Source of the DNA: Desulfobacteraceae bacterium
GTDB taxonomy: Bacteria > Desulfobacterota > Desulfobacteria > Desulfobacterales > UBA5616
DNA: 64,000 nt
Direction: 5' to 3'
NCBI GenBank assembly: GCA_013791935.1
Contig: VMSV01000204.1
Span: 13,415-77,414 of the forward strand
Part shown: positions 1 to 64,000 of the stretch, one piece after another
Numbering within the stretch: the stretch's first letter is position 1
How the letters are laid out: the number at the start of each line of letters is the position of its first letter
Notes under the pieces: model-generated
What the model was told of the DNA's origin: nothing
Database searches by the model: none
Seen by the model: the letters and a program-made list of their open reading frames with translations, nothing else
Program-made: the position numbers and the translations under genes

Positions 1-311
1 CTGCTTGATGATCTGTTTCACCAGCAGAGGGTTGGTATTGCCTGCCCGCTCGGGCTCCACATCCCATCCGATGTTGGGTTTGATCACCACGGTCTGGTTG
101 GGCTTCACGAATTTCTTCATGCCGCCCATGGCTGCCATGGCCCGGTCGAACATCACGTCCGGTTCGCCTCCCTTGATGGCCACCAAATCAAAGGCATCGG
201 CCCCGGTTTTTTCTTCTGCGGCCATCAATGCCCTTTTGTCTCCCAGGGCCAGGAAAGCCCCGGCACCCAGGCCGATTTTAAAACTTTTCTTGAAGAATTC
301 TCTTCTTTTCA
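1..311 (-). CDS. DUF362-like protein with twin-arginine (Tat) signal; partial, 3' end lies beyond window start
   Basis: Reverse strand translates as MKRREFFKKSFKIGLGAGAFLALG... (RR Tat motif) then ...FDLVAIKGGEPDVMFDRAMAAMGG...VVIKPNIGWD, typical of DUF362. The ORF runs off the window edge, so it is absent from the ORF track. Confidence 0.5.
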
Positions 312-508
312 TGTTGGCCCCCCGTTGTTTTTCATTGGCGTGGAATCCATAAAACCGGTAAGCTTTCTAAGAGTTATTCCTAATTTTAAATACAAACTTA
401 TATTTTGTAAGGCAAGATTTCAGTTTCAAACAAAAACTTGGATTTTTTATAACCCATGATCCAGGGAACTTGCTGCAAGGTCTTGCCCAGCAGGGTTTCC
501 CCCGGAAT

Positions 509-536
509 TTGATTTTTTCCATGAATCCTGTATAAT
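509..536 (+). promoter_or_regulatory. candidate sigma-70 promoter (-35 TTGATT, 16-nt spacer, -10 TATAAT) upstream of the enoyl-CoA hydratase gene
   Basis: TTGATT at 509-514 and TATAAT at 531-536, about 60 nt upstream of the ATG at 595, which carries an AAGGAGG RBS at 584-590. Confidence 0.3.
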
Positions 537-594
537 GGGCCCATTCATAAGGGATTAAATACACTAAAATATTCAATCTGATAAAGGAGGTTCC

Positions 595-1398
595 ATGGAC
601 TTTGACTGTATCCTCTATGAGAAAAACAACGGGATTGCCACCATTCAACTGAACCGCCCCCGGGTATTAAACGCAATGAACCGGCAATTGTGGCTGGATA
701 TGCAGGTTGCATTAAAAGACGTGGAAAATGACCCCTTCATCAAAGTGCTCATTCTCACGGGAAACGGCCGAGCCTTCTCCACCGGCGCAGATCTTAAGGA
801 ATCCAAAGACCGCAGCTTGGAAGCCTACCGTCTCTATCTTGAAGAGCTTCAGGAAACCACACGAAAGCTCCTGAGGTTTGAAAAACCCATTATCGCAGCC
901 GTGAACGGGTTTGCCCTGGGGTCCGGATATGAACTGGCCCTGGCCTGCGATATTCGCATCGCGGCCCATGATGCCCAGATCGGATCTCCGGAAGCCAGAG
1001 TCTCCTCTTCCGTCACCGGTGGAGCCTTTCAGCTCATTCAGGCCCTCATCGGGCCGGGAAAAGCCAAGGAGCTTTTATTCACGGCAAAAAACATCAGCGG
1101 GCACGAAGCGGAAAGAATCGGCCTGGTCAATCTGTCTGTGCCGGGGGATCAACTCATGTCGACCGCCATGCGGATGGCTAAGGAGATCGCACAAAACTCA
1201 GCCTTATCTTTAAAGCTGATTAAAAAAGGCCTTGCCATGGCCCATGAGGTGAGTCTTGAAGCGTTGATGGATTTTGAAATTGAAGCTTGTCTGGCCTGTG
1301 TTTCAACCGGGGAGCGCCAGTCCTCCCTCAAAACCTTTGAGGAACGAAAAGATAAAACCGGCAAAAAAGAAGGGGAAAGGAGCGCCCATGACGCTTGA
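595..1398 (+). CDS. enoyl-CoA hydratase/isomerase (crotonase) family protein
   Basis: Crotonase-fold motifs: ...VLILTGNGRAFSTGADLKE... and AAVNGFALGSGYELALACDIRIA. Strong RBS AAGGAGG 5 nt upstream. Confidence 0.85.
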   Translation: MDFDCILYEKNNGIATIQLNRPRVLNAMNRQLWLDMQVALKDVENDPFIKVLILTGNGRAFSTGADLKESKDRSLEAYRLYLEELQETTRKLLRFEKPIIAAVNGFALGSGYELALACDIRIAAHDAQIGSPEARVSSSVTGGAFQLIQALIGPGKAKELLFTAKNISGHEAERIGLVNLSVPGDQLMSTAMRMAKEIAQNSALSLKLIKKGLAMAHEVSLEALMDFEIEACLACVSTGERQSSLKTFEERKDKTGKKEGERSAHDA

Positions 1399-3532
1399 AA
1401 GAATTTTAAACGCTGAATCCGTGGCCATTGTTGGCGCTTCCAAGGTGGACACGAAACGCGGGTTTCAAGCCATCCGCTCCCTTCTGGATGAAAAATATGA
1501 AGGCCGGATTTTTCCGGTGAATCCCAAGGAAAAACGCATTCTTGGATTGGAATGCTATTCAAAGATATCGGACATCAAGGAAAATGTGGACCTGGTCCTG
1601 ATCACCACCCCTGCCGGGACCATCCCGAACGTACTTGCGGAGTGCGGGAAAAAAGGCGTGGCCGGAGCCGTCATCATCGCGGGAGGATTTCGGGAAACCG
1701 GGGATACAGGGAAAAAAACCGAGGAAGATCTAATTGCTGCCGCCAACCAATACAATGTCCGAATCATCGGTCCCAATACATCCGGAATGATGAATTTAAA
1801 GACCAACCTCAACCTTGTCGGGCTCAAGGACGCCCCGAAAGGAACCATCGCCCTGATCTCCCAGAGCGGCAACATGGCCCTGAGCCTGTTTACCGAAGCC
1901 AAGCTGAAAAGCCGTGGAGGATTCTCTTATTATGTGGGGGTGGGCAACGAGCTGGACATTAAATTTCATGAATACCTGGAATTCTTCCGGGATGATCCGG
2001 ATACAAAGGTCATCCTCATGTATGTAGAAGGCATGAGGGAAGGACGGCGGTTTCTTCAAGAGGCCTATAAGACCACCCTTCGCAAACCCATTGTCCTGCT
2101 GAAAAGCGGGCGATCTTCCACCGGGCAGATGTCCGCAGGCTCCCATACCGGGGCTCTTGCCGGAATATCCGAGGTGGCCAATACGGCTTTTAAGCGGGCC
2201 GGGATCATTGTGGTGGAGAAATCCGACAATCTCTATTCCGTAGCTGAAACCCTGGCCAGCCAACCGGTCATCAAGAACAACAAAGTGGCGGTCCTGGCCG
2301 ACGGAGGAGGACACGCCACCATCGCCGCAGACATCCTCACAGATCTGGGACTCTCCATTCCGGAGCTCACCACCCGAACCCGGGAAAAACTGATAAAACT
2401 GCTTCCCTTTACTGCTGCTGTGAGAAATCCCGTGGATGTGGCCGGCGGAACGGATTCGGATCCCACGGTGTTTGCGGAATGCGCCCGCATCATTCTTAAA
2501 GACCCGAATATCGGGGGGTTACTCATGGTGGGCTTGTTCGGCGGATACGGCATCCGGTTTGCGGAAAGCCTGGCCTGGAAAGAAGAAGATGCTGCCCATC
2601 AACTGGGAAAACTCATCGGAAAACACAATAAGCCCATCGTTGTCCACAGCCTGTACAGCTCCGTGAAACCCCATGCCCTGGAGCTGCTTCGCTACTACGG
2701 CATTCCGGTGGTGGATTCCCTGGATATCGCATGCAACTGCATGGGCGCGCTGGATCAGAGAGGCCATTACCTAAACGAATACCACGCCAAAGTGAACTTC
2801 ATTTTCAACTGGCGGTCCAAGTCAAAGCCCGAAGGTCGGCGGATCATTGAAAACGTGAAAAAAGAAAATCGAAGGTTCCTCCTGGAAACCGAGGCCAAAA
2901 GGCTGTTTCAGATCCACGGGGCCCCCGTCACTGAGGACAAGCTGGCGGTCACGGCGGACGAGGCTGTAAGAATGGCGGAAGGCATGGGCGGCAAAGTCGC
3001 GCTTAAAATCGTTTCCAAGGACATTCTTCACAAGAGTGATGTGGGCGGGGTTCGGTTGAATGTCGGGACCAAGGATGAAATCAAAAAAGCGTTCAAGCAG
3101 ATTGTGAAAAATGTCAAAGCTCATCATCCCGATGCGGACATTAAAGGCGTGCTGGTTTCTCCCATGGCAAAACCAGGGGTTGAAGTCATCATCGGCACAA
3201 AACTCGATGATCAATTCGGCCCGGTGATCATGTTCGGGCTGGGTGGAATCATGGTGGAAGTCCTGAAAGATGTGTCCTTTCGGGTTTTGCCCATTTCCCC
3301 GCGTTCGGCGCGCCATATGATGGAGGACATTCGCTCGGCGCCCCTGCTGGACGGGGTTCGGGGAAAGGCCCCCCATGACAAGGCCGCGGTGAGAAAACTG
3401 CTGCTCATCTGTTCCGAAATTGTGGAGGCCTATCCTGAGATTGCTGAAATGGACTTGAACCCCGTGATCGTCTATGAAAAGGGCATCAGCGTGGTGGATG
3501 CCCGGGTCATTTTAAAAAAACCGTCCGAATGA
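1388..3532 (+). CDS. acetyl-CoA synthetase (ADP-forming) / NDP-forming acyl-CoA synthetase, fused alpha+beta
   Basis: N-terminal CoA-binding domain (VAIVGASKVDTKRGF), succinyl-CoA-ligase-like ligase domain (GPNTSGMMN, ALISQSGNM) and a C-terminal ATP-grasp domain. ATG at 1388 has a GAAGGGGAAAGG RBS and overlaps the upstream stop by 11 nt. The track ORF 1274 is an upstream extension. Confidence 0.8.
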   Translation: MTLERILNAESVAIVGASKVDTKRGFQAIRSLLDEKYEGRIFPVNPKEKRILGLECYSKISDIKENVDLVLITTPAGTIPNVLAECGKKGVAGAVIIAGGFRETGDTGKKTEEDLIAAANQYNVRIIGPNTSGMMNLKTNLNLVGLKDAPKGTIALISQSGNMALSLFTEAKLKSRGGFSYYVGVGNELDIKFHEYLEFFRDDPDTKVILMYVEGMREGRRFLQEAYKTTLRKPIVLLKSGRSSTGQMSAGSHTGALAGISEVANTAFKRAGIIVVEKSDNLYSVAETLASQPVIKNNKVAVLADGGGHATIAADILTDLGLSIPELTTRTREKLIKLLPFTAAVRNPVDVAGGTDSDPTVFAECARIILKDPNIGGLLMVGLFGGYGIRFAESLAWKEEDAAHQLGKLIGKHNKPIVVHSLYSSVKPHALELLRYYGIPVVDSLDIACNCMGALDQRGHYLNEYHAKVNFIFNWRSKSKPEGRRIIENVKKENRRFLLETEAKRLFQIHGAPVTEDKLAVTADEAVRMAEGMGGKVALKIVSKDILHKSDVGGVRLNVGTKDEIKKAFKQIVKNVKAHHPDADIKGVLVSPMAKPGVEVIIGTKLDDQFGPVIMFGLGGIMVEVLKDVSFRVLPISPRSARHMMEDIRSAPLLDGVRGKAPHDKAAVRKLLLICSEIVEAYPEIAEMDLNPVIVYEKGISVVDARVILKKPSE

Positions 3533-3608
3533 CCCACTTCCCCCGCATGGCAGGATAACGGAAAGGGTCGATCTATCCAATAAAGGCAGCGTTGAATACG
3601 GCTTGGAA

Positions 3609-5012
3609 TTAACAATAGCTGGTTCCGTCCCAGCAATGGGTACAAAGCTTTTCCTTGGGCAGGCCGATGGCCGCAACCAGGTCTTCCAGCCTCTGGTATT
3701 TGAGGGTGGTGAGCCGGAGGCTTTTACGGATTTTTTCGATCATGGCCAGATTCTTTTCGGAGCCTGCCTCGGCATAAAGCTCCAGATCTTTGTCCTCAGT
3801 ACCTTCCAACTCCTGGATGACCTTCCGTCCCGCCAGGTCCAGGGTGGATCGAGAAGTTGAAAAATTGAGGAATTCACATGGATGAATCAGGCAGGGACAA
3901 GCGGGCCGCATATGCACTTCCAGGGCTCCGGCGTCAAAAAGGACTTGGACATTGTCCTTGAGCTGGGTGCCGCGAACAATGGAGTCTTCACAGAAGAGAA
4001 GCCTTTTGCCCTCAATGAGCCTATGCACGGGAATGAGTTTCATCCTGGCCACCAGATCCCGCATCTCCTGGTTCTGGGGCATGAAGCTTCTGGGCCAGGT
4101 GGGGGTATACTTCACGAAGGGACGGCCATAGGGAATTTTTTTCCGGTTCGCATACCCGATGGCATGGCCGATGCCCGAATCGGGGATGCCGGCCACCACA
4201 TCCACTTCCACATCATCACTTGCGGCCAGGGCCGAGCCGCATCGATAGCGGACATCTTCCACATTGATTCCTTCATATTCCGATGCCGGGTATCCATAAT
4301 AGACCCATAAAAAAGAACAGATCTGCATACGGTCTCCGGGGGCAATGCGCTGCTCCCAGCCTTCCGGGGTTAACAACACCACTTCTCCGGGCCCTAAAAA
4401 GTGGTCCTCTTCATAGCCCAGATTTGGGAAAGCGCAGGTTTCAAAGCTAACCGCCGTAGCATCGGGCCGTCGTCCTATAACCAGGGGGGTTCTTCCAAGG
4501 CGATCCCTGGCAGCATAAATCCCGTTTTCCGTGAGCAGAAGAAGGGAGCAGGATCCCTTCAGGGTTTCCTGGGCATAGCGAATTCCCGCCTCAAAACTGT
4601 CTTCCTGGCAGATCAGCATGGCCACCACTTCCGTGGGGTTGATCTCCCCATCGGTGGTGTCGGAAAAGTAACTTTTTCTTAAAAAGGCTTTTTCAACCAG
4701 GTCCTCCATGTTTTTGATCCGACCCACGGTGACAATGCCGAAACTTCCCAGGTGGGAGCCGATGATCAGGGGCTGGGGATCCGTGTCGCTGATCACGCCG
4801 ATTCCCATGTTCCCATGGAATTGGTCCAGTTCGGATTCAAATTTGGACCTGAAATAACTGTTTTCGATATTATGGATGGCGCGATGAATGCCGTTTGCAT
4901 TTCGCACCGCCATACCACCCCTTTTGGTTCCCAGATGGGAGTGATAATCCGTTCCATAGTATAGATCGGATACGCAATCTTTTTTGGATACCACGCCGAA
5001 CATTCCACCCAT
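3609..5012 (-). CDS. amidophosphoribosyltransferase (PurF)-like class-II glutamine amidotransferase/PRTase; N-terminal nucleophile Cys replaced by Phe
   Basis: MFGVVSK aligns with PurF MCGIVGI. GNMGIGVIS matches PurF GNMGIGHVR. Type-I PRTase motif LLFCEDSIVRGTQL present. C-terminal Cys cluster (CPCLIHPC...CTHCWDGTSYC) fits Fe-S type PurF. Start chosen at MGGMFGVV (ATG 5012) with an AAGGAAAA RBS. Confidence 0.7.
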   Translation of the reverse strand: MGGMFGVVSKKDCVSDLYYGTDYHSHLGTKRGGMAVRNANGIHRAIHNIENSYFRSKFESELDQFHGNMGIGVISDTDPQPLIIGSHLGSFGIVTVGRIKNMEDLVEKAFLRKSYFSDTTDGEINPTEVVAMLICQEDSFEAGIRYAQETLKGSCSLLLLTENGIYAARDRLGRTPLVIGRRPDATAVSFETCAFPNLGYEEDHFLGPGEVVLLTPEGWEQRIAPGDRMQICSFLWVYYGYPASEYEGINVEDVRYRCGSALAASDDVEVDVVAGIPDSGIGHAIGYANRKKIPYGRPFVKYTPTWPRSFMPQNQEMRDLVARMKLIPVHRLIEGKRLLFCEDSIVRGTQLKDNVQVLFDAGALEVHMRPACPCLIHPCEFLNFSTSRSTLDLAGRKVIQELEGTEDKDLELYAEAGSEKNLAMIEKIRKSLRLTTLKYQRLEDLVAAIGLPKEKLCTHCWDGTSYC

Positions 5013-5471
5013 TATTTTTTCCTTTTTTTTATAAGGCTTTAAACGAAGTCTATGTTTAAGTGGGTCCTCTGAATTATTCAAGGGTTTTCTGCATCCAGAC
5101 CACATTAAAAATCCGGCCTTTTTTTTTGCCCACCCCTTTTAATTTGAAGATATCCATGACAGGGTTTTGATCTTCTTGGGTCAAGGGGGTTATTGGATGA
5201 ACCATGGCGGTATTTCCTTTTGTCCTTTGAGTTGTAATCGGTCTGATTTTTTTGCTGTGCGCATCATCATGAAGGAATTTTTCCGGATTTTCAATCTGAA
5301 AATGTTATCTGCCGCCCTGCCCTTTTTCCGATTTTTGTGGTTGACTTACGGGAATAAAAACAATAACAAACAGCACTTAACGCCCCTCTGTTCAAGACTA
5401 AAATCACTAACAAGGGATGGGCCACATGACGCGGACAATGGTTTTAAGAATGAACCCTCAAAGGAATCGCC

Positions 5472-7430
5472 ATGGAACTTTATTTCCTGTCGTTGACCCT
5501 GATTTTCTCAGGAGGTTTTTTAGCCCTGATTTTGAACCGGCATTTCACCGCCATGAAACTTGCTGCGGTGATCCCCATCAGTGCCGGGTGCCTTCTGGGT
5601 CTGGCGGATGCCGTTGTCAAGCTGGTCCATGGCGGGTCGGATAAAACCTCTTTTGCCTATCTCAATGCTTTTTCCCTTGATTTTCAGATGGACGCGTTGT
5701 CGGCCTTTTTTTTGATCACCATATTTTTCATCTGCCTGCTGGCATCGATTTACAGCTTCCATTATATAAACAAGCCTGAAAAGACCCTGAAATCTTCGGT
5801 GAGCTATCTTTTCTTTGCCATGCTCATTGTGGCCATGGCCCTGGTGGTGACGGCCAACAACATGATCGCTTTTCTTCTCTCCTGGGAAATCATGTCCATT
5901 TCCTCCTTTTTCCTGGTGATCTACAGCTATACGTCTTCGGAAAACCGATATGCCGGACGTCTTTATTTTATTTTCTCCCAGGTGGGGGCCATGTTCATTT
6001 TTGCCGCTTTCGGCCTGGTGTATCAGGTGACGGGTAATTTTGGATTCACTGATGCGGCAACCCTTTCCCAAGGGGTAAAACTGCTGGTGTTCATTTTTAC
6101 TTTTATCGGATTTGGTTCCAAGGCCGGGGTGTTTCCCCTGCATGTCTGGCTTCCCCACGCCCACCCTGCGGCCCCAAGCCACATCTCGGCGGTGATGTCC
6201 GGGGTCATGATCAAAACCGGCATTTACGGAATTTTAAGAATGTATGCTGTTTTGGACCTGCACACGCCCATTTTGGGGAACATTGTTCTGGCCGCGGGCA
6301 TGGTGTCAGGCATCCTGGGAGTGGTTTACGCACTGGGGCAACATGATCTGAAAAGGCTTCTGGCATACCACAGCGTTGAAAACATCGGCATCATCCTCAT
6401 TGGCCTGGGCATCGGCATGATGGGGGTTTCTTCGGGTAAACCCGTGATGGCGGTGATGGGGTTCGCCGGTGGGCTGCTTCATGTGATGAATCATGCCATT
6501 TTTAAATCCCTTCTGTTTATGGGTGCGGGAATGGTCCTTCAAAAAACCGGCACCGGGACCCTGGACGTTCTTGGTGGGCTACTTAAAAAAATGAAAATCA
6601 CCGGGGCCACGTTTCTGATCGGGTCCATGGCCATTTCGGGGCTTCCGCCCTTTAACGGATTCGTAAGTGAGTTTTTTATCTACCTGGGGGCGTTCAAAGG
6701 AGTCTTGCTCACCGGAAAGCCCCTTGTATTGAGCTTTTTGGGCATTGTGAGCCTGGCGGTCATCGGCGGCCTGGCCCTGGCCTGTTTCACCAAAGTGTTG
6801 GGGGTGGTGTTCCAGGGAGAGCCCAGAAGTGAAGCGGCCAAAGACGTTAATGAGGATGGCTGGTCCATGCTGGTCCCCATGGTGATCCTTGCCGCGTGTT
6901 GTGTGATCATCGGGGTTTACCCAAAATGGTTCATTCTGGCAGCGGTCAAAGCCATCTATTCCCTTAACCCGGGGTACGGTCACATCCCCCTGGATGGTTT
7001 TATTGAGATCACCGGCAATATCTCCCGGGCCGCGTCCCTTTTCTTTGGGGTGATTCTTTTGGTTTTTGCCATTCGTTTCCTGGCGTACAAAAACAAACCC
7101 ATCACCCGGAGAGGGACATGGGGATGCGGTTTTACCCAGCCCACGGCAAGAATGCAGTATACCGGATCATCCTATGCCGCGTCCATTCTAGAATTTTTCA
7201 GGCCGGTGGCTCCTCTGGAAGAACATCATACGGAAATTTCCGGCGTGTTTCCCAAACAGACCCATTATGCCGGCCATGTTCATGACATTGCCGAACGATA
7301 TATGAAAAGGGTGACCGTTTATCCGGTGATGACCCTGTTTGACAAGCTTCGCTTTATTCAGCACGGGGATATCCACCTGTACATCGGGTATATCCTGCTG
7401 GCAATCGTCGTGCTTTTGTTCTTTATATAG
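5472..7430 (+). CDS. complex I NuoL / hydrogenase-4 HyfB / Mrp antiporter-like membrane subunit
   Basis: 652-aa polytopic membrane protein with the proton-pumping antiporter motif WLPHAHPAAPSHISAVMSGVMIKTGIYG. First gene of the six-gene module. Confidence 0.8.
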   Translation: MELYFLSLTLIFSGGFLALILNRHFTAMKLAAVIPISAGCLLGLADAVVKLVHGGSDKTSFAYLNAFSLDFQMDALSAFFLITIFFICLLASIYSFHYINKPEKTLKSSVSYLFFAMLIVAMALVVTANNMIAFLLSWEIMSISSFFLVIYSYTSSENRYAGRLYFIFSQVGAMFIFAAFGLVYQVTGNFGFTDAATLSQGVKLLVFIFTFIGFGSKAGVFPLHVWLPHAHPAAPSHISAVMSGVMIKTGIYGILRMYAVLDLHTPILGNIVLAAGMVSGILGVVYALGQHDLKRLLAYHSVENIGIILIGLGIGMMGVSSGKPVMAVMGFAGGLLHVMNHAIFKSLLFMGAGMVLQKTGTGTLDVLGGLLKKMKITGATFLIGSMAISGLPPFNGFVSEFFIYLGAFKGVLLTGKPLVLSFLGIVSLAVIGGLALACFTKVLGVVFQGEPRSEAAKDVNEDGWSMLVPMVILAACCVIIGVYPKWFILAAVKAIYSLNPGYGHIPLDGFIEITGNISRAASLFFGVILLVFAIRFLAYKNKPITRRGTWGCGFTQPTARMQYTGSSYAASILEFFRPVAPLEEHHTEISGVFPKQTHYAGHVHDIAERYMKRVTVYPVMTLFDKLRFIQHGDIHLYIGYILLAIVVLLFFI

Positions 7431-7445
7431 GGATTGTTTAACACC

Positions 7446-7571
7446 GAAATGGCCAATTTGCCCAATTTCTGCGTTGGACAAAAATTTTAATCCTCAAAAT
7501 ACTATAAGTATTCCTGCGGTTAAAATTTTTGTCCGCCTTGAACTTGAACAAATTTTCTCATTTCTGGATGG
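7446..7571 (+). repeat. MITE-like ~130-bp structured repeat, copy 1, in the intergenic leader before the NuoH-like gene
   Basis: About 90% identical to the reverse complement of 39591-39723. Contains a 15-bp perfect stem GGACAAAAATTTTAA...TTAAAATTTTTGTCC with a nested AATACT/AGTATT hairpin. Ends 37 nt before the ATG at 7609. Confidence 0.6.
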
Positions 7572-7608
7572 GCAATAGGTAGTTTCCATTCAATAAAAAG
7601 GGAACCTG

Positions 7609-8526
7609 ATGATTTCTATTCTTCTTTACATTCTTGCGATTCTTGTTTCACCGTTTTTTGCTGCGGTGATTCTCAAGGTGAAGGCCTTTTTCGGAGGGAA
7701 AAAGGGTCCGCCCCTGCTCATCCATTACTACACCCTGATCAAGCTCTTTAAAAAAGGATCGGTCTACAGCACCAGCACGACCTATATCTTTAAACTAGGG
7801 CCCGTGGTTTCTCTGGGCACGGCGGCAACCGCGTTGATGTTTCTTCCCATCGCCGGTTTTTCACCGCTTATTTCATTCAAGGGCGATATCATTTTTGTTT
7901 TTTACCTTCTGGCCCTGGGCCGGTTTTTCACCATTGCCGCAGCCATGGACACAGCCTCCCCGTTTGAAGGCATGGGGGCGGCTCGGGAAGCCTATTTCCC
8001 CATCATCTGTGAGGCTACCTCCTTCATGATCGTGATCCTGTTCTCCCGGCTTTCCGGAGAATTGAACCTGGCCGCCTATTTTTCCGAGAACCAGCCCATG
8101 GTTCTGTGGCAGAATGCCGGGGCTGCTCTTGTTTTTGTGGTGGTGGCGTTTTTCATTGTACTTCTCACGGAAAACGCCAGGGTTCCCGTGGACGACCCAG
8201 CCACCCATCTGGAGTTGACCATGATCCATGAGGTCATGGTTCTGGACCATAGCGGCCCGGATTTCGGATTGATTGAACTCGGGTCTTTTATAAAATTGTT
8301 TTTTTATTCAACCATCGTGGCGAGACTGGTTTTCCCCTTTGATTTGGGGAGCGGAGTGGCCAACGGCGGGGCTTTTGCCCTTACCCTGTTGTTCCTTTAT
8401 ACGGTGGCAGGGGTGGTTGAGTCGATCATGGCGCGCTACAGAATGGACAAGGTGCCCAAATTTATCCTCACCTCCTTTGCCCTGGCCTTTGTGGCAACCC
8501 TGATCACCCTGGAGGTCATAAGATGA
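7609..8526 (+). CDS. complex I NuoH / formate hydrogenlyase subunit 4 (HycD/HyfC)-like membrane subunit
   Basis: 305-aa membrane protein with NuoH/HycD-like helices. RBS AAAGGGAACC. Confidence 0.75.
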   Translation: MISILLYILAILVSPFFAAVILKVKAFFGGKKGPPLLIHYYTLIKLFKKGSVYSTSTTYIFKLGPVVSLGTAATALMFLPIAGFSPLISFKGDIIFVFYLLALGRFFTIAAAMDTASPFEGMGAAREAYFPIICEATSFMIVILFSRLSGELNLAAYFSENQPMVLWQNAGAALVFVVVAFFIVLLTENARVPVDDPATHLELTMIHEVMVLDHSGPDFGLIELGSFIKLFFYSTIVARLVFPFDLGSGVANGGAFALTLLFLYTVAGVVESIMARYRMDKVPKFILTSFALAFVATLITLEVIR

Positions 8527-9164
8527 CGCAACTTGTTGACATCATATTGTCCCTATCCCTTTTGTCCATCATCTTTTCATTCGGTTCCAGCCGGTTGCAG
8601 GGATTGATCAAGGCCCTGGCCTTTCAGGGCATCGTGGTCTCCATCGTTCCCTTTTTCATGGGGCACGAACTTTCCGGGGGCGACATCATTTTTTCCCTGA
8701 CCACCCTTCTGATTCGGGGCATCGGCATTCCCCTGTATCTTTACTCGGCCATTGAAAAAATAGCCGTCCATCGGGAACTTGAACCCATCATCGGCTACCA
8801 CGGGTCCATTCTCATCGGGCTTCTCATGGTTGTGGCCGCCATGTTCGTGAGCCGAAAGATCAACGTGCCGTCAGCCAGCGACAGCTTACTTCTGCTACCC
8901 ACGGCCATGGTTTTGCTTTCCGGGGGCATGTTTTTGATGATGGCCCGGCGAAAAGCCATCACCATGGTTTTGGGGTACATGACCATGGAAAACGGCATCT
9001 ATCTGGTGGGAACCACATTTTCCGTGCGGGCACATCATATCGTGGAATTCGGCGTGCTTCTGGATGTTCTTGCCGGAGTCATGATCATGGCCGTGATTCT
9101 TCAAAATATGAAACAGGGGGCGGAAGATCCGGACATGGCCCTTAACAAAATTTCCAAGGAGTAG
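8523..9164 (+). CDS. hydrogenase-4 component E (HyfE)-like small membrane subunit
   Basis: 213-aa hydrophobic protein. 4-nt start/stop overlap with the previous gene; size and position match HyfE. Confidence 0.65.
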   Translation: MTQLVDIILSLSLLSIIFSFGSSRLQGLIKALAFQGIVVSIVPFFMGHELSGGDIIFSLTTLLIRGIGIPLYLYSAIEKIAVHRELEPIIGYHGSILIGLLMVVAAMFVSRKINVPSASDSLLLLPTAMVLLSGGMFLMMARRKAITMVLGYMTMENGIYLVGTTFSVRAHHIVEFGVLLDVLAGVMIMAVILQNMKQGAEDPDMALNKISKE

Positions 9165-9171
9165 GTCATTC

Positions 9172-10593
9172 ATGGTGGAAATCCTTTTTCTGGTTCCTTT
9201 TCTTACGGGCGTGCTCTCGTTTTTTCTGCCGAGCAAACCCGGCCGGAGCATGCTGGTGCTGACCGGCGCGATTCACTTCGTACTGACCCTTGTGCTCTGG
9301 ATCATTCGGCCCGGGGCCCTGATGCCCGCCTATTTCATGGTGACACCGGAAGGCCTTTTGTCCCTGTCGGTGATTTCCCTCCTCTTTCTGTTGATCTCCA
9401 TCTACACGACGGCGTATATCGAGAGCGCCCACATCCGCAATGAAAAGGTTTTCATCGGATCCATGCTGCTTTTTTTGTCCACCATGACCATGGTCACCCT
9501 TTCAGACCATATCATGGTCATGTGGATTGCCATAGAATCCACCACCCTGGCCAGTGCACCCTTGATCTACACGTCCGGGTCCCCGAAATCCCTGGAAACC
9601 ACCTGGAAATACGTTTTCATCTGCTCCGTGGGGATTGCTATGGCGCTTTTGGGCTCGGTCCTGATTTCCCTGGCCGTGGATGCGGGTGGTGAAAATGTCC
9701 CCATGTCTTTTTCAGCGCTTTCCGCGCAAGCCCCTCGCCTTGATAGCATGTGGCTCAAAGCCGGTTTTATTTTTATCCTCGTGGGATACGGGACCAAAAT
9801 GGGGCTTGCACCCATGCACACCTGGCTTCCCGATGCCCATAGCGAGGCCCCGAGCCCCGTGTCGGCCCTGCTCTCCGGCGTGCTGCTCAATTGCGCCTAT
9901 CTGGGTATTTTTAAAACCCACAAAATCATGGTCAGCGCCGGGTTGGCTGATTTCTCGGGAACCCTTCTCATGGCCTTCGGGATCGTCTCCATTCTGGCCG
10001 CCGCCACCTTTATTCTCAAACAGGGGGAGTACAAGCGCCTTTTGGCCTATTCCAGCATCGAAAATATGGGGATTATCGCTTTCGGAACCGGGCTGGGGGG
10101 CATCGGGGTTTACGGCGCCATACTCTGTCTGATTCATCACAGCCTGATCAAATCCTCTTTGTTTTTAACCTCGGGCAATATTCTACTGGGGTACGGCAAT
10201 CGTTTGATCGTGCAAACGGGAAACCTGGCCGGTCAAATGCCAAAAACTTTTGTGGCCTTTTTCGCCGGATTTGTGGGAATATCCGGTTTTCCGCCCTTCG
10301 GCATATTCATGGGAGAATTGCTGATCATCGTGGGGGCTTTCCGCACGGGGCATACGATTTGGGCCGGTATCTTCATTGCAAGCCTTTGCATCATCGTCGC
10401 CGGGTTTGTTAATCAGGTCATGCGGATATCCTTTGATGATGCCCCGAAAACCGTTAATTTTAAGGAAAAAGCACGGTTGATCTGGCCCCAGTTTACCTTG
10501 CTTGCGACCTCGGTGGTTTTAAGCTTCTGGATACCCGATGTGGTGTACCTGGAAATCGTCAATGCAGTGGTGTCCGTGGGTGGGGGATTTTAA
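9172..10593 (+). CDS. complex I NuoN/NuoM / HyfF-like antiporter-type membrane subunit
   Basis: 473 aa with the Mrp-type motif WLPDAHSEAPSPVSALLSGVLLNCAYLG. AAGGAG RBS. Confidence 0.8.
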   Translation: MVEILFLVPFLTGVLSFFLPSKPGRSMLVLTGAIHFVLTLVLWIIRPGALMPAYFMVTPEGLLSLSVISLLFLLISIYTTAYIESAHIRNEKVFIGSMLLFLSTMTMVTLSDHIMVMWIAIESTTLASAPLIYTSGSPKSLETTWKYVFICSVGIAMALLGSVLISLAVDAGGENVPMSFSALSAQAPRLDSMWLKAGFIFILVGYGTKMGLAPMHTWLPDAHSEAPSPVSALLSGVLLNCAYLGIFKTHKIMVSAGLADFSGTLLMAFGIVSILAAATFILKQGEYKRLLAYSSIENMGIIAFGTGLGGIGVYGAILCLIHHSLIKSSLFLTSGNILLGYGNRLIVQTGNLAGQMPKTFVAFFAGFVGISGFPPFGIFMGELLIIVGAFRTGHTIWAGIFIASLCIIVAGFVNQVMRISFDDAPKTVNFKEKARLIWPQFTLLATSVVLSFWIPDVVYLEIVNAVVSVGGGF

Positions 10594-12110
10594 TGAAAAC
10601 GAATTTTTTAACACTGGATAACGGCCGGGCCGTCCCAAGGGACAAGATTCCCCATTTGTCCTTTGAGAATTTTCGGGAAGAAGCATTGGCCATCGTGGGG
10701 GACGGCGGCAATGTGGTGCAATTTTTCGCTTACCAGGACACGGATCACACGCTTAAAATGCTGGCTGTTCTAAGATCGAAGGACCATACCCTGCTTGCAG
10801 CGGGTTGTGATGCTCCGCCTTCCTGGCCCGCCCTTTCCGCGATCTGCAGGCCTTTTCATTTGTTTGAACGGGAAATGGCCGAACAGTTCGGCCTTCGGCC
10901 CGAAGGGCACCCCTGGTTGAAAATGGTCCGATACCATGCCAACTGGATGGGGAAGGAAGACATTTTCGGAAACGATTATAGGGAAGATATTCCGGGAAAC
11001 TATGACTATTACTCCGTGACCGGAGATGAGATTCATGAGGTTGCGGTGGGACCGGTTCATGCGGGGGTCATCGAGCCCGGCCATTTCAGGTTCAACTGCA
11101 TCGGCGAAAAGGTGTTGCACCTGGAGATTCAATTGGGCTATCAGCATCGGGGGGTGGAGCTATTGCTTCTCAAGGCCGGGGCTTCCCGTCTGCCCATTAT
11201 TGCTGAAGGCATTGCAGGCGATACCGCCATCGGTCACAGCCTTTGCATGGCCCAGGCCGTGGAGGGACTTGCGGGTATTGAAGTGGATCAGGGGGCCAGA
11301 ATCAGTCGAACCATTGCCCTGGAACTGGAGCGCATTGCAAATCATGTGGGAGATTTGGGCGCCTTGAGCGGAGATGTGGCCTTTCTGCCCGTGGCCAACT
11401 ACTGCGGAAGAATGCGGGGAGATTTTCTCAATATGTCCCTGTGGATGTGCGGAAACCGTTTCGGCAAAGGCCTGGTTCGTCCGGGGGGGGTACGCTTTGC
11501 CTTGACCGATGAAGACAGAAGCGTGCTTCTGGGGCGCATCAACGAGTTGAAACCCCAGGTGGAACATGTCATCGATCTTCTATTCTCAACCTCCAGTGTT
11601 CGCGCCAGGTTTGAAGACTGCGGGGTGGTGCCCACCGAGATTGCCAAAAAACTGGGACTTGTGGGGCCTTCGGGCCGGGCCAGCAGTTTGCCGTATGATG
11701 CTCGACGCTGCTTTCCCACGGAATATTACTCTCAATTGTCGATTCCCGAAAGCGCCCTGGCCGGTTGCGATGTTTATGCCCGGGCCAGAGTCCGCGCCGA
11801 TGAAGTGCTTCAATCCATAGGAATCATTCAATCTTTGCTTTCCCATTCGGTGAATACTCACCCGGTGGAAACAATTGATTTTGCCCTGGCTCCGTCTTCT
11901 TTTACGGTGGCGATCAATGAAGCCTGGCGGGGGGAAGTCTCCCATGCCCTTCTCACCGACGGAAATGGCAAACTGCTTCGGTATAAAATCAAGGATCCGT
12001 CCTTTCACAACTGGAACGGTCTGGCCATGGCCTTAAGGAATACGGGAATTTCGGATTTCCCCTTGAACAACAAGAGCTTTAACCTGTCTTACTGCGGGTT
12101 TGATCTTTGA
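10593..12110 (+). CDS. fused NuoC-NuoD / HycE-like large subunit lacking all four Ni-Fe ligating cysteines (Ehr-type)
   Basis: GPVHAGVIEPGHFRF and YQHRGVE are conserved. The L1 motif RxCGxCxxxH reads EGIAGDTAIGH (Cys to Ala, Cys to Thr) in a gap-free alignment with the EchE sequence written from memory. The C-terminus ends ...NLSYCGFDL with no DPCxxCxxR motif. ATG overlaps the upstream TAA. Confidence 0.8.
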   Translation: MKTNFLTLDNGRAVPRDKIPHLSFENFREEALAIVGDGGNVVQFFAYQDTDHTLKMLAVLRSKDHTLLAAGCDAPPSWPALSAICRPFHLFEREMAEQFGLRPEGHPWLKMVRYHANWMGKEDIFGNDYREDIPGNYDYYSVTGDEIHEVAVGPVHAGVIEPGHFRFNCIGEKVLHLEIQLGYQHRGVELLLLKAGASRLPIIAEGIAGDTAIGHSLCMAQAVEGLAGIEVDQGARISRTIALELERIANHVGDLGALSGDVAFLPVANYCGRMRGDFLNMSLWMCGNRFGKGLVRPGGVRFALTDEDRSVLLGRINELKPQVEHVIDLLFSTSSVRARFEDCGVVPTEIAKKLGLVGPSGRASSLPYDARRCFPTEYYSQLSIPESALAGCDVYARARVRADEVLQSIGIIQSLLSHSVNTHPVETIDFALAPSSFTVAINEAWRGEVSHALLTDGNGKLLRYKIKDPSFHNWNGLAMALRNTGISDFPLNNKSFNLSYCGFDL

Positions 12111-12148
12111 TGGGCAACCATCATGAAAAATGAAAAAGTGAAATCACC

Positions 12149-12892
12149 ATGCTAAGAACCCTGAAAAACAGATTTGAACAAGGCTATCGGACGTCCGCCT
12201 ATCCCAAAACCCCCATTGAATTGCCCCAACGATACCGGGGTCTCCCGAAAGTCCATCAAAAAGTCTCTCAGGAAGTGGCGGACCAATGTGAAGCAGCCTG
12301 CCCCCAAAAGGCCATTGATGGAAAAAACAAACGCATCGACCTGGGCCGATGCGTGTTCTGCGGAACTTGCGAGCGGATTTCAAACGGGGGTTTCGCTTCC
12401 TTTTCCCGGTCTTTTGAGCTGGGAACGGCACAAAGGGACCATCTTTTCACCAACGGCACCCTTCCGTCTTTGGCTGAAAATGCCAAGGACCATTTTAAAA
12501 AACTCTTTGGCCGGTCCCTTCAGTTGCGGCAGGTGTCCGCCGCCGGATGCAATGCCTGTGAAGCGGATCTGAACGTATTGGCAACGCCTTTTTTTGACCT
12601 GGCCCGGTTCGGCATCAATTTTGTGGCTTCCCCCCGCCACGCCGACGGCATTGTGGTCACAGGACCCATTTCAAGAAACATGAAAAAAGCTCTGCTGGAA
12701 ACCTTTGATGCGGTGCCTTCCCCCAAGGTGGTCATTGCCGTGGGGGCCTGCTCCATTTCAGGCGGTCCGTTTCACGGCAGCCCCGAAGTCTCCGAAGGGT
12801 TGGGGGATCTTCTTCCCGTGGATCTCTTCATTCCCGGCTGCCCGCCCCATCCCCTGACCAATCTCCATGCCCTGCTGACGTTTTTCAAATAG
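12149..12892 (+). CDS. fusion of a NuoI/HycF-like 4Fe-4S ferredoxin domain with a NuoB/HycG-like small subunit
   Basis: N-terminus has CEAACP plus CVFCGTCERIS, i.e. 5 Cys, enough for one full cluster only. C-terminus has the NuoB/HycG motifs GCNACEADL, VIAVGACSISGGPF and IPGCPPHP, so N2-cluster ligands are retained. Confidence 0.8.
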   Translation: MLRTLKNRFEQGYRTSAYPKTPIELPQRYRGLPKVHQKVSQEVADQCEAACPQKAIDGKNKRIDLGRCVFCGTCERISNGGFASFSRSFELGTAQRDHLFTNGTLPSLAENAKDHFKKLFGRSLQLRQVSAAGCNACEADLNVLATPFFDLARFGINFVASPRHADGIVVTGPISRNMKKALLETFDAVPSPKVVIAVGACSISGGPFHGSPEVSEGLGDLLPVDLFIPGCPPHPLTNLHALLTFFK

Positions 12893-12897
12893 CCCAA

Positions 12898-14322
12898 TCA
12901 AGGTTTGATGACCAGGGTGGGGTACAACCCCTGCAACCGGCCCTGGGGGTAGGGTTGAAGGGTGTTGAAGGAAATGTTCTGGTTGTTCTGGGCATGGCCC
13001 TTGTTGGCCCCGGAAGCATTGTAAAAGGCTCCGTTGGCTTCCAGAATATGGTGAATCCTGTCCCGGAACGCGTTAACGAACGCCGCGCCGCTTCCTTCAA
13101 AAAACATCCGGCCCTTGGAGAAATGGGCGTTGATGTTTTTAAAATCCACGATGGCCATGCTGTTGGCTTCCAGCTCTTTGGGGTTGGTGATCATCCCCCA
13201 GGCAATATAACCCGCCGGAACAACGATTTTTTCCCTGGCATCGATAATGGTGTGGGGCATGATGATGGACTCTTTTTCAATGGAAAGGCGGCAGTCCGGA
13301 CGACCCCGCAGGAAACTGTTGAAGCCCACGAATACGTTTTTGCCCAGGTCTGCTTCGATGATCTTGGCCCCATGGGCTGTAACATTGTTACCTTCGAGCT
13401 TGCTGTTGATGATATAACAGTTTTCCTGGGCGTTGGCCCCCTGTCCCAGCCAGGCGTTTTGCAGAAAAGCCCTTTGGGACACCAGAACGTTTTCGCCGAT
13501 ATGGGTTTCGGGTTTGGTTACGGCATACCGGTCCAAAGAAGCGCTTTTGGGAACCGGGATGGAAGACGGAACATTCACCTTGTCAAACACCATCTGGAAG
13601 GCCTCCTTGCGGTCTTCCACAAAATCCACGATCTGGCCCTGGGGTGGTTTCCCCCCTGAAAAATAAACAAAATCATTCAGCTGGGCCATGGGATACCGGT
13701 AGAGAAAGTTAAACGTGTCATCTTTCTTCACCCACACGGTTCCCGGCGCCACATTCAAATGGCTGATCTCCCCGGCCTGGACGTATGAAAAGGTTCCCAC
13801 CACGGAATCGGTGACCGTGGTTAAATCCACGGTGGAAAAGGGTCCAAGAAAACACCCGGACGTGGGGGAGCCGTGAATATTGGCGTAGTTCAAGGAAATG
13901 GTGTCGTTGATAAAAAAATTCTCCAGGGTCTCCGGGTCGTGGGAATAGTTGTGAACCAGGGTCTTGTTGAGAAAACTGTCTTCAATGACAATGCCCTCAT
14001 CATCGGTGAGGGGAATTTTTTGATCTTGAAAAGCGAACAGGTCGCCTTTTTTCTTCAATTCGTCACCCCGGATGTCGCTTTTGTACAAAACCGCGTTTTT
14101 GACCCGGCATTTCCCCAGAAAATAACTGCCGGACAGGCAGGAATGGGTGAACTGCATATCCAGGGGGTGGCTGGAGGTAATCCCATAGAAAGCGTAGAAT
14201 TTCATCAGTTTATCATAAGGAAGAAGCTCCTTCAGCATGGGCTGGACATCGATGTTCAGCTCGCGAAGGTTGATGCTGGTCCGCAGGATGATTCTTTCAA
14301 ATAGTTTTTCCAGTTCTTTCAT
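12898..14322 (-). CDS. hypothetical protein with hexapeptide-like (left-handed beta-helix) repeats
   Basis: 474-aa ORF converging on the NuoIB-like gene. The stretch IGENVLVSQRAFLQNAWLGQGANAQENCYIINSKLEGNNVTAHGAKIIEADLGKNVFVGFNSFL has LbH periodicity. No catalytic motif recognised. Confidence 0.5.
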   Translation of the reverse strand: MKELEKLFERIILRTSINLRELNIDVQPMLKELLPYDKLMKFYAFYGITSSHPLDMQFTHSCLSGSYFLGKCRVKNAVLYKSDIRGDELKKKGDLFAFQDQKIPLTDDEGIVIEDSFLNKTLVHNYSHDPETLENFFINDTISLNYANIHGSPTSGCFLGPFSTVDLTTVTDSVVGTFSYVQAGEISHLNVAPGTVWVKKDDTFNFLYRYPMAQLNDFVYFSGGKPPQGQIVDFVEDRKEAFQMVFDKVNVPSSIPVPKSASLDRYAVTKPETHIGENVLVSQRAFLQNAWLGQGANAQENCYIINSKLEGNNVTAHGAKIIEADLGKNVFVGFNSFLRGRPDCRLSIEKESIIMPHTIIDAREKIVVPAGYIAWGMITNPKELEANSMAIVDFKNINAHFSKGRMFFEGSGAAFVNAFRDRIHHILEANGAFYNASGANKGHAQNNQNISFNTLQPYPQGRLQGLYPTLVIKP

Positions 14323-14333
14323 GGAGGAATCCT

Positions 14334-14897
14334 TTATGTCTTTGCGATTTTTTCGTTTTCTCTCATGGCATGAAAAATGGCGGCAAATACATCCGTCATG
14401 CGAAGAATGCCGATGATATCCTTGTCCTGCATAACCATCAGGGATAGATAATTCCCTTTGGAAAGCTGGAAGATGGCTTTGTCCAGGGACGCGTCGGCCG
14501 CAATCAATTCCCCGGCTGACGGTGTTTTCATGAAATCCTCCACCTTCATATTGGCGGGTCCCGAGCAGATTTCATTCAAGGAACGCCCCTTGGGCCGGTA
14601 TTGTTCGTGGACGGATGCAATAAAGGCCGGGCTGAAACCGAACTGGGCTGCTTCCTCCAAGCCTTCCACATGGGTATTTCCAGAAATGATCGCCCGTAAA
14701 ACGTCATTCTGGCTGAGCTTTCCCACCACCCGTTTGTTTTTGTTCATGACGAGCACCGCACGGTGGCGATACTTGGTGTAATCAAATTCCTCCTGGGCTT
14801 TTTCCAGAGCATCAACGGCCTGATAGAGGGTTGACCCCTCGGGAACCGTGGCGTATTCTGAAATAGGAACCATTAAATCTTTTACGATGTATTCCAT
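14334..14897 (-). CDS. CBS-pair domain protein
   Basis: Two CBS motifs (VKDLMVP...VPEGSTLYQAVDAL; VEDFMKTPSAGELIAADASLDKAIFQL). Confidence 0.7.
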   Translation of the reverse strand: MEYIVKDLMVPISEYATVPEGSTLYQAVDALEKAQEEFDYTKYRHRAVLVMNKNKRVVGKLSQNDVLRAIISGNTHVEGLEEAAQFGFSPAFIASVHEQYRPKGRSLNEICSGPANMKVEDFMKTPSAGELIAADASLDKAIFQLSKGNYLSLMVMQDKDIIGILRMTDVFAAIFHAMRENEKIAKT

Positions 14898-15015
14898 TTG
14901 ATCGCTCCTTATAATTTGAAAATGAATTGACAGAATTGATCCTTAAAATCAAGAAAAAGGTTTTTTTCAACAAAATTCACCGCATTAGGATTGAAAAGAT
15001 CCTTCAATTTTCCAA

Positions 15016-15044
15016 TCGACGAAATCTTAAAAAATGGATATAAT
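15016..15044 (+). promoter_or_regulatory. candidate sigma-70 promoter (TCGACG-17-TATAAT) for the CBS/ACT gene
   Basis: TATAATGGG at 15039-15047 is the same extended -10 seen at 531. It lies 35 nt upstream of the ATG at 15080 (RBS AGGAGG). Confidence 0.25.
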
Positions 15045-15079
15045 GGGATAACTTTTCGGGAAAAGCAACAGGAGGCGCC

Positions 15080-15754
15080 ATGCTGGTTCGGGATTGGATG
15101 AGCAAAACGGTTATTACGGCTGATGCGGAAGATTCCATGCAAGACGCGGTCAGACTGTTGAAAGACCACGGAATAAAAATACTACCGGTTTTGGACCACG
15201 GAAAACTCGCAGGAATTGTGACCGACCGGGACCTGAAGCGGGCCTCGGCATCGGACGCCACAACCCTGGAAATCCACGAACTGGTCTATCTTCTTTCCAA
15301 AATAAAAATCAAGGAGGTCATGACCCCCCACCCGGTGACCGTTTCCCTGGACGCAACCATAGAAGAAGCGGCCCAGGCCATGCTTGCCCGTAAAATATCC
15401 GGGGTTCCGGTGGTGGACCCCAATGGTGAAGTCCATGGGATAATCACCCAGAATGACCTGTTCCGGGTCATCATCTCCTTTACGGGCATTGATAAAAAAG
15501 GAATCCAGATCGGCCTTCAAACCTTGGATAGACCCGGAGCCCTCTCCTATTGCCTGGACATGATCCGGCAGCAAAACGGAAGAATCATGAGCGTATTAAG
15601 CTCCAGGGAACAGGCCCCGGAAGGAACTCTGAGAATCTATATCCGGGCTTTTGATATTGAAGGGGATAAACTTGAAGCCCTGAAAAAAGAGTTTCAGTCC
15701 AAGGCGGATATCCTGTACCTCGTAGATCATCAATCGGGCCGCAGAACCTTGTAA
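15080..15754 (+). CDS. CBS-pair + ACT domain protein (AcuB-like)
   Basis: MLVRDWMSKTVITA...GIKILPVLDHGKLAGIVTDRDL CBS pair followed by a C-terminal ACT-like domain. Confidence 0.7.
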   Translation: MLVRDWMSKTVITADAEDSMQDAVRLLKDHGIKILPVLDHGKLAGIVTDRDLKRASASDATTLEIHELVYLLSKIKIKEVMTPHPVTVSLDATIEEAAQAMLARKISGVPVVDPNGEVHGIITQNDLFRVIISFTGIDKKGIQIGLQTLDRPGALSYCLDMIRQQNGRIMSVLSSREQAPEGTLRIYIRAFDIEGDKLEALKKEFQSKADILYLVDHQSGRRTL

Positions 15755-15767
15755 GGATTTATACCTT

Positions 15768-17339
15768 ATGAAAGTCAGCCGCGTTTTCGAAATGCAGCAT
15801 CTGGATAAAATAGCCATGGAGCACTACGGTATTCCGGAATCCCTGTTGATGGAAAATGCGGGGCTGGCCGTTTCCGAAGTCATCCGCAGGACCCCGGGTG
15901 TTTCGGGCAAGCGGTTCTTGATCCTCTGCGGAACCGGCAACAACGGCGGAGACGGCTTTGTGGTGGCCCGAAAGATCCATTCCAACGGCGGGCGGCCCAA
16001 AATCATCCTCACGGGAGATCGAAATCGTTATCAGGGGGCGGCCCGAATAAATCTGAACATTCTGGAAAAATTGCCCGTAGAAATTGCTGATTTTTTTTCC
16101 TTGGATATCCTTCGAATGGATCTGGCCCAAAGCGATGCCATTGTGGATGCCATTTTTGGAACCGGACTGACCCGGAAGGTCGAGGGCAAATACCATGATA
16201 TCATTGACCTCGTCAATCAATCCGGGAAAACCGTTTTCAGTGTGGACATTCCCTCCGGTGTTTCCGGTGATACCGGCCAAGTCATGGGGATCGCGGTGGA
16301 TGCCCACCATACCGTCACCTTCGGGCTTCCCAAGACCGGCAATCTTTTTTATCCGGGGTTCAAACACTGCGGGAAACTCCATGTATCCCATATCTCCTTT
16401 CCACCCGATCTTTACGAACATTTCCAGATTTCCATCAACACACCCCTGGCGCTTCCCGACCGGAATCCCCAAGGCCACAAGGGTGAGTTTGGCCAGATGC
16501 TGGCCATCGCAGGGGCGTTCGGGTATTTTGGCGCCCCGTATTTTGCCGCCATGGCTTTTCTTAAAGCCGGTGGGGGATATTCCCGGTTGGCCTGCCCGAA
16601 AAGCATGGTTCCTTTCCTGGCCCGGAAGGGGCCCGAGATTGTCTTTATTCCCCGGGAAGAAACCCCCAAAGGAAGCATGGCTTTGAGCAACAAAAACGAT
16701 CTTCTGGCCCTCTGTGATAAAATGGACGTAGTGGTGTTGGGCCCCGGCTTGTCCCTTGAGGATGAAACCCTTGAACTTACAAGGCAACTTGCATTGGAAG
16801 TGGATAAACCCTTGATCCTGGACGGTGACGGGATCACGGCTCTTTGTGAGAATCCGGACCTTCTGACGGGAAGAAAAGGCGGCACCATCCTCACCCCCCA
16901 TCTTGGAGAAATGGCGCGGTTAACCGGCAAGACCCTTGCCTTTATTCAAGAGAACAAAATCGACCTGCTTCAGGATACCGCAAAAACCTTGAATTCCGTG
17001 ATTGTTTTAAAAGGGCCCCATTCCCTGATTGGATGCCCGGATGGGAAGGTGTATATCAACCTCAGCGGGAACAGCGGCATGGCAACGGCAGGTTCGGGAG
17101 ATGTGCTGGCCGGAACCATCGGAGCCATGGTGACCTTGGGCCTTTCCGTTGAAGATGCAGCCAGGAAAGGCGTTTTTCTCCACGGCCTTTCAGGGGATCT
17201 TGCGGCCCTGGAAAAAGGGGAAGACGGCATGACAGCCCAAGATATACTGGATTTTTTGCCCCTGGCCTTAAAATCAGACAGGGAAGGGCTACCCGACCCA
17301 TTGAAGGAAAAATACCGTGGGGCGGCGCTGGTTTTGTGA
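15768..17339 (+). CDS. nnr: bifunctional NAD(P)H-hydrate repair enzyme Nnr (epimerase + ADP-dependent dehydratase)
   Basis: YjeF-N motif LILCGTGNNGGDGFVVARKI and a C-terminal carbohydrate-kinase-like domain (GPGLSLEDETLEL...GSGDVLAGTIGAM). Confidence 0.85.
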   Translation: MKVSRVFEMQHLDKIAMEHYGIPESLLMENAGLAVSEVIRRTPGVSGKRFLILCGTGNNGGDGFVVARKIHSNGGRPKIILTGDRNRYQGAARINLNILEKLPVEIADFFSLDILRMDLAQSDAIVDAIFGTGLTRKVEGKYHDIIDLVNQSGKTVFSVDIPSGVSGDTGQVMGIAVDAHHTVTFGLPKTGNLFYPGFKHCGKLHVSHISFPPDLYEHFQISINTPLALPDRNPQGHKGEFGQMLAIAGAFGYFGAPYFAAMAFLKAGGGYSRLACPKSMVPFLARKGPEIVFIPREETPKGSMALSNKNDLLALCDKMDVVVLGPGLSLEDETLELTRQLALEVDKPLILDGDGITALCENPDLLTGRKGGTILTPHLGEMARLTGKTLAFIQENKIDLLQDTAKTLNSVIVLKGPHSLIGCPDGKVYINLSGNSGMATAGSGDVLAGTIGAMVTLGLSVEDAARKGVFLHGLSGDLAALEKGEDGMTAQDILDFLPLALKSDREGLPDPLKEKYRGAALVL

Positions 17340-17384
17340 TGAAAGGCCGGAAAAATTTCGGCATCAGAAAGCATGTTTTCTTGA

Positions 17385-20300
17385 ATGGTTGAACGATTGG
17401 CGAAAGGTCTATTTCACAGCATGCAAAGCGAAACCATCAGCGGGAATCCTGTTCAAAATATACTTGGTCTGTGCCTGGGGGCCACCACCCTTTCCATGGT
17501 TCATCTTCGGGCCCCCCTGGATTCGGAAAAACCCAACGAAGTTTTGCCTGAAATCGTAAACACCCGCTTATACACCCACGAAGGAAATCCTAAAAAAACC
17601 CTTCAACAGGCCCTGGAAGAGATGGATCTTTACCGGTTCGACAAAATTGCGGCCACGGGAAGAAAATTTCGCCATTACGTGAATTTTACTTCCATTTCTG
17701 AATCCGAAGCCGTGGAATATGCATACCGGTTTGTCAAAGCGCCCGGCATTTCCTCCCAGGCCATTGTGTCTGCCGGGGGGGAAACCTTCATGGTGTATGC
17801 TTTGAATCAAAAGGGCCAGATTTCCAATGTCATCACAGGAAATAAATGCGCCTCGGGAACCGGGGAGTTCTTCCTTCAGCAGCTAAGGCGCATGAATGTC
17901 ACCCTTGCGGAGGCCGCTCTTTGGGCTGCTGATGAGACCCCCTATGGGGTTTCCGGGCGATGCAGCGTGTTCTGCAAATCCGACTGCACCCATGCCACCA
18001 ACAAGGGAATCCCCAAGGCCAATGTCACGGCAGGCCTATGCCGCATGATGGCCGGCAAGGTTTTGGAGCTGCTCAAGAACATCGATAGAACAAACATCAT
18101 GATCACCGGGGGCGTTACCCAAAACAAAATGATGGTTGAATACTTAAAACAGGAAATTCCCGGACTGATCATTCCCCGGGAGGCCGCCTGTTTTGAGGCC
18201 CTGGGGGCTGCCCTCTGGGCGACCCGGAACCCCACCGATGCCTTTACCCGGAACATGTCGCTGTTTAATGCCCGTGCAGGCACCACGGACACCCTGGCCC
18301 CCCTTTCGGAGTTTGAACACAGGGTGGAGTTTAAAACCATGGCCAAAGATCAAGTGAAAGCCGGGGACATCTGCATCCTGGGTCTGGACGTCGGTTCCAC
18401 CACCACCAAGGCCGTCCTGATGCGAAAACAGGACCATGCCCTGCTGGCCTCGGTGTATCTCAGAACCAACGGTGATCCTGTGGGGGCCTCCCGGAATTGT
18501 TATGGCGCCATTCTGGAGCAGATCCAACATGCCGGGGTCCTTCCGGAAGACATTCAAATCACGGGGCTCGGGGTCTGCGGTTCGGGTCGGCAGATTGCAG
18601 GCCTTCATGCCCTGACCGACGGGGTGATCAATGAAATCATCGCCCACGCCGAAGCCGCGGTTTTCTTTGATGACAAGGTGGATACGATTCTGGAAATCGG
18701 AGGCCAGGATGCCAAATACACCTATATCGTCAACGGAGTCCCGGCGGATTACGCCATGAACGAGGCCTGTTCCGCCGGAACCGGTTCGTTCCTGGAGGAA
18801 TCCGCCCTGGAAACCCTCGGGATTAAAATGGAAGAGATCGCCCCCATTGCGCTGGCCGCAAAATCCCCCCCCAATTTCAATGACCAGTGCGCGGCCTTCA
18901 TCGCCTCGGATATCAAGAACGCCATTCATGAGGGCGCCTCCCATGAGGATATCGTGGCAGGTCTGGTCTATTCCATCTGCATGAACTACACGAACCGGGT
19001 GAAGGGCAACCGGAAGGTGGGAGAAAAGATCTTCATGCAGGGAGGGGTTTGCTACAACCGCGCTGTGCCCTTGGCCATGGCGTCTCTTCTGGGAAAATCC
19101 ATGGTGGTTCCGCCGGAACCTGGCCTCATGGGGGCTTTCGGAGTGGCCCTGGAAGTTAAAAAAAGACTCCGCCACGGCCTTCTGGAAGAAAAAGCCTTTG
19201 ATCTCAAAAATCTTTATCAACGAGAAGTTCTTTACAAGGAGTCCTTTGTCTGTAAAGGCGGGAAACCCCGCTGCGACCGGAAATGCGACATCGCAAGGAT
19301 TGAAGTGGAGGGCAAAACCTATCCGTTCGGCGGTGCCTGCAACCGGTATTACAACCTGAGAAGCCGGATAGAAGTAAATGTTGAAGAGCTTGACCTGGTC
19401 CAAAAAAGGCAGGACCTGATCTTCCAGGAATACGCCGCTTTCGCGGCCGCAAAAGAGGCTCCTTACAGAGGGGCAGTGGGTATCAACAGGAGCTTCATGA
19501 CCAACACCTACTATCCCTTGTACTCCACCTTTTTTTCCGAACTCGGGATGGAGCCCTTTCTTTCCCGGGAATCCCTGCAGAAAGGCATTGACCGGCGGGG
19601 TTCGGCCTTCTGCTACCCTTCGGAGCTGGCCCACGGCTATCTTTATTCCCTGCTGACGGGTGAAAAGCCCCTGGATTACCTGTTTCTTCCCCATTTCAAG
19701 GCCGTGCCCACCCAGATCGAGAATTTCACTTCCCAGGTCTGCCCCATTGTTCAGGGGGAAAGCTTTTACCTCGCGGCCAGTTTCAAAAAGGAAATCAAAG
19801 CCCTGGAGGCCAAGGGGTTACGGATACTTTCGCCTTTACTGGATCTGTCCCAAGGGGATTTTGAGGCGAAAAAACCCCTGGTTGCCATGGCGATTTCCAT
19901 GGGAATTCCCAAAGCGGAGGCCGCAAGGGCCTTTGAAAAAGCCCTGAAAGTTCAAAAGGACTGCTTTGCCGAGATGAAAGACCTGGGGAAAAAAGCCTTG
20001 ATCACCCTGGAATCCCGGCCGGATAAAACCGGTGTGGTGCTCTTTGCCAGGGCCTACAACGGATTTGTGGAAGAAGCCCACATGGGGATTCCCAATAAAT
20101 TCGCCTCCAGGGGCATTTTAACCCTTCCCTATGATTTTCTGGATTTTGAAGAAGAGGAAGCAAAACATCACATGTACTGGGGCATCGGCCAGCGTCTCAT
20201 GAAGGCCACCCGGATGGTCAAAAAGCATCCCCAACTGTTCGGGGCCTTCATCACAAACTTCTCCTGCGGACCGGATTCCTTTTTAATTACCTATTTCAGG

Positions 20301-21809
20301 GATATCATGGAGCAAAAGCCATCCCTCACCCTGGAGCTGGACAGCCATTCGGCGGATGCCGGTCTTGAGACCCGTATCGAGGCATTTCTGGATATCGTCC
20401 ATGGGTCCCGAAAAATGGGACCGGCCATGAAAAAAGCTGGGGGGGGAAACCATTTTGTTCCCGCCGTCTGCTTCCGGAACAACGGCATCCCCAAAATTCA
20501 GACCGGCAACGGCAAGGTGTTTTCCTTTAGCGATCCTGCGGTGAACATTCTCATCCCTTCCATGGGGAAAATCAGTTCCGAAGCCCTGGCAGCCGCATTC
20601 CGCAGCACAGGGTACAAAACCCTGGCCCATCCTCCGGCGGATGAAGCCATTCTGAAGATGGGAAGGGCCAATACCTCCTGCAAGGAATGCCTTCCCTTGA
20701 TCCTCACCACCGGGACCCTGCTGAACTACATCGAGAACCACAGGAAAAAGGATGAGGTTCTCGTCTACTTCATGCCCACCACCAACGGACCCTGTCGTTT
20801 CGGCCAATACGCGACCTTCATGGAAGACCTGGTCCGCCGAATGCGCATTCCCGATGTGGCGGTCTTCTCCCTGTCCGCCGAAAACACCTACGGTGGACTG
20901 GGCAATGGTTTTGAGAAAAAGGCCTGTTGGGCCATCATGCTGGCGGATATCATGGAGGACATCCGGTCCATGCTTCTTGCCAACGCCCGAGACCCCGAGG
21001 AGGCCATGGAGATTTTCGGCTTACTCTGGAAGGTCACTCTTGAAGAGATGGAGAGGGGTGTGGGACGGTCTTTTCAGGAAAAACTTCGGGGGGTTGCCCG
21101 AGAACTGGGGAAAATTGCCCTTCGGCGACCGGTTTCCGAAGTTCCGGTGATTTCCCTCATCGGCGAAATTTTTGTGCGCCGGGACGGAATTTCAAGGCGG
21201 CACATTACGGAACAGCTGGCCTTGAAGGGTTTTGCCGTAACCTGCTCTCCCGTTATGGAATGGCTGTACTACCTGGACTACCTGGCCTTAAGAAACCAGG
21301 GGAATGAAAACCTCAATTTGAAGGAAAGGATAGGGATTTTCCTCAAAACCCGGTTTAAAAAGAGTTACGAGTTACGGCTCAAATCCATCCTCTCAAAATC
21401 CGGCCTGATTTCTTCCCATCCCATTGAGATTGAGACCATTGTGAAAAACGGCAAAGACCATGTCTCCCTTAACCTCGGAGGCGAGGCCATCCTCACTGTG
21501 GGCAGCGCCCTCACGGACGTGGCCTCCCATGCCTGCGGGGTCATCTCCATCGGTCCCTTCGGATGCATGCCCACACGCATTGCCGAGGCAATTTTAACCG
21601 AAAACATGAACCGCGAAGGCAAATTGGCCACGGTTCCCAAAGATCCCCGTATGGAAAATCTCCTGGCCGACATGGAAGATCTCCCGTTTTTATCCATCGA
21701 AAGCGACGGGTCCCCCTTTCCCCAGCTCATCAACGCCAAGCTCGAAACTTTCTGCCTTCGCGCCCTCAGGCTCAATGAAAAGATGCTGGCCCAAGGGCAG
21801 GGACTCTGA
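17385..21809 (+). CDS. large CoA-substrate-specific enzyme activase-like protein (two BadF/BadG/BcrA/BcrD-type ATPase domains + DUF2229-like C-terminus)
   Basis: Two acetate/sugar-kinase-fold ATPase modules (GLCLGATTLSMVHL...; ICILGLDVGSTTTKAVLM...EIGGQDAKY) and a long Cys-rich C-terminal region. 1474 aa. Exact start uncertain (ATG 17385 or 17421). Confidence 0.7.
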   Translation: MVERLAKGLFHSMQSETISGNPVQNILGLCLGATTLSMVHLRAPLDSEKPNEVLPEIVNTRLYTHEGNPKKTLQQALEEMDLYRFDKIAATGRKFRHYVNFTSISESEAVEYAYRFVKAPGISSQAIVSAGGETFMVYALNQKGQISNVITGNKCASGTGEFFLQQLRRMNVTLAEAALWAADETPYGVSGRCSVFCKSDCTHATNKGIPKANVTAGLCRMMAGKVLELLKNIDRTNIMITGGVTQNKMMVEYLKQEIPGLIIPREAACFEALGAALWATRNPTDAFTRNMSLFNARAGTTDTLAPLSEFEHRVEFKTMAKDQVKAGDICILGLDVGSTTTKAVLMRKQDHALLASVYLRTNGDPVGASRNCYGAILEQIQHAGVLPEDIQITGLGVCGSGRQIAGLHALTDGVINEIIAHAEAAVFFDDKVDTILEIGGQDAKYTYIVNGVPADYAMNEACSAGTGSFLEESALETLGIKMEEIAPIALAAKSPPNFNDQCAAFIASDIKNAIHEGASHEDIVAGLVYSICMNYTNRVKGNRKVGEKIFMQGGVCYNRAVPLAMASLLGKSMVVPPEPGLMGAFGVALEVKKRLRHGLLEEKAFDLKNLYQREVLYKESFVCKGGKPRCDRKCDIARIEVEGKTYPFGGACNRYYNLRSRIEVNVEELDLVQKRQDLIFQEYAAFAAAKEAPYRGAVGINRSFMTNTYYPLYSTFFSELGMEPFLSRESLQKGIDRRGSAFCYPSELAHGYLYSLLTGEKPLDYLFLPHFKAVPTQIENFTSQVCPIVQGESFYLAASFKKEIKALEAKGLRILSPLLDLSQGDFEAKKPLVAMAISMGIPKAEAARAFEKALKVQKDCFAEMKDLGKKALITLESRPDKTGVVLFARAYNGFVEEAHMGIPNKFASRGILTLPYDFLDFEEEEAKHHMYWGIGQRLMKATRMVKKHPQLFGAFITNFSCGPDSFLITYFRDIMEQKPSLTLELDSHSADAGLETRIEAFLDIVHGSRKMGPAMKKAGGGNHFVPAVCFRNNGIPKIQTGNGKVFSFSDPAVNILIPSMGKISSEALAAAFRSTGYKTLAHPPADEAILKMGRANTSCKECLPLILTTGTLLNYIENHRKKDEVLVYFMPTTNGPCRFGQYATFMEDLVRRMRIPDVAVFSLSAENTYGGLGNGFEKKACWAIMLADIMEDIRSMLLANARDPEEAMEIFGLLWKVTLEEMERGVGRSFQEKLRGVARELGKIALRRPVSEVPVISLIGEIFVRRDGISRRHITEQLALKGFAVTCSPVMEWLYYLDYLALRNQGNENLNLKERIGIFLKTRFKKSYELRLKSILSKSGLISSHPIEIETIVKNGKDHVSLNLGGEAILTVGSALTDVASHACGVISIGPFGCMPTRIAEAILTENMNREGKLATVPKDPRMENLLADMEDLPFLSIESDGSPFPQLINAKLETFCLRALRLNEKMLAQGQGL

Positions 21810-21896
21810 ACATCCGCGAACACAGACATCTTGACCCCGTACGGGGGAAGTGGTACTGCACATTTAACGATTCCCTATCCCTTGAAATGAGGCGCC

Positions 21897-23273
21897 ATGA
21901 GCTATCGGGAAGAAAAAGACAGCATGGGCCCGGTCTTGATTCCGGAAACAGCCTATTACGGTGCGCAAACCCGCCGGGCGGTTGAGAATTTTCCCGTGAG
22001 CGGCATTTCCTTTCCTCCGGTTTTCATTCAAACCCTGGGTTTGATCAAAAAACTTGCCGCCGGGGTCAATGAAGAACTCGGACTTCTGGACCCATCCCTT
22101 TCCAGCGCCATCATGGAAGCAGCCAAAGAAGTGGCGGAGGGAAAATTCCATGACCAATTCATCGTAGATATTTTCCAGACCGGGTCCGGAACCTCCACCC
22201 ACATGAACGCCAATGAAGTCATCGCCTCCCGGGCCAATGAAATCCTTACGGGAAAAAGGGGCGGGAAATCCCCGGTTCACCCCAACGACCATGTGAATTT
22301 GGGGCAATCCAGCAATGACGTGATCCCTTCTGCCATTCACATTTCCGCCCTGATGGAAATTCAAAACCGGCTGATTCCCGCACTGTCCACCCTTAAAATC
22401 CGCCTGGCTGAAAAGGCCCTTGAATTCAAGGGTGTGAAAAAGATCGGAAGAACCCATTTGCAGGACGCGGTTCCCGTGACCATGGGCGAGGTGTTTTCCG
22501 GGTATGCCCGGCAGGTGGAGTTGGGAACCAATCACCTGGAACAAGCCAAAAAAGGGTTGTTGGAATTGGCCCTGGGGGGAACCGCCGTGGGCACCGGCGA
22601 AAACACCCACCCGAAATTCGCCCGCCGGGTGATTGAAAAAATCTCCGCAGAAACCGGACAAGCCTTCAGGGAAGCCAAAAACCATTTTGAAGCCCAAGGG
22701 GCCCGGGATGCGGCGGTGGAGGTGAGCGGCGCCCTGAAAGCCCTGGCAGTGCGCTTGATCAAAATCGCAAACGACATCCGCTTTCTGGCCTCCGGCCCGC
22801 GATCCGGTTTGGGGGAACTGGTGTTGCAGGCTTTGCAACCGGGGTCCTCCATCATGCCCGGCAAAGTCAATCCCGTGATTCCCGAGGTGGTGATTCAGGT
22901 GGCCTATCAGGTCATGGGAAACGACACGGTCATTGCCCTGGGAGCCCAAGGCGGATTTTTTGAATTGAACACCAGCTTGCCGTTGATCTGCCACAATCTG
23001 CTCCAATCCATTGCCCTGCTGGCCTCCGGAGTTTGTGTTTTTGAGGAAAAATGCATCCAAGGACTGGGCGTGGATGCCGAAAAATGCGCGTCGACCATTG
23101 AAAAGAGCCTGGCCCTGGCCACAGCCCTGGTTCCCCTTGTGGGCTATGACCGGGCCGCTGAGATCGCAAAAAAGGCCTATGAAACCGGCAAAACCATTCG
23201 TGAAATTGCCCTGGAAGCATCCGTGCTTCCCGAAGATCGCTTGAATGATCTTTTCATGAAATATTTTGTATGA
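21897..23273 (+). CDS. class II fumarate hydratase / aspartate ammonia-lyase family protein (FumC-like)
   Basis: N-terminus EKDSMGPVLIPETAYYGAQTRRAVENF and the signature GSSIMPGKVNPVIPE. Fumarase versus aspartase cannot be told apart by eye. Confidence 0.85.
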   Translation: MSYREEKDSMGPVLIPETAYYGAQTRRAVENFPVSGISFPPVFIQTLGLIKKLAAGVNEELGLLDPSLSSAIMEAAKEVAEGKFHDQFIVDIFQTGSGTSTHMNANEVIASRANEILTGKRGGKSPVHPNDHVNLGQSSNDVIPSAIHISALMEIQNRLIPALSTLKIRLAEKALEFKGVKKIGRTHLQDAVPVTMGEVFSGYARQVELGTNHLEQAKKGLLELALGGTAVGTGENTHPKFARRVIEKISAETGQAFREAKNHFEAQGARDAAVEVSGALKALAVRLIKIANDIRFLASGPRSGLGELVLQALQPGSSIMPGKVNPVIPEVVIQVAYQVMGNDTVIALGAQGGFFELNTSLPLICHNLLQSIALLASGVCVFEEKCIQGLGVDAEKCASTIEKSLALATALVPLVGYDRAAEIAKKAYETGKTIREIALEASVLPEDRLNDLFMKYFV

Positions 23274-23312
23274 TATGAGGGGTAATAAATCTTTACATTA
23301 AGGAGGCGTAAT

Positions 23313-23708
23313 TTGGCACCCGCAAAACTGGAACATTTATTTGATCAAAACCAGATGGATCGTATTTTTCCCGATTCCATTTCCGATCAATTTTTTGACG
23401 CCTTGTTCGGGGATTCCGAGGAAGGGGCCTATGACATTCGTCTGGCATTCAACCGGCAGGAGGGGAATAAGCTTGAGTTTCACTTTGAACTGGCAAGACG
23501 CCCGGAAAAGTGTCTGCGGTGCAGCCTCACTTATGGCCTGCCGGAAGTATTCACACGCCATCCGGTGATCAATTTAAAAGGTCTTACAGGAGAAATGGAC
23601 AAAATCATCCATGGAAAAGAAAAAATAGATCACTGGAAAATCGGCAAAACCATCGAGATAGATGCGGATCTTCACATCATCCCCTTTACCGTCTTTCTGA
23701 AAAATTGA
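23313..23708 (+). CDS. hypothetical protein (131 aa), TTG start, between the fumarase and aconitase genes
   Basis: AAGGAGG RBS 7 nt before TTG at 23313. Same strand and tight spacing (13 nt to the acnA start). No recognisable domain. Confidence 0.5.
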   Translation: MAPAKLEHLFDQNQMDRIFPDSISDQFFDALFGDSEEGAYDIRLAFNRQEGNKLEFHFELARRPEKCLRCSLTYGLPEVFTRHPVINLKGLTGEMDKIIHGKEKIDHWKIGKTIEIDADLHIIPFTVFLKN

Positions 23709-23720
23709 GCCGGGAGAACC

Positions 23721-26507
23721 ATGCAGACCTTCAAAGACAGTTTCAAAACCCTGACCCGCTTATCCGGGGCCCCGGGGGATAACCTTTATTTTGACATTCA
23801 CCGGCTGGAATCCGCTGGTTTTAAAAATATTTCCACCCTGCCCTTCAGCATCAAAATCCTTCTGGAAAATCTCCTGCGGCACGAAAACGGGGAAACCATC
23901 ACCGAAAACCACATCCGCCAAATGGCCGACTGGCAGAACAGCCGGTCGGAAAAAACGGAAATTCCCCTGATGCCCTCCCGAATCCTCTTGCAGGATTTCA
24001 CGGGCGTGCCGGCGGTGGCGGATATCGCCGCCATGCGGAGTGCCGCCAAAAGGCTCTATGGCGATCCCATGCGCGTGAACCTGCTGATCCCTTCGGAACT
24101 GGTCATCGATCATTCCGTTCAGGTGGATCACTACGGCTCCCGAGAGGCACTGGACCTCAATGTCGAAAAAGAATTCCAGCGAAACCATGAGCGGTATGCT
24201 TTTCTTCGGTGGGCCCACGGCAGCATTGAAAATTTCGCGGTGGTTCCCCCCGGCGCAGGCATCTGTCACCAGGTGAACCTGGAATATCTGGCCCGGGGAG
24301 TGTTCACCAAACCCGTAGACGGCGGGACCTTGGTGTTCCCCGATAGTCTTGTGGGTCTGGATTCCCATACCACCATGATCAACGGCATCGGCGTTCTGGG
24401 ATGGGGGGTCGGGGGCATTGAAGCCGAAGCGGTCATGCTGGGACGACCCTATTATTTCACCACCCCCGAAGTGGTGGGATTCAAACTCACCAGAGCACTT
24501 GCAGAAAACGTGACGGCCACGGACCTGGTTCTGGTCATCACCCAGATGCTTCGGGAAAAAGGGGTGGTGGGAAAGTTCGTGGAGTTTTTCGGGCCGGGAT
24601 TGGGCAGCCTTCATTTGGAGGATCGGGCCACCATCGCCAACATGGCCCCGGAATACGGGGCCACCATGGGGTTTTTTCCCGTGGATGACGTGACCCTCAA
24701 CTATTTAAGATTCACCGGGCGCGCAAAAGAGCAGATCGCTCTGATCGAACAATACTTCAAGGCCCAGGGACTTTACCGGACCCCGGAAACACCGGACCCC
24801 GACTATTCGGAAATCATGACCCTGGACATGGCCACAGTGTTGCCCTGCCTGGCCGGACCGAGCCGGCCCCAGGACCGGATTCTTCTTTCAAACATGGCCG
24901 AAACGTTTCTGGAAACGACCAAGGATGCCTGCGAAATCGGGCATCATTTTCTGGATGAAGACGAACCGGAAACCTTCTGGGAGGACGAAGGCGGTTCCCT
25001 CACGCCCGGGCCGGAAACCGCTCCCGAGGATTGCGTGACCCCTGAAAAAACCTTCGGGGTAACGGTTCTTCTTGAAAATCACAAACCCTTCAAGCTCTAT
25101 CACGGGTCCATTCTCATCGCCGCCATCACAAGCTGCACCAACACCTCCAACCCGCATGTGATGATCCAGGCCGGACTTCTGGCCAAAAAGGCGGTTGAAA
25201 AGGGCCTGAAAGTCAAACCCTGGGTGAAAACCAGCCTGGCGCCCGGATCCAAAGCGGTTCGGGACTATCTTGTGGATTCAGGCCTCATGCCGTATCTTGA
25301 GGAGCTGGGATTTCATCTGGTGGCCTTTGGTTGCACCACCTGCATCGGCAACAGCGGCCCCCTTGCGAAACCCATTGCAGCCGCAGTGACGGAACACAAC
25401 CTGGTGGCGGCTTCGGTGCTGAGCGGAAACCGGAATTTCCCGGGGCGGATTTCCCCCTTGACCCAGTCCAACTACCTGGCCTCCCCGCCCCTGGTGGTGG
25501 CCTATGCCCTGGCTGGCAGCGTGGGGTTCAACCTGAATGAAGACCACCTGGGGCACGATGAAAAAGGCCAACCGGTTTATTTAAAGGACCTCTGGCCTTC
25601 CAGGGAAGAAGTGGCACAAACCCTGGCCGCATGCGTCACCCCGGATCTGTATCAAAAGGCCTATCAGGATGTTTTTGAGGGATCCGCCCTGTGGAAAACC
25701 CTGGACACACCCCGGGGAGCCATGTTTCAATGGACGGATTCCTCGACCTATATCAAAGAACCCCCTTTTCTGGAGGACATCACCCGTGAGATTCCGGACC
25801 TGAAAGATATTCACGGAGCCAGGGTTCTGGCCCTTTTCGGGGATTCGGTCACCACAGACCACATCTCCCCTGCCGGAGCCATTCCCGAAGACAGCCCGGC
25901 GGCCCAGTACCTCAAGTCCCTGGGGGTTAAGACTGCGGACTTCAATTCCTACGGCTCCCGCCGGGGAAACCATGAAGTGATGATGCGGGGAACCTTCGGC
26001 AATATTCGTTTGAACAACCGGCTGGTTCCGGACATTGCAGGCGGTTGGACCCGGTACCTTCCGGAAGATCTGCAAATGCCCCTCTATGACGCCGCCATGA
26101 AATACAGGGCCAATGAAACGCCTTTGATTGTGTTGGCGGGAAAATACTACGGGTCCGGAAGCTCCAGGGACTGGGCCGCCAAGGGCACCCTGCTGCTGGG
26201 GATCAAGGCGGTTCTGGCGGAAAGTTTCGAGCGCATTCACCGGAGCAACCTGGTGTGCATGGGGGTGTTGCCCCTGGAATTTATGCCGGGGGAAAGCGCG
26301 CAAAGCCTGGGCCTGGACGGAACCGAAGTCTTTGATGTGGAAGGGATTGGAAAGGATCTGGCTCCCGGAAAAGTTCTTAAGGTTCGGGCCATGAAAACAG
26401 ACGGTTCCCTAAAGGAGTTTCAGGTGATTGCACGGCTGGACGGGCCCATTGAGGTGACCTATTACCGGAACGGCGGGATACTGCCCTACGTGCTAAGAAG
26501 TCTGTAA
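23721..26507 (+). CDS. acnA: aconitate hydratase A
   Basis: 928 aa with aconitase motifs: IAAITSCTNTSNP, FGCTTCIGNSG, VLSGNRNFPGR and the swivel-domain SGSSRDWAAKG. Confidence 0.9.
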   Translation: MQTFKDSFKTLTRLSGAPGDNLYFDIHRLESAGFKNISTLPFSIKILLENLLRHENGETITENHIRQMADWQNSRSEKTEIPLMPSRILLQDFTGVPAVADIAAMRSAAKRLYGDPMRVNLLIPSELVIDHSVQVDHYGSREALDLNVEKEFQRNHERYAFLRWAHGSIENFAVVPPGAGICHQVNLEYLARGVFTKPVDGGTLVFPDSLVGLDSHTTMINGIGVLGWGVGGIEAEAVMLGRPYYFTTPEVVGFKLTRALAENVTATDLVLVITQMLREKGVVGKFVEFFGPGLGSLHLEDRATIANMAPEYGATMGFFPVDDVTLNYLRFTGRAKEQIALIEQYFKAQGLYRTPETPDPDYSEIMTLDMATVLPCLAGPSRPQDRILLSNMAETFLETTKDACEIGHHFLDEDEPETFWEDEGGSLTPGPETAPEDCVTPEKTFGVTVLLENHKPFKLYHGSILIAAITSCTNTSNPHVMIQAGLLAKKAVEKGLKVKPWVKTSLAPGSKAVRDYLVDSGLMPYLEELGFHLVAFGCTTCIGNSGPLAKPIAAAVTEHNLVAASVLSGNRNFPGRISPLTQSNYLASPPLVVAYALAGSVGFNLNEDHLGHDEKGQPVYLKDLWPSREEVAQTLAACVTPDLYQKAYQDVFEGSALWKTLDTPRGAMFQWTDSSTYIKEPPFLEDITREIPDLKDIHGARVLALFGDSVTTDHISPAGAIPEDSPAAQYLKSLGVKTADFNSYGSRRGNHEVMMRGTFGNIRLNNRLVPDIAGGWTRYLPEDLQMPLYDAAMKYRANETPLIVLAGKYYGSGSSRDWAAKGTLLLGIKAVLAESFERIHRSNLVCMGVLPLEFMPGESAQSLGLDGTEVFDVEGIGKDLAPGKVLKVRAMKTDGSLKEFQVIARLDGPIEVTYYRNGGILPYVLRSL

Positions 26508-26520
26508 TTCCTTTAGTTGA

Positions 26521-28509
26521 TCAACCGTCCTTCAACGCCTGGCGTACCTTGACGGCCACATCATGGGTGGAGAAGGGTTTTTGAATAAATTGGACCCCTT
26601 CGTCCAGCACGCCGTGATGGGCGATGACATTGGCCGTGTATCCGGACATGAACAGGCGTTTCAGATTCGGGAAAAGGGACAACAGGGTTTTGGCCAGGTC
26701 CCGGCCGTTCATCTCGGGCATGACCACATCGGTCATGAGCAGGTGAATCTCACCGATGTGCTCACGAGCCATGCGGATGGCTTCCCCCGGCCTGTTCGCC
26801 GTGAGTACGGTATAGCCCAGCTTTTCGAGCATGATCCCAGTGATTCTCAGAATCGCCGGTTCATCCTCCACCAACAGGATGGTTTCACTTCCCTGCACAG
26901 TCGAACGGGTCGGGTCTTTCTTGCCCTCGGGTTTTGCAGCGACTTCGTGAATGGGCAGGTAAGTCTTGAACGTCGTGCCTTTTCCGGGTTCGCTGTACAC
27001 ATTGATGAACCCGTTGTTCTGCTTGATGATCCCATATACCGTGGCCAGGCCCAATCCCGTGCCTTTTCCGGGACCCTTGGTGGTGAAAAAAGGTTCGAAC
27101 AGATGGGCCACGATTTCTTTGTCCATGCCGCACCCGTTGTCGCTCACCGCCATCAGGATGAAGTCTCCGGGGACAAAACCGGCGTGGTCCGCGCAATAGG
27201 CTTCATCAAAGCTAACTTTTGCCGTCTCAATGGTGATCTTTCCCACATCCCCAATGGCATCCCGGGCGTTGACGCAGAGATTGGCCAGGATCTGATCGAT
27301 TTGCGACGGATCCATTCGTACCCACTCCACCCCTTTTCCCGGCAACCAGGCCAGGTCGATATCCTCCCCGAGAAGCCGCCGAAGCATCTTGAGCATGCCC
27401 TCAATGGTTTCGTTCAAGTCCAACACCTTGGGTGCAATGGTCTGTTTCCTGGCAAAAGCCAGGAGCTGCCGGACCACCTCCGTGGAACGCCGGGTGGCGT
27501 TTAAAATTTCCAGAAGATCATCATGAAGGGAATCGGATGGATTCACCTTTTCCAGGGCCAGTTCCGTATACCCCAGGATGACGCCGAGCATGTTGTTGAA
27601 ATCATGGGCCACGCCTCCGGCCAGCCGTCCCACGGATTCCATTTTCTGGGCCTGGTTCAGCTGGGCTTGCAGTTTTGCCCGTTCTTCTTCGGCGTGTTTT
27701 CGCTCGGTGATGTCCAGGGTGAAGCCTGCCAGGTACTGGGGGTTTTCCCCCGAGTGGATGGGAAATTTTATGGTGCTGTAGTGTCTTCCATCAAGTTCCT
27801 CTTCAATCTCAACTGTTTTTCCTTCGCGCAGGATCCGTTTGTCGTCCTCCACCATGGCCCTGGCAAGATCCGACGGGAACAGTTCATCCATGGATTTCCC
27901 CAGCAATTCATCCATGGGTTTGCCCAGCATGGCTTCGTAGTTGGCACTCAATCGGAGGGACCGGAGTTGATCATCCTTGAAGAAAACATAGATGGGGCTG
28001 TATTCCATGAATTGCCTGAATATTTCCTCACTCTCCTCCAGAGCCTCCTCGGCCCGTTTGCGCTCGGTAATGTCCTGAAGGGTTCCAACCACCATTTGAA
28101 GCTCAGGGTCAAACTCGGCCACCGAGTGAATGAACCGTATGGAGTTGTCCGAGGGCCGAAGGATTTTGAATTCAATGTCGTAGGGCGTCCCTTTTTCCAT
28201 GAGATTCTTTAATTCAGCGTTCAGGGACTGGCGGTATTCCTTCAGGGGCAGGGCTTGAACCTGTTCAATCGACCATTCGGTTCCTTCCAGGCCATAGACC
28301 CTGCGGGCCTGATCCGAGGCGGTCACCCTGCGAGTACGAAGGTCCAAGCGCCACGAACCGATTTTGGCGAGGGTTTCTGCCCGCTCAAGGTCCCGCTGGC
28401 TATCCCGCAAACGCTGAATGTTCTCGGTCAATTCCGTCATGGAGGCGTTTTCCTCCAAGTCCAGCAGGCGTTTGAGCTCATCAAGGGTCGGGTCTTGTTC
28501 TCGGGTCAT
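26521..28509 (-). CDS. PAS-domain hybrid sensor histidine kinase/response regulator (HK1 of the tandem array)
   Basis: Coiled coil + 2 PAS, then HisKA ([22 protein letters not shown]), HATPase_c (GxGxG: [18 protein letters not shown]) and a C-terminal REC (ILLVEDE...LLMTDVVMPEMNG). Confidence 0.85.
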   Translation of the reverse strand: MTREQDPTLDELKRLLDLEENASMTELTENIQRLRDSQRDLERAETLAKIGSWRLDLRTRRVTASDQARRVYGLEGTEWSIEQVQALPLKEYRQSLNAELKNLMEKGTPYDIEFKILRPSDNSIRFIHSVAEFDPELQMVVGTLQDITERKRAEEALEESEEIFRQFMEYSPIYVFFKDDQLRSLRLSANYEAMLGKPMDELLGKSMDELFPSDLARAMVEDDKRILREGKTVEIEEELDGRHYSTIKFPIHSGENPQYLAGFTLDITERKHAEEERAKLQAQLNQAQKMESVGRLAGGVAHDFNNMLGVILGYTELALEKVNPSDSLHDDLLEILNATRRSTEVVRQLLAFARKQTIAPKVLDLNETIEGMLKMLRRLLGEDIDLAWLPGKGVEWVRMDPSQIDQILANLCVNARDAIGDVGKITIETAKVSFDEAYCADHAGFVPGDFILMAVSDNGCGMDKEIVAHLFEPFFTTKGPGKGTGLGLATVYGIIKQNNGFINVYSEPGKGTTFKTYLPIHEVAAKPEGKKDPTRSTVQGSETILLVEDEPAILRITGIMLEKLGYTVLTANRPGEAIRMAREHIGEIHLLMTDVVMPEMNGRDLAKTLLSLFPNLKRLFMSGYTANVIAHHGVLDEGVQFIQKPFSTHDVAVKVRQALKDG

Positions 28510-28566
28510 GGCATCCTCGTTGTTTGTTCATTTCCAAATTCTTCAATCCGGCTGCATGCAACGGAT

Positions 28567-31098
28567 TTACGATGGTGGATCCGGGTTTTTGGTGTGGAAC
28601 AGGGTTTCTCTCACCTTCATGGCGATATCCTTTTTAGAGAAGGGTTTCTGAATAAAGTGCACCCCTGCATCCAGCACCCCGTGATGGGCGATGACGTTGG
28701 CCGTGTACCCGGACATGAACAGGACTTTGAGATCCGGATAAAAAAGCATCATTTCTTCAGCAAGATCCCGGCCGTTCATACCGGGCATGACCACATCCGT
28801 GATAAGCAGATGGATTTTTCCAGGGGGAATTTTAGCCAACCGTAAGGCTTCCTCCGGTGTCTTTGCCGTAAAAACGGTATAACCCAGATTTTCCAGCATG
28901 GTTTTGCCCAGGGCCAGGATGGCCCCCTCGTCTTCCACAATCAGGATATGTTCCCCTTGGCCCCGCGGGAGGATTGAGGTGCTCTCCAGTGGCATTGCAG
29001 CGCCTTCGCCCTGGTGCCGGGGCAGGTAGATTTTGAAGGTGGTTCCAATTTGCTGTTCACTGTAGACGTTGATGAATCCGTTGTTCTGTTTGACGATTCC
29101 ATACACCGTGGCCAGTCCCAGGCCGGTGCCTCCCCCCGGCTCCTTGGTGGTGAAAAAAGGCTCGAACAGATGGGCCAGCACCTCTTTGCCCATGCCGCAC
29201 CCTTTGTCGCTCACTGCCAGCAGAACATAGTCTCCGGGGACAAATCCGGCGTGATCTGCACAATACTCCTCATCAAAGCTCGCCTTGCCCGTCTCAATGG
29301 TGATCTTTCCCACATCTGCAATAGCATCCCGTGCGTTCACGCAGAGATTGGCCAAGATCTGATCCATCTGCGACGGGTCCATTCGTACCGGTCCCACCAC
29401 TTTGCCCGGCAACCAGGCCAGGTCGATATCTTCACCTATAAGACGCCTAAGCATCTTGAGCATTCCCTCCACGGTTTCATTCAAGTCCAGGATCTTGGGT
29501 GCAATGGTCTGCTTACGGGCAAAGGCCAGCAGCTGCCGGACAATCGCCGTTGAGCGGCTGGCAGCGTTGAGGATTTCCCGAAGATCTTTATGAAGGGGAT
29601 CGGAGGGGTTCACTTTGTCCATGGCCAATTCCGAATACCCCAGAATGACGCTGAGCATGTTGTTGAAATCGTGGGCCACCCCTCCCGCGAGCCGACCCAC
29701 GGATTCCATCTTCTGGGCCTGGACCAGCTGGGATTGCAGGATTTCCCGATCTTCTTCCGTTTGCTTCCGTTCCGTGATGTCTAAAAAACCAGCCAGGAAA
29801 TTGTCGCCTATTCGGCTGTGGGAAATCAAGACCGTACGGATCTCGCCGTTTTTGCAGGTGATCCGGTACTCGAAGGGTTCTATGCCCATTTTTTCCCCAG
29901 GACCTCGTTGCAAGGCGGCTTCCCAGGTTTCCAACACCCATCCCCGATAGCCGGGGTCCGGGTAGGCCAGTTGCCACCACTCGTTAAGGGTTGGTACTTC
30001 CTCACTTGAATAACCGAAGACTTTGGAAAAAAGGCGACTGGTGTTTACCAGAACGCCCTCCTTATTCACCAAGCACAGGGGGATCGGGGCTACTTCAAAG
30101 AGGTTCCGGAACAGTTCCTCGCTTTTTCCCAAGGCCAATTCAGCCTCTTTTCGATGCTTGATTTCTCTGAAAAGCTTCCGGTTCCAGACCCCCAGCCCGG
30201 AAAGGATCACCACAAACAAGGCCAGGACCTGCCAGAGCAGCCGGTAGTTAATCCCATGCTCATAGCGCACCGGAAGCCATTTTCGGTAAATCTCCGCATG
30301 CTCTTTTTCGGAAATGGAGTCCAACCCTTTCTGCAGAATTCCCGCCAGGATAGGCCAGTCGCTGCGTACCGCCATGGATTGGGCGTTTACGTACGGGGTT
30401 TCCCCGGCGATCTTGATATTGGCCATTTTGAGTTTTGCCATGGAATAGCTGACCACCAGCATATTATCAATGTAGGCAAAGACCTCCCCTCTTTGCAGCA
30501 GTTCAAGGCCTTCCTCAGCATTCTTTGCTTTCACCAGCCGGATTTCGGGAAAGTCTTTCGGAATCCAGTCGTTGACCGCGTAGCCATCCACAATGGCCAC
30601 ACGCTTTCCGGAAAGTTCCCTCATCTTGTCTATGTAGGTCACATCCGCCTGGGCGAAAATGGCGATGGGGATTTTCATGTAAGGCTTTGTGAAGAGCCAG
30701 AATTGGGTTCGCTCAGGGGTTACAGCCACGGAAGTAGTCATGTCGATTTCATGGCGCTGGAGCCGGGTGTAGGCCTCCTGCCAGCTCAAGCCTTTCACCC
30801 GCTCAAAGGCAACCCCCAGGCGATTCTCCAGGAGTTTCAGATAATCCCCGGCCATTCCGGAAGGTTCTCCTCGGGCATCCACAAATTCAATGGGCGGCCA
30901 GCCCGGGTCCTGAACCACCCGAATGACCGGGTGATCCCGCAACCAGGCTCGATCCTCCGCATCCAAAAGTTCCTCGCCATACAGGGGATTGCTGTCCAAA
31001 AAGAGGAGCATCGGAAGGAAAATCCATACGACCCAAAGCATCCCCCTGCTTTTTTCTTGCCCTTTTTTTGGGCTTGGATTTCTCGGGTTTCTTTTCAT
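28567..31098 (-). CDS. hybrid sensor histidine kinase with periplasmic solute-binding (SBP_bac_3-like) sensor domain, PAS, HisKA, HATPase, REC (HK2)
   Basis: Signal/TM, then a type-3 SBP fold, a TM helix and a PAS domain. The kinase+REC core is near-identical to HK1. Start set at MKRNPR (AGAGG RBS); the track ORF extends to 31185. Confidence 0.8.
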
Positions 31099-31162
31099 AA
31101 CCTCTTTCTGATGGACTTTTTCGAAACGATGAATCCTCCAAAACCGCTTTTCCCCAAGGGAG

Positions 31163-33343
31163 CTACTCCTGATCCAGGGCCTCACGAACCTTGGTGGCGA
31201 TATCTTGCATGGAAAAGGGCTTGGGAAGAAAACGCACCCCTTCGTCCAAGACGCCGTGATGGGCTATGGTGGTGGCCGTGTACCCGGACATGAACAGAAC
31301 CTTGATCTCCGGGTAAAGCACGATCAATTGTTCGGCCAGATCCAACCCGTTCATCCCGGGCATGATCACATCCGTGACGAGCAGTTGAATTTCGTCTGTA
31401 TGTTCCCTGGCCAGGGTCAGGGCATCTTCCGGGCTGTTGGCCCCCAGCACGGTGTACCCGAGGTTTTCCAGCATGGTTTTGCCCAGGGTCAAGATGGCCT
31501 TTTCGTCTTCCACCATCAGAACGGTCTCCCCCCGGCCCCGTGAAATGGGCTGGGAACTGTCCACGGAGATCATTCCTGCTTCTCCTTCGTGGCGGGGCAG
31601 ATAGATCTCGAAGGTGGTTCCTTTGCCCGGTTCACTATCCACGTGAATGAACCCGTTGTTCTGCTTTATGATGCCGTACACCGTGGCCAAGCCCAGGCCC
31701 GTGCCTTCTCCCGCCCTTTTGGTGGTGAAAAAGGGCTCGAACAGGTTGGCCAGGATTTCCTTGTCCATTCCGCATCCGTTGTCGTTTACGGTCAACAGGG
31801 CGAAATCACCCGGAGCACAGTCGATATTGTCGGCACAATAGACCTCATCAAAGCTTGCCCGGCCGGTTTCAATGGTGATCTTGCCCACGCCGGCAATGGC
31901 ATCCCGTGCATTCACACAGAGATTGGCCAGGATTTGATCGATTTGGGACGGGTCCATGCGGATCGGCCACAGGCCCGTTTCCGGCAGCCAGGCCAGATCA
32001 ATGTCCTCTCCGATGAGCCTACGGAGCATCTTAAGCATGCCCTCGATGGTTTCGTTCAGGTCCAGAACCTCGGGAACAATGGTCTGTTTCCGGGCAAAGG
32101 CCAGCAGCTGCCGGACAATGGCCGTGGAGCGCTCGGCGGCATTCAGGATTTCACGAAGATCCCCATGAAGGGAATCGGCCGGGTCCATCTTTTCCATGGC
32201 CAGCTCCCCATAACCGATGATCACGCTGAGCATGTTGTTGAAATCATGGGCCACGCCTCCGGCCAGGCGACCCACGGACTCCATTTTCTGGGCCTGGTGA
32301 AACTGACCTTCCAGGAGCTTGTGTTCGGTAATATCCTGGATCAGGCCGTCGTAGCTCACGATCACCCCGTACCCGTCCCGGTGGGGCACCGTGGTGTTTC
32401 TCACCCAGCGGATCTCCTCGTCTTTTCGCAGAATTCGATGTTCCAGGGGTTGGGTCTCTTCACCGGCTGCGGCCCGCTTGGCATGTTCAATGACCCGGTC
32501 ACGGTCCTCGGGCACGACGATTCCCAGCCACAGGAAGGGGTCCTGGGCAAATTCGTTTTCATGATACCCGGTAACGGCCAGGCACCCAGGCCCATGGGCG
32601 GTGGACACGGCCGTGCCGTTTTCCATGTGCACCGTATAGACATAATCCGTGATGGCATGGGTAATTCGCTTGTAACGTTCCTCGCTTTCCCGCAGGGCCA
32701 TCTCCATGCGCTTGTTCTCGGCGATGTCGGACATCACCACTCGGCACACAAGGGTGCCGTCTTCATGCCGGGCGGCAATGGCGTCCAGCCGGACCCAGAG
32801 CGGGAGGTGCCCCGTTTTCACCATCCGCAGCCTGCACACCTGGGGCTCACCGGTTTCAAAAAGCGCCTTGCGATGCCGGTAGTAGATGTCCTGGTCTTCC
32901 TTCAGGATGAACCGGACAATCGGCTGCTTGGCCAGCACACTCCGGGGCACATTCAGTTGATTGGAAGCGGTGAGGTTGGCCTCCAGGATCAGGCCTTGCT
33001 CGCTCAGGGTGACATACCCCACGGGCGCAAGGTCGTAGAGATCGAAATACCTGGCCCGGGAAGCGTCCAGTTCTTCCCGGGCACGGCGCAGCTCCTCGTT
33101 CTGCATGGCCAGCTCGATCTGGTGAACCTCCAAGTCGTGGACCATTTGGCGGATTTCCTCCGGGGAGAGGGTCGTGGGGTCCGCCCCGGTCTTATCTGCT
33201 TTTGGACGGGCTTGGGAAAGTTCTTCCGGTTCAGCGGCCTTATGGGCCTTGATATTTTTGCTGTTCATGGAAGCCTCTTTGGTCATGTTAAAAACCATTT
33301 GTCCCGGACATCGGGCCTTGGTTTTTCCAGCCATGAATGTCAT
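31163..33343 (-). CDS. PAS-domain hybrid sensor histidine kinase/response regulator (HK3)
   Basis: Coiled coil, 2-3 PAS, then the same HisKA/HATPase/REC core. ATGA overlap with HK4. An alternative start at MNSKNIK (33268) has a better RBS (AAAGAGG). Confidence 0.8.
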   Translation of the reverse strand: MTFMAGKTKARCPGQMVFNMTKEASMNSKNIKAHKAAEPEELSQARPKADKTGADPTTLSPEEIRQMVHDLEVHQIELAMQNEELRRAREELDASRARYFDLYDLAPVGYVTLSEQGLILEANLTASNQLNVPRSVLAKQPIVRFILKEDQDIYYRHRKALFETGEPQVCRLRMVKTGHLPLWVRLDAIAARHEDGTLVCRVVMSDIAENKRMEMALRESEERYKRITHAITDYVYTVHMENGTAVSTAHGPGCLAVTGYHENEFAQDPFLWLGIVVPEDRDRVIEHAKRAAAGEETQPLEHRILRKDEEIRWVRNTTVPHRDGYGVIVSYDGLIQDITEHKLLEGQFHQAQKMESVGRLAGGVAHDFNNMLSVIIGYGELAMEKMDPADSLHGDLREILNAAERSTAIVRQLLAFARKQTIVPEVLDLNETIEGMLKMLRRLIGEDIDLAWLPETGLWPIRMDPSQIDQILANLCVNARDAIAGVGKITIETGRASFDEVYCADNIDCAPGDFALLTVNDNGCGMDKEILANLFEPFFTTKRAGEGTGLGLATVYGIIKQNNGFIHVDSEPGKGTTFEIYLPRHEGEAGMISVDSSQPISRGRGETVLMVEDEKAILTLGKTMLENLGYTVLGANSPEDALTLAREHTDEIQLLVTDVIMPGMNGLDLAEQLIVLYPEIKVLFMSGYTATTIAHHGVLDEGVRFLPKPFSMQDIATKVREALDQE

Positions 33344-36300
33344 GGATCAACATAGGTTTTTCTCCCTTCATCCAGGGCCTCACGCACTTTGACGGCGACA
33401 CTTTTCATGGAGAACGGTTTTTGAAGAAAACGCACCCCCTCGTCCAGCACACCGTGATGGGCGATGACATTGGCCGTGTACCCGGACATGAAGAGAACTT
33501 GGATTTCCGGATGAAGCAGGAGCAGTTGTTCGGCCAGATCCCGGCCGTTCATTCCGGGCATGACCACATCGGTGATGAGCAGGTGAATTCGGTCTCCAAC
33601 CTCCCGGGCCAGCGCCATGGCCTCATCCGGTGAGTTTGCCGACAGCACGGTGTAACCCAGTTTTTCCAGCATGGTTTTGATCAAAAGCAGGATGACTTCC
33701 TCGTCTTCCACGATGAGAACCGTCTCCCCTTGGCCCCTCGGGATGGAGGATGCGCTTTCCTCGGGAATGGCCACGACTTTTCCCTCGTGGCGGGTCAGGT
33801 AGATTCTGAAGACGGACCCTTTTTCCGGCTCACTGTAGACATTGATGAACCCGTTGTTCTGCTTGACGATGCCGTACACCGTGGCCAAACCCAAACCCGT
33901 GCCTTCTCCCACGCCCTTGGTGGTGAAAAAAGGCTCGAAAATGCAATCCAGGGTTGCTTTGTCCATGCCGCATCCGCTGTCGCTCACCACCAGCAGGATG
34001 AAATCCCCGGGAGCAAAGCCCGGGTGGCTGGCGCAGTATTCCTGATCCAGGGTCACCCGGTCCGTTTCAATGGTGATTTTTCCAACGCCGGCGATGGCGT
34101 CCCGGGCGTTTACGCAAAGGTTGACCAGAATCTGATCGATCTGGGAAGGATCCATCCTCACCGGGCACACACCGGGTTCCGGAAGCCATGCCAGGTCGAT
34201 GTCCTCGCCGATAACCCGCCGGAGCATTTTGAGCATGCCCTCCACGGTCTCGTTCAGGTCCAGCGACCGGGGGGCGATGGTCTGCTTCCGGGCAAAGGCC
34301 AGCAACTGGCGAACCACTTCCGCGGACCGTTTGGTGGCGTTGAGAATTTCCTGAAGATCCCCTTGAATGGAATCGGACGGGGCCACTTTGTCCATGGCCA
34401 GTTCCGCATACCCCAGAATCACGCCGAGCATATTGTTGAAATCGTGGGCCACGCCCCCGGCGAGCCTGCCCACGGATTCCATCCTTTGGGCTTGGTTCAG
34501 CTGGGCCTCCAGGGCCTTGCGCTCGCTCAAGTCCACACCGATACAGGTCAGATCCAAGAGGTTCCCGTGGGCATCCAGGGAGAGGGCGTTGGACCAGACC
34601 ACATGGTGCCGCTTACCCTTTCGGGACAGGATTTCATTCTCATGGATGGAAAAGCCTGAAAGATTTTCATTGCTCACGGTTTCGAAAAATACCCTTCGGA
34701 TATCTTCTTGGATTTCAGGGGGAATGAACCTCTCGAACCAGTCTTGACCCAGGACTTCTTCTTCGGTCCACCCGGTCAATTGCAGAAAGTGCCGGTTGGC
34801 AAAGGTGATTTGACCTCTGGGGTTCAGGCTGATGCCAATCTGGGGGATGTTGACGAGGATGTTCCGCCATTTCCGTTCGGACCCTATCAACGCATTCTCC
34901 GCTCTTTTTTGCTCCACCACCGGCCAAATCACATCCGCCAGGAAAGCCACGGTTTCGGCGTCCTTTTCCGTATAGTCACAAGGTTTGTTGCCCAACCCCA
35001 GAATCGCCACCACCTTGTCATTTTTCATCACGGGAACCACCAGTTCCCGGATCACCTCGGCATGGCCGTCGGGCATCCCCTTTCTGTTGGGCAGGGATGC
35101 GTAGTCGTTGTGAAGGATTGGCTTGCCCGTGCCCACGCAATCTGCCCAGACCCCGGCCTGGTCTATGTCGTAATGGGTTCCCCGGCCCTGGGCCTGGCAG
35201 AACTCTTGTTGGGTCCGGGTGGACCATTGCTGGAGGGAAAGGGTCCTCTGGTCGGCATCCACAAAGTGATAGAACCCGATGGGGCTGTCCACCAAGGCCC
35301 CGATTTCATCCAGGGCTTTGGTTAATAAATCATCCAGGGAATGCGTTGAAGCGTATTCCACCAGGGTAAGACGCACCTGGTTCAACCGGTTCTGCCAGCG
35401 TTCTTCGGTCCGGTCCCGGAACACCAGCACCACGCCGGTGATCTCGCCAAGGTTGTTGCGGATGGGGGCTGCGGAGTCGGCGATGGGACGTTCTTCCCCG
35501 TTTTTGGCAATGAGCAGGGTGTGGTTGGCCAGACCCACCACCAGGCCATGGCGCAGGACTTTGGCCACCGGGCTTTCTGAAATTTCGCGGGTCTCTTCAC
35601 TGATGATGTGAAAAACCTCTTCCAGGGGTTTGCCCCAGGCCTCCTCATGGTTCCAGCCGGTGAGGGCCTCGGCCACGGGGTTGAGCAATTCCACCCGGCC
35701 CTGAACATCGGTGGCGATCACCGCATCCCCGATGCCCTTGAGGGTGACACTGTGTCGTTCATTGCTGGCTCGCAGCCTGGCTTCACTGTCGAAAAGCTCT
35801 TTGTAGTGGATTTTTCTGCCTCGTTCCCGAACCGCCAGCCAGATCGCTCCGATCACAGCCATGAAGCCCAACCACAGCATAAGCATCAGGATGGAACGGA
35901 AACGCCAAACCGCATAAACCTCCTCCTCATCCTCCTTGGCCACCATGAACCAATCTGAATCGGGTACGGGCAGGATCACCGCCAAGACCTGGACACCCCG
36001 GTAGTCTGTGCCTCGCACCATCCCCTTTTCACCCTGCACGGTCATGACCGCGGGCAAATCCGTCCGGGTGAGGGGAATGCGCAGTTTGAGGGCCGCACCC
36101 GTCTGATGGCGCAGGTCATTGAGAAAAAGCACATGATCGCCATCCCGCCGGATCAGCAGCGTTTCGGCGGTTTTACTCAGCGTGGGCCAGGTCTGAATCA
36201 AAGGATAGAGGAATTTCGACGCATTGAAGATCATGATGACCGCGCCCATGGCATGGGGGCGATACCCGTCCCGGGACAGAATCGGAGCAATCACACTGAT

Positions 36301-36792
36301 ATGGGGCACCGGGTTTTGCTCTTCCATATGCAATTGGGTTAAGGCAGGCTTGCGGCTTTGCAGCGCCTCGGCCAAGCCTTCCGCGTACCCGCTGTTAGGC
36401 TCCATGTTACCGGTCATGCTCATCAGAATCCTGCCCTCGGGACTGGTGAGCAGGATGTCCGTGTAATGTTGGTTGATCATGAGGGTGCGAAAAAAGGCCT
36501 GGATGTCCTTGGCATTCTCTTGGCTCGGATCGGCCATGAAGCGGGTGATCCCGTCGGCTAAAAACGGGTTTCCTGCTACCAAGGCACCGTCCCCCAGCCG
36601 TTCCTTTCGCCAGGCATCAATCTGGTCCACCTTGAGGCTCCCCATGGAAACCAGTCTGTCTTCAGCCGCATGTTGGAGAACCCTCTCCTGGCTTCGGTAA
36701 AATACTGCGCCTCCGGCCAATAGGGCCAGAAGTGCCGCTCCCAGAACCATCGTCATCCACCGAGGGAATGCGCTCCCTTCACTCTTCATCAT
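33340..36792 (-). CDS. hybrid sensor histidine kinase with periplasmic Cache-like sensor, PAS-GAF-PAS, HisKA, HATPase, REC (HK4)
   Basis: Two TM helices flank a periplasmic domain of about 280 aa. The cytoplasmic part carries PAS/GAF/PAS and the conserved kinase-REC core. 1150 aa. Confidence 0.8.
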   Translation of the reverse strand: MMKSEGSAFPRWMTMVLGAALLALLAGGAVFYRSQERVLQHAAEDRLVSMGSLKVDQIDAWRKERLGDGALVAGNPFLADGITRFMADPSQENAKDIQAFFRTLMINQHYTDILLTSPEGRILMSMTGNMEPNSGYAEGLAEALQSRKPALTQLHMEEQNPVPHISVIAPILSRDGYRPHAMGAVIMIFNASKFLYPLIQTWPTLSKTAETLLIRRDGDHVLFLNDLRHQTGAALKLRIPLTRTDLPAVMTVQGEKGMVRGTDYRGVQVLAVILPVPDSDWFMVAKEDEEEVYAVWRFRSILMLMLWLGFMAVIGAIWLAVRERGRKIHYKELFDSEARLRASNERHSVTLKGIGDAVIATDVQGRVELLNPVAEALTGWNHEEAWGKPLEEVFHIISEETREISESPVAKVLRHGLVVGLANHTLLIAKNGEERPIADSAAPIRNNLGEITGVVLVFRDRTEERWQNRLNQVRLTLVEYASTHSLDDLLTKALDEIGALVDSPIGFYHFVDADQRTLSLQQWSTRTQQEFCQAQGRGTHYDIDQAGVWADCVGTGKPILHNDYASLPNRKGMPDGHAEVIRELVVPVMKNDKVVAILGLGNKPCDYTEKDAETVAFLADVIWPVVEQKRAENALIGSERKWRNILVNIPQIGISLNPRGQITFANRHFLQLTGWTEEEVLGQDWFERFIPPEIQEDIRRVFFETVSNENLSGFSIHENEILSRKGKRHHVVWSNALSLDAHGNLLDLTCIGVDLSERKALEAQLNQAQRMESVGRLAGGVAHDFNNMLGVILGYAELAMDKVAPSDSIQGDLQEILNATKRSAEVVRQLLAFARKQTIAPRSLDLNETVEGMLKMLRRVIGEDIDLAWLPEPGVCPVRMDPSQIDQILVNLCVNARDAIAGVGKITIETDRVTLDQEYCASHPGFAPGDFILLVVSDSGCGMDKATLDCIFEPFFTTKGVGEGTGLGLATVYGIVKQNNGFINVYSEPEKGSVFRIYLTRHEGKVVAIPEESASSIPRGQGETVLIVEDEEVILLLIKTMLEKLGYTVLSANSPDEAMALAREVGDRIHLLITDVVMPGMNGRDLAEQLLLLHPEIQVLFMSGYTANVIAHHGVLDEGVRFLQKPFSMKSVAVKVREALDEGRKTYVDP

Positions 36793-36885
36793 GGGGTCCC
36801 CTGTCGTTTATACGGGGGTCTTTCCAAAACCTTCCCGCGGGTTTGCCCAAGCGAAATCGTTCTGTGGGTCTTTTTCACAAACATG

Positions 36886-39564
36886 TCACACTCCCCTTCT
36901 TTCTTCCTTCCCAAGGCCGATCACCTCTTGGATTTTGGCGGCAAGCTCCTGAATGGTAAATGGTTTTTGAATTAAATGCACTCCTGGATCCATCACACCG
37001 TGATGGGCGATGGCATCGGCCGTGTACCCGGACATAAAAAGGACTTTGATCTTCGGGAAAAGGGACGTAAGCTGCCCGGATAGATCCGGTCCGTTCATTT
37101 CCGGCATGATGACATCGGTGATGAGCAGATCAATGGTGCCGGAGCAAGCCTCGGCAAGAATCAAGGCTTCTCCCGGAGCATTGGCCGTCATCACGGTGTA
37201 GCCGAGCTTTTCCAGCATGATCGCCGTCATCTTCAGAATCGCCGCCTCGTCCTCCACCACCAAAACGGTCTCCCCCTTGCCCTGCCGGACGACCGAAGGG
37301 ATTTTGGCAGGAATCATCCCGGTTTCGCCCTGGTAGCGAGGCAGATGGATCTTTACCAAGGTCCCTTTGCCCGGTTCACTGGAAACATGGATGAATCCAT
37401 GGTTCTGCTTGACGATGCCGTACACCGTGGCCAGGCCCAAGCCGGTGCCCTCTCCCACCTCCTTGGTGGTGAAAAAAGGCTCGAATAGATTGTCCATAAT
37501 CTCTTTTTCCATGCCGTGACCATTGTCCCTCACCGTCAGCACGACATAGTCCCCCGGGGAAGCTCCCGAATGCTCGGAACAGTATTCTTCATCCAAACTC
37601 ACCCGGCCGGTTTCGATGGTGATCTTGCCCACCCCGGTGATGGCGTCCCGGGCGTTGATGCACAGATTGGCCAAAATCTGGTCGATTTGCGACGGATCCA
37701 TCCTCACCGGCCAGACTTTCGCGCCGGGCAGCCAGACCAGGTCGATATCCTCATCGATGAGTCGCCGAAGCATCTTGAGCATCCCTTCCACCGTCTCGTT
37801 CAGGTCGAGTACTCGGGGAGATATGGTCTGTTTGCGGGCAAAGGCCAGCAATTGCCGGACCACCTCCGTGGACCGTTTGGCTGCGTTTAAAATTTCTCCA
37901 AGAGCATCATGAACGGGATCATCCGGAGCCACCCTGTCCATGGCCAGCTCCGCATAACCGTTGATGACGCTGAGCATGTTGTTGAAATCGTGTGCCACGC
38001 CGCCTGCGAGCCTTCCCACGGACTCCATCTTCCGGGCCTGCTGAACCTCGGCTTCCAGCCGCAGTTGCCCCGTAATGTCCCGTTTGACGGCAACAAAGCT
38101 GATGATCTTGCCCCCGGAATCCCGAACCGGAGAAATCGTGGTCTCATCCGTGTAGAGGGTTCCGTTCTTCCGTTTGTTGACCATGCGTCCTTGCCATGTT
38201 TCACCGGATTTGATGGTGGTCCAGAGATCCTCGTAAAAAACCCTGTCCTGTTTCCCGCTTTTCAGGAAACGCGGGTTTTTTCCCAGAATTTCTTCTTCGG
38301 CATATCCAGTGGCCCGCTCAAAGGCGGGGTTGACATACTGGATGGCGCCGTGGCCGTCGGTGGTAAAAATGATATCGCCAGCCTGCTCAATGGCGGCCAT
38401 CATCCGTTCCCGCTCCATGGAGGCTTGTTTTTGTTCGGTGATGTCGCTGAAAACCCCCAACACGCCTACAGTATTCCCGTCTTTGTCTCGAATCGGTGTT
38501 TTAATCGTATAGGCCCAGGCAGTCCTGCCGCTTGTCACGTATTGCTCCTCAAGGCTCTCCGTTTTGCCGGAGGTCATGACCCGAAAATCGTCGGCCCGGT
38601 ATTTTTCGGCCAGCTCTCGGGTGAAGAGGTCATAGTCGGTCTTTCCGGCGATTTCCTCCTGCCTGATGCCCAGATCTCGGACAAAGTTCTCGTTGCAGGA
38701 CAGGTAGACCGACTGCCGGTCTTTTGCGAAAATCGCCTGTGGAAGGCTTTCAACCAGGGTGCGGTATTTTCCTTCGCTCGCGCGCAAGGCATCCATCACC
38801 TGTTTGCGTTCGGTGATGTCATGGGCCACTCCGCGAACGATGGGTTCTTCGGCTTCCTTGGAGCGCAGGGTGGTATGGTATTCCCAGATGAGTTTTTTGC
38901 CCGACCTGGATTGAACGGCAAGCAGGCCCTTGACCTCGCCTTGGGTTTCCACCGTTTTGAGGTATTCATCAAACGCACGGGTGGTTTCCGGCATTAGGAT
39001 ATCCCGAAGATTCATCTGCAGCAGGGTGTCCCTGTCAAAACCTAAAACGGTCGCCGCCCATGGATTCACCGAAAGAATGCGGCCTTTGAGATCGTGTGTG
39101 CAGATGAGGTCCCGGCTGTTTTCCACCAGGTCCCGGTATCGGTCTTCGCTCTCGCGCAAGGCCTCCTCGGCTTTCTTGCGGCCGGTGATGTCGCTGATGA
39201 TGTGCACTGCGCCGGAATACTGTCCGGCTGCGTCAAGGATGAGATCTACCGTAACCTGGAACCAGCTCTCGTCGGCTTTCAACTCCATGCTCTCGCGATG
39301 CAGGCTTATTTCTGCCCGCTTCAGGGGGCATTCGGGGATGGGTCGGGCCGTATGGTGTAAGATTTCCCAGCAGTGCCGGCCGATCAAATCCGGAAATGAA
39401 TCCTGGAACATTCGCTTTGCCGTTTTGTTGGCCTGCAGGATGCGCTGGTCCTTGTCGAGAATCCATATGGCGTCATTGGTGGCGTCAAAGGTCGTCCGCC
39501 AGTGACGCAATTCCTCTTCCCGGTTGTCCACGGCCGAAATGCCCGTATTTTCAAAATCCGTCAT
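36886..39564 (-). CDS. multi-PAS hybrid sensor histidine kinase/response regulator (HK5)
   Basis: At least 4 PAS/PAC repeats, then HisKA ([28 protein letters not shown]), HATPase and REC. Start set at MTDFENTG (GAGGTG RBS). The track ORF begins at a TTG inside the repeat element. Confidence 0.8.
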   Translation of the reverse strand: MTDFENTGISAVDNREEELRHWRTTFDATNDAIWILDKDQRILQANKTAKRMFQDSFPDLIGRHCWEILHHTARPIPECPLKRAEISLHRESMELKADESWFQVTVDLILDAAGQYSGAVHIISDITGRKKAEEALRESEDRYRDLVENSRDLICTHDLKGRILSVNPWAATVLGFDRDTLLQMNLRDILMPETTRAFDEYLKTVETQGEVKGLLAVQSRSGKKLIWEYHTTLRSKEAEEPIVRGVAHDITERKQVMDALRASEGKYRTLVESLPQAIFAKDRQSVYLSCNENFVRDLGIRQEEIAGKTDYDLFTRELAEKYRADDFRVMTSGKTESLEEQYVTSGRTAWAYTIKTPIRDKDGNTVGVLGVFSDITEQKQASMERERMMAAIEQAGDIIFTTDGHGAIQYVNPAFERATGYAEEEILGKNPRFLKSGKQDRVFYEDLWTTIKSGETWQGRMVNKRKNGTLYTDETTISPVRDSGGKIISFVAVKRDITGQLRLEAEVQQARKMESVGRLAGGVAHDFNNMLSVINGYAELAMDRVAPDDPVHDALGEILNAAKRSTEVVRQLLAFARKQTISPRVLDLNETVEGMLKMLRRLIDEDIDLVWLPGAKVWPVRMDPSQIDQILANLCINARDAITGVGKITIETGRVSLDEEYCSEHSGASPGDYVVLTVRDNGHGMEKEIMDNLFEPFFTTKEVGEGTGLGLATVYGIVKQNHGFIHVSSEPGKGTLVKIHLPRYQGETGMIPAKIPSVVRQGKGETVLVVEDEAAILKMTAIMLEKLGYTVMTANAPGEALILAEACSGTIDLLITDVIMPEMNGPDLSGQLTSLFPKIKVLFMSGYTADAIAHHGVMDPGVHLIQKPFTIQELAAKIQEVIGLGKEERRGV

Positions 39565-39590
39565 AAGCACCTCTATTTTTTTGATAGTGT

Positions 39591-39723
39591 CCATCCAGAA
39601 ACGAGAAAATTTGTTCAAGTTCAAGGCAGGTAAAAATTTTAACCACAGGAATACTCGACGTATTTTGAGGATTAAAATTTTTGCCTAACACAGAAATTGG
39701 GCAAATTGGCCGTTTCTGGATGG
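39591..39723 (-). repeat. MITE-like ~130-bp structured repeat, copy 2, with 13-bp terminal inverted repeats CCATCCAGAAACG
   Basis: Reverse complement is about 90% identical to 7446-7571. Flanked by CCATCCAGAAACG ... CGTTTCTGGATGG. Ends 27 nt upstream of the HK5 start on the minus strand. Confidence 0.6.
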
Positions 39724-40000
39724 GTACTATATAGAAAGGACCGAATTGAACATGTCTCAAACCCTATGGTGCTCAACCCGCAACGGCTTGCTTCCTTTAG
39801 CGATATGCAGTCCCACTTGGCGGGACAGTGGCTTATAGATACTGGATCAATTCCGGGATGACGCTTGGAGGCAATGTCAACCTATTATTCAACTAAAAGC
39901 CTGGAAAAATCAAGATTCGATTGCGTATTTCCTGAGGTATTGGCAATTCTTTCGGGAAAAGATCAAGGGGTGGATATTTTTTCAGGGGAATGGTTTTGCC

Positions 40001-40036
40001 AAAAAAAAATCAACCGGCCAATTGGCCGGTTGATTT
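40001..40036 (-). terminator. rho-independent terminator (minus strand): perfect 26-bp palindrome ATCAACCGGCCAATTGGCCGGTTGAT followed by a T9 run on the minus strand
   Basis: A9 run at 40001-40009 on the plus strand is a T9 run on the minus strand directly 3' of the GC-rich hairpin. Lies downstream of the FG-GAP gene. Confidence 0.6.
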
Positions 40037-40373
40037 CGGAGAGGAGAAAAAGATGAAGATTTTTTTGGTTTCGCTATGGTGAAATGCAATTCGATTGCCA
40101 AAGTTATTTTTTTGATAATCTTTTTTAAATTTTGAGGTCTATCTGTTTATTATTCAGCAGGTTAAAATTTATAAAATTATTATTTTCAGCCAATTGAATG
40201 GTTTCGCCAGTGCAGGTGGGCAAGGTTTTGTTCACCATATTGAACCCTGAAAATGACGTCATTTGATAAAAAATACTGATATTTAACAATATTTTGCATT
40301 AAATCGCAGAGTTCAAAATTTTGAACCCCGATCATAATTTTGTACACTGGTTTTCGCACCTTCAAATTAGGCA

Positions 40374-41543
40374 CTAATCACCCGATTCAAATCCTGTTGC
40401 GCCGATGAAACAACTGTTGGAGCCGGTTCTTTCCTCCGGATCGAATTTGCTGTTGTTCAGAAATACCGAAACCGTATCTCCGTTGTCATTGGCGGTGGCC
40501 ATATCGGGTTTGTCGTTTCCGTCAAAATCCGCCAGGACGATGCAATGGGGTCCGTTGCCCGAGGCGTAATTCACGGCGGATTCGAAGGTGCCGTCGCCGT
40601 TGCCCAAAAGGACGGAAACATTATTGCCATCATAGTTGGCAATCGCAATGTCCAGGTTCCCGTCTCCTTCAAAATCGTCCACGGCCACCGAGCGGGTGGC
40701 ATCCCCTGCGTTATAACTCACGGCGGCATCAAAGGTTCCGTCGCCGTTGCCCAATAGAACCGACACACGGGTGGCGCCATAGTTTGCAGTCACAATATCG
40801 AGGTTGCCGTCATCATCAAAATCCCCTGTGGCCAACGAACGGGTGCCATTCCCCGCGGCAAAATGGACCGGGGCATCGAAGGTGCCGTTGCCGTTTCCAA
40901 GAAGGATGGAAATATTGTTGCCGAAATAGTTGGCGGTGGCCAAGTCAAGGTTGTTGTCGCCGTCAAAATCATCCACAACCACCTGGTAGGGGCCGTCCCC
41001 CGTGGTAAAGGCGGTAATGGGCTGAAAGGTGCCGTTGCCGTTGCCCGGGAGAACGGAAATCGTATCGTTGTCGGCATTGGCGGTGACAATATCCACATCC
41101 CCGTCCTTGTTAAGATCCTCCACCGCAACCCATCGGGGAGCGGTATTGATCGCATGATGGACCGGGGCCGCAAAGGTTCCGGTTCCGGTTCCCGAAAGCA
41201 CCGAAACACTATTCCCGTTCCGGTTGGCGCACACAATATCCACATGGTCATCCCCGTTTATTTTTCCCATGGCCACGGAATAGGGTCCACTTCCTGCGGT
41301 ATAATCCACAGCAACAGCAAACCCGCCTGATCCATTGCCCAGAAAAACCGAAACCGTATCCGCCCCGTTGTTGGCCGTCACCATATCCGGATCTCCATCG
41401 TTGTTTAAATCTCCTGCCGCCAGGGCATAGGGCGCATCCCCCGATGCAAAATCCGTGGAAGCCATAAAGCTCAGGTCACCGGCATGGGTCACCAAAGGGC
41501 TGCATAATAAGAGTAAAACCAGAATTGTTAATTTGTTTTTCAT
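40374..41543 (-). CDS. secreted FG-GAP/VCBS-type beta-propeller repeat protein
   Basis: Signal peptide MKNKLTILVLLLLCSPLVTHA, then about 7 repeats of the form DxDGDGxxDIxxAN...VSVLLGNGDGTF. Repetitive DNA produces several overlapping ORFs in other frames. Confidence 0.8.
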   Translation of the reverse strand: MKNKLTILVLLLLCSPLVTHAGDLSFMASTDFASGDAPYALAAGDLNNDGDPDMVTANNGADTVSVFLGNGSGGFAVAVDYTAGSGPYSVAMGKINGDDHVDIVCANRNGNSVSVLSGTGTGTFAAPVHHAINTAPRWVAVEDLNKDGDVDIVTANADNDTISVLPGNGNGTFQPITAFTTGDGPYQVVVDDFDGDNNLDLATANYFGNNISILLGNGNGTFDAPVHFAAGNGTRSLATGDFDDDGNLDIVTANYGATRVSVLLGNGDGTFDAAVSYNAGDATRSVAVDDFEGDGNLDIAIANYDGNNVSVLLGNGDGTFESAVNYASGNGPHCIVLADFDGNDKPDMATANDNGDTVSVFLNNSKFDPEERTGSNSCFIGATGFESGD

Positions 41544-42331
41544 GGTTGAATTCTCCTGCTCATCGGGTTTTTTAAAAGGACTTCAGGGAGGTTTTCCCCC
41601 GGGTTGAATGAATGGGCTTCAAAAGGCCTGCCATGACCCGGAAAAACAGTTTTTACCCCCAGGTTCTGAATTTTTTCCCAGCTTTGCATTTGCCGGTCAT
41701 GATTGAAGGAATATTGGGGGAAACAGGGCCCGGACCCGAAGGGGAAGGTGTTCACCGCAAGATCCCCGATAAAGGCCTCGTGGTCCGCAGTGACCAGGGA
41801 GATCGATCCCGGGGTATGGCCGGGGGTGAATACCACGTTGGCTGAAAAGCCCAAACCCTCAAGGGAGAGCTCCTGGTCCAGGATGTATTCGGAATCCACC
41901 GCCTGAAAGCGATAGGTTTTTTCCCTTTGAACCACTCGGAAACCCTGGTGCTCATCCACCGTGGGCAAATGATCCAGTGACGGATCAGCGAGCCTGAATA
42001 CCGGATTTTTTAAAAAAAAGGCCTCAAAGCCGTGGGTCATGACCGGGCAATGGCATGCGGTCTTGATTTCATGGAGGCAACCGGCATGGTCATAATGGGC
42101 ATGGGTGACCACAATCAATTGAATCTGTTCGGGAAGGATGCCGGTTTTTTCAAGCTTTTTAAAAAACAAGTCCGCTGTTCCCATGGGGCCTGCGTCCACA
42201 AGAAGGTAACCGCTTTTTCCGGGAACCAGATAGGTGCTGGTGACCCCCAGCCTGATTTTGCTATGCGTTTCCATGGGTTTTCCCATGATCATTTCTGTCC
42301 TGGTGATGTCTTGGCTGAGGGTGGATCCCAT
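41540..42331 (-). CDS. MBL-fold metallo-hydrolase
   Basis: VVTHAHYDHAGC and TPGHTPGS metal-binding motifs. Stop overlaps the FG-GAP start (ATGA). Confidence 0.75.
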   Translation of the reverse strand: MGSTLSQDITRTEMIMGKPMETHSKIRLGVTSTYLVPGKSGYLLVDAGPMGTADLFFKKLEKTGILPEQIQLIVVTHAHYDHAGCLHEIKTACHCPVMTHGFEAFFLKNPVFRLADPSLDHLPTVDEHQGFRVVQREKTYRFQAVDSEYILDQELSLEGLGFSANVVFTPGHTPGSISLVTADHEAFIGDLAVNTFPFGSGPCFPQYSFNHDRQMQSWEKIQNLGVKTVFPGHGRPFEAHSFNPGENLPEVLLKNPMSRRIQP

Positions 42332-42375
42332 GCGTCATTTTTATTCCATTTTCAGGGATTCATCAAGTTTTTGTT

Positions 42376-44040
42376 TTACTTCAGGCATCCCCTGATTTGA
42401 GTAAAATCCAGTTTTTCTAAAAATTGCGCAGAAAGTTCCCTGGAAATCCGGTGCTCGTAAACCTGGTCCTGCCCTGTAATCCCCCGGATTTCACCGTCCG
42501 ACAAAAACCATTTGAGCAATTGAATGCCAACTGATTTCCGGTTTTCCGGGAGAGGGTTGGTGGCATTGAATTTTTCGGGACCCGGCAGGGTTCCCCCCTC
42601 ATCCACAAGGGATTTCATGAAATTCAGAATCCGGGAGAGCCTCAGGAGAGTGACGGATTCTGTCCGGCTGGTGGTGTGGGTAAGGGGAATGGCACTGGAT
42701 CTCAGCAGGCTGTGGTGATCCGGAAGAAGCCCATTTTCCCGGCATCGGTCATAATCTGCACTGCCGGGGGCTGGGTAGAAAATGGAAAGGCCGGCCAGAA
42801 CCCTTTTATCCGCCAGATAGAGAAGATCCTCCAGCGAATCCTCGGGTTTCTGGTCCGGGGCTCCGGCGATCATGTAGGCCACGGCATCCATGCCCCATTT
42901 TTCCGCCCAGTCCAGGGTTTTTTCAAAGGATGGAGAAACATCGGGCCTGGAAAAGCGTTTCAGTTGAGAAGGGTTTGTGGAAGCCACGGCAAGGTTCAGG
43001 GTTTTGAATCCGGCAGCCTTCATGGCTGCGACGATCTCTTCATCCAGGCTGGGCGGATAGAGACCGTTCATGGCCCGGAATTCCAGATCCTTTCCGCTGA
43101 ATTTTGTATGGATTTCATTCAAAAGTGCCATGAACCATTTTTTATCCAGGGCCAGGTTTTCATCCTCAAAATCCATGAAGCCCGCATCCAGGTTCACAAC
43201 GCCGTTTTGAATTTCTTCTATTATATATGGAACGCTTCGCCTTCGATAGGGAACGGCAGACCCTTTCCCCAGAGAGCAGTAGGAACAGTTCATGGGGCAT
43301 CCCCGGCTTGCGGTAATCACCAGGCTGCCTTTGTTTTTCCTCCTGTAAAAGCTGTTTTTGACCAAGCCCATGGCCGGAATGGGATAATCATCCAGTGCAT
43401 CCATGACTGCGGGCTTGTTGATAAAATATTTTCCGTGATCCAATCGAAAACCGATGCCTGGAATGGAGGCCAGATGATCCGAATCGGCGCCTTGCCCAAG
43501 GGCTTTGGCCAGAAGGGGCATGGACACCTCCCCCTCTCCCCGAAGCACAAAATCCACAGATTCACAGTCCAGAACCTGTTCCGGCATGGCCGTGGGGTGA
43601 TGGCCCCCGAGAACCACTTTGCACCGGGGGGAAGCCTTTTTAACTCGCTCGGCGATTTCCAAAGCTTCTCTGGAGTATGCGGTGAACAGGGAGGAAATCC
43701 CCACCAGAAAAGCTCCGGAATGTTTTACCTGTTGAGCCAGATGCTCAAAGGAATATCCATAATGCTTGTACTTGTGGAACAGACCGAAGGGGGAGATATC
43801 TTCTTGACCATAAAAAGGCTCCAGATAGGCCATTTCCTCCGGCCAATCCAGGACCCTGGATTTTGAAGTGGCCAGGGCATCCAGAATCTCCACGGAAAAC
43901 CCCGCTTTCAGCAATGAAGCCGCAATACAGGAGAGACCGTAAGGGATGGTTCTCTTGGCGGTTAGATAAAAATCGCGAATGGGAGGCTGGATCAAAAGAA
44001 TATGGGGCATGGAATTTGAAATCTCAAATTTGAAATTCAT
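42376..44040 (-). CDS. B12-binding-domain radical SAM protein
   Basis: N-terminal cobalamin-binding-like domain (ILLIQPP...VVLGGHHPT) and radical SAM core CPMNCSYC (CxxxCxxC). Confidence 0.8.
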   Translation of the reverse strand: MNFKFEISNSMPHILLIQPPIRDFYLTAKRTIPYGLSCIAASLLKAGFSVEILDALATSKSRVLDWPEEMAYLEPFYGQEDISPFGLFHKYKHYGYSFEHLAQQVKHSGAFLVGISSLFTAYSREALEIAERVKKASPRCKVVLGGHHPTAMPEQVLDCESVDFVLRGEGEVSMPLLAKALGQGADSDHLASIPGIGFRLDHGKYFINKPAVMDALDDYPIPAMGLVKNSFYRRKNKGSLVITASRGCPMNCSYCSLGKGSAVPYRRRSVPYIIEEIQNGVVNLDAGFMDFEDENLALDKKWFMALLNEIHTKFSGKDLEFRAMNGLYPPSLDEEIVAAMKAAGFKTLNLAVASTNPSQLKRFSRPDVSPSFEKTLDWAEKWGMDAVAYMIAGAPDQKPEDSLEDLLYLADKRVLAGLSIFYPAPGSADYDRCRENGLLPDHHSLLRSSAIPLTHTTSRTESVTLLRLSRILNFMKSLVDEGGTLPGPEKFNATNPLPENRKSVGIQLLKWFLSDGEIRGITGQDQVYEHRISRELSAQFLEKLDFTQIRGCLK

Positions 44041-45080
44041 GGGTCGAGGCAGGATGTTCTTTTGTCCGTCCTCAACCCATGAGGTTAGTCGTTGAAAAAC
44101 CGGGTTGATTGAGCGTCGGTTTCAAAGATTATGAACTAAAAATTCCCAAGGCGTTTTTTTAGTTTGCCCATATAAAATACGGGCAGGATTAAGTCAATGA
44201 GGATATCGCATATATTTTAAGGGATTAAGAATTCAACCCCGAAAAGACTCGCCTTGGGTTTTGGGCTGTGGGGACACAATCCATTTCAAATCTCAAATTT
44301 CAAACTTCAAATTCCCCGGTTCGGACGGTTTATTCTCTAAAGTATTGGACCCTGCAACCGATATATAGGGGTAAGAAGAGAACATATTTGTGGGATCAAA
44401 ATCACCCGGTAAAATAAGGCGAACCATTAATTTCTACCGAGTCATAAGGTAGCTGAATAATAATCTTATTATCTTTCTATTATATATCGCCATGTTATTT
44501 TGATGTCACCAGAAGGAAACCACCAGGCTGCCTTTTTCCCATGCAGCCCAGTAAATTTGCAGAAGCAAATAACGGAGATGATATGCGCCCCTATCAGGAC
44601 GACATTTGGATTATTATAAGAGAAGGTGTTGAAGGTTTAAGCGTTAAAATTTCACCCATAGCCAACATCAACGACTTGTTGATCGCCAGGAATTATTCCA
44701 CTGACCTTGTGGCCCTGGTTCACAATAAGGCCTCGCTTGTGGATGTGATCTTGGAAGTTTCCTATAATTAAAAACGTTTTCACCAAGGCCCGTTCAACTT
44801 TATGCCCGAATTCCAATCAAAAATCAGTCGACATCCATTTTCAATTCCGGGTTAATCCCTAAAATTCCATCCATAATAATACCTCATACCCATGGATATA
44901 TTGTTAATTTCAATACAGAATTCATTGCCAATTATATCTATTGACACGGCACTTTCTCTTTGAGATAGTTCGTTTTTTTGTGGGTGGTAACGTTTGAACA
45001 ATAAGAGAATCATAGGCAGCAGAGGCTTATTGCCTATATAAGATGGAGCAAATAATCTTAAAGGAGGAGTGAGTAGGGAC

Positions 45081-46073
45081 ATGGTTCAAGAAGAATACAG
45101 ACACAAACTGAACAAGGTGATGACGGAACAGGAAGCCGTATCCACGTTTTTAAAGGACGGCGACTGCTTTACCGTGGGCGGGTTTCTTTTAAACCGGGAA
45201 TCGGATTGCGTGTTTCGGGAGATTGCACGGCAAGGAAAAAAACATCTTCAATTTATAGAGGAAAGCTCCACATTCAGCATTGATATGCTGATCGCGATTG
45301 GGGCCATTGACCGGTTTGACACGGCTTACATTCCCCATCGCCAGGTGGGGAAGATGGATGGCTTGCCTGGTCTTCAAAGATGTTTTAACACAGGCGATCC
45401 CCGACCCGTTAAAATGGGAGGCGTAATTCAGACGCCCAATTATACGGGGAATGAAAAACCCATGGAAATTGTGGACTGGTCCAATTTCATGGTGGCCTTA
45501 AGATTTGTTGCTGGAGCCCTGAATGTTCCCTTCATGCCCTGCAAGTCCGGATTCGGAACGGATCTTCTTAAGTACAATACCGAACTCAAGGTGATCAACG
45601 ACCCGTTTGAAAACAAACCCCTGGTCCTGGTTCCGGCCATCAAACCGGATGTAGCCTTTATTTCCGTCCAAAGGGCCGACCGTCGCGGAAATGGCCAGGT
45701 GTTCGGGTATAAAGGCACGGATGAGTGGAAAGCCCGGGCCGCCAAGCACGTGGTGCTGTTTGCGGAAGAGCTGGTTTCCTCGGATAAAATCAAGGAGCAT
45801 CCCTCCCATACCCTCATTCCCTCCTATTGCACCGACGCGGTGGTGGTCCAGCCCTTCTCCAGCCACCCCTTTTCCATGTATGGCTGTCATGGGGGTGACG
45901 GTATCCAAACCTTGAATACCATAGTACCCCACCAGACCAAGGAAGGCTTTACCGCCTGGATGAACGAATGGGTTTACGGGGTGAAGGATCATTTTGAATA
46001 TTGCGAAAAAATCGGCTGGGAAAAACTGGAGCAAATCGCCAAATCCGAGAAGAAAAACAACGTCCTTCCCTGA
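45081..46073 (+). CDS. CoA-transferase subunit A (glutaconate/3-oxoacid CoA-transferase alpha-like)
   Basis: Glutaconate-CoA-transferase GctA-like fold. ATG 45081 with an AAGGAGGAG RBS. The track start at 45069 is a GTG. Confidence 0.75.
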   Translation: MVQEEYRHKLNKVMTEQEAVSTFLKDGDCFTVGGFLLNRESDCVFREIARQGKKHLQFIEESSTFSIDMLIAIGAIDRFDTAYIPHRQVGKMDGLPGLQRCFNTGDPRPVKMGGVIQTPNYTGNEKPMEIVDWSNFMVALRFVAGALNVPFMPCKSGFGTDLLKYNTELKVINDPFENKPLVLVPAIKPDVAFISVQRADRRGNGQVFGYKGTDEWKARAAKHVVLFAEELVSSDKIKEHPSHTLIPSYCTDAVVVQPFSSHPFSMYGCHGGDGIQTLNTIVPHQTKEGFTAWMNEWVYGVKDHFEYCEKIGWEKLEQIAKSEKKNNVLP

Positions 46074-46137
46074 GAGGAAAAATGACGGTGCAAAGACGGT
46101 TTCATATTAATACTAAATACAAATTTGGAAGGTTATT

Positions 46138-47058
46138 ATGACGAATCAAACAGCTTCAAATCAAGCTTCAGAGCTTAAAGGAAAGTTCTCGCCTGTTATA
46201 TTGACATGCTGCGCGGCAGCCCGCCAATTCATTGATAAAGAGGTGGTATTCGGAGGAGTGGGGGTCTCATTTCTGGCCGTTGCCATTTCAAAACTGCGAT
46301 ACACTCCCTGCCTGATCATGGTGACGGAAGCCGGTTACGTGGATTTCGCCGGTGTCAGCTCCATGGGAAGCCCGGCGGACAACCATGGTGCCATCGGGGC
46401 AAGTCTCCATCAGGGTCTTTTTGACACATTCCGGGATCTGCAATCCGGACACATCAATGCAGCGTGCCTGGGGCTGGCCCAGGTGGATAAATTCGGAAAC
46501 GCCAATGTCAGCTATGTGAATCCGAACATTCGCATGAACGGCAGCGGCGGCGGATGCGATATCGCCTCTTCTGCGGGTCGGGTGGTCTATGTGGTGAAAT
46601 ACGCCGCCAGAACCTTCCAGGAAAAACTCGACTACATCACCAATCCGGGATACCTGGACGGAAGTCCGGATGCCCGGAAAAAAGCCGGACTGGTGGGCGG
46701 CGGGCCGGCTTGCTTGGTCACGGACCGGGGGATTTTCCGTTTTGACGAAAAAACCCATGAAATGTATCTGGCGGAAGTGTTCCCCTGGCAGGATGAAAAA
46801 GACATTGAAAGCATCAAAGCGGATGTGCCGTGGGATTTGAAAGTGGCGGACAATCTGAAAATCATCGAGCCCCCCAACCAGGGTGAAATCGATGCCATCG
46901 CTTTGATGGATCCGGGCAAGGCCTATCTCGAGGAATCCATGATGAATCGTCCGGTGGCCCTGATCTCCATGTCTGGCCGCAGGGACCTCAATGCCTATCG
47001 GGAAATCGCAGAGATCTTCCGGGCAAAATTCCAGCAAGCAAAAGATTACCTGCTTTAA
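46138..47058 (+). CDS. CoA-transferase subunit B
   Basis: GctB / 3-oxoacid CoA-transferase beta-like, including the glutamate-containing region SGGGCDIASSAG. GGAAGG RBS. Confidence 0.75.
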   Translation: MTNQTASNQASELKGKFSPVILTCCAAARQFIDKEVVFGGVGVSFLAVAISKLRYTPCLIMVTEAGYVDFAGVSSMGSPADNHGAIGASLHQGLFDTFRDLQSGHINAACLGLAQVDKFGNANVSYVNPNIRMNGSGGGCDIASSAGRVVYVVKYAARTFQEKLDYITNPGYLDGSPDARKKAGLVGGGPACLVTDRGIFRFDEKTHEMYLAEVFPWQDEKDIESIKADVPWDLKVADNLKIIEPPNQGEIDAIALMDPGKAYLEESMMNRPVALISMSGRRDLNAYREIAEIFRAKFQQAKDYLL

Positions 47059-47067
47059 CCTCCATGA

Positions 47068-47098
47068 AAGCCGGGCCCTTCGAGGGCCCGGCTTTTTT
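47068..47098 (+). terminator. rho-independent terminator: GCCGGGCCC-TTCGAG-GGCCCGGC followed by TTTTTT
   Basis: Perfect 9-bp GC stem with a T-run immediately after the CoA-transferase B stop. Lies between convergent genes. Confidence 0.7.
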
Positions 47099-47109
47099 CC
47101 CGGATGAAT

Positions 47110-47886
47110 TCATGCCTTGATCAGGCTTGCCGCAGCTTCCAGATCCTTCAAATCCCGATAGGCGATAATACCTTCATCAAACCCGGCGGCTTCCATTTCC
47201 TGGAATTTTTTTCCAAGGTCTTCCAGGGACTGGATGGTTTGGCCGAAAAATTCTTTTCCGGATAAAGAAAAGGGGACCATGGCCGAGGTTTGAATGGGTT
47301 TCTGTTCCATGGCCCACGCTCTGTTTATCTCAGCTTCCGGATTCCAGAAGGTCACCACCCCGTCGGCCACCCCAAGGGCTTGTTTCCAGGCCTCGCGACC
47401 CACACAAGCCAGGTAAAGAGGAACCGGTGGACCAGGAAGGGTTCTTAACCGGATGCCCTTGATCCGGAACGTCTGGCCCTGAAAATCTGTTTTTTCCCCT
47501 GAGAGAAGACTCCGAAGGATCAGGACGCACTCCTTTTCTGCATAAGGGCTGGGTTCAATGCCCGCTTTTTCAAGGAAGCGTTGAATGCCCTTGCCCAGGG
47601 AAATACTAAGCCGGTTGTTTGAAAACCGCTGCAGGGTAGCGGCCATCTGAGCCATAACCACGGGATGGCGGGTGAAGGGATTGGTAACCCCCAAGCCGAT
47701 GAGGACTTGTTCCGTGTTTTGGGCCAGGATACTTGCCGCCATCCAGGCCTCCCAGGGAGACACCAGGGTATCCGGAACCCATACCCGATAAAAACCCTGG
47801 GAATCAAAGGCCTTGGCATGATCTGTCAATTCATCCAAGGGGCATTGGTGGGACAACTCCACGCTGATTTTCATGGCTGGTTTCAT
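47110..47886 (-). CDS. LLM-class (luciferase-like) flavin/F420-dependent oxidoreductase family protein
   Basis: TIM-barrel LLM family resemblance (methylene-H4MPT reductase-like). 258 aa. Confidence 0.6.
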   Translation of the reverse strand: MKPAMKISVELSHQCPLDELTDHAKAFDSQGFYRVWVPDTLVSPWEAWMAASILAQNTEQVLIGLGVTNPFTRHPVVMAQMAATLQRFSNNRLSISLGKGIQRFLEKAGIEPSPYAEKECVLILRSLLSGEKTDFQGQTFRIKGIRLRTLPGPPVPLYLACVGREAWKQALGVADGVVTFWNPEAEINRAWAMEQKPIQTSAMVPFSLSGKEFFGQTIQSLEDLGKKFQEMEAAGFDEGIIAYRDLKDLEAAASLIKA

Positions 47887-47931
47887 ACAAACCTCCCTTT
47901 GTGAATGGGGTTGGTTTTCCTTTGAATCCCG

Positions 47932-48972
47932 TCAAATGACATGAGTGATGAGCAGAATGATAGTGATGATGCCCAGAAGAATGCGGTAATAGCCGAAAAT
48001 GCGCAATCCGTGTTTTTTCAGGTAGTTCACCAGCCATTTCACGGAAAACCAGGCAGCGATGAAGGCGCTGAATATCCCCATCACAGGGGTGAAGATCCCG
48101 TAGGCTGAAACAATGCCCGCGCCGTGACCGGCAAACTCGTAAACCGTTGCTGCTCCCAAAGTGATCAGGCCCAGAAGAAAGCTGAACTCCACGGCCGCCC
48201 CGAGGCTCAGCCCTGCAAACAATCCCCCCATGATGGTGGCAAGGCTTCGGCTGACCCCCGGCCACATCGCCGCAACCTGGAAAAGGCCGATGACCAGGGC
48301 CACGCGCCAGCTCATGTCCTCAATGGACTTTAATGGGCCGGGATGGTGCTTTTCAGAATCAGTCGGAGCAAAAAAGATGGCCACCCCTCCAAAAATCCAC
48401 CCCATGGCCACGGCCCAAGGACCAAAAAGAATCTGTTTGATCAGGCTCGAAAAAAGGAGCCCCGTGATTGCGGCGGGAAGGAATGCCAGGATCAGCATCC
48501 CGCCGAGTTTAAGACCCTCCGGGGATTTGCCCAGAAACCCCTGAAGAATTTGCATGGACCTCCGGCGGTAAAGCCCGAGAACGGCTATAATAGCCCCGAT
48601 CTGAATCACCACGGCGTAGGAATCCGCCGCATCCTTTTTTTCTTGGGTGTCGTCCAGTCCCATGAGGTGCTGGGTGAGAAGAAGGTGGCCTGTGGAGCTC
48701 ACCGGAAGATATTCCGTGACCCCCTCCACCAGACCCAGGACCAGGGCATGAAAAACGCTGAGTCGTTGGTTTTCTCCGGATGAATTTTCGGAAACCCCGT
48801 GGATCGGGACAGTGAACAAAAAAACAAGCAGCAGAACCATGCATAAAATTTTTACGGGAACTTTTTTATAGGGAAGGCCATGCAGAATCACGAATTCCAA
48901 TCTCCGGCTAAGGTCCTGAAGTACACAAGCAATCCGATTCAGGGATGGCCCCGTTCTCGGCAACACACTCAA
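47932..48972 (-). CDS. uppP: undecaprenyl-diphosphate phosphatase (UppP/BacA)
   Basis: BacA signature LVEGVTEYLPVSSTGHL and the conserved PGVSRSLATIMGG...EFSFLLG motif. True start is probably downstream at MVLLLVF (48840). Confidence 0.8.
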   Translation of the reverse strand: MSVLPRTGPSLNRIACVLQDLSRRLEFVILHGLPYKKVPVKILCMVLLLVFLFTVPIHGVSENSSGENQRLSVFHALVLGLVEGVTEYLPVSSTGHLLLTQHLMGLDDTQEKKDAADSYAVVIQIGAIIAVLGLYRRRSMQILQGFLGKSPEGLKLGGMLILAFLPAAITGLLFSSLIKQILFGPWAVAMGWIFGGVAIFFAPTDSEKHHPGPLKSIEDMSWRVALVIGLFQVAAMWPGVSRSLATIMGGLFAGLSLGAAVEFSFLLGLITLGAATVYEFAGHGAGIVSAYGIFTPVMGIFSAFIAAWFSVKWLVNYLKKHGLRIFGYYRILLGIITIILLITHVI

Positions 48973-49201
48973 GGCAAAATTACTTGAAATTATTAGTAGG
49001 AACAGGGGCTCCTGTCAACAACCGATTGCCATCCCATGACGGATGTCCAGAAATAAAGGTCTAAAATTTAAGTTAATAAAATGGATTAAGCGATGAATCA
49101 AGTTGATTTGCTTTCTCCCCCTGTGCTATAGGAGGTTCCGTCCCATTCGATCCCATGCAATTTTCAATGCCGTTTCCTTAAGATAATTCATCTGTCATAA
49201 G

Positions 49202-49273
49202 GGCGGGGATAAACCCCGCCCCTACAGCGCAGAGTGCGATTTGAACGTAGGGGTGGGGTTTATCCCCACCCGC
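49202..49273 (+). other. 72-bp imperfect palindrome / twin hairpin in the leader of the nfeD-flotillin operon
   Basis: GGCGGGGATAAACCCCGCCCCTAC ... 21 nt ... GTAGGGGTGGGGTTTATCCCCACCCGC. Each arm is itself a GC hairpin. Lies 10 nt before the AAGGAG RBS. Confidence 0.5.
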
Positions 49274-49441
49274 AAATTTGCTTAAGGAGCTGGCATGGAT
49301 ACTAATTGTGCTGAAATCGTGTTCGGGATTTCAGATCAGCCCAAACGCTGGCCGCCCGGCCAGCCTTCACCTTTGAAAAATTCCACAGGTTTCTCGATAG
49401 CGGGTCCGCCTGTGATATTTCACTCTGGAAAGGAGAAGCAA

Positions 49442-50026
49442 ATGAAGAGTTTGTTTTCGCAGTTCAACGGTGTTGAAATCTTTTTTCTGCTCTGTGCCCT
49501 GGTCGGAGGAATGTTCGTTTTTTTCAGGCTCGTCATGCAAATGATGGGTTTCGGTCATGACGGCGACGGGGATTTCGGCGGGGCCAGCCATGGTGTGGAC
49601 GGCCATCACGAGGATTCCGATATCGGTTTTAAACTGCTGTCCCTTCACGGCCTCACTTCCTTTCTCATGATGTTCGGACTGGTGGGTCTGGCGCTATATA
49701 AGCAGAGCGGAAGCGGTATCATGGTTTCCATAGCAGGTGCCGTGATCGCAGGTCTTGCCTCTGTTTGGGCCATAAAGAAGCTTTTTTCGTCTTTTGGAAA
49801 ACTCCAGTCCAGCGGAACCATCTCCATTGAAAATGCCATTGGTTCCCAGGGAAGTGTTTATCTGAACATTCCCAAGGGCGGCACAGGGCGAGTATTGGTG
49901 AAGGTGAACAACAGTTTGAGGGAATTTGATGCGGCTTCAGCGGATGAGACAACGGCAATCCCAACGGATACGCCCATTCGAGTGGTCTGGGTGGATGGAA
50001 ACATTTTGGTTGTTGAAAAAATCTGA
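49442..50026 (+). CDS. NfeD-like membrane protein (short form, C-terminal OB-fold)
   Basis: TM helices followed by a beta-rich C-terminus (GTGRVLVKVNNSLREF...IRVVWVDGNILVVEKI). AAAGGAGAAG RBS. An in-frame upstream ATG at 49295 also has an RBS. Confidence 0.65.
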   Translation: MKSLFSQFNGVEIFFLLCALVGGMFVFFRLVMQMMGFGHDGDGDFGGASHGVDGHHEDSDIGFKLLSLHGLTSFLMMFGLVGLALYKQSGSGIMVSIAGAVIAGLASVWAIKKLFSSFGKLQSSGTISIENAIGSQGSVYLNIPKGGTGRVLVKVNNSLREFDAASADETTAIPTDTPIRVVWVDGNILVVEKI

Positions 50027-50046
50027 CCCCAAGGAAAGGAGTAATT

Positions 50047-51612
50047 ATGATCGATTTAGGATTCTGGATTCTGCCCATTGTGGCGTTTGTCATTCTGGTT
50101 ATCACCACCCTGGCCTTTTTGGCTTCCCGGTACAAAAGATGTCCTTCGGATAAGATTCTGGTGGTCTACGGAAGGGTGGGAACCGGCCAGTCCGCCAACT
50201 GCATCCACGGCGGCGGCGCCCTGATATGGCCCCTGATCCAGGATTACGCCTACATGGACCTTACCCCCATGACCATCAGCATTCCTCTTCAGAAGGCCCT
50301 GTCCATGCAGAATATTCGCATCAATGTTCCCAGTACGTTTACCGTGGGGATCAGCACGGAACCCGGACCCATGAACAATGCGGCGGAAAGGCTGTTGCAC
50401 CTGGAACAAAAGGAAATTGAAGAAATGGCCAAGGAAATCATCTTCGGCCAGCTCCGGCTCACCGTGGCGTCCCTGACCATTGAGCAGATCAATCAGGACC
50501 GGGAAAGCTTTCTGGATTCGATCCGGAAAAACGTATCCCCGGAGTTGAACAAAATCGGTCTTTACCTCATCAACGTGAACATCACGGATATCACCGATGA
50601 GTCGGATTACATTGAAAGCATCGGGAAAAAAGCCGCAGCAGAAGCCATCAACCGGGCCAAAGTGGATGTGGCGGAGCAGGAAAAAGACGGTTCCATCGGT
50701 GAGGCCGAGGCGGTTCGCGTAAAGACCATCCGGGTGGCGGAGAACGTGGCGGAAGCGGATAAAGGCAAGAAAAAAGCCGATGCGGATCGACGGGTTTTTG
50801 TTCAGCAGCAGGAAACCGCAGCCACCATCGGCGAAGCCGAAGCCGACCGGGAAAAAGAAATCCGGGTGGCGGAAAACCTGGCCCAGGCTGAAAAGGGGCG
50901 AAAAAAGGCCGATGCGGATAAGCGGATCTTTGTTCAGGAACAGGAGGCCATGGCCATCACAGGAGAAAACAAGGCCAAGGCGGATATGGCCGATGCCGAT
51001 GCCCAGCTGGCCATAAAACAGGCCGAGGCCCTGAAACTCGGGGAAGTCGCCAAGCGGGAAGCCATGGTGGAAATTCAAAAGGCTCAGTACAGGGCAGAAC
51101 AGGAAAGACTCAATGCCCAGGACGTGGTTCGCCAGGAAATTGAAAAGCGGAAAATTGAAATCGCCGCAGAAGCCGAAGCGGAAAAGATCCGCCGGGAAGC
51201 CAAGGGGAATGCTGATGCTATTCTCATGAAATACGAGGCCGAAGCCAGAGGCATCAAGCAGGTACTGGAAAGCAAAGCGTCGGGGTATGCCGCCCTTGTG
51301 GAGTCTTGCAACGGAGACGCCAAGTCTCTGGCCAGCCTTTTAATCATCGAAAAAATGGAAGAGCTGGTCACCATGCAGGTGGAGGCCATCCGCAACCTCA
51401 AAATAGACAAGATCACGGTTTGGGATTCCGGAAACACAGGAAACGGGGGATCCTCCACAGCCAATTTCATATCCGGGCTGGTGAAAAGTCTTCCGCCCCT
51501 GCATGATATCGCCGAACTCTCGGGCCTGGATCTGCCCAAATTTCTGGGGGAGGTCAGCTCGGCAAAGCCCCTGGAAAAAGCGGAACCCCAGAAAGAACCC
51601 ACAGCCAAATAA
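50047..51612 (+). CDS. flotillin-like SPFH/band-7 protein (YqiK/FloA-type)
   Basis: N-terminal TM, SPFH domain, then a long E/A/K-rich coiled coil with two direct ~37-aa repeats (KKADADRR(V/I)FVQ(Q/E)QE...). Confidence 0.8.
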   Translation: MIDLGFWILPIVAFVILVITTLAFLASRYKRCPSDKILVVYGRVGTGQSANCIHGGGALIWPLIQDYAYMDLTPMTISIPLQKALSMQNIRINVPSTFTVGISTEPGPMNNAAERLLHLEQKEIEEMAKEIIFGQLRLTVASLTIEQINQDRESFLDSIRKNVSPELNKIGLYLINVNITDITDESDYIESIGKKAAAEAINRAKVDVAEQEKDGSIGEAEAVRVKTIRVAENVAEADKGKKKADADRRVFVQQQETAATIGEAEADREKEIRVAENLAQAEKGRKKADADKRIFVQEQEAMAITGENKAKADMADADAQLAIKQAEALKLGEVAKREAMVEIQKAQYRAEQERLNAQDVVRQEIEKRKIEIAAEAEAEKIRREAKGNADAILMKYEAEARGIKQVLESKASGYAALVESCNGDAKSLASLLIIEKMEELVTMQVEAIRNLKIDKITVWDSGNTGNGGSSTANFISGLVKSLPPLHDIAELSGLDLPKFLGEVSSAKPLEKAEPQKEPTAK

Positions 51613-51638
51613 ACAATCCTTTCCTGAAAAAGGCCCCG

Positions 51639-51678
51639 AAAAACCGCAGCCCGTTTCACGGCGTTTGCGGTTTTTTTG
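51639..51678 (+). terminator. rho-independent terminator after the flotillin gene
   Basis: AAACCGCA ... TGCGGTTT stem followed by TTTTTTT at 51671-51677. Confidence 0.6.
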
Positions 51679-51906
51679 GGCCTATCCCCATGAGCAGTTC
51701 CCCCTGTTTGAGCAAATAACCTGTTGACTCGCGTTCCGCAGCCTTGTAATTTCAGAATTCAACAGCCGGAAATCTGAATGCCCGGAGAATGATCGACCAT
51801 GAAGAAGATGACCGTTAGAGAACTCCAGGATACTGTGGATCAATAACTTCCCGAAATTAAGTTAGAACTATATGAAAACCGGTTACATGAAGAAAGGGGT
51901 TTTAAA

Positions 51907-52818
51907 ATGATACGAAAGAAACACGCCTTTCGGCGGGCTGTATTCCTTCCGCTGATTCTGTTCATTTCGATGATTGCGGGAAGTATGCAAGCCGAGGCTT
52001 TGGAGACAAAATCCTTTATTTGGGAAGTCACCTCGGACACCGCCACGGTCTTTGTCATGGGCTCCATCCATGCGGCCAGACCCGACATGTATCCCCTGAG
52101 CCCCGCCATAGAGGGGGCTTTCAATAAATCATCCTGCCTGGTGGTGGAGGTGAACCCCTTCACCATAGATGAGAAAAAAATGCAAGCGATCATCGAGAAA
52201 AAAGGGTATTATCCGGCAAACGATCAAATCGGGAACCACATTCAAACTCCCCTGTATCACGACCTGACAACCTACCTCCAACAAGCGGGAATTCCCCTGG
52301 AGCGGGTTTCCCGAATGAGGCCCGGATTTTTGTCCTTTTCCCTCACCGCCGCCCATATGATAAAACTGGGATATCTCCCGGAAAACGGGGTGGACCTGTA
52401 CTTCCTGAAAAAGGCCAAGGACCGCAAGCAGATCCTTGCACTGGAAACCATGGAAGAACAGCTGAACCTGCTCCTGGACATGCCGGATGAAAACCTTTAC
52501 CTGAAATACACCCTTTCGGATCTTGAAAATGCCGGACAGATTCTTCAGGTTATGACTTCCGCCTGGCTGAACGGCGACGCCCAAGGGATGTATGACAGCG
52601 TGATCGGGCCCTATGTCACAGACCCTGAAATGAGGCCTCTGCTGGACAGGCTTTTCTTCCAGAGAAATCTCAAGATGACGGCGAAAATCAAGGGGTTGTT
52701 AAAAACCGGACTGACCAGCTTTGTGGTGGTGGGGGCCGGGCATCTGGTGGGAGAAAAAGGGATTGTCGAGTTGCTGAAGCAGGATCATTACAAAGTCAGG
52801 CAGTTGGGAAAAAACTGA
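51907..52818 (+). CDS. TraB/GumN family protein, secreted
   Basis: Signal peptide, then the TraB/GumN-like motifs FIWEVTSDTATVFVMGSIHAA and VVVGAGHLVGEKG. Confidence 0.7.
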   Translation: MIRKKHAFRRAVFLPLILFISMIAGSMQAEALETKSFIWEVTSDTATVFVMGSIHAARPDMYPLSPAIEGAFNKSSCLVVEVNPFTIDEKKMQAIIEKKGYYPANDQIGNHIQTPLYHDLTTYLQQAGIPLERVSRMRPGFLSFSLTAAHMIKLGYLPENGVDLYFLKKAKDRKQILALETMEEQLNLLLDMPDENLYLKYTLSDLENAGQILQVMTSAWLNGDAQGMYDSVIGPYVTDPEMRPLLDRLFFQRNLKMTAKIKGLLKTGLTSFVVVGAGHLVGEKGIVELLKQDHYKVRQLGKN

Positions 52819-52831
52819 AGAAAGGCAACAA

Positions 52832-53644
52832 ATGACTTTTATCAATACCCTTCAAACCGCATGGAAAAAACAGGATTCCCTGGTCTGTGTGGGGCTGGAT
52901 TCCGATCTTTCAAGAATTCCGGATCATCTTAAAAAAGAAAAACACCCCTTGTTTGCATTCAACCGGGAAATCATCGATGCCACCGCCGGCCTGGTGTGCG
53001 CCTACAAGCCCCAGATCGCCTATTATTCGGCCGTGGGTGCGGAAAAAGACCTGGAACTCACCATCCACCATATCCATGAACACTACCCCGGGATTCCCGT
53101 GATTCTGGATGCCAAGCGGGGGGACATCGGGTCCACGGCCCAAAAATACGCTGCCGAGGCTTTTGACCGTTATCAGGCGGATGCCGTGACCGTGAACCCC
53201 TACCTGGGAGAAGATTCTTTGCGGCCTTTTTTGAACCGCAAAGACAAGGGTGTGATCATTTTATGCCGGACCTCCAATCCCGGCGCCGGAGATATTCAGG
53301 ATCTTGAGACCGGCGGGAAAAAAATCTTTCGAATCATTGCTGAAAAAGCGGTGAATCAGTGGAACGAAAACGGAAATGTACTGCTGGTGGTGGGGGCCAC
53401 CTGGCCTGAAGAACTGGGCCAAATCCGTTCCCTGGCGAAAGGCATGCCATTTCTGGTGCCGGGGATCGGGGCCCAGGGCGGGGATGTGGAACAGGCGGTG
53501 TTGAGCGGCAAAACCCAAGACGGAACCGGCTTGATCATCAACTCTTCCCGGGGCGTTATTTATGCCGGAAAGGGAGAAGAATTCGCAGAAGCATCCCGTC
53601 ATGCAGCAGAAGCATTGCGGAACGAAATCAATCGGTACCGATGA
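52832..53644 (+). CDS. pyrF: orotidine-5'-phosphate decarboxylase (type 2)
   Basis: ILDAKRGDIGSTA active-site motif. 270 aa. Confidence 0.8.
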   Translation: MTFINTLQTAWKKQDSLVCVGLDSDLSRIPDHLKKEKHPLFAFNREIIDATAGLVCAYKPQIAYYSAVGAEKDLELTIHHIHEHYPGIPVILDAKRGDIGSTAQKYAAEAFDRYQADAVTVNPYLGEDSLRPFLNRKDKGVIILCRTSNPGAGDIQDLETGGKKIFRIIAEKAVNQWNENGNVLLVVGATWPEELGQIRSLAKGMPFLVPGIGAQGGDVEQAVLSGKTQDGTGLIINSSRGVIYAGKGEEFAEASRHAAEALRNEINRYR

Positions 53645-53665
53645 GAACGGATAAAGGAAAAGACC

Positions 53666-55228
53666 ATGAATCGTGATGAAATGATCAGCAGACTGGAAGA
53701 CCGCAAAACCCCGTGGGACATTGTGGTAATCGGCGGCGGGGCCACCGGGGTGGGCATCGCCGTGGATGCGGCCTCACGAGGATATGACATTCTGCTTCTG
53801 GAACAGGGGGATTTCGGAAAGGGAACCTCCTCTCGAAGCACCAAGCTCATCCATGGCGGGGTCCGCTATCTTCAGCAGGGAAACGTGGCCCTGGTCATGG
53901 AAGCCCTGCGGGAGCGGGGAATTTTAAGAAATAACGCGCCTCACCTGGTCCATGACCTGGCCTTTGTGGTGCCCAATTATGACTGGTGGGAGGCCCCGTT
54001 TTACGGCATCGGCCTGAAAGTCTATGACATGCTGGCCGGAAAGTACGGATTCGGTCCTTCAAAGGTCCTGTCCAAGGATGAAACCCTGGAGCGCATTCCC
54101 ACCATCAAGCAGCAGGGCCTAAGGGGCGGTATCATTTACTATGATGGCCAGTTCGACGATGCCAGGCTTCTGATCAATCTGGCTCGCACTGCCAGCCACC
54201 AGGGGGGCTGCCTGATCAACTACGCCGAGGTGTTTTCCCTCACAAAAGATTCCGACGGGTTTGTAACCGGTGTGATTTTCAGGGATGTGGAAACGGAAAA
54301 AGAATACGAAATCAAGGCCAAGGCCGTGATCAACGCCACCGGCCCCTTTACAGACAATGTGTTGCAGATGGATGATCCCAAGGCATCTCCCATTATTTCT
54401 CCCAGCCAGGGGGTTCACATTGTTCTGGACCGGTCCTTTCTTCCGGGGAATTCCGCCATCATGGTTCCTCACACCCGGGACGGCCGAGTGATGTTCGCCA
54501 TTCCCTATCTGGGAGCCACCCTGGTGGGAACCACCGACACGCCCATTGCAAAGGTTTCCCTGGAACCTGTTCCCATGGAGGAAGAAATCCAATTTCTTTT
54601 GGAAACCGCCAACAGCTACCTTGAAAAAACCCCGGCCAGGGAAGATATTTTAAGCATCTTCACCGGTATTCGGCCCCTGGTGAAATCCGAAGAAGAGAAA
54701 AACACAGCCAGCCTTTCCAGGGATCACTACCTTCACATCGGAAAATCCGGCCTGATCACCATGGCCGGGGGTAAATGGACCACCTATCGCCAGATGGCCA
54801 AAATCTGCGTCAACCATGCCATCACCATGGGCAACCTGGAGACCCGGCCCTGCGTGACCAAAGAATTGAATATCCACGGATACCACAAATCCGCCCACAA
54901 ATTTGAAGATTTGGCCCTTTACGGTTCGGACGCCCCGGCCATTATGGATCTCATGCGCGCCACCCCGGAATACAAGGAACTCATTCATCCCGAACTTTCG
55001 GCGCGGGTGGGGGAAATTATCTGGGCGGCAAGACTGGAATGCGCGCGAACCGTGGAGGATTTTCTGGCCCGGCGCTCCAGAAGTCTTCTGCTCAATGCCA
55101 GGGCCTCTGCCGAAGCAGCACCCAAGGTGGCCGAAGTCATGGCCAAAGAGCTGGGCCGGAGCACGGAATGGGAGAACGAGCAAATCGCTTCTTTCCAGGC
55201 TTTAACCCGAATTTATCTTCCCGATTAA
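53666..55228 (+). CDS. FAD-dependent glycerol-3-phosphate dehydrogenase (GlpD/GlpA-like)
   Basis: DIVVIGGGATGVGIAVDAASRGY dinucleotide fold, ...KLIHGGVRYL, and a C-terminal GlpD-type domain. Confidence 0.8.
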   Translation: MNRDEMISRLEDRKTPWDIVVIGGGATGVGIAVDAASRGYDILLLEQGDFGKGTSSRSTKLIHGGVRYLQQGNVALVMEALRERGILRNNAPHLVHDLAFVVPNYDWWEAPFYGIGLKVYDMLAGKYGFGPSKVLSKDETLERIPTIKQQGLRGGIIYYDGQFDDARLLINLARTASHQGGCLINYAEVFSLTKDSDGFVTGVIFRDVETEKEYEIKAKAVINATGPFTDNVLQMDDPKASPIISPSQGVHIVLDRSFLPGNSAIMVPHTRDGRVMFAIPYLGATLVGTTDTPIAKVSLEPVPMEEEIQFLLETANSYLEKTPAREDILSIFTGIRPLVKSEEEKNTASLSRDHYLHIGKSGLITMAGGKWTTYRQMAKICVNHAITMGNLETRPCVTKELNIHGYHKSAHKFEDLALYGSDAPAIMDLMRATPEYKELIHPELSARVGEIIWAARLECARTVEDFLARRSRSLLLNARASAEAAPKVAEVMAKELGRSTEWENEQIASFQALTRIYLPD

Positions 55229-55277
55229 TGGTTTTGCTGGAAGATTCACCATTCATTCACCCTGAAAGGAGAGAACA

Positions 55278-56099
55278 ATGGAACAGGTCACCCCCCATAT
55301 TTTTGCGGAAACGCAATACAGAGGATGCAATCCGGGTTTTGTGGTCACCTCCGAGGGCATTGTGATGGTGGATACTCCCCAGATGCCCACGGATGCTTTG
55401 AAGTATCGGGAAGAAATATTAAAAAAGGGAGAGGTCCGGTACCTGATCAACACGGAACCCCACGGGGACCATTTCATGGGCAATTGTTTTTTCGGGGGCA
55501 TCGGGGTGGCCCATGAGGAAACCCGGAACCGGATTGTTCAGACGGATATGAATGCCATCAAGGAACGCATGTCCATGATGGACCCTGGTTTTAAGGATTT
55601 GGATTCCTTTACCCTTCGCCCTCCTTCCGTCACCTTCACCCAGTCCATGAAAATTTATTCCGGAGACCATGAATTTGTCCTCCTGCATCTCCCCGGCCAT
55701 ACCTTTTCCGAAACCGCGGTTTTTGTTCCCCAAGAACGGGTGGTGTTCACCGGGGACAATATCTTCTATAATTGCCAGACTTTTTTCCAGGAAGCCCTGC
55801 CCAAGGAATGGCTCCAATCCCTGAAAACCTTAAAAACCCTGGAGGCGGATTTCATCATTCCCGGCCACGGGGAAATCTGCAAAATGGATTACATCGACGA
55901 GCAGGCGGCCTTTATTGAAGACTGGATTGCCGCCGTGAAAAATGCCGTTGAAAAAGGATGGAGCCTGGAAGAAGCCCAGGAGAGGATCTCTTTTCTGGAT
56001 CGGTATCCCATGTTAAGCGGCATGGCGGATTTCGGCCCCCAGCTTCAGAAGACCAATGTGGGAAGGCTCTATGCCCTGGCCTTTGAAAACAGGCTTTAA
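55278..56099 (+). CDS. MBL-fold metallo-hydrolase
   Basis: INTEPHGDHFMGN and HLPGHTFSE motifs. Confidence 0.75.
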   Translation: MEQVTPHIFAETQYRGCNPGFVVTSEGIVMVDTPQMPTDALKYREEILKKGEVRYLINTEPHGDHFMGNCFFGGIGVAHEETRNRIVQTDMNAIKERMSMMDPGFKDLDSFTLRPPSVTFTQSMKIYSGDHEFVLLHLPGHTFSETAVFVPQERVVFTGDNIFYNCQTFFQEALPKEWLQSLKTLKTLEADFIIPGHGEICKMDYIDEQAAFIEDWIAAVKNAVEKGWSLEEAQERISFLDRYPMLSGMADFGPQLQKTNVGRLYALAFENRL

Positions 56100-56102
56100 G
56101 TC

Positions 56103-56624
56103 ATGGCAGTCCATACCCCGGTCCTTGAAACCCCAAGGCTTTATCTTCGCAAAATCACTCTGGAGGATACGGATTCCCTGCAGCTGCTTTTTGAAGATCC
56201 AGTGGCCATGCAATATTTTCCCGGCACCAAGGATCGCGCCGAAACCGGAGAATGGATCCACACCATGCGGAGCCGGTATGAATCCGACGGCATGGGTTTT
56301 TATGCCTGCATTTTGAAAGACACGGAAGAATTCATCGGGTATTGCGGATTGTTATTACAGAAGGATGTGGACGGCACGGATGAAACGGAAGTGGGATACG
56401 GCCTGATCAGGAATTACTGGCACCAGGGTTATGCAACGGAAGCTGCAAAGGCATGCATGGAGTACGCCTTTAATCACCTGGGAGCGAAAAGCATCATTTC
56501 CCTCATCCGTCCGGAAAATATTAACTCCATCAATGTTGCGCGCCGCAATCATCTGACCTTTGTGAAAAACGTGGTCCGATTCGGACACCCCCACCGGGTC
56601 TATGGGGCGAAAAGCCCTTTGTGA
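56103..56624 (+). CDS. GNAT family N-acetyltransferase (RimJ/RimL-like)
   Basis: TPRLYLRKITLEDTDSL N-terminus and acetyl-CoA binding region NYWHQGYATEAAKA. Start 4 nt after the upstream stop. Confidence 0.7.
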   Translation: MAVHTPVLETPRLYLRKITLEDTDSLQLLFEDPVAMQYFPGTKDRAETGEWIHTMRSRYESDGMGFYACILKDTEEFIGYCGLLLQKDVDGTDETEVGYGLIRNYWHQGYATEAAKACMEYAFNHLGAKSIISLIRPENINSINVARRNHLTFVKNVVRFGHPHRVYGAKSPL

Positions 56625-56937
56625 CAAACCCGTGTTTCTCTTCAAAGCCATTGTTTTTATTTCCACCGAATTTGAGCGATTTTCGAGTTTGCCGCAGATG
56701 CAAGAAAAATGGCATTTCGCTATAGTCGCCTATGCGGGATGGCATTTGACGCCACAGATACGGTGAAATCGGATATCCAGAAGAGTTTCAATATTTTAGC
56801 ACCTGAAAGATTTGAATCCCCTATGATCATTAAACATTTCTCATGGTTGAAATTTTGAAACGCGCAATTTAGGTTCTAAACTTTATGCCCATGGAGCCGA
56901 TAAAAGCTTCATTGCACCCCTTAAACGGAAGTGACCC

Positions 56938-58302
56938 ATGTCGGATAAAATACAGATCCTGTTTGTGGATGACGAGGAAAACAACTGCAAGGCCTTTGTT
57001 CGCCTCATGCGCCTGGAAAAGGAGTATGAAGTGGCCATCGCCTTGAACGGCCTGGAAGCCCTGGAAAGCCTCAAAAAAAAACCCGCAGACATCGTCATCA
57101 CGGACATGAAAATGCCGGAAATGGACGGTCTATCCCTGTTAAAAGAGATTCGGGAGCGGTATCCCGATGTTTTTGTCATCGTGGTCACCGGCCATGCTTC
57201 GGTGGAAAACGCCGTGAAAGCCATGAAGCTCGGAGCGTATGACTACCTGACCAAACCTTTTGACTTTGATGTCATCAACATGATCCTGGGGAAAATATCA
57301 GAGCATGCCCGGGTGCTCAAAGAGGCGGAGGATTTTGAAGAAGACGCCGGGAAACCCTACCGGTTTGAGAACATCATCGGCCAGGACCGGAAGATGTTCA
57401 AAATCTATGAAATGATCCGGGCCGTGGCCAAAACCAACGCTTCGGTGCTCATTACCGGGGAAAGCGGTTCGGGAAAGGAATTGATTGCCGAAGCCATTCA
57501 TTCTCGAAGCCAGAGAAAGGCAAAACCCTATCACCAGGTGAATTGCGCTGCTTTAACCGAGTCCATCATCAACAGTGAACTTTTCGGCCATGAAAAAGGA
57601 TCGTTTACCGGCGCAAACCAGCAGAAAATAGGCTTGTTTGAACTGGCGGATCAAGGCACGCTTTTTCTGGATGAAATCGGCGACGTACCATTGCAGATCC
57701 AGACCTCCCTTTTGCGGGTTCTTGAATACGGAACCTTCCAGAGGGTGGGGGGCTCTCAAACCCTGAAAGTGGATACCCGCATTGTCTGCGCAACCAATCG
57801 GGACCTTTCCGAAGCCATCCGCAACAAGCAGTTCCGTGAAGATTTGTTCTATCGCATCAATGTGGTGTCCATCGAGGTTCCGCCTTTGCGGGAGAGAAAG
57901 CAGGACATCCCGCTGCTGGCCAAATATTTCCTGGAAAAATACGCCAGGGAGAACGATGTTTCGGCCAAACGCCTGGCCAAATCAGCTGTAAAAATCCTCA
58001 TGCAATACGACTGGCCGGGAAACGTCCGGGAACTGGGCAATATCATCAACCACGCCCTGATTTTCTGCAAAGGCGGCAACATCATCCCCGAAAACCTGCC
58101 CCCGGGAATCCGGGAGAGTGCTTTTCAGAGGGAATTCAGCCTCACCTTTACTTCCACGTCCCTTCCGAAGGCTGAAGAATCCCTGATTCGACGGGTGATT
58201 GAGATGAATAACGGCAATCTCAAGCAGGCCGCGTCAGACCTGGATATCGCCAGGGGAACCCTGTACAGTAAGATGCAGAAGTACGGGATTGAAAAACCAT
58301 AA
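56938..58302 (+). CDS. sigma-54-dependent Fis-family response regulator (NtrC-like: REC + AAA+ + HTH)
   Basis: REC domain (ILFVDDEEN...VITDMKMPEMDG), Walker A GESGSGKE, ESELFGHEKGSFTGA (GAFTGA-type sigma-54 contact motif), C-terminal Fis-type HTH. Confidence 0.85.
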   Translation: MSDKIQILFVDDEENNCKAFVRLMRLEKEYEVAIALNGLEALESLKKKPADIVITDMKMPEMDGLSLLKEIRERYPDVFVIVVTGHASVENAVKAMKLGAYDYLTKPFDFDVINMILGKISEHARVLKEAEDFEEDAGKPYRFENIIGQDRKMFKIYEMIRAVAKTNASVLITGESGSGKELIAEAIHSRSQRKAKPYHQVNCAALTESIINSELFGHEKGSFTGANQQKIGLFELADQGTLFLDEIGDVPLQIQTSLLRVLEYGTFQRVGGSQTLKVDTRIVCATNRDLSEAIRNKQFREDLFYRINVVSIEVPPLRERKQDIPLLAKYFLEKYARENDVSAKRLAKSAVKILMQYDWPGNVRELGNIINHALIFCKGGNIIPENLPPGIRESAFQREFSLTFTSTSLPKAEESLIRRVIEMNNGNLKQAASDLDIARGTLYSKMQKYGIEKP

Positions 58303-58692
58303 AATTTCACGCCGCATTCAAACGCTGCCTTCGTTGGCTGCGTCCAAAACTCCTCGATGTACAAACCCCGTACACCTGCGTCGCGTTTCCCCGGCCGCCT
58401 CGGCATCATTTTGAATGCAACGTGAAATGCGGTTTCCGAATTTCACGGGAGTGATTTTTTTGCCCGAAATTGAACACTTCCAGACCTTCGGGACTTTTGG
58501 CCCGGAAACCCCATGGATACGGCTTTCCACCTAATAAACCGCCCCTTCCTTTTAAATAGAACCCCTTTGGTCTGCCCGATATTGAACAGTTCTCTTCAGG
58601 CTGTCCCCTCAAAATTAAGCCCGAACCGGTATTTGCAGAAAAAATAAGTTCAACATATTGATTTATTTGCAATTATATTTATTCATGGCCAA

Positions 58693-58708
58693 TGGCACGG
58701 GGGTTGCT
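58693..58708 (+). promoter_or_regulatory. sigma-54 promoter: TGGCAC-GGGGG-TTGCT (-24/-12)
   Basis: Exact match to the TGGCAC-N5-TTGC consensus, 72 nt upstream of the ATG at 58780. Downstream of the sigma-54 activator gene. GTGAAAT-N11-ATTTCAC inverted repeats lie 250-390 nt upstream. Confidence 0.6.
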
Positions 58709-58779
58709 ATTCTCATAGGCAAGCCCGGAAAAGCAATTTTCCCTGAATTGATAAATCATCCATTAGAAAGGAACGAATC

Positions 58780-58968
58780 ATGTCCAATAAACTCAGCCAA
58801 AGATTGAAAAGCAGCATTCACCTTACCTGTTATTCATGCAAGCATAAGGAAGCGAGCCATGCCTGCCAGTTTGAATGGGACGGCGTATGCTATCAGCTCT
58901 GCCTTTGTAACGAATGCGCTTCCATGGGAGAAAAACAGCTTTATTCGGATTTCCTGTGTAATTTATAA
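58780..58968 (+). CDS. small cysteine-rich hypothetical protein (62 aa, 8 Cys)
   Basis: GAAAGGAACGAATC-ATG RBS. The Cys pattern CxxC...C...C...CxCxxC...C suggests a metal-binding fold. Placed directly behind a sigma-54 promoter. Confidence 0.5.
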   Translation: MSNKLSQRLKSSIHLTCYSCKHKEASHACQFEWDGVCYQLCLCNECASMGEKQLYSDFLCNL

Positions 58969-59054
58969 TGGGTGGCCCTATGAAAACTCCGGCGTTTCGG
59001 GTGTGTTTGAATGGCCCGAAAACAGGAGATGACGGGGTTGAGTCCATGGGACTG

Positions 59055-61208
59055 TTAACGTTGTTTTAATACCTGTTGAACTTTTTCAAGCAGGGCGTTA
59101 ACGCTGAACGGTTTCTGGATGAACTCAATCCCATCCATGAGAATGCCGTGGTGCACAATCACATTGTCCGTGTACCCGGACATATAAAGTACTTTCATGT
59201 CCGGACGGGTTTCAATGATCTTGGCCCGAACCTCAGGGCCTTTCATTTGAGGCATCACCACATCGGTGAGCAGCAGATGGATGGTCCCTTCATAAGCTTG
59301 GGCCTGTGCAACCGCATCCAGGGGATGGTGCGATTCGATCACCGTGTACCCGCGATCCTTCAGGATCTTCACGCTCATTTCCCTAACCGACGGCTCATCT
59401 TCAACCACCAAAATCGTGGCCGAACCGTTTTCCTTTGGTTGGGATTGCGGTGGCTCCGGCAGGGCTTCGAGTTTTTCATCACATAAGGGCAGGTAAATCT
59501 TAAAGGTGGTTCCCTCCCCCGGTTCGCTGTAAACCCAGATATTGCCGCCATGCTGCTTGACAATCCCGTAGGATGTGGCAAGCCCCAGCCCGGTTCCCTT
59601 GTCTTTGCTTTTTGTGGTAAAAAACGGGTCAAAGATATTTTCCAGCACTTTGGATTCCATGCCGCAACCTGTATCACTAACGCCGATCATGGCGAACAAA
59701 CCCGGCTCAACACCGGGTTTGCGGTCTGTATAAGCCTTATCGAGTTCCACTACCCCGGTTTCAATGGTGAGTTTTCCGCCGTCGGGCATGGCATCCTTGG
59801 CATTGATGGCAAGATTCATCAGCACCTGCTCCAGCTGGGTGGTATCCGCCTTCACCGGAAGCATACTTTCCGACAACACCATGTTCAACTCCACATCTTC
59901 ACCGATCATCCGGCGAAGGAGTTTTTCAAACCCGCATACCACGGTATTGATGTCAATGGCTTTCATCTCAAGAATCTGTTTGCGGCTGTAAGCCAGCAGT
60001 TGCCGGGTCAGGTCCCGGGCGCGGCCCGCGGAAAGATGGATCGCCGTCAGTCCGTCAAAATGGGGATGCCCCTTCCGAATCCCTTCCAACAGCAGCTCGG
60101 AATACCCCAGGATGACGGAAAGAATGTTGTTGAAATCATGGGCCACCCCTCCGGCCAGCCTGCCGATGGATTCCATTTTCTGGGCCTGATGCAGCTGGTT
60201 GACCAGGCTTGCTTTCTCCGTTTCCGCTTGCTTTTGCTGGGTCACATCCCGCGAAATGCCATGAAACCCCACGGGGTTGGCGTTTCGGTCCCGCATCAGA
60301 GAGGCGGACACCGCCATAAACCTCGGGGTCCCGTCCGGAAATGAAGTTTCATATTGCAGCTGCCTCATCGGCTCTCCGGTTTGATAAATGCGGTTGAAGG
60401 CCAGGGTGATGGTTTCCGCAATTTTCGGGGTCATATAGCTTCTGGATTGGGTGGACAGGATGTCACTTCTTTCTCGTCCGAAAGCTCTATAGCCGTATTG
60501 GCTAACATAGGTGTAATTGCCCGCAAGGTCCACTTCAAAATAAATCTCACCGATGTTTTCCAGAACCATGCGATAACGGTCTTCGGTTTGGCGCAGGGCT
60601 TCTTCGGTGGTCCGGAAAGCGGTAATGTCTTCCACCGTGCACCAGACAAATGATTCTTCCCCTTTCTGAATCAGAAGGTAGTGAACCCGCACAGGTACCC
60701 CATGCCCGTCCTTATGGATGAATTCCTTTTCATAGGGGCCGTATTCGCGGTTTTCCATAAGAATGTTCAGTTGCCGGTGTTCTTGCTCAAAATATTTTTC
60801 CGGTGTGATCTCCTTTGTGTTCAAGCTCAGCAGTTCTTCCATGCTTCTTCCGGTCATTTTCCCGAAAGATGCGTTCACATCAAAAATGGTGCCATCCATG
60901 CGGCAGAGGAACAAACCCATGGGGGAAAGGTCAAAAAGCTGGCGGTTATAATGGGCTTCATCGGCGAGATCCATTTCAATCCGCTGCTGCCTTCTTAGCA
61001 TGCTCCTAATGAGGAAATAGAGCAAAACACCCGTAATAACCACATAAAACCAGCCCTTTAAGGTTTGGATCTGATGGATGATATGGGGAGGCAGGGACAT
61101 CATTTGAACCATCTTGTCCGACATAAGGATCCAAACAACGCCTAAAAATGAATACAAGGCGGCAATCCTGAAGGGCGTCCACCCCGGGTTGAATTTTGAT
61201 TTGTTCAT
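59055..61208 (-). CDS. hybrid sensor histidine kinase/response regulator (2 TM, 2 PAS, HisKA, HATPase, REC)
   Basis: His[30 protein letters not shown], HATPase G-boxes, C-terminal REC (ILVVEDEPSV...LLLTDVVMPQMKG). Sixth member of the same kinase family. Confidence 0.85.
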   Translation of the reverse strand: MNKSKFNPGWTPFRIAALYSFLGVVWILMSDKMVQMMSLPPHIIHQIQTLKGWFYVVITGVLLYFLIRSMLRRQQRIEMDLADEAHYNRQLFDLSPMGLFLCRMDGTIFDVNASFGKMTGRSMEELLSLNTKEITPEKYFEQEHRQLNILMENREYGPYEKEFIHKDGHGVPVRVHYLLIQKGEESFVWCTVEDITAFRTTEEALRQTEDRYRMVLENIGEIYFEVDLAGNYTYVSQYGYRAFGRERSDILSTQSRSYMTPKIAETITLAFNRIYQTGEPMRQLQYETSFPDGTPRFMAVSASLMRDRNANPVGFHGISRDVTQQKQAETEKASLVNQLHQAQKMESIGRLAGGVAHDFNNILSVILGYSELLLEGIRKGHPHFDGLTAIHLSAGRARDLTRQLLAYSRKQILEMKAIDINTVVCGFEKLLRRMIGEDVELNMVLSESMLPVKADTTQLEQVLMNLAINAKDAMPDGGKLTIETGVVELDKAYTDRKPGVEPGLFAMIGVSDTGCGMESKVLENIFDPFFTTKSKDKGTGLGLATSYGIVKQHGGNIWVYSEPGEGTTFKIYLPLCDEKLEALPEPPQSQPKENGSATILVVEDEPSVREMSVKILKDRGYTVIESHHPLDAVAQAQAYEGTIHLLLTDVVMPQMKGPEVRAKIIETRPDMKVLYMSGYTDNVIVHHGILMDGIEFIQKPFSVNALLEKVQQVLKQR

Positions 61209-61446
61209 AATAGGCCATTTCTATGGGAAATAAATGATGTGTGCGGAATTTTCATGGGAAAAATTTGTCACCTTACTGTGCAAAAAGAGTGGGGGCAAGT
61301 TTTTTTTTAAAGCCAGAACAATTACATAGACCGGCGAAACCCGGAAGGGCACTTCTTGGCCGAAAGCGATACAAATGCCGTTTTTCCCCGGGTGTTTGGA
61401 TTTCCGGAGTTTCTTAAATCTTCTTTTTGGTGTAACAATCCACGCC

Positions 61447-63186
61447 ATGAAACCCACAGATGAGCAGAAGGCCATCCTGGAATCCTCCCACAGGGTCATT
61501 CGAGTGAATGCCAGGGCCGGAACAGGAAAAACCACCACCCTGAACATGATGGCCCGGAAGCACAGCGGGGAAAAATTGATTTACCTGGTGTTCAACCGGC
61601 GGGGCAAGGAAGAGGCCGATACCCTGTTTCCGAAAAATGTGAAAAGCTATACCCTACACTCCCTGGCCTTTCGTTACGAAGGAAGAAAATGGAAAGACCA
61701 CATCGGCCATTTTTCACCATCGGATGCGCTGGATGCCTTCCGGTCGGATCAACAGGCCTTGGCCAACCTCACCCACGGGTTTTTAACTTTTTTTTTGAAT
61801 TCTCCCCTGGAACGGCTTGAAGAGGCTGCCGGTCCTTTTCAGGTCCATTTAAAAGACGAAGCCCTGGCCCTGTTCAAACTCCGATCCGTGAAAATCGTCC
61901 AGGCGGCCCGGGATATCGCAACTGCCTGGAACCGGAAAGAAATGCCCTGCCCCCATGATTTTTATCTCAAGCTGTTTCATAAATCCGGCGCTTTCCATCG
62001 GGCCCTTCATCAATATGATCGGGTGCTGGTGGATGAAGGCCAGGACCTTTCCCCCATCATGCTGGATGCCCTGGCAAAGTGTAAAAAAAAGGTGGTGATT
62101 GTGGGGGATACCCACCAGCAGATCTACAGCTTCCGCTATGCAACGGACGCCATTCGGCAGCTTGCCTGTGACCGGGAATATGATTTAACCTTAAGCTTTC
62201 GATTCGGAAAACCCATTGCCGATCTGGCCACGTTGTTTATTCGGGAAGCCAAAAAAGAAAAGCACTTCAGAATTGTCGGAAATCCGGAAAAATCCTCCCG
62301 GATCGCGTTTTACCAGACCCTTGAAAATATTAATAAAAATGACGTGGCCATCCTGTCCCGGACCAACTTCTCTTTGTTTGCCAATGCCATGAACTTACGG
62401 TCCCGGGGCAAGGCTTTTTCCTTTGAGCGGGATATCCAATCCATCCTGTGGCGAACCCTGGATGTTTACCGATTGTTCCAGGAGGATCGGGATAAAATCA
62501 AAGACAAGTTCATTGCTTCCTTTGAGGACGGGGCTCGCCTGAAGCAATACGCCGAGGAAATGGATGATTTTCAGCTCAAAGGCATGTGTCAGATTGTGGC
62601 GCGGTTTTCCAGGGAGTTTCCGGAAGTGGCCTTTGAAATGGCCCAATTGTGCAAGGGGGAATCGCCCGCTCAAAACACCATTACCCTTTCCACCATCCAT
62701 TCGGCAAAAGGCCGCCAGTACGCCGACGTTTTTATGGATCCGGACCTGGCTTTGGCCCTGGAATCCGAGGGGATCAAAACCATCCCGGAGGATGAAATCA
62801 ATCTGGTCTATGTGGGATTTACACGGGCCAAGGAGAACCTGTATCTTCCGAATGCTTTCCTGTCCGTGATGACCCCGAAATGGCGAACCGGAATGGAACG
62901 GATCAAGATGTCTCGAGCCAAAAGAAGAAAAATTTCAACCCCGTCAAAAATCCCCGGACATCCTTCCGTGCCTGCCGTGCCTGGCCCTGCAAAAATCATC
63001 CGGCAAGAAGCATCTGTTCCGAGGGTCCAGGATCATCTCGGCTATGAACCGGGAGATCGGGTTAGCACATCCATGGGTTTGGGTACCATCCTGGAAATCC
63101 GGGGCAGGGAATGCCTGGTGGATTTGGAAAATCAAATTGCCAAGGTCTGGCAGCCCTTGCGCGAGATATTAAAAGTATTGAAATGA
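61447..63186 (+). CDS. UvrD/PcrA-like superfamily-1 DNA helicase (short form) with a C-terminal Tudor/KOW-like tail
   Basis: Motif I ARAGTGKTTTL, motif II VLVDEGQD, motif VI-like ITLSTIHSAKGRQYADV. Start set at MKPTDEQKA; the track ORF starts 24 codons earlier. Confidence 0.7.
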   Translation: MKPTDEQKAILESSHRVIRVNARAGTGKTTTLNMMARKHSGEKLIYLVFNRRGKEEADTLFPKNVKSYTLHSLAFRYEGRKWKDHIGHFSPSDALDAFRSDQQALANLTHGFLTFFLNSPLERLEEAAGPFQVHLKDEALALFKLRSVKIVQAARDIATAWNRKEMPCPHDFYLKLFHKSGAFHRALHQYDRVLVDEGQDLSPIMLDALAKCKKKVVIVGDTHQQIYSFRYATDAIRQLACDREYDLTLSFRFGKPIADLATLFIREAKKEKHFRIVGNPEKSSRIAFYQTLENINKNDVAILSRTNFSLFANAMNLRSRGKAFSFERDIQSILWRTLDVYRLFQEDRDKIKDKFIASFEDGARLKQYAEEMDDFQLKGMCQIVARFSREFPEVAFEMAQLCKGESPAQNTITLSTIHSAKGRQYADVFMDPDLALALESEGIKTIPEDEINLVYVGFTRAKENLYLPNAFLSVMTPKWRTGMERIKMSRAKRRKISTPSKIPGHPSVPAVPGPAKIIRQEASVPRVQDHLGYEPGDRVSTSMGLGTILEIRGRECLVDLENQIAKVWQPLREILKVLK

Positions 63187-63193
63187 GTGTCTT

Positions 63194-64000
63194 TCACCTT
63201 GCAGGTTTTTTTGCATAAAAGGGGCTGTTCACCCGATACATCATGGAAGAAAGCACGGCGATGAGGCCCAGGAAAACCAGGAACTGAAAGGTCACGGCCG
63301 CCGAGCCGTTGTCCCGAATGACGGGGTTGTATTTGATCAGGAAAGGGCCGTGGAGGAGGAAAATCTCGTAGGAGTATTTCCCGAGAAACAGCAAGACCCT
63401 GCTCTGGTATCCCCGTTCCACGAGCTTTCCGGAAAGAAGGATCAGGGCCAAACAAAATATGAGGCTGTTTGCATCGGAAAGGTAGGCCATGGAAAGGGGG
63501 GGGACGGTTTGGATCACCGCCCTGTAAACCGGCCAGAAGCTTCTGGAATACCGGTAGATCAAGAGATACAGGGCCAGGGCAATGCCCATGGCCATGAAGA
63601 TTGAGCTTTTGTGCCGATAGGCTGCCGCCAGCTTTTCATAATGGGTTCCTAAAAGACAGCCTGCGGAAAAAGGGAGAAACTGGTACCACCCGAAGTGAAG
63701 ATAACGGAAATTCACCCAAAGCAAAACCACAGCCGCAACCGCTGTGATCAGAGCGGCCTTTTCGGCTTTCCATTGGGAAAAGGCCAGAAAAAAAACCCCA
63801 TACCACACCAGAAGAAAAGTCACGAACCACCGGGTGTAATCCAAGTGCATGAGTTCGATCCGGACGTTGACGCCGCAGAACGTCAGGGCCAGCCAGTCCG
63901 CAGGATAGGTTCTTTTTAAAATAAAAAAATCCAGGCACAGAATCAGAATGGTTGCGATCCAATAGGGGATCATGACCCGCCGGATCCTTCTGGAACAGAA
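63194..64000 (-). CDS. acyltransferase-3 (membrane O-acyltransferase) family protein, partial (N-terminus beyond window end)
   Basis: Polytopic membrane protein with the acyltransferase_3-like C-terminal half. The reading frame stays open to the window edge upstream of the listed Met. Confidence 0.5.
   Translation of the reverse strand, partial: FCSRRIRRVMIPYWIATILILCLDFFILKRTYPADWLALTFCGVNVRIELMHLDYTRWFVTFLLVWYGVFFLAFSQWKAEKAALITAVAAVVLLWVNFRYLHFGWYQFLPFSAGCLLGTHYEKLAAAYRHKSSIFMAMGIALALYLLIYRYSRSFWPVYRAVIQTVPPLSMAYLSDANSLIFCLALILLSGKLVERGYQSRVLLFLGKYSYEIFLLHGPFLIKYNPVIRDNGSAAVTFQFLVFLGLIAVLSSMMYRVNSPFYAKKPAR

What the first reader, a model, noticed from the sequence alone, without database searches (positions are those of the whole stretch)
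5472..12892. Six-gene complex I / group-4 hydrogenase-like membrane module whose 'large subunit' has no Ni-Fe site (Ehr-type)
The order NuoL-like, NuoH-like, HyfE-like, NuoN-like, NuoCD/HycE-like, NuoI-NuoB mirrors hyf/hyc operons. In the large subunit the L1 motif RxCGxCxxxH reads EGIAGDTAIGH. This is a gap-free 47-residue alignment to the EchE sequence written from memory; both Cys are replaced and the His is kept. The C-terminus ends ...SYCGFDL with no DPCxxCxxR motif. So it cannot bind a Ni-Fe cofactor, yet the NuoB-like part keeps all four N2-cluster cysteines. No hyp/hyc maturation genes, formate dehydrogenase or CODH are nearby. This is a member of the poorly characterised 'energy-converting hydrogenase-related' complexes, an evolutionary intermediate between membrane hydrogenases and complex I. 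Its redox partners and function are unknown.
Basis: partly seen in the sequence, partly recalled or inferred. Interest (0 to 1): 0.8.

Follow-up and report, generated by a model that had tools for sequence, protein, structure and literature searches.

The report
Nickel-free hydrogenase-like membrane complex (Ehr)
This is an intact six-gene membrane complex of the already named but functionally unsolved 'Ehr' family: a relative of membrane-bound hydrogenases that has lost its nickel-iron site, is very common in anaerobic bacteria, and here also lacks one iron-sulfur cluster.

Summary
Six co-directional genes (5472-12892) encode HyfB/NuoL-, HyfC/NuoH-, HyfE-, HyfF/NuoN-, HycE/NuoCD- and a fused HyfH(NuoI)-HyfI(NuoB)-like protein. 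The large subunit has A, T, S and G where HycE has its four Ni-Fe cysteines. It ends where mature HycE ends.

[quoted passage not shown] So it belongs to the known Ehr family. That family is huge: more than 8000 database hits and at least 590 species, across many phyla. Its function is still unknown in the literature, and no Ehr structure is in the PDB.

New details:
- The hydrogenase/complex I substrate-proton residues stay conserved around the metal-free pocket.
- The antiporter-like subunits keep their charged residues.
- In this Desulfobacterales/Desulfobulbales clade the cluster ligated by ferredoxin motif 1 (Cys 1-3) plus the last Cys of motif 2, read here as the distal one, has lost three of its four cysteines. 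Two clusters remain.
- In other phyla an HTH+PTS-EIIA regulator sits upstream of the operon. It is absent here.

Best guess: a low-potential-donor-linked, ion-translocating oxidoreductase whose acceptor is unknown, possibly menaquinone. This is a new member of a known kind, of moderate interest.

The parts
5472..7430 (+). ehrA: HyfB/NuoL-like antiporter-like membrane subunit (652 aa)
   Evidence: Pfam Proton_antipo_M 6e-52 and Proton_antipo_N. NCBIfam hydrogenase 4 subunit B 1e-169 over the full length. It keeps the TM5 Glu, TM7 Lys, TM8 Lys and TM12 Glu that align with E. coli NuoM E144/K234/K265/E407.
7609..8526 (+). ehrB: HyfC/HycD/NuoH-like membrane anchor (305 aa)
   Evidence: Pfam NADHdh 1.5e-32 over the full length. 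The alignment with HyfC, HycD and NuoH keeps the acidic stretch TENARVPVDDPATHLEL against IEMGKLPFDLAEAEQEL.
8523..9164 (+). ehrC: HyfE-like small membrane subunit (213 aa)
   Evidence: NCBIfam hydrogenase 4 membrane subunit (HyfE) 2.8e-22 over residues 2-196. Weak Pfam Oxidored_q2 (NuoK-like) hit.
9172..10593 (+). ehrD: HyfF/NuoN-M-like antiporter-like subunit (473 aa)
   Evidence: Pfam Proton_antipo_M 8e-49. NCBIfam hydrogenase 4 subunit F 2e-95. TM5 Glu, TM7 Lys and TM12 Glu are kept. TM8 is Asn, as in E. coli HyfF.
10593..12110 (+). ehrL: NuoC+NuoD / HycE-like large subunit without Ni-Fe ligands (505 aa)
   Evidence: Pfam Complex1_30kDa + Complex1_49kDa. Best PDB sequence match is HycE 7z0s_E, 1.4e-46. 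The AF2 model has pLDDT 81 and pTM 0.85, and its best fold match is 7z0s_E with TM 0.78. It is 46% identical over the full length to G. metallireducens EhrL.
11205..11237 (+). Remnant of the L1 motif: EGIAGDTAIGH (A208 and T211 replace the two Cys; D210 is new and nearly invariant)
   Evidence: Among 108 Cys-less representatives these positions read A/S (90), G (101), D (98), T/S (90) and H (76).
12075..12107 (+). Remnant of the L2 motif and C-terminus: SFNLSYCGFDL-COOH (S499 and G502 replace the two Cys)
   Evidence: By ungapped extension of the HMMER alignment, L505 falls on HycE R537, which I recall as the position where HycE is cut during maturation. The last 18 residues hold 10 of the 39 invariant columns of alignment A1.
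12149..12892 (+). ehrS: fusion of a HyfH/HycF/NuoI-like ferredoxin domain (about residues 1-105) and a HyfI/HycG/NuoB-like domain (about 120-247)
   Evidence: NCBIfam: formate hydrogenlyase iron-sulfur subunit / HyfH over residues 1-105, and NuoB over 131-245. A fused protein of 235-275 aa was found in 45 of the gene sets compared (43 related loci, the near-identical L001 and the window itself).
12266..12382 (+). Ferredoxin motifs. Motif 1 is degenerate (S40, A44, then C47 and C51-P). Motif 2 is C68-x2-C71-x2-C74 but S78 replaces the fourth Cys. One complete cluster remains (C51, C68, C71, C74) and one is lost.
   Evidence: All 120 closest homologues (74% identity or more) show the same pattern, with C47 and S78 invariant. 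EhrS from 26 of the 29 loci outside the Desulfobacterota clade has all eight Cys.
12548..12841 (+). NuoB-type cluster ligands C134, C137, C201, C231 (CxxC type, as in hydrogenase small subunits)
   Evidence: Conserved in 93-100% of 44 EhrS sequences and in all 121 close relatives.

Best explanation
**Identity (near-certain).** The region is an intact operon, ehrABCDLS, for an Ehr (Ech/energy-converting-hydrogenase-related) complex in a Desulfobacterales-type bacterium.

**Anatomy (shown).**
- A membrane arm with a NuoH-like anchor, a HyfE-like subunit and two antiporter-like subunits, whose charged ion-path residues are intact.
- A peripheral arm made of a NuoC+D/HycE-like subunit and a fused ferredoxin+NuoB subunit.
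- The four Ni-Fe cysteines are replaced by Ala, Thr, Ser and Gly, so it cannot be a [NiFe]-hydrogenase.
- It also lacks the quinone-site Tyr of complex I.

**Mechanism (inferred, about one chance in three for the specifics).**
- A low-potential donor, most simply ferredoxin as for six-subunit Ech, reduces the ferredoxin-domain cluster.
- Electrons pass to the NuoB-type [4Fe-4S] cluster and then to an acceptor bound in the remodelled, metal-free pocket where Ni-Fe used to sit.
- That step is proton-coupled, through the conserved beta1-beta2-loop Glu/His and the 'canopy' Arg/His/Glu network.
- It drives, or when run backwards is driven by, ion translocation in EhrB/C/D/A.
- Menaquinone is the most economical candidate acceptor, but nothing here shows it.

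**Clade difference.** In this clade the chain is shortened to two clusters, because the ferredoxin-domain cluster I take to be the distal one has been lost. The donor must therefore dock differently than in Geobacter-type Ehr.
For: **Identity.**
- Domain content and order.
- 46% full-length identity to the named G. metallireducens EhrL, with identical motifs.
- The same six-gene order with the fused small subunit in loci from many phyla.

**Not a hydrogenase.**

**The pocket is still under selection.**
- L1 and L2 remain among the most conserved segments.
- The HycE proton-path residues named in PMC9474812 are kept in 91-103 of 108 Cys-less representatives: H188>H156, E193>E161, H284>H251, R395>R362, E437>E404, R478>R446.
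- A new Asp (D210) is present in 98 of 108.

**Electron path.** The NuoB-type and one ferredoxin-type cluster have full Cys sets in nearly all members.

**Ion path.** Glu/Lys residues of the antiporter-like subunits and the NuoH acidic stretch are kept.

**No partner in cis.** No dedicated electron-input gene is conserved next to the operon in 80 loci. This is as expected for a generic soluble donor.

**Expression.** Ehr subunits are made in G. sulfurreducens and change with the electron donor (PMC7894505, PMC8691401).
Against: - No donor or acceptor is shown by any result here or in the papers read.
- Nqo4 Tyr87 aligns with the invariant Gly209, so a complex I-style quinone site is absent.
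- The canopy Asp that PMC9474812 calls strictly conserved in the superfamily is Asn here, and in 64 of 108 relatives.
- Riflemargulisbacteria with an Ehr are reported to lack quinone biosynthesis (PMC6349859). That argues against quinone as a universal acceptor.
- Loss of the presumed distal cluster in this clade removes the usual ferredoxin entry point. Two Gemmatimonadota loci also have a degenerate second motif, which hints that electron input through this domain may not be essential.
- Which ferredoxin-domain cluster is distal rests on my memory of the T. thermophilus Nqo9 ligand assignment and on the logic that only the distal cluster can be lost without breaking the chain. It was not tested, because the AF2 model of EhrS was unusable.
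Confidence: 0.45

Rival explanations
1. The complex is a redox-sensing or redox-gated cation/proton antiporter, not a turnover oxidoreductase. The hydrogenase-derived arm and its remaining clusters only report the cell's redox state to an Mrp-like transport module.
For: - No substrate site can be recognised: neither Ni-Fe ligands nor the quinone Tyr.
- Ferredoxin-domain clusters are lost in several lineages: the whole Desulfobacterota clade, L047, L075, and partly L076/L084.
- In about 38 loci of other phyla the operon is preceded by an HTH + PTS-EIIA(Ntr-type) regulator. Three to four loci also carry a SulP/STAS transporter. From memory, this regulator type is linked to ion homeostasis in proteobacteria.
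Against: - The NuoB-type cluster and the substrate-proton network around the old active site are strongly conserved. That is more than a sensor would seem to need.
- The regulator association is absent in the window's own clade.
- No experiment bears on this.
Confidence: 0.15
2. It is the membrane module of a formate-oxidising complex (FDH-Ehr), analogous to formate hydrogenlyase but with another acceptor. This has been proposed for Margulisbacteria and Saganbacteria.
For: - All Ehr subunits are more abundant in G. sulfurreducens grown on formate (PMC7894505).
- fdhA with nuoE/F-like genes lies near Ehr in some candidate phyla (PMC6349859).
- The closest solved relative is the FHL hydrogenase subunit HycE.
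Against: - No formate dehydrogenase, HycB/HyfA-type connector ferredoxin or nuoE/F gene is in the 64-kb window.
- None is conserved next to the operon in 80 loci.
- The HycF C-terminal extension that contacts HycB/FdhF in FHL (PMC9474812) is replaced here by the fused NuoB domain.
Confidence: 0.1
3. It reduces a sulfur compound (polysulfide or an organic disulfide) at the iron-sulfur cluster next to the empty pocket, like the MBS/Mbx complex of Pyrococcus.
For: MBS is the one Ni-Fe-less relative with an assigned function, as I recall it; PMC6349859 cites its earlier reading as a ferredoxin:NADP+ oxidoreductase. The host clade lives in sulfidic sediments. The four ligand positions are now small residues, which should enlarge the pocket.
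Against: - As I recall the MBS structure paper, catalysis there uses a site-differentiated cluster with only three Cys. Here all four NuoB-type Cys are kept.
- The Mrp-type multi-subunit module of MBS is absent.
- MbsL (6u8y_L) is a much weaker match (4e-19) than HycE.
- The family also occurs in aerobes such as comammox Nitrospira (PMC10284858).
Confidence: 0.07
4. It is a true [NiFe]-hydrogenase whose cysteines are hidden by a frameshift or sequencing error, or it is a decaying pseudo-operon.
For: None found.
Against: - Six uninterrupted ORFs.
- A 98%-identical protein in an independent assembly, and more than 100 homologues of 70% identity or more with the same residues.
- The Cys-less motifs are conserved across phyla.
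- The C-terminus is invariant to the last residue.
Confidence: 0.01

Closest known systems
Ehr complex of Geobacter (G. sulfurreducens GSU0739-0745, EhrA-D, EhrL, EhrS; G. metallireducens EhrL, UniProt Q39SF8)
   Same: Same six-gene order. The small subunit is fused in the same way. The large subunit is 46% identical end to end, with AGDT..GH in place of CGxCxxxH and the same terminal SFNLSYCGFDL. Function is unknown in both.
   Different: Geobacter-type EhrS keeps both ferredoxin-type clusters (L042), whereas the window and its whole Desulfobacterales/Desulfobulbales clade keep only one. Geobacter and most other phyla have an HTH+PTS-EIIA gene next to ehrA, which is absent here.
E. coli hydrogenase 4 / hydrogenase 3 (hyfABCDEFGHIJ; hycBCDEFGHI; FHL structure 7z0s)
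   Same: Gene order hyfB-C-E-F-G-H-I. HycE is the best sequence and fold match for the large subunit. The beta1-beta2-loop Glu, the canopy Arg and the His/Glu/Arg proton path are conserved. The antiporter-like and NuoH-like subunits are homologous.
   Different: No Ni-Fe cysteines. No C-terminal extension to be cleaved. No HyfA/HycB, HyfD, HyfJ/HycH or HycI protease, and no hyp genes nearby. H and I are fused into one protein. The canopy Asp529 is Asn.
Ech hydrogenase (six subunits, ferredoxin-dependent)
   Same: A minimal six-gene, stand-alone operon with no dedicated input module. This is the basis for naming ferredoxin as the likely donor (inference).
   Different: Ech has one antiporter-like subunit and a true Ni-Fe site. 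Ehr has two antiporter-like subunits plus HyfE, and no metal site. No Ech sequence was available here for direct comparison.
Respiratory complex I / NDH-1 (Q module NuoB, C, D, I, H)
   Same: Homologous subunits. The cluster chain N6a-N6b-N2 leads to a pocket at the NuoD/NuoB/NuoH interface. NDH-1 takes electrons from ferredoxin at N6a (PMC7021789).
   Different: Nqo4 Tyr87 aligns with Gly209, and the beta1-beta2 loop is hydrogenase-like (Glu rather than the complex I His). The NuoB-type cluster has CxxC rather than tandem CC. No NuoA/J/K set and no NuoEFG. Sequence similarity is much weaker (7e-29 versus 1.4e-46).
MBS/Mbx sulfane reductase of Thermococcales (6u8y)
   Same: A group-4-hydrogenase relative that has given up the Ni-Fe site yet remains an ion-pumping oxidoreductase.
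   Different: A distant match (4e-19). MBS has a large Mrp-type module and, from memory, a three-Cys site-differentiated cluster. Here all four Cys are present.

Membership tests
Ehr (Ech/energy-converting-hydrogenase-related) complex | Large subunit homologous to group 4 [NiFe]-hydrogenase large subunits but lacking the L1 and L2 CxxC ligands | tested here: met
   HycE C241/C244/C531/C534 correspond to A208/T211/S499/G502.
Ehr (Ech/energy-converting-hydrogenase-related) complex | Orthology to the Geobacter proteins for which the name was coined | tested here: met
   [quoted passage not shown] Geobacterales loci L042, L043 and L055 were retrieved by the same family patterns.
Ehr (Ech/energy-converting-hydrogenase-related) complex | Operon of NuoL-like, NuoH-like, HyfE-like and second antiporter-like subunits, plus large and small subunits | tested here: met
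   The same order was seen in at least 18 cleanly called loci from several phyla. Subunit names EhrA, EhrC, EhrL and EhrS are as in PMC7894505.
Group 4 membrane-bound [NiFe]-hydrogenase (Hyc/Hyf/Ech/Mbh) | Four cysteines in RxCGxCxxxH and DPCxxCxx(H/R) that bind Ni-Fe | tested here: not met
   None of the four is Cys. C501 is out of register and is variable in the family: C 42, S 26, A 22 of 108.
Group 4 membrane-bound [NiFe]-hydrogenase (Hyc/Hyf/Ech/Mbh) | C-terminal extension removed by a maturation protease, with hyp/hycI genes in the genome | tested here: not met
   The protein stops at the residue aligned with HycE R537. No hyp or protease genes are in the 64-kb window. The rest of the genome could not be searched.
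Complex I / NDH-1 quinone reductase module | Quinone head-group ligands: Tyr (Nqo4 Y87 / NuoCD Y273) and the beta1-beta2-loop His | tested here: not met
   Y87/Y273 aligns with the near-invariant G209. The loop is hydrogenase-type, VIEPGHF, with Glu161.
Complex I / NDH-1 quinone reductase module | Three-cluster chain N6a-N6b-N2 | tested here: not met
   The N2-type and one NuoI-type cluster are complete. The other NuoI-type cluster has lost three of its four Cys.
MBS/Mbx-type sulfane reductase | Site-differentiated proximal [4Fe-4S] with only three Cys, plus an Mrp-type multi-subunit module | tested here: not met
   Four Cys are present (C134, C137, C201, C231). There are only four membrane subunits. 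The definition of the feature is from memory of the MBS structure paper.
Formate hydrogenlyase-type complex | Formate dehydrogenase and a HycB/HyfA connector ferredoxin, encoded with or bound to the complex | tested here: not met
   Absent from the window and not conserved beside the operon in 80 loci. Physical association is not testable here.

The most novel reading that the evidence does not exclude
The metal-free pocket is a real active site of a kind not yet described. Ser/Thr/Asp replace the four cysteines, while the hydrogenase proton relay and the adjacent [4Fe-4S] cluster are kept. It would then bind either a non-cysteine-ligated metal or an unidentified small substrate. That would make Ehr a widespread, unrecognised class of ion-pumping respiratory enzyme. 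The Desulfobacterota form would run on only two clusters, fed by a donor other than a conventional ferredoxin docking site.
Probability: 0.12. Interest if true: 0.85.

Novelty: new member of a known kind. Interest (0 to 1): 0.4.

Why it matters
Ehr complexes are among the most widespread members of the complex I superfamily that still have no assigned reaction. This family alone gave more than 8000 database hits and at least 590 species. They include sulfate reducers, cable bacteria, Geobacter, Planctomycetota, Verrucomicrobiota and Acidobacteriota, and the literature adds comammox Nitrospira and ammonia-oxidising archaea.

Knowing the donor and acceptor would change energy budgets in models of many anaerobes. 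This particular locus adds no new kind of system, but it gives three usable leads:
- A natural two-cluster variant to compare with the three-cluster Geobacter form.
- Evidence that the old active-site proton path is still under selection.
- A conserved HTH-EIIA regulator in other phyla that could reveal the inducing signal.

Tried and rejected
- **Exact look-up of the window's large subunit.** It is not on record, so context came from the 98%-identical P0001.
- **AF2 model of EhrS.** I wanted to see which ferredoxin cluster faces the NuoB cluster.
- **Neighbour clustering.** A crude longest-ORF caller produced several large clusters that were antisense artefacts inside ehr genes of high-GC genomes (clusters 1, 2 and 4). 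Only the HTH-EIIA, hexapeptide-repeat, His-kinase/sigma-54 regulator and SulP clusters were real.
- **Apparent loss of NuoB-type Cys in L053, L058 and L071.** I did not trust this, because those ORFs carry insertions or mis-called starts.
- **Sigma-54 promoter upstream of ehrA.** None on the + strand. The sigma-70 and terminator scans were no better than shuffles.
- **Rfam, tRNA and tandem-repeat scans.** Nothing relevant.
- **Foundational papers.** The Marreiros 2013 BBA survey was requested by DOI and a PMC id I believed to be a 2011 comparative-genomics survey of sulfate reducers was also tried; neither is held, and I did not look up the Coppi paper. What I say about them is from memory or from papers that cite them.
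- **Recent literature.** Searches for a post-2021 functional or structural study of Ehr found none. The PDB copy to April 2026 has no closer structure than FHL HycE at 25% identity.


Full report
**What is in the sequence**

Six ORFs on the + strand fill 5472-12892 with short or overlapping junctions, apart from a 178-bp gap between the first two. Profile searches identify them as follows:

| ORF | Length | Identification |
|---|---|---|
| 5472-7430 | 652 aa | HyfB/NuoL-like antiporter-like subunit |
| 7609-8526 | 305 aa | NuoH/HyfC-like |
| 8523-9164 | 213 aa | HyfE-like |
| 9172-10593 | 473 aa | HyfF/NuoN-M-like |
| 10593-12110 | 505 aa | NuoC+NuoD/HycE-like |
| 12149-12892 | 247 aa | HycF/HyfH/NuoI-like ferredoxin domain (1-105) fused to a NuoB domain (131-245) |

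The order is that of E. coli hyfB-C-E-F-G-H-I, without hyfA, hyfD and hyfJ.

**The large subunit has no Ni-Fe site**

- HMMER against all PDB chains gives HycE of formate hydrogenlyase as best hit (7z0s_E, 1.4e-46), then MbhL (3e-39), then Nqo4 of complex I (7e-29).
- CGICGFAH of HycE aligns with AGDTAIGH. The protein ends SFNLSYCGFDL, against HycE SLDPCYSCTDR.
- In a 116-sequence alignment the four ligands C241, C244, C531 and C534 fall on A208, T211, S499 and G502.
- By ungapped extension, the last residue L505 falls on HycE R537. From memory, that is where the maturation protease cuts HycE, so the protein ends where a mature hydrogenase ends.
- An error is excluded. The ORF is intact, P0001 from an independent MAG is 98% identical, and 108 of the 113 cluster representatives aligned (the window protein among them) lack the L1 CxxC.

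**It is an Ehr complex**

- The window protein aligns with it from residue 1 to 505 at 46% identity. It has the same AGDT..GH and an identical last 11 residues.
- Papers describe G. sulfurreducens Ehr (GSU0739-0745) with NuoL-like EhrA, HyfE-like EhrC, EhrL and EhrS (PMC7894505).
- They describe Ehr in general as group-4-hydrogenase relatives without the CxxC motifs and of unknown function (PMC6349859, PMC10284858, PMC10432482, PMC3569383).
- The family is very large: 8000 of 8000 scored candidates were significant. There were 728 representatives below 1e-30 among 50%-identity clusters. At least 590 GTDB species genomes matched two family-specific peptide patterns. These span Desulfobacterales, Desulfobulbales including cable bacteria, Geobacterales, Planctomycetota, Verrucomicrobiota, Acidobacteriota, Gemmatimonadota, Spirochaetota, Bacteroidota and others.
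- The closest relatives are Desulfobacteraceae-type MAGs.

**What is conserved around the empty site**

The L1 and L2 segments are not decaying. They are among the best conserved parts of the protein: 10 of the 39 invariant columns lie in the last 18 residues.

Using the residues that the FHL structure paper assigns to substrate-proton transfer (PMC9474812), the Cys-less representatives keep the following:

| HycE residue | Window residue | Kept in (of 108) |
|---|---|---|
| H188 | H156 | 99 |
| E193 (beta1-beta2 loop) | E161 | 100 |
| H284 | H251 | 103 |
| R395 | R362 | 91, plus 11 Lys |
| E437 | E404 | 97 |
| R478 (canopy Arg) | R446 | 97 |

- The canopy Asp529 is Asn in 64 and Asp in 20.
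- The ligand positions have become A/S, T/S, S and G.
- The residue between the first two has become a near-invariant Asp (D210, 98 of 108).
- The complex I quinone Tyr (Nqo4 Y87, NuoCD Y273) aligns with the near-invariant Gly209.

So the pocket is neither a hydrogenase site nor a complex I quinone site. It keeps the proton plumbing of both.

An AF2 model (pLDDT 81, pTM 0.85) is confident except in the beta1-beta2 loop region and the C-terminal 16 residues. These are the parts that depend on partner subunits. Its best fold match is again HycE, and no closer structure exists in the PDB copy.

**The small subunit: one cluster is missing in this clade**

- The NuoB-type ligands C134, C137, C201 and C231 are present, and conserved in 93-100% of 44 EhrS sequences.
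- The ferredoxin domain normally has two eight-Cys motifs. EhrS from 26 of the 29 loci outside the Desulfobacterota clade has all eight.
- In the window, and in all 13 Desulfobacterales/Desulfobulbales loci whose EhrS could be aligned, positions 40, 44 and 78 are not Cys. In the 120 closest database homologues the pattern is fixed, with C47 and S78 invariant.
- The cluster ligated by the first three Cys of motif 1 and the last Cys of motif 2 therefore cannot form. The other cluster (C51, C68, C71, C74) is intact.
- From memory of the T. thermophilus Nqo9 assignment, the lost one corresponds to N6a. N6a is the distal cluster that takes electrons from ferredoxin in NDH-1 (order Fd-N6a-N6b-N2: PMC7021789).
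- Independent logic agrees: only the distal cluster can be lost without cutting the chain to the NuoB cluster.
- The same loss occurred separately in L047 and L075. Two Gemmatimonadota loci have a degenerate second motif.

**Membrane arm**

- EhrA keeps the TM5 Glu, TM7 Lys, TM8 Lys and TM12 Glu that align with NuoM E144, K234, K265 and E407.
- EhrD keeps Glu, Lys and Glu, with Asn at TM8, exactly as in HyfF.
- EhrB keeps the acidic stretch shared by HycD, HyfC and NuoH.

Nothing suggests that the ion path is defunct.

**Context**

- Within the window the neighbours are an enoyl-CoA hydratase, an ADP-forming acyl-CoA synthetase, a GATase_7 protein, a hexapeptide-repeat protein, two CBS proteins and YjeF. 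There is also a 1474-aa BcrAD/BadFG-DUF2229 protein, fumarase and aconitase.
- There are no hyp, fdh, CODH or nuoEFG genes anywhere in the 64 kb.
- Across 80 related loci no redox partner is conserved beside the operon.
- What is conserved, in about 38 of about 62 loci with upstream DNA, is a roughly 235-aa HTH_17 + PTS_EIIA_2 protein directly upstream of ehrA. Three to four loci also have a SulP/STAS transporter before it.
- The window's clade lacks this regulator. Desulfobulbales loci have a His kinase and a sigma-54 response regulator instead.

**How it probably works**

- Shown: an intact, selected, six-subunit complex with two complete [4Fe-4S] sites, a conserved proton relay into a metal-free pocket, and an intact antiporter-type membrane arm.
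- Inferred: a low-potential donor, most simply ferredoxin by analogy with stand-alone six-gene Ech operons, reduces the ferredoxin-domain cluster. Electrons reach the NuoB-type cluster and then a proton-coupled acceptor in the pocket. That step is coupled to ion translocation, in either direction.
- Menaquinone is the most economical acceptor. However, the quinone Tyr is absent, and an Ehr-bearing lineage without quinone synthesis has been reported (PMC6349859).
- I put identity as Ehr at about 0.97 and this mechanism at about one in three.
- The rivals are a redox-gated antiporter, an FDH-coupled complex and an MBS-like sulfur reductase. They are listed with their tests.

**Evolutionary claim**

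Sequence and fold distances place the protein with FHL-type hydrogenases, far from NuoD. In a rough NJ tree the Cys-bearing sequences (HycE, HyfG and five 4f-like representatives) nest among the Cys-less ones. That fits a hydrogenase-side lineage that lost its metal, better than a half-way stage to complex I. The tree is too crude to settle it.

**Verdict**

The system is a new member of a known, widespread, functionally unsolved family. The shortened two-cluster chain and the conserved proton path are useful but modest additions.

Noticed in passing
window 12266-12382 (EhrS residues 40-78); loci L006-L020: Clade-wide loss of three of the four Cys of one ferredoxin-type [4Fe-4S] site in EhrS of Desulfobacterales/Desulfobulbales. 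C47 and S78 are invariant in 121 close sequences. Independent losses occur in L047 (Geobacterales) and L075 (Bacteroidota).
   Followed up: yes
L021-L082, directly upstream of ehrA (for example L029:4106-4894, L075:4281-4988, L042:4016-4690 on the minus strand): A protein of about 235 aa with HTH_17 + PTS_EIIA_2 domains lies next to the ehr operon in about 38 loci from many phyla. It is absent from the window and its clade, except downstream in L015:14270-14944.
   Followed up: partly
L040:2585-4384, L051:2348-4255, L069:18-1754: A SulP family transporter with a STAS domain sits just upstream of the HTH-EIIA gene and the ehr operon in some Omnitrophota/Verrucomicrobiota/Planctomycetota loci.
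   Followed up: partly
window 58693-58708 (+) and 58780-58968 (+): A perfect sigma-54 -24/-12 element (TGGCACGGGGGTTGCT) lies about 70 nt upstream of a 62-aa Cys-rich ORF. It is just downstream of a sigma-54 activator response-regulator gene (56938-58302).
   Followed up: no
window 26521-39624 (-): Five consecutive hybrid histidine-kinase genes (662, 872, 726, 1150 and 912 aa) with PAS/GAF/Cache or solute-binding sensor domains. Each has HisKA, HATPase and a receiver domain.
   Followed up: no
window 12898-14322 (-), 14334-14897 (-), 15080-15754 (+): A 474-aa hexapeptide-repeat protein runs convergent with ehrS. It is conserved beside ehr in 5 other Desulfobacterales loci (plus the near-identical L001), 7 gene sets in all counting the window. 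It is followed by two CBS-pair proteins.
   Followed up: partly
window 17385-21809 (+): A 1474-aa protein with two BcrAD_BadFG ATPase domains and DUF2229 (activator-like for 2-hydroxyacyl-CoA dehydratase or benzoyl-CoA reductase). It lies next to a YjeF NAD(P)HX repair gene (15768-17339).
   Followed up: no
window 7431-7608: A 178-bp non-coding gap between ehrA and ehrB inside an otherwise tightly packed operon. No credible small ORF, Rfam match or terminator was found in it.
   Followed up: partly
P0197, P0225, P0231, P0237, P0241 (representatives, 34-36% identical): These are the nearest relatives that do keep CxxC at L1; four of them also keep both L2 Cys, while P0237 has Ala at the last ligand position. 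They end ...SF(E/N)LCYSC(T/C), with no C-terminal extension. In a rough NJ tree they group with HycE/HyfG inside the Cys-less sequences.
   Followed up: partly

Follow-up and report, generated by a model that had tools for sequence, protein, structure and literature searches.

The 64,000-nt stretch of Desulfobacteraceae DNA analysed here (the window) holds two closely similar segments of about 130 nt, some 32 kb apart and on opposite strands. Each lies shortly upstream of a gene start, the one gene coding for a membrane redox subunit and the other for a sensor kinase. The locus raises the question of what such a segment is: a miniature mobile element, a promoter or leader carried from place to place, a regulatory RNA recruited to two unrelated genes, or a local duplication that arose by chance. 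We consider, with a probability of about 85%, that both segments are copies of a non-autonomous MITE family of about 141 bp that inhabits the Desulfobacteraceae/Desulfobacterales.

The two copies in the window

When 7446–7574 (+) was aligned with 39716–39588 (−), the two segments were 89.1% identical over 129 nt without a gap. The identity of about 90% that the first-pass annotation had given, for 7446–7571 against 39591–39723, was therefore correct. Two long words, the 21-mer GGCCAATTTGCCCAATTTCTG and the 25-mer GCCTTGAACTTGAACAAATTTTCTC, have exactly two occurrences each in the window, and neither appeared in 100 shuffles. A relaxed nhmmer scan of the window showed no third copy. The boundaries of the copies were set from the target-site duplications across the whole family, and the features are as follows (labels such as L163 denote loci outside the window):

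5472–7430 (+), gene for a NuoL-like antiporter subunit (Pfam Proton_antipo_M, E = 6e-52); its stop codon is the insertion target of copy 1
7428–7433 (+), TAGGGA, the left target-site duplication of copy 1, which begins with the TAG stop of the NuoL-like gene
7434–7575 (+), probable MITE copy 1, 142 nt (nhmmer 137 bits; alignment; orthologous copy in L163)
7434–7575 (+), tips of copy 1: left TTGTTTAACACC instead of GTGYCCATCCA, right GGATGGGCAA
7446–7570 (+), conserved core hairpin of copy 1, GAAATGG...CATTTCTGGATG, holding the 15-bp stem and the apical hairpin at 7498–7512
7576–7581 (+), right target-site duplication of copy 1, TAGGTA
7609–8526 (+), NuoH/HyfC-like gene downstream of copy 1 (Pfam NADHdh, E = 1.5e-32)
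36886–39564 (−), gene for a PAS/HisKA/HATPase/REC hybrid sensor kinase, downstream of copy 2 (Pfam)
39581–39586 (−), right target-site duplication of copy 2, TATCAA, followed by the Shine-Dalgarno sequence AGAGGTG and the ATG at 39564
39587–39727 (−), probable MITE copy 2, 141 nt, with intact ends (nhmmer 142.6 bits; ortholog in L167, paralog in L161)
39728–39733 (−), left target-site duplication of copy 2, TATATA

The internal structure described earlier for copy 1 was found again: the perfect 15-bp stem is formed by GGACAAAAATTTTAA (7476–7490) and TTAAAATTTTTGTCC (7520–7534), and the inner hairpin AATACT-ATA-AGTATT lies at 7498–7512. The inverted repeats reported for copy 2, CCATCCAGAAACG and CGTTTCTGGATGG, were also confirmed, their true extent being 17 nt (GTACCCATCCAGAAACG, 39727–39711, and CGTTTCTGGATGGACAC, 39603–39587). 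The end of copy 1 that had been called degenerate is indeed so; it is the left one. The duplications that flank copy 2 match at 4 of 6 positions, and on these bases the target-site duplication appears partly decayed.

Copy 1 is an old, immobilised copy. Copy 2 is a younger, intact one within the 5′ leader of the sensor-kinase gene; it is 98% identical to its paralog at another locus, L161, and no sign of a function was found for it.

The flanking genes had been named earlier as NuoH-like, within an Ehr-like operon, and as a PAS sensor kinase, and Pfam agrees with both. Beyond the NuoH/HyfC-like gene, the operon of copy 1 continues with NuoK-like, NuoM/N-like and fused NuoC/D-like genes. The fused NuoC/NuoD-like protein (10593–12110, +; C-terminus ...SYCGFDL) has neither the N-terminal nor the C-terminal CxxC nickel-binding motif. 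A protein of this sequence, devoid of the CxxC pairs, is consistent with an Ehr-type complex and not with a true hydrogenase.

Upstream of copy 2 there is a gene-free region of about 650 nt (39728–40373, −), which is near-identical in the close relative L167. It contains a strong hairpin that resembles an intrinsic terminator (GAAATCAACCGGCCAATTGGCCGGTTGATTTT followed by a T-run, 40037–40006, −) and, past this hairpin, a sigma-70-like site (39913–39884, −). Possibly the region encodes a small RNA that has escaped annotation, or serves the kinase gene as a long leader; an Rfam search of it returned only sub-threshold noise.

A multi-copy element inserted recurrently at gene ends

The first-pass annotation had named a miniature mobile element with no associated transposase as one of its readings, and had proposed a search for further copies in the genome and its relatives and for target-site duplications. 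Both were found. Scanning one genome per species for an exact 18-mer gave 43 stretches, of which 13 carry full, split or 3′-truncated copies; these belong to six MAGs assigned to Desulfobacteraceae, Desulfobacterales or ‘Deltaproteobacteria’, which together have 12 full or near-full copies. The remaining stretches were chance matches of 18–20 nt. Metagenome contigs scanned with a pattern of the right arm gave at least 118 stretches. With a profile built from the first copies, we obtained at least 92 full-length elements at no fewer than 80 unique loci, and at least 73 independent loci were left once duplicates and orthologs had been dropped.

The copies are 138–144 bp long and carry no transposase gene, the ORFs called on them being short artefacts. 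Both ends have terminal inverted repeats of about 17 bp (GTGYCCRTCCAsAAATGG and its complement), and the left and right repeats covary between subfamilies. Among the matches listed, 51 of 81 loci have 6-bp flanking duplications that agree at no fewer than five positions, and in 32 the duplication is perfect. Their consensus among these listed matches is TARYTA (T 43, A 46, R 42, Y 35, T 43 and A 43 of 51), and this is flanked by Y and R, so that the target is the palindrome Y-TARYTA-R. The independent loci, the duplications and the element-free sites in relatives together identify the element as a MITE. It spans a bacterial order, is present in many copies, and has inserted recurrently at permissive sites at the ends of genes.

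The target can hold TAA or TAG, and insertions inside genes would be lost; copies would then gather at stop codons and in short intergenic spacers. The right edge of copy 1 is 33 nt from the ATG at 7609, and that of copy 2 is 22 nt from the ATG at 39564. It had been noted earlier that both copies end about 30 nt before a start codon in the same orientation relative to the gene. The orientation holds and the spacings are near that figure, but the meaning read into them is not supported, because copies gather in very short spacers and are brought close to gene starts as a by-product. Stop-codon targeting as a special property was considered and rejected: stop-associated insertions numbered 11 against 7.3 expected from a weight-matrix model with permissible sites, and are mostly explained by the TA-rich target and the avoidance of coding sequence.

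Several loci illustrate the behaviour of the family. Many copies lie at contig ends, because the repeat breaks assembly, and one copy is split across two contigs of a single MAG (L017 and L019). Near-identical copies exist within one genome (the Tobar G14 copies). In L037, another kind of MITE, 150 bp long and flanked by a 7-bp duplication, has inserted into a copy. Independent insertions in opposite orientations are found about 30–45 nt apart in the same convergent spacer of two related genomes (L154 and L122). At four loci (L016 5829–6029, L062 3495–3686, L105 10479–10654, and L081), a full copy is followed by exactly 6 bp and then by the first 45–54 nt of a second copy. Such a head-to-tail arrangement suggests either re-insertion into the duplication of the first copy or the junction of a tandem dimer, later shortened.

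Both in copy 2 and in the consensus of the family, the + strand of the element has one frame that is open from end to end, and the termini hold outward-reading ATGs (..GGATGGACAC). Gene callers therefore place spurious ORFs of 40–70 aa on the copies and extend real ORFs inward by 12 nt; examples are 39551–39760 (−) in the window, L163 2324–2479 and L162 466–597.

A second MITE family of about 150 bp, with the termini GATGGCTTCGTAAAAAGTC...GACTTTTTACGGGACGATC and a duplication of apparently 7 bp, resides in the same genomes. It was seen at L037 4574–4723, L015 (three), L016 1720–1865, L079 (three), L099, L139 and L141, and further at L062, L033, L096, L116, L055 and L105; it is absent from the window. 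It shares the internal motifs CCAATNTCTGCGT and CCTTGANCTTGAAC with the family of the window element.

The element would be moved by a transposase acting in trans. This putative enzyme would make 6-bp staggered cuts at the palindromic Y-TARYTA-R and so generate the 6-bp duplications, and we infer it to be of the DDE type since a duplication pattern of this length is typical of such enzymes. A search for an autonomous partner, that is, a pair of terminal repeats 0.4–5 kb apart with a duplication, found none in 1.16 Mb of loci. The ORFs beside partial copies were ordinary genes (GGDEF, LptD, PMT, HisD), and no transposase adjoined these or other copies. The only transposase-like gene near any copy is at L148 (5704–6663, −). 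It encodes a 319-aa protein with an N-terminal IS200-like Y1_Tnp domain (Pfam E = 1e-8), and lies about 1 kb from a shortened copy, probably by coincidence. The element had no match among PLSDB plasmids, and among viral contigs there was a single chance match, inside a coding region.

The family is new, although its kind is already well known from the ERIC, Correia and Chunjie elements; a literature search found no description of such elements in this clade or of MITEs in Desulfobacter-type bacteria. ERIC/IRU elements of Enterobacteria (127 bp) are like the window family in their similar size, in being imperfect palindromes over the whole length, and in occupying short transcribed intergenic spacers, inside operons too and in either orientation. 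They differ in their TA (2 bp) duplication and contiguous terminal repeats of about 7 bp, as against the 6-bp TARYTA and the repeats of about 17 bp found here, and in their hosts, which are Enterobacteria and not Desulfobacterales. Compared by eye, the ERIC consensus showed no resemblance to that of the window family.

The Correia/NEMIS elements of Neisseria duplicate TA and have terminal repeats of 26 bp; they contain an IHF site, outward promoters have been documented in them, and they are substrates of RNase III. They too are abundant MITEs beside gene ends, with long terminal repeats that pair in RNA, and are often co-transcribed with the flanking genes; the window family is unlike them in its 6-bp duplication, in a promoter signal that is not above chance, and in having no IHF core by eye. 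REP/BIME sequences (RAYT) are likewise intergenic palindromes with a strand-specific single-stranded fold, REPs being 20–40 nt long and stabilising upstream mRNA in E. coli. However, they are without such terminal inverted repeats or duplication, both of which the window family has. The MITE Chunjie of Geobacter uraniireducens lies inside an operon whose structure is kept, and has many full and partial copies (PMC10969869). It resembles the window family as a MITE of a deltaproteobacterial-grade lineage within an operon; the window family is set apart from it by size (Chunjie measures 178–235 bp) and by the IS, a cognate one having been proposed for Chunjie and none found here.

History and conservation of copy 1

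The window was compared with six orthologous operons (L163, L164, L165, L166, L169 and L170). A tree from the concatenated protein identities of five operons reads ((window,(L163,L165)),(L164,L166)). The spacers between the NuoL-like and NuoH-like genes are:

With the element: window (178 nt) and L163 (187 nt)
Without the element: L164 (57 nt), L165 (14 nt, by secondary deletion), L166 (33 nt, with a terminal-repeat remnant), L169 (55 nt) and L170 (53 nt)

The L163 copy occupies the same position as copy 1 and has the same non-canonical left tip (TTGTTTAA), and its left duplication, TAGGTA, equals the right duplication in the window. The shared position, tip and duplication indicate that the two copies descend from one ancestral insertion at the TAG stop of the NuoL-like gene. 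Copy 1 inserted there before the lineage of the window split from that of L163 and L165, and then lost its terminal repeats while its hairpin core stayed nearly unchanged.

In L165, the sister of L163 (92% protein identity), the deletion of the element also took adjacent spacer sequence. The element was thus dispensable in that lineage, and not essential. In the spacer of L166 (2468–2500), a solo terminal repeat of 18 nt, GTATCCATCCATAACTAA, is left over from an element that belonged to another subfamily. Hence the junction was struck at least twice, independently, and the element of L166 was later mostly deleted. Apparent remnants in the L164 and L170 spacers were matches of 9–10 nt, not significant, and were discarded.

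Compared with the neighbouring genes, the core of copy 1 has changed very little. At four-fold sites in the four flanking genes, the window and L163 are only 57–66% identical and so close to saturation. The core differs from its L163 ortholog at 4 positions in 125 nt, two of them in the apical loop; at 35% divergence, no more than 4 differences over this length would arise with a probability of 4e-18. The tips and duplications, by comparison, have 9 differences in 26 nt (core vs tips, Fisher p = 1.6e-5). In 5 of 7 distinct orthologous locus pairs, conservation was higher in the element than in either of its flanks, which are mostly coding; in L066/L031, for example, it was 96.5% identical against 85% for the flanks. 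Copy 2 has an ortholog in L167 only, with four-fold sites 87–92% identical and the element about 94%, this relative being too close for a test of selection.

Since the core is far more conserved than neutral sites, copy 1 may have a function, and on this sequence comparison we lean slightly towards purifying selection as what has retained the core. Gene conversion from unsampled copies is the alternative to selection. As to the sampled ones (about 95), copy 1 shares 90% identity with its nearest non-orthologous relative and 89% with copy 2 of its own genome, which argues against homogenisation by any of them.

How the core would serve the host is more tentative. By analogy with the ERIC and Correia elements, which act in such a manner, the hairpin of copy 1 could be co-transcribed and act in cis on the mRNA of the Ehr/Hyf-like operon, in processing, in stability or in decoupling the cistrons, a role to which we give somewhat less than even odds. 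Three observations speak against it. The element is wholly deleted in L165, the mRNA-sense strand is the one that folds worse, with its A.C mismatches unrepaired, and the near-total conservation of sequence exceeds what a constraint on structure alone would impose.

The rival account that survives best is that copy 1 is a neutral fossil with no selection by the host, its core having been kept alike by gene conversion from other genomic copies or by the recent transfer of a patch. The tips having lost their homology, conversion would be limited to the core. In favour of this account, a single genome may hold almost identical copies, as the Tobar G14 ones show; the loss in L165 had no obvious consequence, the same junction was struck independently in the L166 lineage, and conservation of sequence goes beyond the need of structure. 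Yet copies 1 and 2 are only 89% identical although they share a genome. A diagnostic variant of the stem, W1 (GGAC.../...GTCC; stem GGACAAAAATTTTAA), occurs only in the orthologous pair among the approximately 95 sampled copies, and the diverged tips and duplications directly beside the conserved core are against a recent recombination patch. On balance we regard the neutral account as rather unlikely, and selection on the core of copy 1 as the reading to be preferred.

Strand asymmetry, orientation and the remaining readings

The element folds over its whole length into a single imperfect hairpin; compared with dinucleotide shuffles, the z-scores range from −5.3 to −9.4. For copy 1, the folding energy was −38.5 kcal/mol for the mRNA-sense strand versus −47.5 kcal/mol for the antisense strand. 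For both window copies, the strand with the same sense as the flanking genes was taken as the + strand; the better-folding strand is thus antisense to both window genes. At non-Watson-Crick positions of the hairpin, the + strand has 409 A.C cells versus 24 G.T, and the minus strand reads these A.C cells as G.U wobbles. With RNAalifold, the plus strand reached −3.8 kcal/mol as against −39 to −46 kcal/mol on the minus strand, and the minus strand was the more stable one in all of 73 copies (means −61 vs −42 kcal/mol). Double compensatory changes between subfamilies were found in 21 of 50 pairs, in the terminal repeats and stems. The wobble bias is present in the consensus and in subfamily variants, and not in rare post-insertion variants, for which a mutation-spectrum test of the asymmetry is confounded. 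Its presence in the consensus and subfamily variants points to the master copies; the one-strand wobble looks like the result of selection on them.

Orientation relative to gene ends was counted over the 73 independent loci, among the matches listed, distance being taken from the stop of the nearest flanking ORF:

−4 to +5 nt from the stop: left end, co-directional upstream ORF, 27; right end, convergent ORF, 7
6 to 60 nt: left end 6; right end 13
61 to 400 nt: left end 10; right end 21
All distances: left end 43; right end 41

In the nearest class, the difference of 27 vs 7 is significant (binomial p = 0.0008). As many as 17 of the 27 left-end cases lie at exactly −1, where the stop is made up of TA from the duplication and G as the first base of the element; for the right end, 2 cases lie at −1. 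Because the totals are balanced, the bias reflects how orientation and distance interact (chi-square p = 1e-4). Copy 1 falls in the favoured orientation class at a stop codon. It is plausible, by analogy with ERIC, that a strongly pairing strand in the mRNA at the stop would conflict with the terminating ribosome or with mRNA stability, and that insertions of this kind would be removed. PMC2229807 describes an orientation-dependent effect of ERIC and Correia RNAs on the stability of the neighbouring mRNA and, for ERIC and citing De Gregorio 2005, a dependence on orientation and on the distance from the stop codon. This effect of ERIC on mRNA parallels the orientation-by-distance-to-stop pattern of the window family, which is a statistical one.

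A different view of the asymmetry is that the hairpin core is a functional single-stranded module, either an RNA or ssDNA that the putative transposase needs as intermediate or cofactor even though it makes 6-bp duplications, or a structured RNA that the host has domesticated repeatedly at the ends of genes. It fits the one-strand wobble, the conservation between orthologs and the motifs common to the second MITE family. We hold this to be a minority reading with a low probability; if it were true, the element would be more interesting than a plain MITE.

The first-pass annotation had also suggested that the element carries a promoter or leader. As a mobile promoter or 5′-UTR cassette it would drive or regulate the downstream gene, and both window copies do have the same orientation, 22–33 nt upstream of a start codon. 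Among the matches listed, the right end has a gene start facing it in 32 cases and the left end in 21, a slight excess that is not significant (p = 0.17). Scans for promoters and terminators inside the element gave nothing beyond chance: copy 1 has one 9-of-12 match to sigma-70, which is the chance level, and none that reads outward. Read by eye, the sequence had no sigma-54 spacing that fits and no IHF core of the ATCAA type. Moreover, 16 of 81 catalogued copies, again among the matches listed, lie between convergent genes and have no start to serve, and copy 1 sits within an operon that is contiguous in relatives. We therefore regard a promoter or leader cassette as very unlikely.

It is very unlikely, in our estimate, that the element is mobilised as ssDNA by a Y1 (HUH) transposase, like REP/BIME-RAYT or IS200/IS605-derived palindromes, or that its minus-strand RNA is needed for propagation. 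The strongly strand-asymmetric wobble and the greater stability of the minus strand in 73 of 73 copies would suit such a mechanism, as would the Y1_Tnp gene of L148, which has a partial copy some 1 kb away. Elements mobilised by Y1 enzymes (IS200/IS605, REP/RAYT), however, insert beside a fixed tetra- or pentanucleotide and make no duplication, whereas this element has variable 6-bp duplications and 17-bp terminal inverted repeats. The gene in L148 is a single case and does not adjoin the copy, and the rare post-insertion variants are without the wobble bias.

That the segments are a dedicated cis-regulatory structured RNA at two unrelated genes, as had also been proposed, has a probability close to nil in spite of the significant folding z-scores and the compensatory changes between the two window copies, given that no Rfam 15 family reached its gathering score anywhere in the window and that relaxing the threshold to E < 5 around the two copies brought up noise alone, that at least 73 independent loci with duplications occur in all gene contexts, and that the better-folding strand is antisense to both genes; the chance local duplication kept earlier as a fallback is excluded by the long words that never recurred in the shuffles and by the many copies elsewhere.

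The MITE reading bears on annotation. The repeat breaks MAG assemblies, spawns spurious gene calls of 40–70 aa, and can be mistaken for a riboswitch or an sRNA. For the Desulfobacteraceae, it adds a family of MITEs whose target follows a clear rule: TARYTA, in many cases a stop codon. There is also a natural comparison, in that an old immobilised copy is conserved in an energy-converting hydrogenase-like operon and lost in sister lineages. The orientation-by-distance pattern, together with the one-strand wobble, suggests that hairpin strength beside the terminating ribosome matters. If so, the ERIC model would reach a distant phylum.

Follow-up and report, generated by a model that had tools for sequence, protein, structure and literature searches.

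In Geobacter, the subunits of the Ehr complex (short for energy-converting or Ech-hydrogenase-related) are named EhrA-D, L, and S (PMC7894505), and the fusion of a NuoI-like to a NuoB-like subunit in Ehr is already on record (PMC6349859 Supplementary Note 4). Ehr is widespread in anaerobes, including Desulfobacterota (cable bacteria among them), Planctomycetota, Omnitrophota, Margulisbacteria, Nitrospira, and others. The papers that mention Ehr assign no function to the complex, and the literature searched yielded no study of an Ehr complex by biochemical or structural methods. For related complexes, electrons are described as passing from ferredoxin to a distal (N6a), then a medial (N6b), and then a proximal (N2) cluster (PMC6616624). 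The distal cluster is held by Cys 1-3 of the first ferredoxin motif and Cys 4 of the second (C61, C64, C67, and C106 in MbsN), and the medial cluster by Cys 4 of the first motif and Cys 1-3 of the second (C71, C96, C99, and C102 in MbsN) (PMC8165549). The cysteines of the proximal site are spaced CxxC in hydrogenases and CC in complex I (PMC7684303). In formate hydrogenlyase, HycF has a C-terminal extension that touches HycB and FdhF and harbors a Cys4 metal site (PMC9474812). MBS illustrates that catalysis is possible in a member of this group that lacks a NiFe site (PMC7684303, PMC8165549).

Here, we compare these systems with a locus in a 64,000-nucleotide stretch of DNA from a Desulfobacteraceae bacterium (the window; contig VMSV01000204.1). 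The locus ends in a gene that encodes a fused ferredoxin-like and NuoB-like protein (Table 1).

Table 1. Positions of the cassette genes, protein features, and one neighboring gene in the window
Feature	Position	Strand	Basis
ehrA-like, HyfB/NuoL-type antiporter-like membrane subunit, 652 aa	5472..7430	+	NCBIfam hydrogenase 4 subunit B, 1.3e-169; Pfam Proton_antipo_M, Proton_antipo_N
ehrB-like, NuoH/HyfC-type membrane anchor subunit, 305 aa	7609..8526	+	Pfam NADHdh, 1.5e-32; cassette position conserved
ehrC-like, HyfE-type small membrane subunit, 213 aa	8523..9164	+	NCBIfam hydrogenase 4 membrane subunit PRK11492, 2.8e-22
ehrD-like, HyfF/NuoM-N-type antiporter-like subunit, 473 aa	9172..10593	+	NCBIfam hydrogenase 4 subunit F, 1.8e-95; Pfam Proton_antipo_M
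ehrL-like, fused NuoC-NuoD/HycE-like large subunit without NiFe ligands, 505 aa	10593..12110	+	Pfam Complex1_30kDa and Complex1_49kDa
EhrL A208-G-D-T211, at the hydrogenase CGxC (first NiFe-binding motif)	11214..11225	+	Alignment to HycE, MbhL
EhrL C-terminal NLSYCGFDL, at the hydrogenase DPCxxCxxR (second NiFe-binding motif)	12081..12107	+	Alignment to HycE
ehrS-like fusion gene, 247 aa plus stop	12149..12892	+	Domain and PDB matches, AlphaFold2 model
N-terminal amphipathic helix and long loop, NuoI/HycF type, residues 1-35	12149..12253	+	Aligns to HycF residues 5-35; model helix 2-10
Ferredoxin-like domain, residues 36-105, one predicted [4Fe-4S] site retained	12254..12463	+	Matches to HycF, NuoI, MbsN; pLDDT >90 at 31-100
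Degenerate first motif: S40, A44, C47 at three distal-cluster Cys positions	12266..12289	+	Alignment to MbsN C61/C64/C67, HycF
Predicted medial (N6b-type) ligands C51 (12299-12301), C68 (12350-12352), C71 (12359-12361), C74 (12368-12370)	12299..12370	+	Aligns to MbsN C71, C96, C99, C102
S78 in place of the fourth distal ligand (MbsN C106)	12380..12382	+	Alignment to MbsN
Linker, residues about 100-112, between HycF-like and HycG-like halves	12446..12484	+	HycF alignment stops near 98-105; HycG alignment begins at 113
NuoB/HycG/MbhJ-type domain, residues 113-247	12485..12889	+	Pfam, NCBIfam, PDB matches; Foldseek to MbhJ
Predicted proximal (N2-type) ligands C134 (12548-12550), C137 (12557-12559), C201 (12749-12751), C231 (12839-12841)	within 12485..12889	+	
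Left-handed beta-helix protein (3C8V-like), clade-specific neighbor	12898-14322		Faint gamma-carbonic-anhydrase likeness

The fusion gene and its cassette

The fusion gene is an uninterrupted ORF of 744 nt, and residues 1-105 of its product resemble HycF, HyfH, and NuoI, while residues 113-244 resemble NuoB, HycG, and MbhJ. These matches bear out an earlier note on this DNA, which had read the two halves as one polypeptide. In NCBIfam, residues 1-105 align to the HycF model PRK12387 (formate hydrogenlyase iron-sulfur subunit; model positions 1-112 of 180, E 7.6e-16), the HyfH model also matches the N-terminal half (E 5.8e-13), and NuoB models match residues 131-244 (E 3.4e-32). The Pfam part of the domain search proposed in that note detected Oxidored_q6 at residues 134-243 (E 2.4e-26), and Fer4 families at residues 46-76 with scores below their cut-offs only. 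Among PDB sequences, MbhJ (6cfw_J, 7.6e-32) and HycG (7z0s_G, 3.4e-30) match the C-terminal half, and HycF (7z0s_F, 1.8e-8), E. coli NuoI, and MbsN match the N-terminal half.

The two halves are separated by a linker of about a dozen residues, and HycG residue 27 aligns with residue 113 of the fusion; HycF's C-terminal extension (HycF residues about 106-180) is missing. The N-terminal feature of NuoI, HycF, and MbhN, i.e., an amphipathic helix and loop ahead of the ferredoxin fold, is present, and alignments to the HycF and HyfH models begin at model residues 1-5. HycF has the same helix and loop near the membrane surface (PMC9474812). The start codon is backed by M1, R8, Q11, R14, and T15, which are kept across homologs. 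An AlphaFold2 model built on 41 homologs (mean pLDDT 83.5, pTM 0.84) begins with a helix at residues 2-10 and a low-confidence loop, predicts with confidence that the ferredoxin-like domain folds (pLDDT >90 at residues 31-100), and falls to pLDDT 61-77 in the linker. A predicted helix at residues 41-50 spans the degenerate first motif, including A44 and C47. The C-terminal domain superposes on MbhJ (6cfw_J) with an rmsd of 1.5 A over 126 columns (Foldseek).

Since E. coli hyfH and hyfI are neighboring separate genes in the same order as the halves of the fusion, a frameshift or assembly error could have joined two such genes, just as misplaced gaps could hide cysteines. We regard such an artifact as extremely improbable. 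A homolog search of 5.8 billion proteins returned at least 8,000 candidates, and the best 120, each a cluster representative, align end to end with the fusion (247-284 aa, nearly all 247-250 aa; 69-99% identity); the junction is also conserved among homologs. Their named sources are Desulfobacteraceae or unclassified (delta)proteobacterial MAGs, and one deposited MAG protein is 99% identical to the fusion protein. When 50% representatives were searched exhaustively, 236 clusters matched with E values up to 1e-30, many of them full-length fusions down to ~36% identity, and a scan of one genome per species placed relatives in at least 559 genomes. Full-length homologs of ~247 aa are therefore abundant, and the fusion is neither a chance event nor a sequencing frameshift. 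Nor does realignment regain hidden cysteines: the whole protein has nine (positions 47, 51, 68, 71, 74, 134, 137, 201, and 231; codons inspected by eye), so no placement of gaps could give eight in the ferredoxin half. Both outcomes that the earlier note had named as refuting it, a frameshift and eight cysteines on proper gapping, are thus set aside.

Six co-directional genes span 5472-12892, with the fusion last; two pairs are tightly packed or overlapping, and the start of the ehrC-like gene overlaps the stop of the ehrB-like gene. Their composition equals that of published Ehr, i.e., NuoH-, HyfE-, HyfB-, and HyfF-like subunits together with NuoC+NuoD and NuoI+NuoB fusions. For locus comparisons we used the best 80 of the at least 559 species genomes with a relative. 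These 80 loci include Desulfobacterales, Desulfobulbales (one of them a cable bacterium), and Desulfuromonadales, as well as Planctomycetota, Omnitrophota, Verrucomicrobiota, Riflebacteria, Myxococcota, Cloacimonadota, and Leptospiraceae. The six-gene cassette, with the ehrA-like gene first and the fusion last, recurs across phyla at every related locus with enough flank. Protein searches with Desulfuromonadales fusion queries gave no match named Geobacter among the best 120.

On these motifs and this gene content, the protein is very probably an Ehr small subunit. The fuller reading, that it is the EhrS-type small subunit of a membrane enzyme that has six subunits, resembles complex I, and is related to formate hydrogenlyase-2 (Hyf), is the one we favor, with some reserve. 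The fusion is an ordinary member of a known, widespread, and functionally unexplained family. The architecture, which the earlier note had called unusual, is so relative to hyc, hyf, and nuo but not within Ehr, where NuoI-NuoB and NuoC-NuoD fusions are standard (PMC6349859).

The large subunit encoded beside the fusion lacks its cofactor site, as had been claimed for it. The best PDB match of EhrL is HycE (7z0s_E, 1.4e-46), and the NiFe-binding C241, C244, C531, and C534 of HycE align to EhrL A208, T211, S499, and G502; one EhrL cysteine, C501, sits one residue off an aligned NiFe position. EhrL thus has neither of the motifs that hold the four NiFe cysteines of group 4 [NiFe]-hydrogenases (RxCGxCxxxH and DPCxxCxxH/R). 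The complex I quinone ligands are absent as well, Nqo4 H38 and Y87 aligning to I160 and G209. EhrL keeps the hydrogenase EPGHF loop, including its conserved Glu. Across phyla, E..AGD[TS]..[GA][HNY] is retained in essentially all related loci, and NLSYCG[FHVY]D[LI] is near-invariant; these substitutes at the former active site argue for a working site.

Around the cassette lie genes for an amidotransferase-like protein, a left-handed beta-helix protein, CBS proteins, an NAD(P)HX repair enzyme, a large BcrAD/BadFG-type ATPase, fumarase, and aconitase. We did not accept the beta-helix protein as a gamma-carbonic anhydrase, given weak matches (E 0.074) and one of three zinc histidines kept by our reading of the alignment. 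In Desulfobulbales-type loci, a 393-aa neighbor gave a faint, sub-threshold hit to LCIB-type carbonic anhydrases (Pfam, E 0.0055), and a six-sequence profile of it found no sequence match in the PDB; an LCIB-type carbonic anhydrase would be a weak lead for this protein. Upstream of ehrA, no sigma-54 promoter scored better than chance, and counts of sigma-70 promoters and terminators in 5000-13200 were at shuffle level.

Cluster ligands and the recurrent loss of distal ligands

To locate the ligands, we read the nine cysteines in their motifs, which are, in order, C47xxxC51P; C68xxC71xxC74, followed by ERIS78N; GC134NAC137E; GAC201SISGG; and PGC231PP. Only five cysteines fall in the ferredoxin half, in place of the eight, in two complete CxxCxxCxxxCP motifs, of NuoI, HycF, and MbhN. 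In the alignment to MbsN, the first motif falls on S40, A44, C47, and C51-P52; the HycF alignment, with its gap placed differently, puts V43 where the MbsN alignment puts A44. The second motif aligns to C68, C71, C74, and S78-N79. Set against the ligands known for MbsN, C51, C68, C71, and C74 make up exactly one [4Fe-4S] ligand set, and the medial (N6b-type) set is, as judged from this alignment, complete. The distal (N6a-type) entry cluster is predicted to be lost, with S40, A44, and S78 replacing its ligands and C47 left as an orphan. Alternative ligands that might rebuild it were ruled out: positions 40, 43, and 78 vary within the clade. Because electrons run from N6a to N6b to N2, what has been lost is the entry cluster, and what remains is the neighbor of the NuoB cluster. 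The earlier note had given the first motif as CxxxCP only and the second as CxxCxxC followed by xxxIS, leaving five cysteines, enough for one cluster. All of this stands and can be made more precise, in that the retained cluster would be the medial one and what is missing would be the distal cluster and the HycB-docking tail.

In the NuoB-like half, all four proximal [4Fe-4S] ligands are intact, in GCNACE, GAC, and PGCPP contexts, and are kept in relatives; the three NuoB motifs reported earlier (GCNACE, GACSISGG, and GCPP) are confirmed. Their CxxC spacing is of the hydrogenase type, and the tandem-Cys N2 motif of complex I/NDH-1 (CCxxE) is absent.

The comparison of the best 80 loci led to several observations. 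All eight ferredoxin cysteines occur in 28 of the 80, where the first motif reads Cx3Cx2Cx3CP, and distal ligands are absent in about 50. No locus of the 80 keeps the distal set and lacks the medial one. Every reduced form retains C51, C68, C71, and C74, while C47, the orphan, is variable, as are positions 40, 43, and 78; within the clade, position 78 is S, G, A, E, Q, or V. Among 18 single-cluster fusions with 33-64% identity to the window protein, C51, C68, C71, C74, C134, C137, and C201 show no variation and C231 almost none, and the conservation of these ligands holds likewise across the 80 loci.

The window protein belongs to a large Desulfobacterales/Desulfobulbales single-cluster clade in which C47 is usually kept. 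A second four-Cys lineage, of the cultured Desulfuromonadales Desulfuromusa kysingii, Desulfuromonas carbonis, and Geopsychrobacter electrodiphilus, is nested among eight-Cys relatives such as Desulfuromonas versatilis. Cultured bacteria with the single-cluster form also include Desulfogranum marinum DSM 2058 and Desulfopila sp. IMCC35008. A rough neighbor-joining tree of 171 sequences with Fitch parsimony places the eight-Cys state at the root and counts about 16 state changes. From these sequences we conclude that the one-cluster state is probably derived and has arisen repeatedly, the loss appearing always distal and never medial. The distal cluster would thus be expendable, and strong purifying selection appears to act on all eight residues that hold the medial and proximal clusters, as on the AGDT/SYCG site. 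Some distant fusion relatives (P0159, P0173, P0259, and P0261) also lack NuoB-domain ligands, so members of the wider family can dispense with the wire.

A proposed role for Ehr and its alternatives

We suggest that EhrS and the NuoC-NuoD-like EhrL alone would form the peripheral arm, with a two-cluster wire running from the medial to the proximal cluster within EhrS. Electrons would be exchanged directly at the medial cluster, either with a soluble carrier of single electrons (ferredoxin being the simplest case) or with a dehydrogenase that docks transiently. These electrons would then enter or leave a non-NiFe site where EhrL, EhrS, and EhrB meet, which the conserved AGDT and SYCG motifs would line, and the reaction would be coupled to ion translocation via EhrB and the antiporter-like EhrA and EhrD, as in MBH, MBS, and complex I. 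Most likely, the role is to relay electrons over two clusters in an ion-translocating oxidoreductase; for the mechanism as laid out here, we put the chances at about even. It is from homology that we infer electron transfer, a substrate, and ion pumping for Ehr. This proposal predicts 8 Fe per complex, not 12, in the Desulfobacterales type and an electron entry point at the medial cluster. Recurrent cofactor loss is a pattern that also fits relaxed selection on electron transfer.

The redox arm might instead be vestigial, with Ehr carrying out no electron-transfer chemistry and working as an Mrp-type, pmf-driven or regulatory ion transporter. Any remaining Fe-S clusters would then be structural or redox-sensing only, and the loss of the distal cluster would be one step in an ongoing decay. 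Such a history would suit the stepwise disappearance of cofactors (NiFe in all Ehr, the distal cluster repeatedly, and proximal ligands in a few distant relatives), and the company that the cassette keeps points the same way: across the 80 related loci, no conserved redox partner or electron-donor gene adjoins it, downstream genes differ between phyla, and the conserved neighbors are regulators, either HTH_17 with PTS_EIIA_2 or a sigma-54 response regulator with a kinase. A decaying site, however, would not be expected to hold AGDT and NLSYCGxDL near-invariant across phyla. The eight ligands of the two clusters are, moreover, essentially invariant down to about 33% identity, and the medial cluster is never the one lost. 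We therefore think a vestigial arm rather unlikely.

An obligate partner offers another explanation for the missing cluster. EhrS would dock a separately encoded dehydrogenase rather than a free carrier, and for Geobacter and Margulisbacteria a formate dehydrogenase has been proposed in this role. The terminal cluster of such a partner would replace the distal one; with the distal cluster gone, it would come within tunneling distance of the medial cluster. Ehr subunits are more abundant in formate-grown Geobacter sulfurreducens (PMC7894505), and an FDH-Ehr complex has been proposed for Riflemargulisbacteria and Saganbacteria (PMC6349859). But the 23 kb around the cassette hold no fdh or other redox gene, none occurs consistently in the 80 related loci, and the part of HycF that contacts HycB and FdhF is the part that the fusion lacks, all of which makes an obligate dehydrogenase improbable here. 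We are more doubtful still of a reading in which Ehr of Desulfobacterota would have a minimal two-cluster wire that exchanges electrons at the medial cluster with an unrecognized partner, unlike MBH, MBS, and NDH-1, the beta-helix protein and the 393-aa Desulfobulbales protein being one candidate set of partners. Were medial entry true, the complex I superfamily could do without its distal entry cluster, and were the carbonic-anhydrase-like neighbors the partners, the energy-coupled reaction would be other than hydrogen or quinone chemistry. The relay in an ion-translocating oxidoreductase remains our preferred reading.

The fusion itself adds nothing new, and its possible use is as a constraint for purifying or modeling Ehr. 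What is possibly new, though of modest novelty, is the repeated, directional loss of the distal cluster in the fused small subunit. We found no description of this loss in the literature searched, which did not include the primary papers Coppi 2005 and Marreiros 2013.

Comparison with known systems

The closest described systems are the Ehr complexes of Geobacter sulfurreducens (ehrA-D, L, S; GSU0739-45) and Riflemargulisbacteria, which have six components with the same roles as those in the window, a large subunit devoid of the NiFe cysteines among them. The published Ehr description gives the NuoI-NuoB fusion without mention, in the literature searched, of ferredoxin cluster loss, whereas the window protein lacks the distal ligands.

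In E. coli formate hydrogenlyase-2 (hyfABCDEFGHIJ), the gene order B-C-E-F-G-H-I is that of the window cassette, and HycE, HycF, and HycG of formate hydrogenlyase-1 (HycB-G, PDB 7Z0S) are among the best PDB matches of the window proteins. The window shares with the formate hydrogenlyases the CxxC proximal spacing and the EPGHF loop. However, HyfH/HycF and HyfI/HycG are separate proteins there and one fusion here, HycF has two [4Fe-4S] clusters and the ferredoxin half of the window protein is predicted to have one, and the formate hydrogenlyase large subunit binds NiFe whereas EhrL has no NiFe ligands. HyfA/HycB, HyfD, HyfJ, and FdhF are without counterpart in the window cassette.

MBS/Mbx (PDB 6U8Y) and MBH (6CFW) of Pyrococcus furiosus are complex-I-like, ion-translocating, and ferredoxin-fed, with a distal-medial-proximal chain of [4Fe-4S] clusters. 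In them, MbsN/MbhN is a different subunit from MbsJ/MbhJ and neither ferredoxin cluster is missing, whereas the window subunits are fused, with one ferredoxin cluster predicted. In MBS a three-Cys proximal cluster is the catalytic site; the proximal site of the window protein has all four Cys. The membrane arms of MBS and MBH also have many more subunits, Mrp-derived, than the window cassette.

Finally, the Q-module of ferredoxin-dependent NDH-1/complex I (NuoB, C, D, and I), through which electrons pass along N6a, N6b, and N2, is homologous to EhrS and EhrL of the window, and bacteria with NuoC-NuoD fusions are known. In complex I, NuoB carries the tandem CC and Nqo4 has His38 and Tyr87, where the window proteins have GCNACE, I160, and G209, and the NuoI of complex I is a separate protein with two clusters, whereas the NuoI-like half in the window is fused and would carry one.

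Cofactor positions in EhrL and the EhrS fusion

We compared the proteins of the Ehr cassette with those of related loci (handles with L denote the best 80 of at least 559 species-representative genomes). In EhrL, AGDT and NLSYCGFDL occupy the positions of the two motifs that bind NiFe in hydrogenases, and both stretches hardly vary between Desulfobacterales, Planctomycetota, and Omnitrophota. This near-invariance suggests that EhrL has a conserved, undescribed site containing one aspartate, one threonine, and one cysteine.

The ferredoxin-NuoB fusion itself varies in its cluster ligands. Four distant fusions (50% cluster representatives P0159, P0173, P0259, and P0261) keep the medial-cluster cysteine set, and all four NuoB-domain ligands are replaced, for example by D, T, D, and N; judged by these residues, they are predicted to be a form of the fusion that does without the proximal cluster. 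Two Omnitrophota fusions (L056 and L068) keep cysteines 3 and 4 of the distal cluster and lack cysteines 1 and 2; they look like an intermediate stage in the loss of that cluster.

Regulatory genes and other window features

In 24 related loci, a gene for an HTH_17 DNA-binding domain fused to PTS EIIA-2 (~230 aa) lies 5' of ehrA on the same strand. Most loci whose fusion has all eight ferredoxin cysteines carry this gene upstream of ehrA, immediately adjacent in most, and in Desulfobacterales and Desulfobulbales loci its place is often taken by a histidine kinase together with a response regulator of the sigma-54 class. Neither arrangement adjoins the Ehr cassette in the window. The only perfect match to the sigma-54 promoter consensus across the whole window lies shortly 3' of the gene at 56938-58302, which encodes a sigma-54-type response regulator. 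Elsewhere in the window, the gene for the 1474-aa BcrAD/BadFG-type protein has fumarase on one side and, on the other, a gene for NAD(P)HX repair.

Features in the window and in related Ehr loci (L handles)
Feature	Position	Strand	Remark
EhrL AGDT	11214-11225		replaces NiFe-binding motif
EhrL NLSYCGFDL	12081-12107		replaces NiFe-binding motif
Left-handed beta-helix protein, 474 aa	12898-14322	-	PDB match to 3C8V
CBS-domain protein 1	14334-14897	-	
CBS-domain protein 2	15080-15754	+	
1474-aa protein	17385-21809	+	two BcrAD/BadFG-type ATPase regions, DUF2229 'CoA enzyme activase' domain
Sigma-54 consensus TGGCAC-N5-TTGC	58693-58707	+	perfect match
HTH_17-PTS EIIA-2 protein, examples	L052:2562-3239; L054:2755-3495; L075:2826-3530		
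Conserved 393-aa protein	L022:11072-12253; L024:2152-3324; L028:2035-3129; L030:1804-2985; L038:1953-3134	same as Ehr cassette	flanking
Conserved 393-aa protein	L042:12280-13467		several kb downstream, after beta-helix gene

Neighbours of the cassette

Carriers of the conserved 393-aa protein, which has no copy in the window, are for the most part Desulfobulbales-type loci, one of them from a cable bacterium. Its sole family match is a sub-threshold one to LCIB_C_CA (PF18599; E 0.0055), and a six-sequence profile found no match among PDB sequences.

In the window, the beta-helix gene is convergent with ehrS, its end 5 nt from the ehrS stop. In Desulfobacterales, 17 loci have a homologue next to their Ehr cassette, with varying position and orientation; in three (L008, L019, and L020) the gene is immediately 3' on the same strand. 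At several Desulfobacterales loci, homologues of CBS-domain protein 1 join the beta-helix gene, and a 495-aa permease, of which the window has none, is a frequent companion of both. The beta-helix protein shows only faint similarity to gamma-carbonic anhydrase (8gpm, E 0.074), with one of the three zinc histidines kept when that alignment is read by eye; its full-length match is PDB entry 3C8V, a 'putative acetyltransferase' (1.7e-150).

Follow-up and report, generated by a model that had tools for sequence, protein, structure and literature searches.

Five tandem hybrid histidine kinase genes with different sensors and a common kinase-receiver module in a sulfate-reducer-type bacterium

The kinase genes and their surroundings

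The host of the array is an uncultured sulfate-reducer-type bacterium. Based on an ORF scan of the window (the whole 64-kb stretch of DNA that was analysed) we confirmed that five hybrid kinase genes, HK1 to HK5, adjoin one another on the same strand. In every one of them a sensor module is fused to a HisKA-HATPase_c-REC core of approximately 381-388 aa, and Pfam placed HisKA, HATPase_c and Response_reg in the C-terminal part of all five proteins. HK5 (36886..39564, minus strand) is the first gene of the array and encodes a cytoplasmic hybrid kinase of 892 aa with four PAS domains (Pfam) and the core at 36886-38052; its start was put at the ATG at 39564, matching the orthologue R5. HK4 (33340..36792, minus strand; 1150 aa) is a membrane hybrid kinase according to Pfam and a transmembrane (TM) scan, in which a TM segment, a periplasmic dCache-like domain, a second TM segment and PAS, GAF_2 and PAS domains precede the core at 33340-34506. 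The dCache_1 match of 26 bits is below the Pfam cutoff of 45. HK3 (31163..33343, minus strand) encodes a cytoplasmic hybrid kinase of up to 726 aa (ORF and Pfam) with two PAS domains and the core at 31163-32308. In NCBI this protein has 553 aa (P0002) and drops a PAS domain that Pfam detected at aa 99-209, and the public annotations of 553 aa are probably truncated. HK2 (28567..31098, minus strand), again a membrane hybrid kinase (Pfam, TM scan), has a signal/TM segment, a periplasmic SBP_bac_3 domain of the Venus-flytrap type, a TM segment, a PAS domain and the core at 28567-29733. An ATG with the Shine-Dalgarno sequence GAAAGAGG gives HK2 a length of 843 aa, the longest ORF being 872 aa. HK1 (26521..28509, minus strand) encodes a cytoplasmic hybrid histidine kinase of 662 aa (ORF and Pfam) with an N-terminal coiled coil, two PAS domains and the core at 26521-27666, and the protein is identical to the NCBI/JGI/ENA protein P0004. 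The Pfam and TM results agreed with the preliminary description, which had assigned PAS, SBP_bac_3, Cache-like plus GAF, and multi-PAS sensors to the different genes. Four of the five lengths given there (662, 843, 726 and 1150 aa) were correct, whereas the 912 aa of HK5 are reached only from an upstream TTG.

The stop codon of HK4 and the start codon of HK3 overlap as ATGA at 33340-33343, and this overlap is kept in a related metagenome-assembled genome (MAG). Two junctions of this kind had been reported, but the remaining gaps in the array measure 93, 64 and 57 nt. By terminator scan, no minus-strand terminator-like site was present in any gap between the array genes. Upstream of HK5 lies an AT-rich intergenic region of 810 nt (39565..40373, minus strand; sequence, terminator scan and motif search), which is likely to hold the promoter of the array. 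Within it, the terminator scan placed the terminator of the upstream FG-GAP gene at 40037-40006, and the motif search a sigma-54-like motif at 40085-40100. Rfam returned only sub-threshold matches on this 810-nt HK5 leader, to terminator-containing sRNA models that overlapped the terminator.

We found no response regulator or Hpt protein between 23.7 and 44 kb, and nothing credible as a small hidden Hpt or receiver gene in the intergenic gaps within and around the array. The earlier observation that the array encodes no cognate Hpt protein or response regulator was thereby confirmed and applies to its immediate neighbours as well; the array kinases are orphan hybrid kinases. Beyond the first 12 kb of the 64-kb window, the ORFs scanned did not include one for ChpT, CtrA or CpdR. 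The nearest regulator with a receiver is an NtrC-type sigma-54 activator (REC-Sigma54_activat-HTH_8) at 56938-58302. It is convergent with HK6 (59055..61208, minus strand; 717 aa), at a distance of 752 nt. HK6 lies outside the array and has an N-terminal hydrophobic/TM region, two PAS domains and a core at 59055-60200 (Pfam). The sixth family member that had been noticed next to a sigma-54 activator is present, although as a distant one, its core sharing just 45-49% identity with those of the array.

Conservation and divergence of the cores

All five cores have kept the H, N, G1, F and G2 boxes intact. HisKA scored above the Pfam cutoff with an invariant AHDFNN H-box in each protein, and HATPase_c (67-82 bits) carried the NLC(V/I)NARDA, DxGx and GTGLGL motifs in five of five. 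Response_reg gave 59-69 bits, with VEDE, TDV(V/I)MP, MSGY and (Q/P)KPF aligned in every protein; the acidic pair, the phospho-Asp, the Ser and the Lys of the receiver are intact throughout, and all five receivers carry FMSGY.

A nucleotide identity of 85-90% over about 1 kb had been proposed for the cores, but approximately 75% was measured (70-78%), namely 72.6-77.7% over ~1.1 kb with BLASTN and 70-76% from the codon alignment. Identities of 84-89% were reached only in short 90-nt windows around the H-box. At the protein level the cores are 66-73.5% identical, with HK5 as the most divergent one (65.7-67.7% to the other four). We obtained a dS of 0.78-1.2 and a dN/dS of 0.15-0.26 between the cores, and the longest exact match between any two array genes was 20-39 nt. 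The copies are old, well diverged and under purifying selection. The similarity between the paralogues starts at the junction of the PAS C-terminal DIT motif and the coiled coil, and their sensor regions share generic PAS similarity only (22-37%). The phospho-His lies 36, 36, 29, 29 and 29 residues from the PAS D[ILV][TS] motif, with the two spacings exactly one heptad apart.

The same array with the same flanks was present in the related MAG GCA_018896885.1, with 1:1 orthologues, except that HK2 is missing from the syntenic array. The orthologous cores are 86.6-94.5% identical in protein and 86.9-95.1% in DNA, whereas the paralogous cores are 65-75% identical in both genomes. Every orthologue pair had 100% bootstrap support, and in a sliding comparison the orthologue was closer than any neighbour in all but one 90-nt window. 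R2 (in L082), the HK1 orthologue, has a core that is 94.5% identical and one extra PAS domain, and the core of R4, the HK4 orthologue, is 92.5% identical. The gap between the identities of orthologues (87-95%) and paralogues (65-75%) indicates that the cores have not evolved in concert since the two genomes split, and that the array is no assembly artefact.

Mis-assembly of metagenome repeats, which could have created the array or its copy number, is hardly credible here. It is true that the sequence comes from a metagenome-assembled genome and that the ENA contig k141_346614 terminates within HK3. However, this contig is 99.90% identical to the window over 16,122 nt, and its end, at window position 32642, falls in the unique sensor region of HK3 and not in the core. 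Identical proteins are on record from the NCBI, JGI and ENA assemblies, and both gene order and flanks recur in the separate MAG. With ~25% divergence between copies and no exact match longer than 39 nt, a length far under assembler k-mer sizes, the array repeats are too diverged to threaten the assembly, and the collapse that had been feared for them is contradicted by the independent contig.

Concerted evolution, in which continuing gene conversion or unequal recombination would keep the cores of the tandem copies similar, was also considered and is improbable. In its favour, the array cores are more similar to each other (66-73.5%) than to cores that share their sensors elsewhere (54-68%), and the gain or loss of HK2 implies that the array rearranges. 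Additionally, a patch of ~60-90 nt in R3 (core nt ~450-540) is 88-92% identical to HK1/R2 and only 68% to its own orthologue HK3; this patch, seen in the R3 of the related MAG only, looks like a micro-conversion when the sequences are compared. On the other hand, orthologues are closer than paralogues in both genomes in all but one of the 90-nt windows, dS is 0.8-1.2, and exact matches of 20-39 nt at ~25% divergence are a poor substrate for homologous recombination. Homogenisation, if any, would be ancient, with none operating now. We rejected recent gene conversion as a current process on dS, on the longest exact matches and on the orthologue-versus-paralogue windows, and with it the view that the locus consists of near-identical kilobase repeats inviting gene conversion. 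The comparison of the two genomes offers a direct natural record of array turnover, in which one whole gene and one PAS domain came or went and a single micro-conversion may have happened. For HK2, the comparison of these two genomes fits a gain as well as a loss.

Relatives of the cores and origin of the array

At least 7,985 matches at E<1e-50 show that the CckA-like family of the core is very large. Proteins of other phyla are 65-75% identical in the core, as close as the paralogues within the array, and outside sequences reach 74.3% identity to the HK1 core, which equals the value for its neighbours. High conservation is shared by the cores of the whole family and is nothing special to the array. 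The CckA-like PAS-HisKA-HATPase-REC family is common in Desulfobacterota and other anaerobes.

In neighbour-joining trees, which were built on a biased sample of the matches, the nine array cores (five from here and four orthologues) formed one clade in the point-estimate tree of 92 cores with a bootstrap of 12%, and the clade of all five array cores had 5% in the 74-core tree. Bootstrap values were 26% for HK2-HK5 and 83-89% for HK3+HK4. The question of whether the cores are closer to each other than to kinases elsewhere thus received a borderline answer: they are grouped in the point-estimate tree, but with a bootstrap of 5-12% and with outsiders that are equally close to HK1.

HK2 and HK4 have old sensor architectures that are widespread; proteins of other taxa with the same full architecture are 45-55% identical to them in the sensor. 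Full-length homologues of HK2 (55-60% identity) were found in Syntrophobacter, Riflebacteria and other MAGs, and those of HK4 (42-54%) in Pelobacter and in Desulfobulbales, Desulfobacterales and Anaerolineae MAGs. The best full-length match of HK4 among GTDB species representatives was 54% identical, and an exact look-up of its sequence gave no identical protein on record. In their cores, the sensor homologues of HK2 and HK4 do not resemble HK2 or HK4 any more than they resemble the rest of the array (54-68%), and HK2 and HK4 clustered with them in only 4/100 and 2/100 bootstrap replicates, respectively. That both cores are nearer to their array neighbours than to proteins sharing their sensors supports shuffling of sensor and core at the PAS-DHp junction, as the discordance points to different histories of the two parts, the expected sign of domain shuffling. 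The idea that different sensors sit on a common kinase-receiver module was borne out in this way, by the domain content and by the discordance of HK2 and HK4.

Because HK1 has outside relatives just as close as its neighbours, some members could have come by transfer or relocation and not by local duplication. Taken to its end, this would mean that all five kinases were acquired or relocated one by one, from a family that is widespread and evolves slowly, and lie side by side by chance. The size of the family, with members 65-75% identical across orders and phyla, agrees with such an origin, and so do the best outside matches of HK1 (74.3%), the low bootstrap of an exclusive array clade, the full-length HK2 and HK4 architectures in distant taxa and the HK2 indel between close relatives. 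We nevertheless regard it as rather unlikely, because the expanded point-estimate tree unites the nine array cores in a clade, HK3 and HK4 pair at 83-89%, HK2 and HK4 almost never join the cores of their sensor homologues, and the five genes are tightly packed on the same strand with a conserved ATGA overlap.

With a probability of roughly 70%, we read the array as a tandem cluster of long standing, whose five paralogous kinases are orphan hybrids of the CckA-like family and arose by lineage-specific expansion with domain shuffling. In delta-proteobacterial sulfate reducers, kinase expansion, domain shuffling and orphan status have been described by Alm et al. 2006 (PMC1630713), with hybrid kinases especially prone to lineage-specific expansion (Alm, Huang & Arkin 2006, PMC1630713). 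Their kinases share a kinase domain and differ in the upstream sensors, some with and some without TM segments, and they are orphans without a co-transcribed regulator in kinase-rich genomes of the sulfate-reducer type; the same holds for the array. However, theirs are dispersed genome-wide in Desulfovibrio and Geobacter, whereas here five kinases of one subfamily form a single same-strand array, which is conserved in two MAGs. Clusters of such kinases are frequent in other genomes, where 22 of 80 loci had at least two cores within ~20 kb, and at least three cores of the same subfamily within +/-10 kb were found in none of the 80 comparison loci. Our literature search on tandem hybrid-kinase arrays in Desulfobacter-type bacteria gave nothing specific. 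With five members the array is unusually large, yet the pattern is a known one, as in Alm et al. 2006, and expanding the sensing repertoire by different sensors on one shared module is ordinary and already described in bacteria. The locus contains little new biology, but it is a clean, well-bounded case of how kinase-rich anaerobes pair one module with different sensors.

Proposed signalling and comparison with known systems

The catalytic core of Caulobacter CckA (5IDJ) was the best PDB match of the array core, with an E value of 6e-59 over core residues 3-241, the whole DHp-CA region. CckA and the array proteins have the same layout, i.e. PAS, HisKA, HATPase_c and a C-terminal receiver without an Hpt domain, and the same H-box, GGVAHDFNN(M/L)L. 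The FxSGY ('FATGUY') motif is a mark of CckA-type intermediary receivers (PMC9981736), and it is shared by the receivers of the array. Sequence features thus place the array cores in the wider CckA-type kinase-receiver family. CckA models were also the best NCBIfam matches, yet with 394-438 and 333-351 bits (NF046020 / NF046026) against a cutoff of 1000. Because these equivalog scores are below the cutoff, the array proteins are not CckA orthologues and their identification as CckA was rejected. The sensors of the array are different, there are five tandem copies compared to one essential gene, and the host is a Desulfobacteraceae-type MAG. Unlike for CckA, nothing points to c-di-GMP control of the array, and no ChpT or CtrA is known for it.

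In the mechanism that we propose, one kinase-receiver module has been joined to unrelated sensors at the PAS-DHp coiled-coil linker, and each kinase would sense its own input. HK2 would respond to a periplasmic ligand via SBP_bac_3, HK4 to a periplasmic ligand via the Cache-like domain and to a cytoplasmic GAF/PAS signal, and HK1, HK3 and HK5 to cytoplasmic PAS signals. The signal would travel down the helical linker of 29 or 36 residues and lead to autophosphorylation on the His of AHDFNN, and the conserved motifs predict subsequent transfer to the Asp of the kinase's own C-terminal receiver. With a receiver of the intermediary type marked by the CckA 'FxSGY' motif, the kinase may then hand the phosphate over to a ChpT-like or Hpt phosphotransferase and a response regulator encoded elsewhere in the genome. 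These signals and phosphotransfer steps are inferences, as is co-transcription of the array, and the five kinases may or may not share one partner, as the single conserved phospho-output of the preliminary description would imply. The DHp domains are 74-85% identical between the paralogues.

A more far-reaching interpretation, which we consider doubtful, is that of a natural 'plug-in' hub: a lineage-specific cassette, re-used or anciently homogenised for old sensors, that would act as a co-transcribed integrator feeding one ChpT-like phosphotransferase. The SBP-PAS, Cache-PAS-GAF-PAS and multi-PAS sensors would in that case have been swapped at the heptad-registered PAS-DHp junction, and, given the similarity of their DHp domains, the five kinases might heterodimerise or cross-phosphorylate. 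In the GacS/RetS/LadS multikinase networks, related hybrid kinases display 'phylogenetic promiscuity' (Ortet et al. 2021, PMC8175716), and there as well as here such kinases with different inputs could converge on one output or cross-phosphorylate. However, the Gac kinases lie scattered over the genome and contain Hpt domains, and the parallel with the array is functional speculation and not membership.

HK2 has the same order of parts as BvgS/EvgS, with a periplasmic SBP_bac_3 domain, a TM segment, a cytoplasmic PAS domain, a coiled-coil linker, kinase and receiver. It differs in its single SBP_bac_3 match, compared to tandem periplasmic Venus-flytrap domains in that family, the lack of a C-terminal Hpt domain and its CckA-type core. 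The identification of HK2 as EvgS was rejected with an NCBIfam score of 107 bits against a cutoff of 1995.

YF1-type chimeras are built at the junction of the PAS C-terminal DIT motif and the coiled coil, where the effect of linker length follows heptad steps. PAS/LOV-FixL chimeras such as YF1 (PDB 4GCZ, 8A3U) were among the PDB matches of the array, and the similarity between the array paralogues begins at this same junction, with linkers of 29 or 36 residues. YF1 is a laboratory construct with a FixL-type core and no receiver, whereas the swaps in the array would be natural ones. Convergence of the five kinases on one partner, if real, would make the array handy for studying signal integration and sensor swaps at the PAS-DHp junction.

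Array genes and their surroundings

Based on ORF calling, Pfam and a hydropathy scan, the genes and domains listed in the preliminary description were essentially correct. Five consecutive ORFs on the minus strand span 26521-39624 of the window, and all five encoded proteins (HK1 to HK5) carry HisKA, HATPase_c and Response_reg domains at the C terminus (the core), with differing N-terminal modules. HK1 (26521-28509, 662 aa) and HK3 (31163-33343, 726 aa) have two PAS domains each and HK5 (36886-39624 from a TTG) has four; HK2 (28567-31185 as the longest ORF) has SBP_bac_3 and PAS, and HK4 (33340-36792, 1150 aa) a Cache-like region scoring under the Pfam cutoff, followed by PAS, GAF_2 and PAS. 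In HK2 an ATG at 31098, preceded by a GAAAGAGG Shine-Dalgarno sequence, gives 843 aa, and in HK5 an ATG at 39564 gives 892 aa, and the orthologue of a related genome begins at the matching position. One clear membrane segment was detected C-terminal to SBP_bac_3 in HK2, whose N-terminal hydrophobic segment was read from the sequence, and two bracket the N-terminal domain of HK4, which fits periplasmic sensing by both proteins. HK1, HK3 and HK5 appear to be cytoplasmic.

One of the two ATGA-coupled junctions reported earlier is genuine, namely the one where the HK3 start overlaps the HK4 stop, and is also conserved in the related genome; the other junctions are gaps of 93, 64 and 57 nt. The NCBI annotation (553 aa) begins HK3 and its orthologue R3 (9713-11662 of the related locus, L082) at an internal ATG, and in HK3 thereby drops a well-scoring PAS domain (aa 99-209). 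The start ATG of both longer ORFs overlaps the TGA of the upstream gene, and HK3 has about 77 additional low-complexity N-terminal residues compared to R3.

Co-transcription of the array from an 810-nt leader is plausible, since a strong terminator lies downstream of the FG-GAP gene, itself upstream of the array, and no minus-strand terminator-like sites were found in the gaps inside the array. In the FG-GAP/HK5 spacer a sigma-54-like motif, TGGCAATCGAATTGCA (40085-40100, minus strand), is located about 45 nt upstream of the strong intrinsic terminator (40006-40037, minus strand, 14-bp stem). The two may produce a short transcript; alternatively, the terminator may simply be that of the FG-GAP gene and the motif be there by chance. 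An Rfam search of this spacer gave nothing above the gathering score. On the other side of the array, a 131-aa ORF without a Pfam match (23313-23708, plus strand) is flanked by the genes for fumarase (21897-23273) and aconitase (23721-26507), a position kept in the related MAG and in an ENA contig. Directly upstream of the fumarase and aconitase genes, also in the related MAG, is the gene for a 1474-aa protein (17385-21809, plus strand) with BcrAD_BadFG ATPase domains fused to DUF2229, which looks like a 2-hydroxyacyl-CoA dehydratase or benzoyl-CoA reductase activator.

Divergence of the cores and conservation of the array

The cores had been described as 85-90% identical DNA, a figure that fails on alignment: identity between array genes was 72.6-77.7% over about 1.1 kb by BLASTN and 70-76% when the cores (381-388 aa) were aligned by codon. 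Values of 84-89% occurred only in short windows, at the H-box and at a small number of further motifs, and the longest exact nucleotide match for any gene pair was 20-39 nt, so that in these alignments the near-identical DNA that headed the preliminary description is not there. Core proteins of the array are 65.7-73.5% identical, with mean pairwise identities of 79% for DHp, 76% for CA, 30% for the CA-REC linker and 64% for REC. With dS of 0.78-1.2 and dN/dS of 0.15-0.26 (Nei-Gojobori), the substitution estimates identify the cores as old duplicates under purifying selection.

The HK1 protein is recorded with identical sequence in NCBI (source name 'MAG: Desulfobacteraceae bacterium'), JGI and ENA data. 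An independent metagenome contig from ENA (ERZ27247124 k141_346614) has 16 substitutions relative to window 16521-32642 over 16,122 nt (99.90% identity), which indicates that closely related strains are present in public data, and it terminates at window 32642, in the unique sensor region of HK3 and not in a repeated core. The related MAG GCA_018896885.1 (L082) has the radical-SAM, metallo-beta-lactamase and FG-GAP genes on one flank and aconitase, the 131-aa ORF, fumarase and the BcrAD/DUF2229 gene on the other, as in the window, and between them four kinases that are 1:1 orthologues of array members. Core protein identity was 93.0% for HK5-R5, 92.5% for HK4-R4, 86.6% for HK3-R3 and 94.5% for HK1-R2, whereas all paralogue pairs in both genomes were at 65-75%. 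In 90-nt sliding windows the orthologue was more similar than every neighbour for each core, with one exception. In this patch of about 60-90 nt (L082 about 10980-11070, R3 core nt about 450-540; window HK3 about 31770-31860) R3 is 88-92% identical to HK1 and R2, including a 44-nt exact run shared with HK1, but just 68% identical to HK3, making it a candidate for micro gene-conversion or for rapid local divergence of HK3.

As orthologues exceed paralogues in identity, and the array recurs in a syntenic relative and in independent assemblies, we infer that the duplications are older than the split of the two genomes, that no concerted evolution of the cores followed it, and that the array is genuine. 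Neither the recombination between near-identical copies nor the assembly collapse suspected earlier is borne out. On the same comparison the array does turn over by other routes: HK2 and one intergenic spacer (window about 28523-31173) are absent from L082, and R2 holds one more PAS domain (about 348 nt) than HK1; the stretch of L082 concerned is 11662-12883. The BLAST segments on either side of this indel share 28 nt of the window (about 27684-27711), a hint that adjacent PAS repeats have recombined.

Distribution and separate histories of sensors and cores

Among 8,000 candidates scored with the HK2 core, 7,985 proteins matched at E ≤ 1e-50, and the best 120 were all 65-75% identical. Source names, available for some entries, included Desulfobacteraceae, Desulfobulbus, Desulfobacula, Desulfotignum, Acidobacteria and others. 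A species-representative genome scan gave relatives in Desulfobacterota, Nitrospirota, Acidobacteriota, Chloroflexota, Planctomycetota, Hydrogenedentota and further groups, the best local segments (61-69% identity) covering essentially the core alone. For HK1 the best outside matches reached 74.3%, compared to 73.5% for its nearest array neighbour, HK2. Clusters are common: 22 of 80 loci of other genomes held two or more of these cores in about 20 kb. None held three or more of the array's own subfamily, so that five same-subfamily members are at the high end for such clusters. Mixed-family kinase arrays exist as well: in another uncultured Desulfobacteraceae MAG (CAIVVZ010000509.1, 4000-24561) six same-strand HisKA-HATPase-REC cores lie within 21 kb, one of them in the array's subfamily (68% to the HK2 core) and the others at 32-37%.

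The complete HK4 architecture was found in Pelobacter (54% full-length identity) and in Desulfobulbales, Desulfobacterales and Anaerolineae MAGs, and that of HK2 in Syntrophobacter, Riflebacteria and other MAGs, with sensors 45-55% identical. Compared with HK2 or HK4, the cores of these sensor homologues reach 54-68% identity, and they are just as similar to the remaining array cores; within the array, by contrast, cores share 66-73.5% identity. In a neighbour-joining tree of 92 cores (100 bootstrap replicates), the five array cores and four orthologues formed a clade in the point estimate with 12% bootstrap, and HK3 and HK4 grouped at 83%; HK2 and HK4 joined the cores of their sensor homologues (array members excluded) in 4 and 2 of 100 replicates, respectively. 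Because core similarity does not track the sensors, and given these replicates, sensors and cores are judged to have different histories, a signature of domain shuffling. Ancient homogenisation of the cores, which would likewise leave the array cores closer to each other than to those of the sensor homologues, is the less likely explanation.

At the PAS C terminus, similarity among paralogues starts directly behind the D(I/L/V)(T/S) motif, which lies 36, 36, 29, 29 and 29 residues from the phospho-His in HK1 to HK5 and 36 in HK6, a difference of exactly one heptad. Heptad periodicity of PAS-kinase linkers is established, and the linker lengths and similarity boundary fit a conserved coiled-coil transmission helix with a swap-tolerant junction.

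According to Alm, Huang and Arkin (2006, PMC1630713), lineage-specific histidine kinase expansions predominate in those delta-proteobacterial sulfate and metal reducers that are rich in kinases. The expanded kinases are orphans with shuffled sensors, and hybrid kinases have a particular tendency to expand in this way. The array shows exactly that pattern: it is real and tidy, but as an instance of a known mode of evolution it is ordinary.

Proposed phosphorelay and the sixth kinase

Among solved structures, the best match to the array core is the catalytic core of Caulobacter CckA (5IDJ, E 6e-59). CckA equivalogs were the top NCBIfam matches at about 333-438 bits, far under the cutoffs of 1000, which rules out identity as CckA; by these scores the array proteins are CckA-like in the core. 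All catalytic and phospho-acceptor motifs are intact, and the receivers of all five proteins contain FMSGY, matching the FxSGY 'FATGUY' motif that separates CckA-type intermediary receivers from terminal response-regulator receivers and was tentatively tied to engaging the phosphotransferase (Bruderlin et al. 2023, PMC9981736). Given this core, its motifs and FMSGY, the array kinases most likely form the early part of a phosphorelay. Each protein would be phosphorylated on His and pass the phosphoryl group to the Asp of its tethered receiver, and later steps would involve a ChpT-like or Hpt protein together with a regulator, both encoded elsewhere. In agreement with the preliminary description, which saw no such partner in the array, none was found within the parts of the window examined. 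The five kinases might converge on one output, given that related hybrid kinases can stay functionally interconnected (Ortet et al. 2021, PMC8175716).

The kinase proposed as a sixth family member, HK6 (59055-61208), has the same architecture and adjoins an NtrC-type activator gene (56938-58302; convergent, 752 nt apart), but its core is merely 45-49% identical to the array cores. The 752-nt gap holds a sigma-54 promoter motif of textbook form, TGGCACGGGGGTTGCT (58693-58708, plus strand), directed towards a 62-aa cysteine-rich ORF with several CxxC-like pairs (58780-58968, plus strand, convergent with HK6). The sigma-54 pattern had 2 matches in the window versus 0.41 expected by chance, and at least two in 7 of 100 shuffles.
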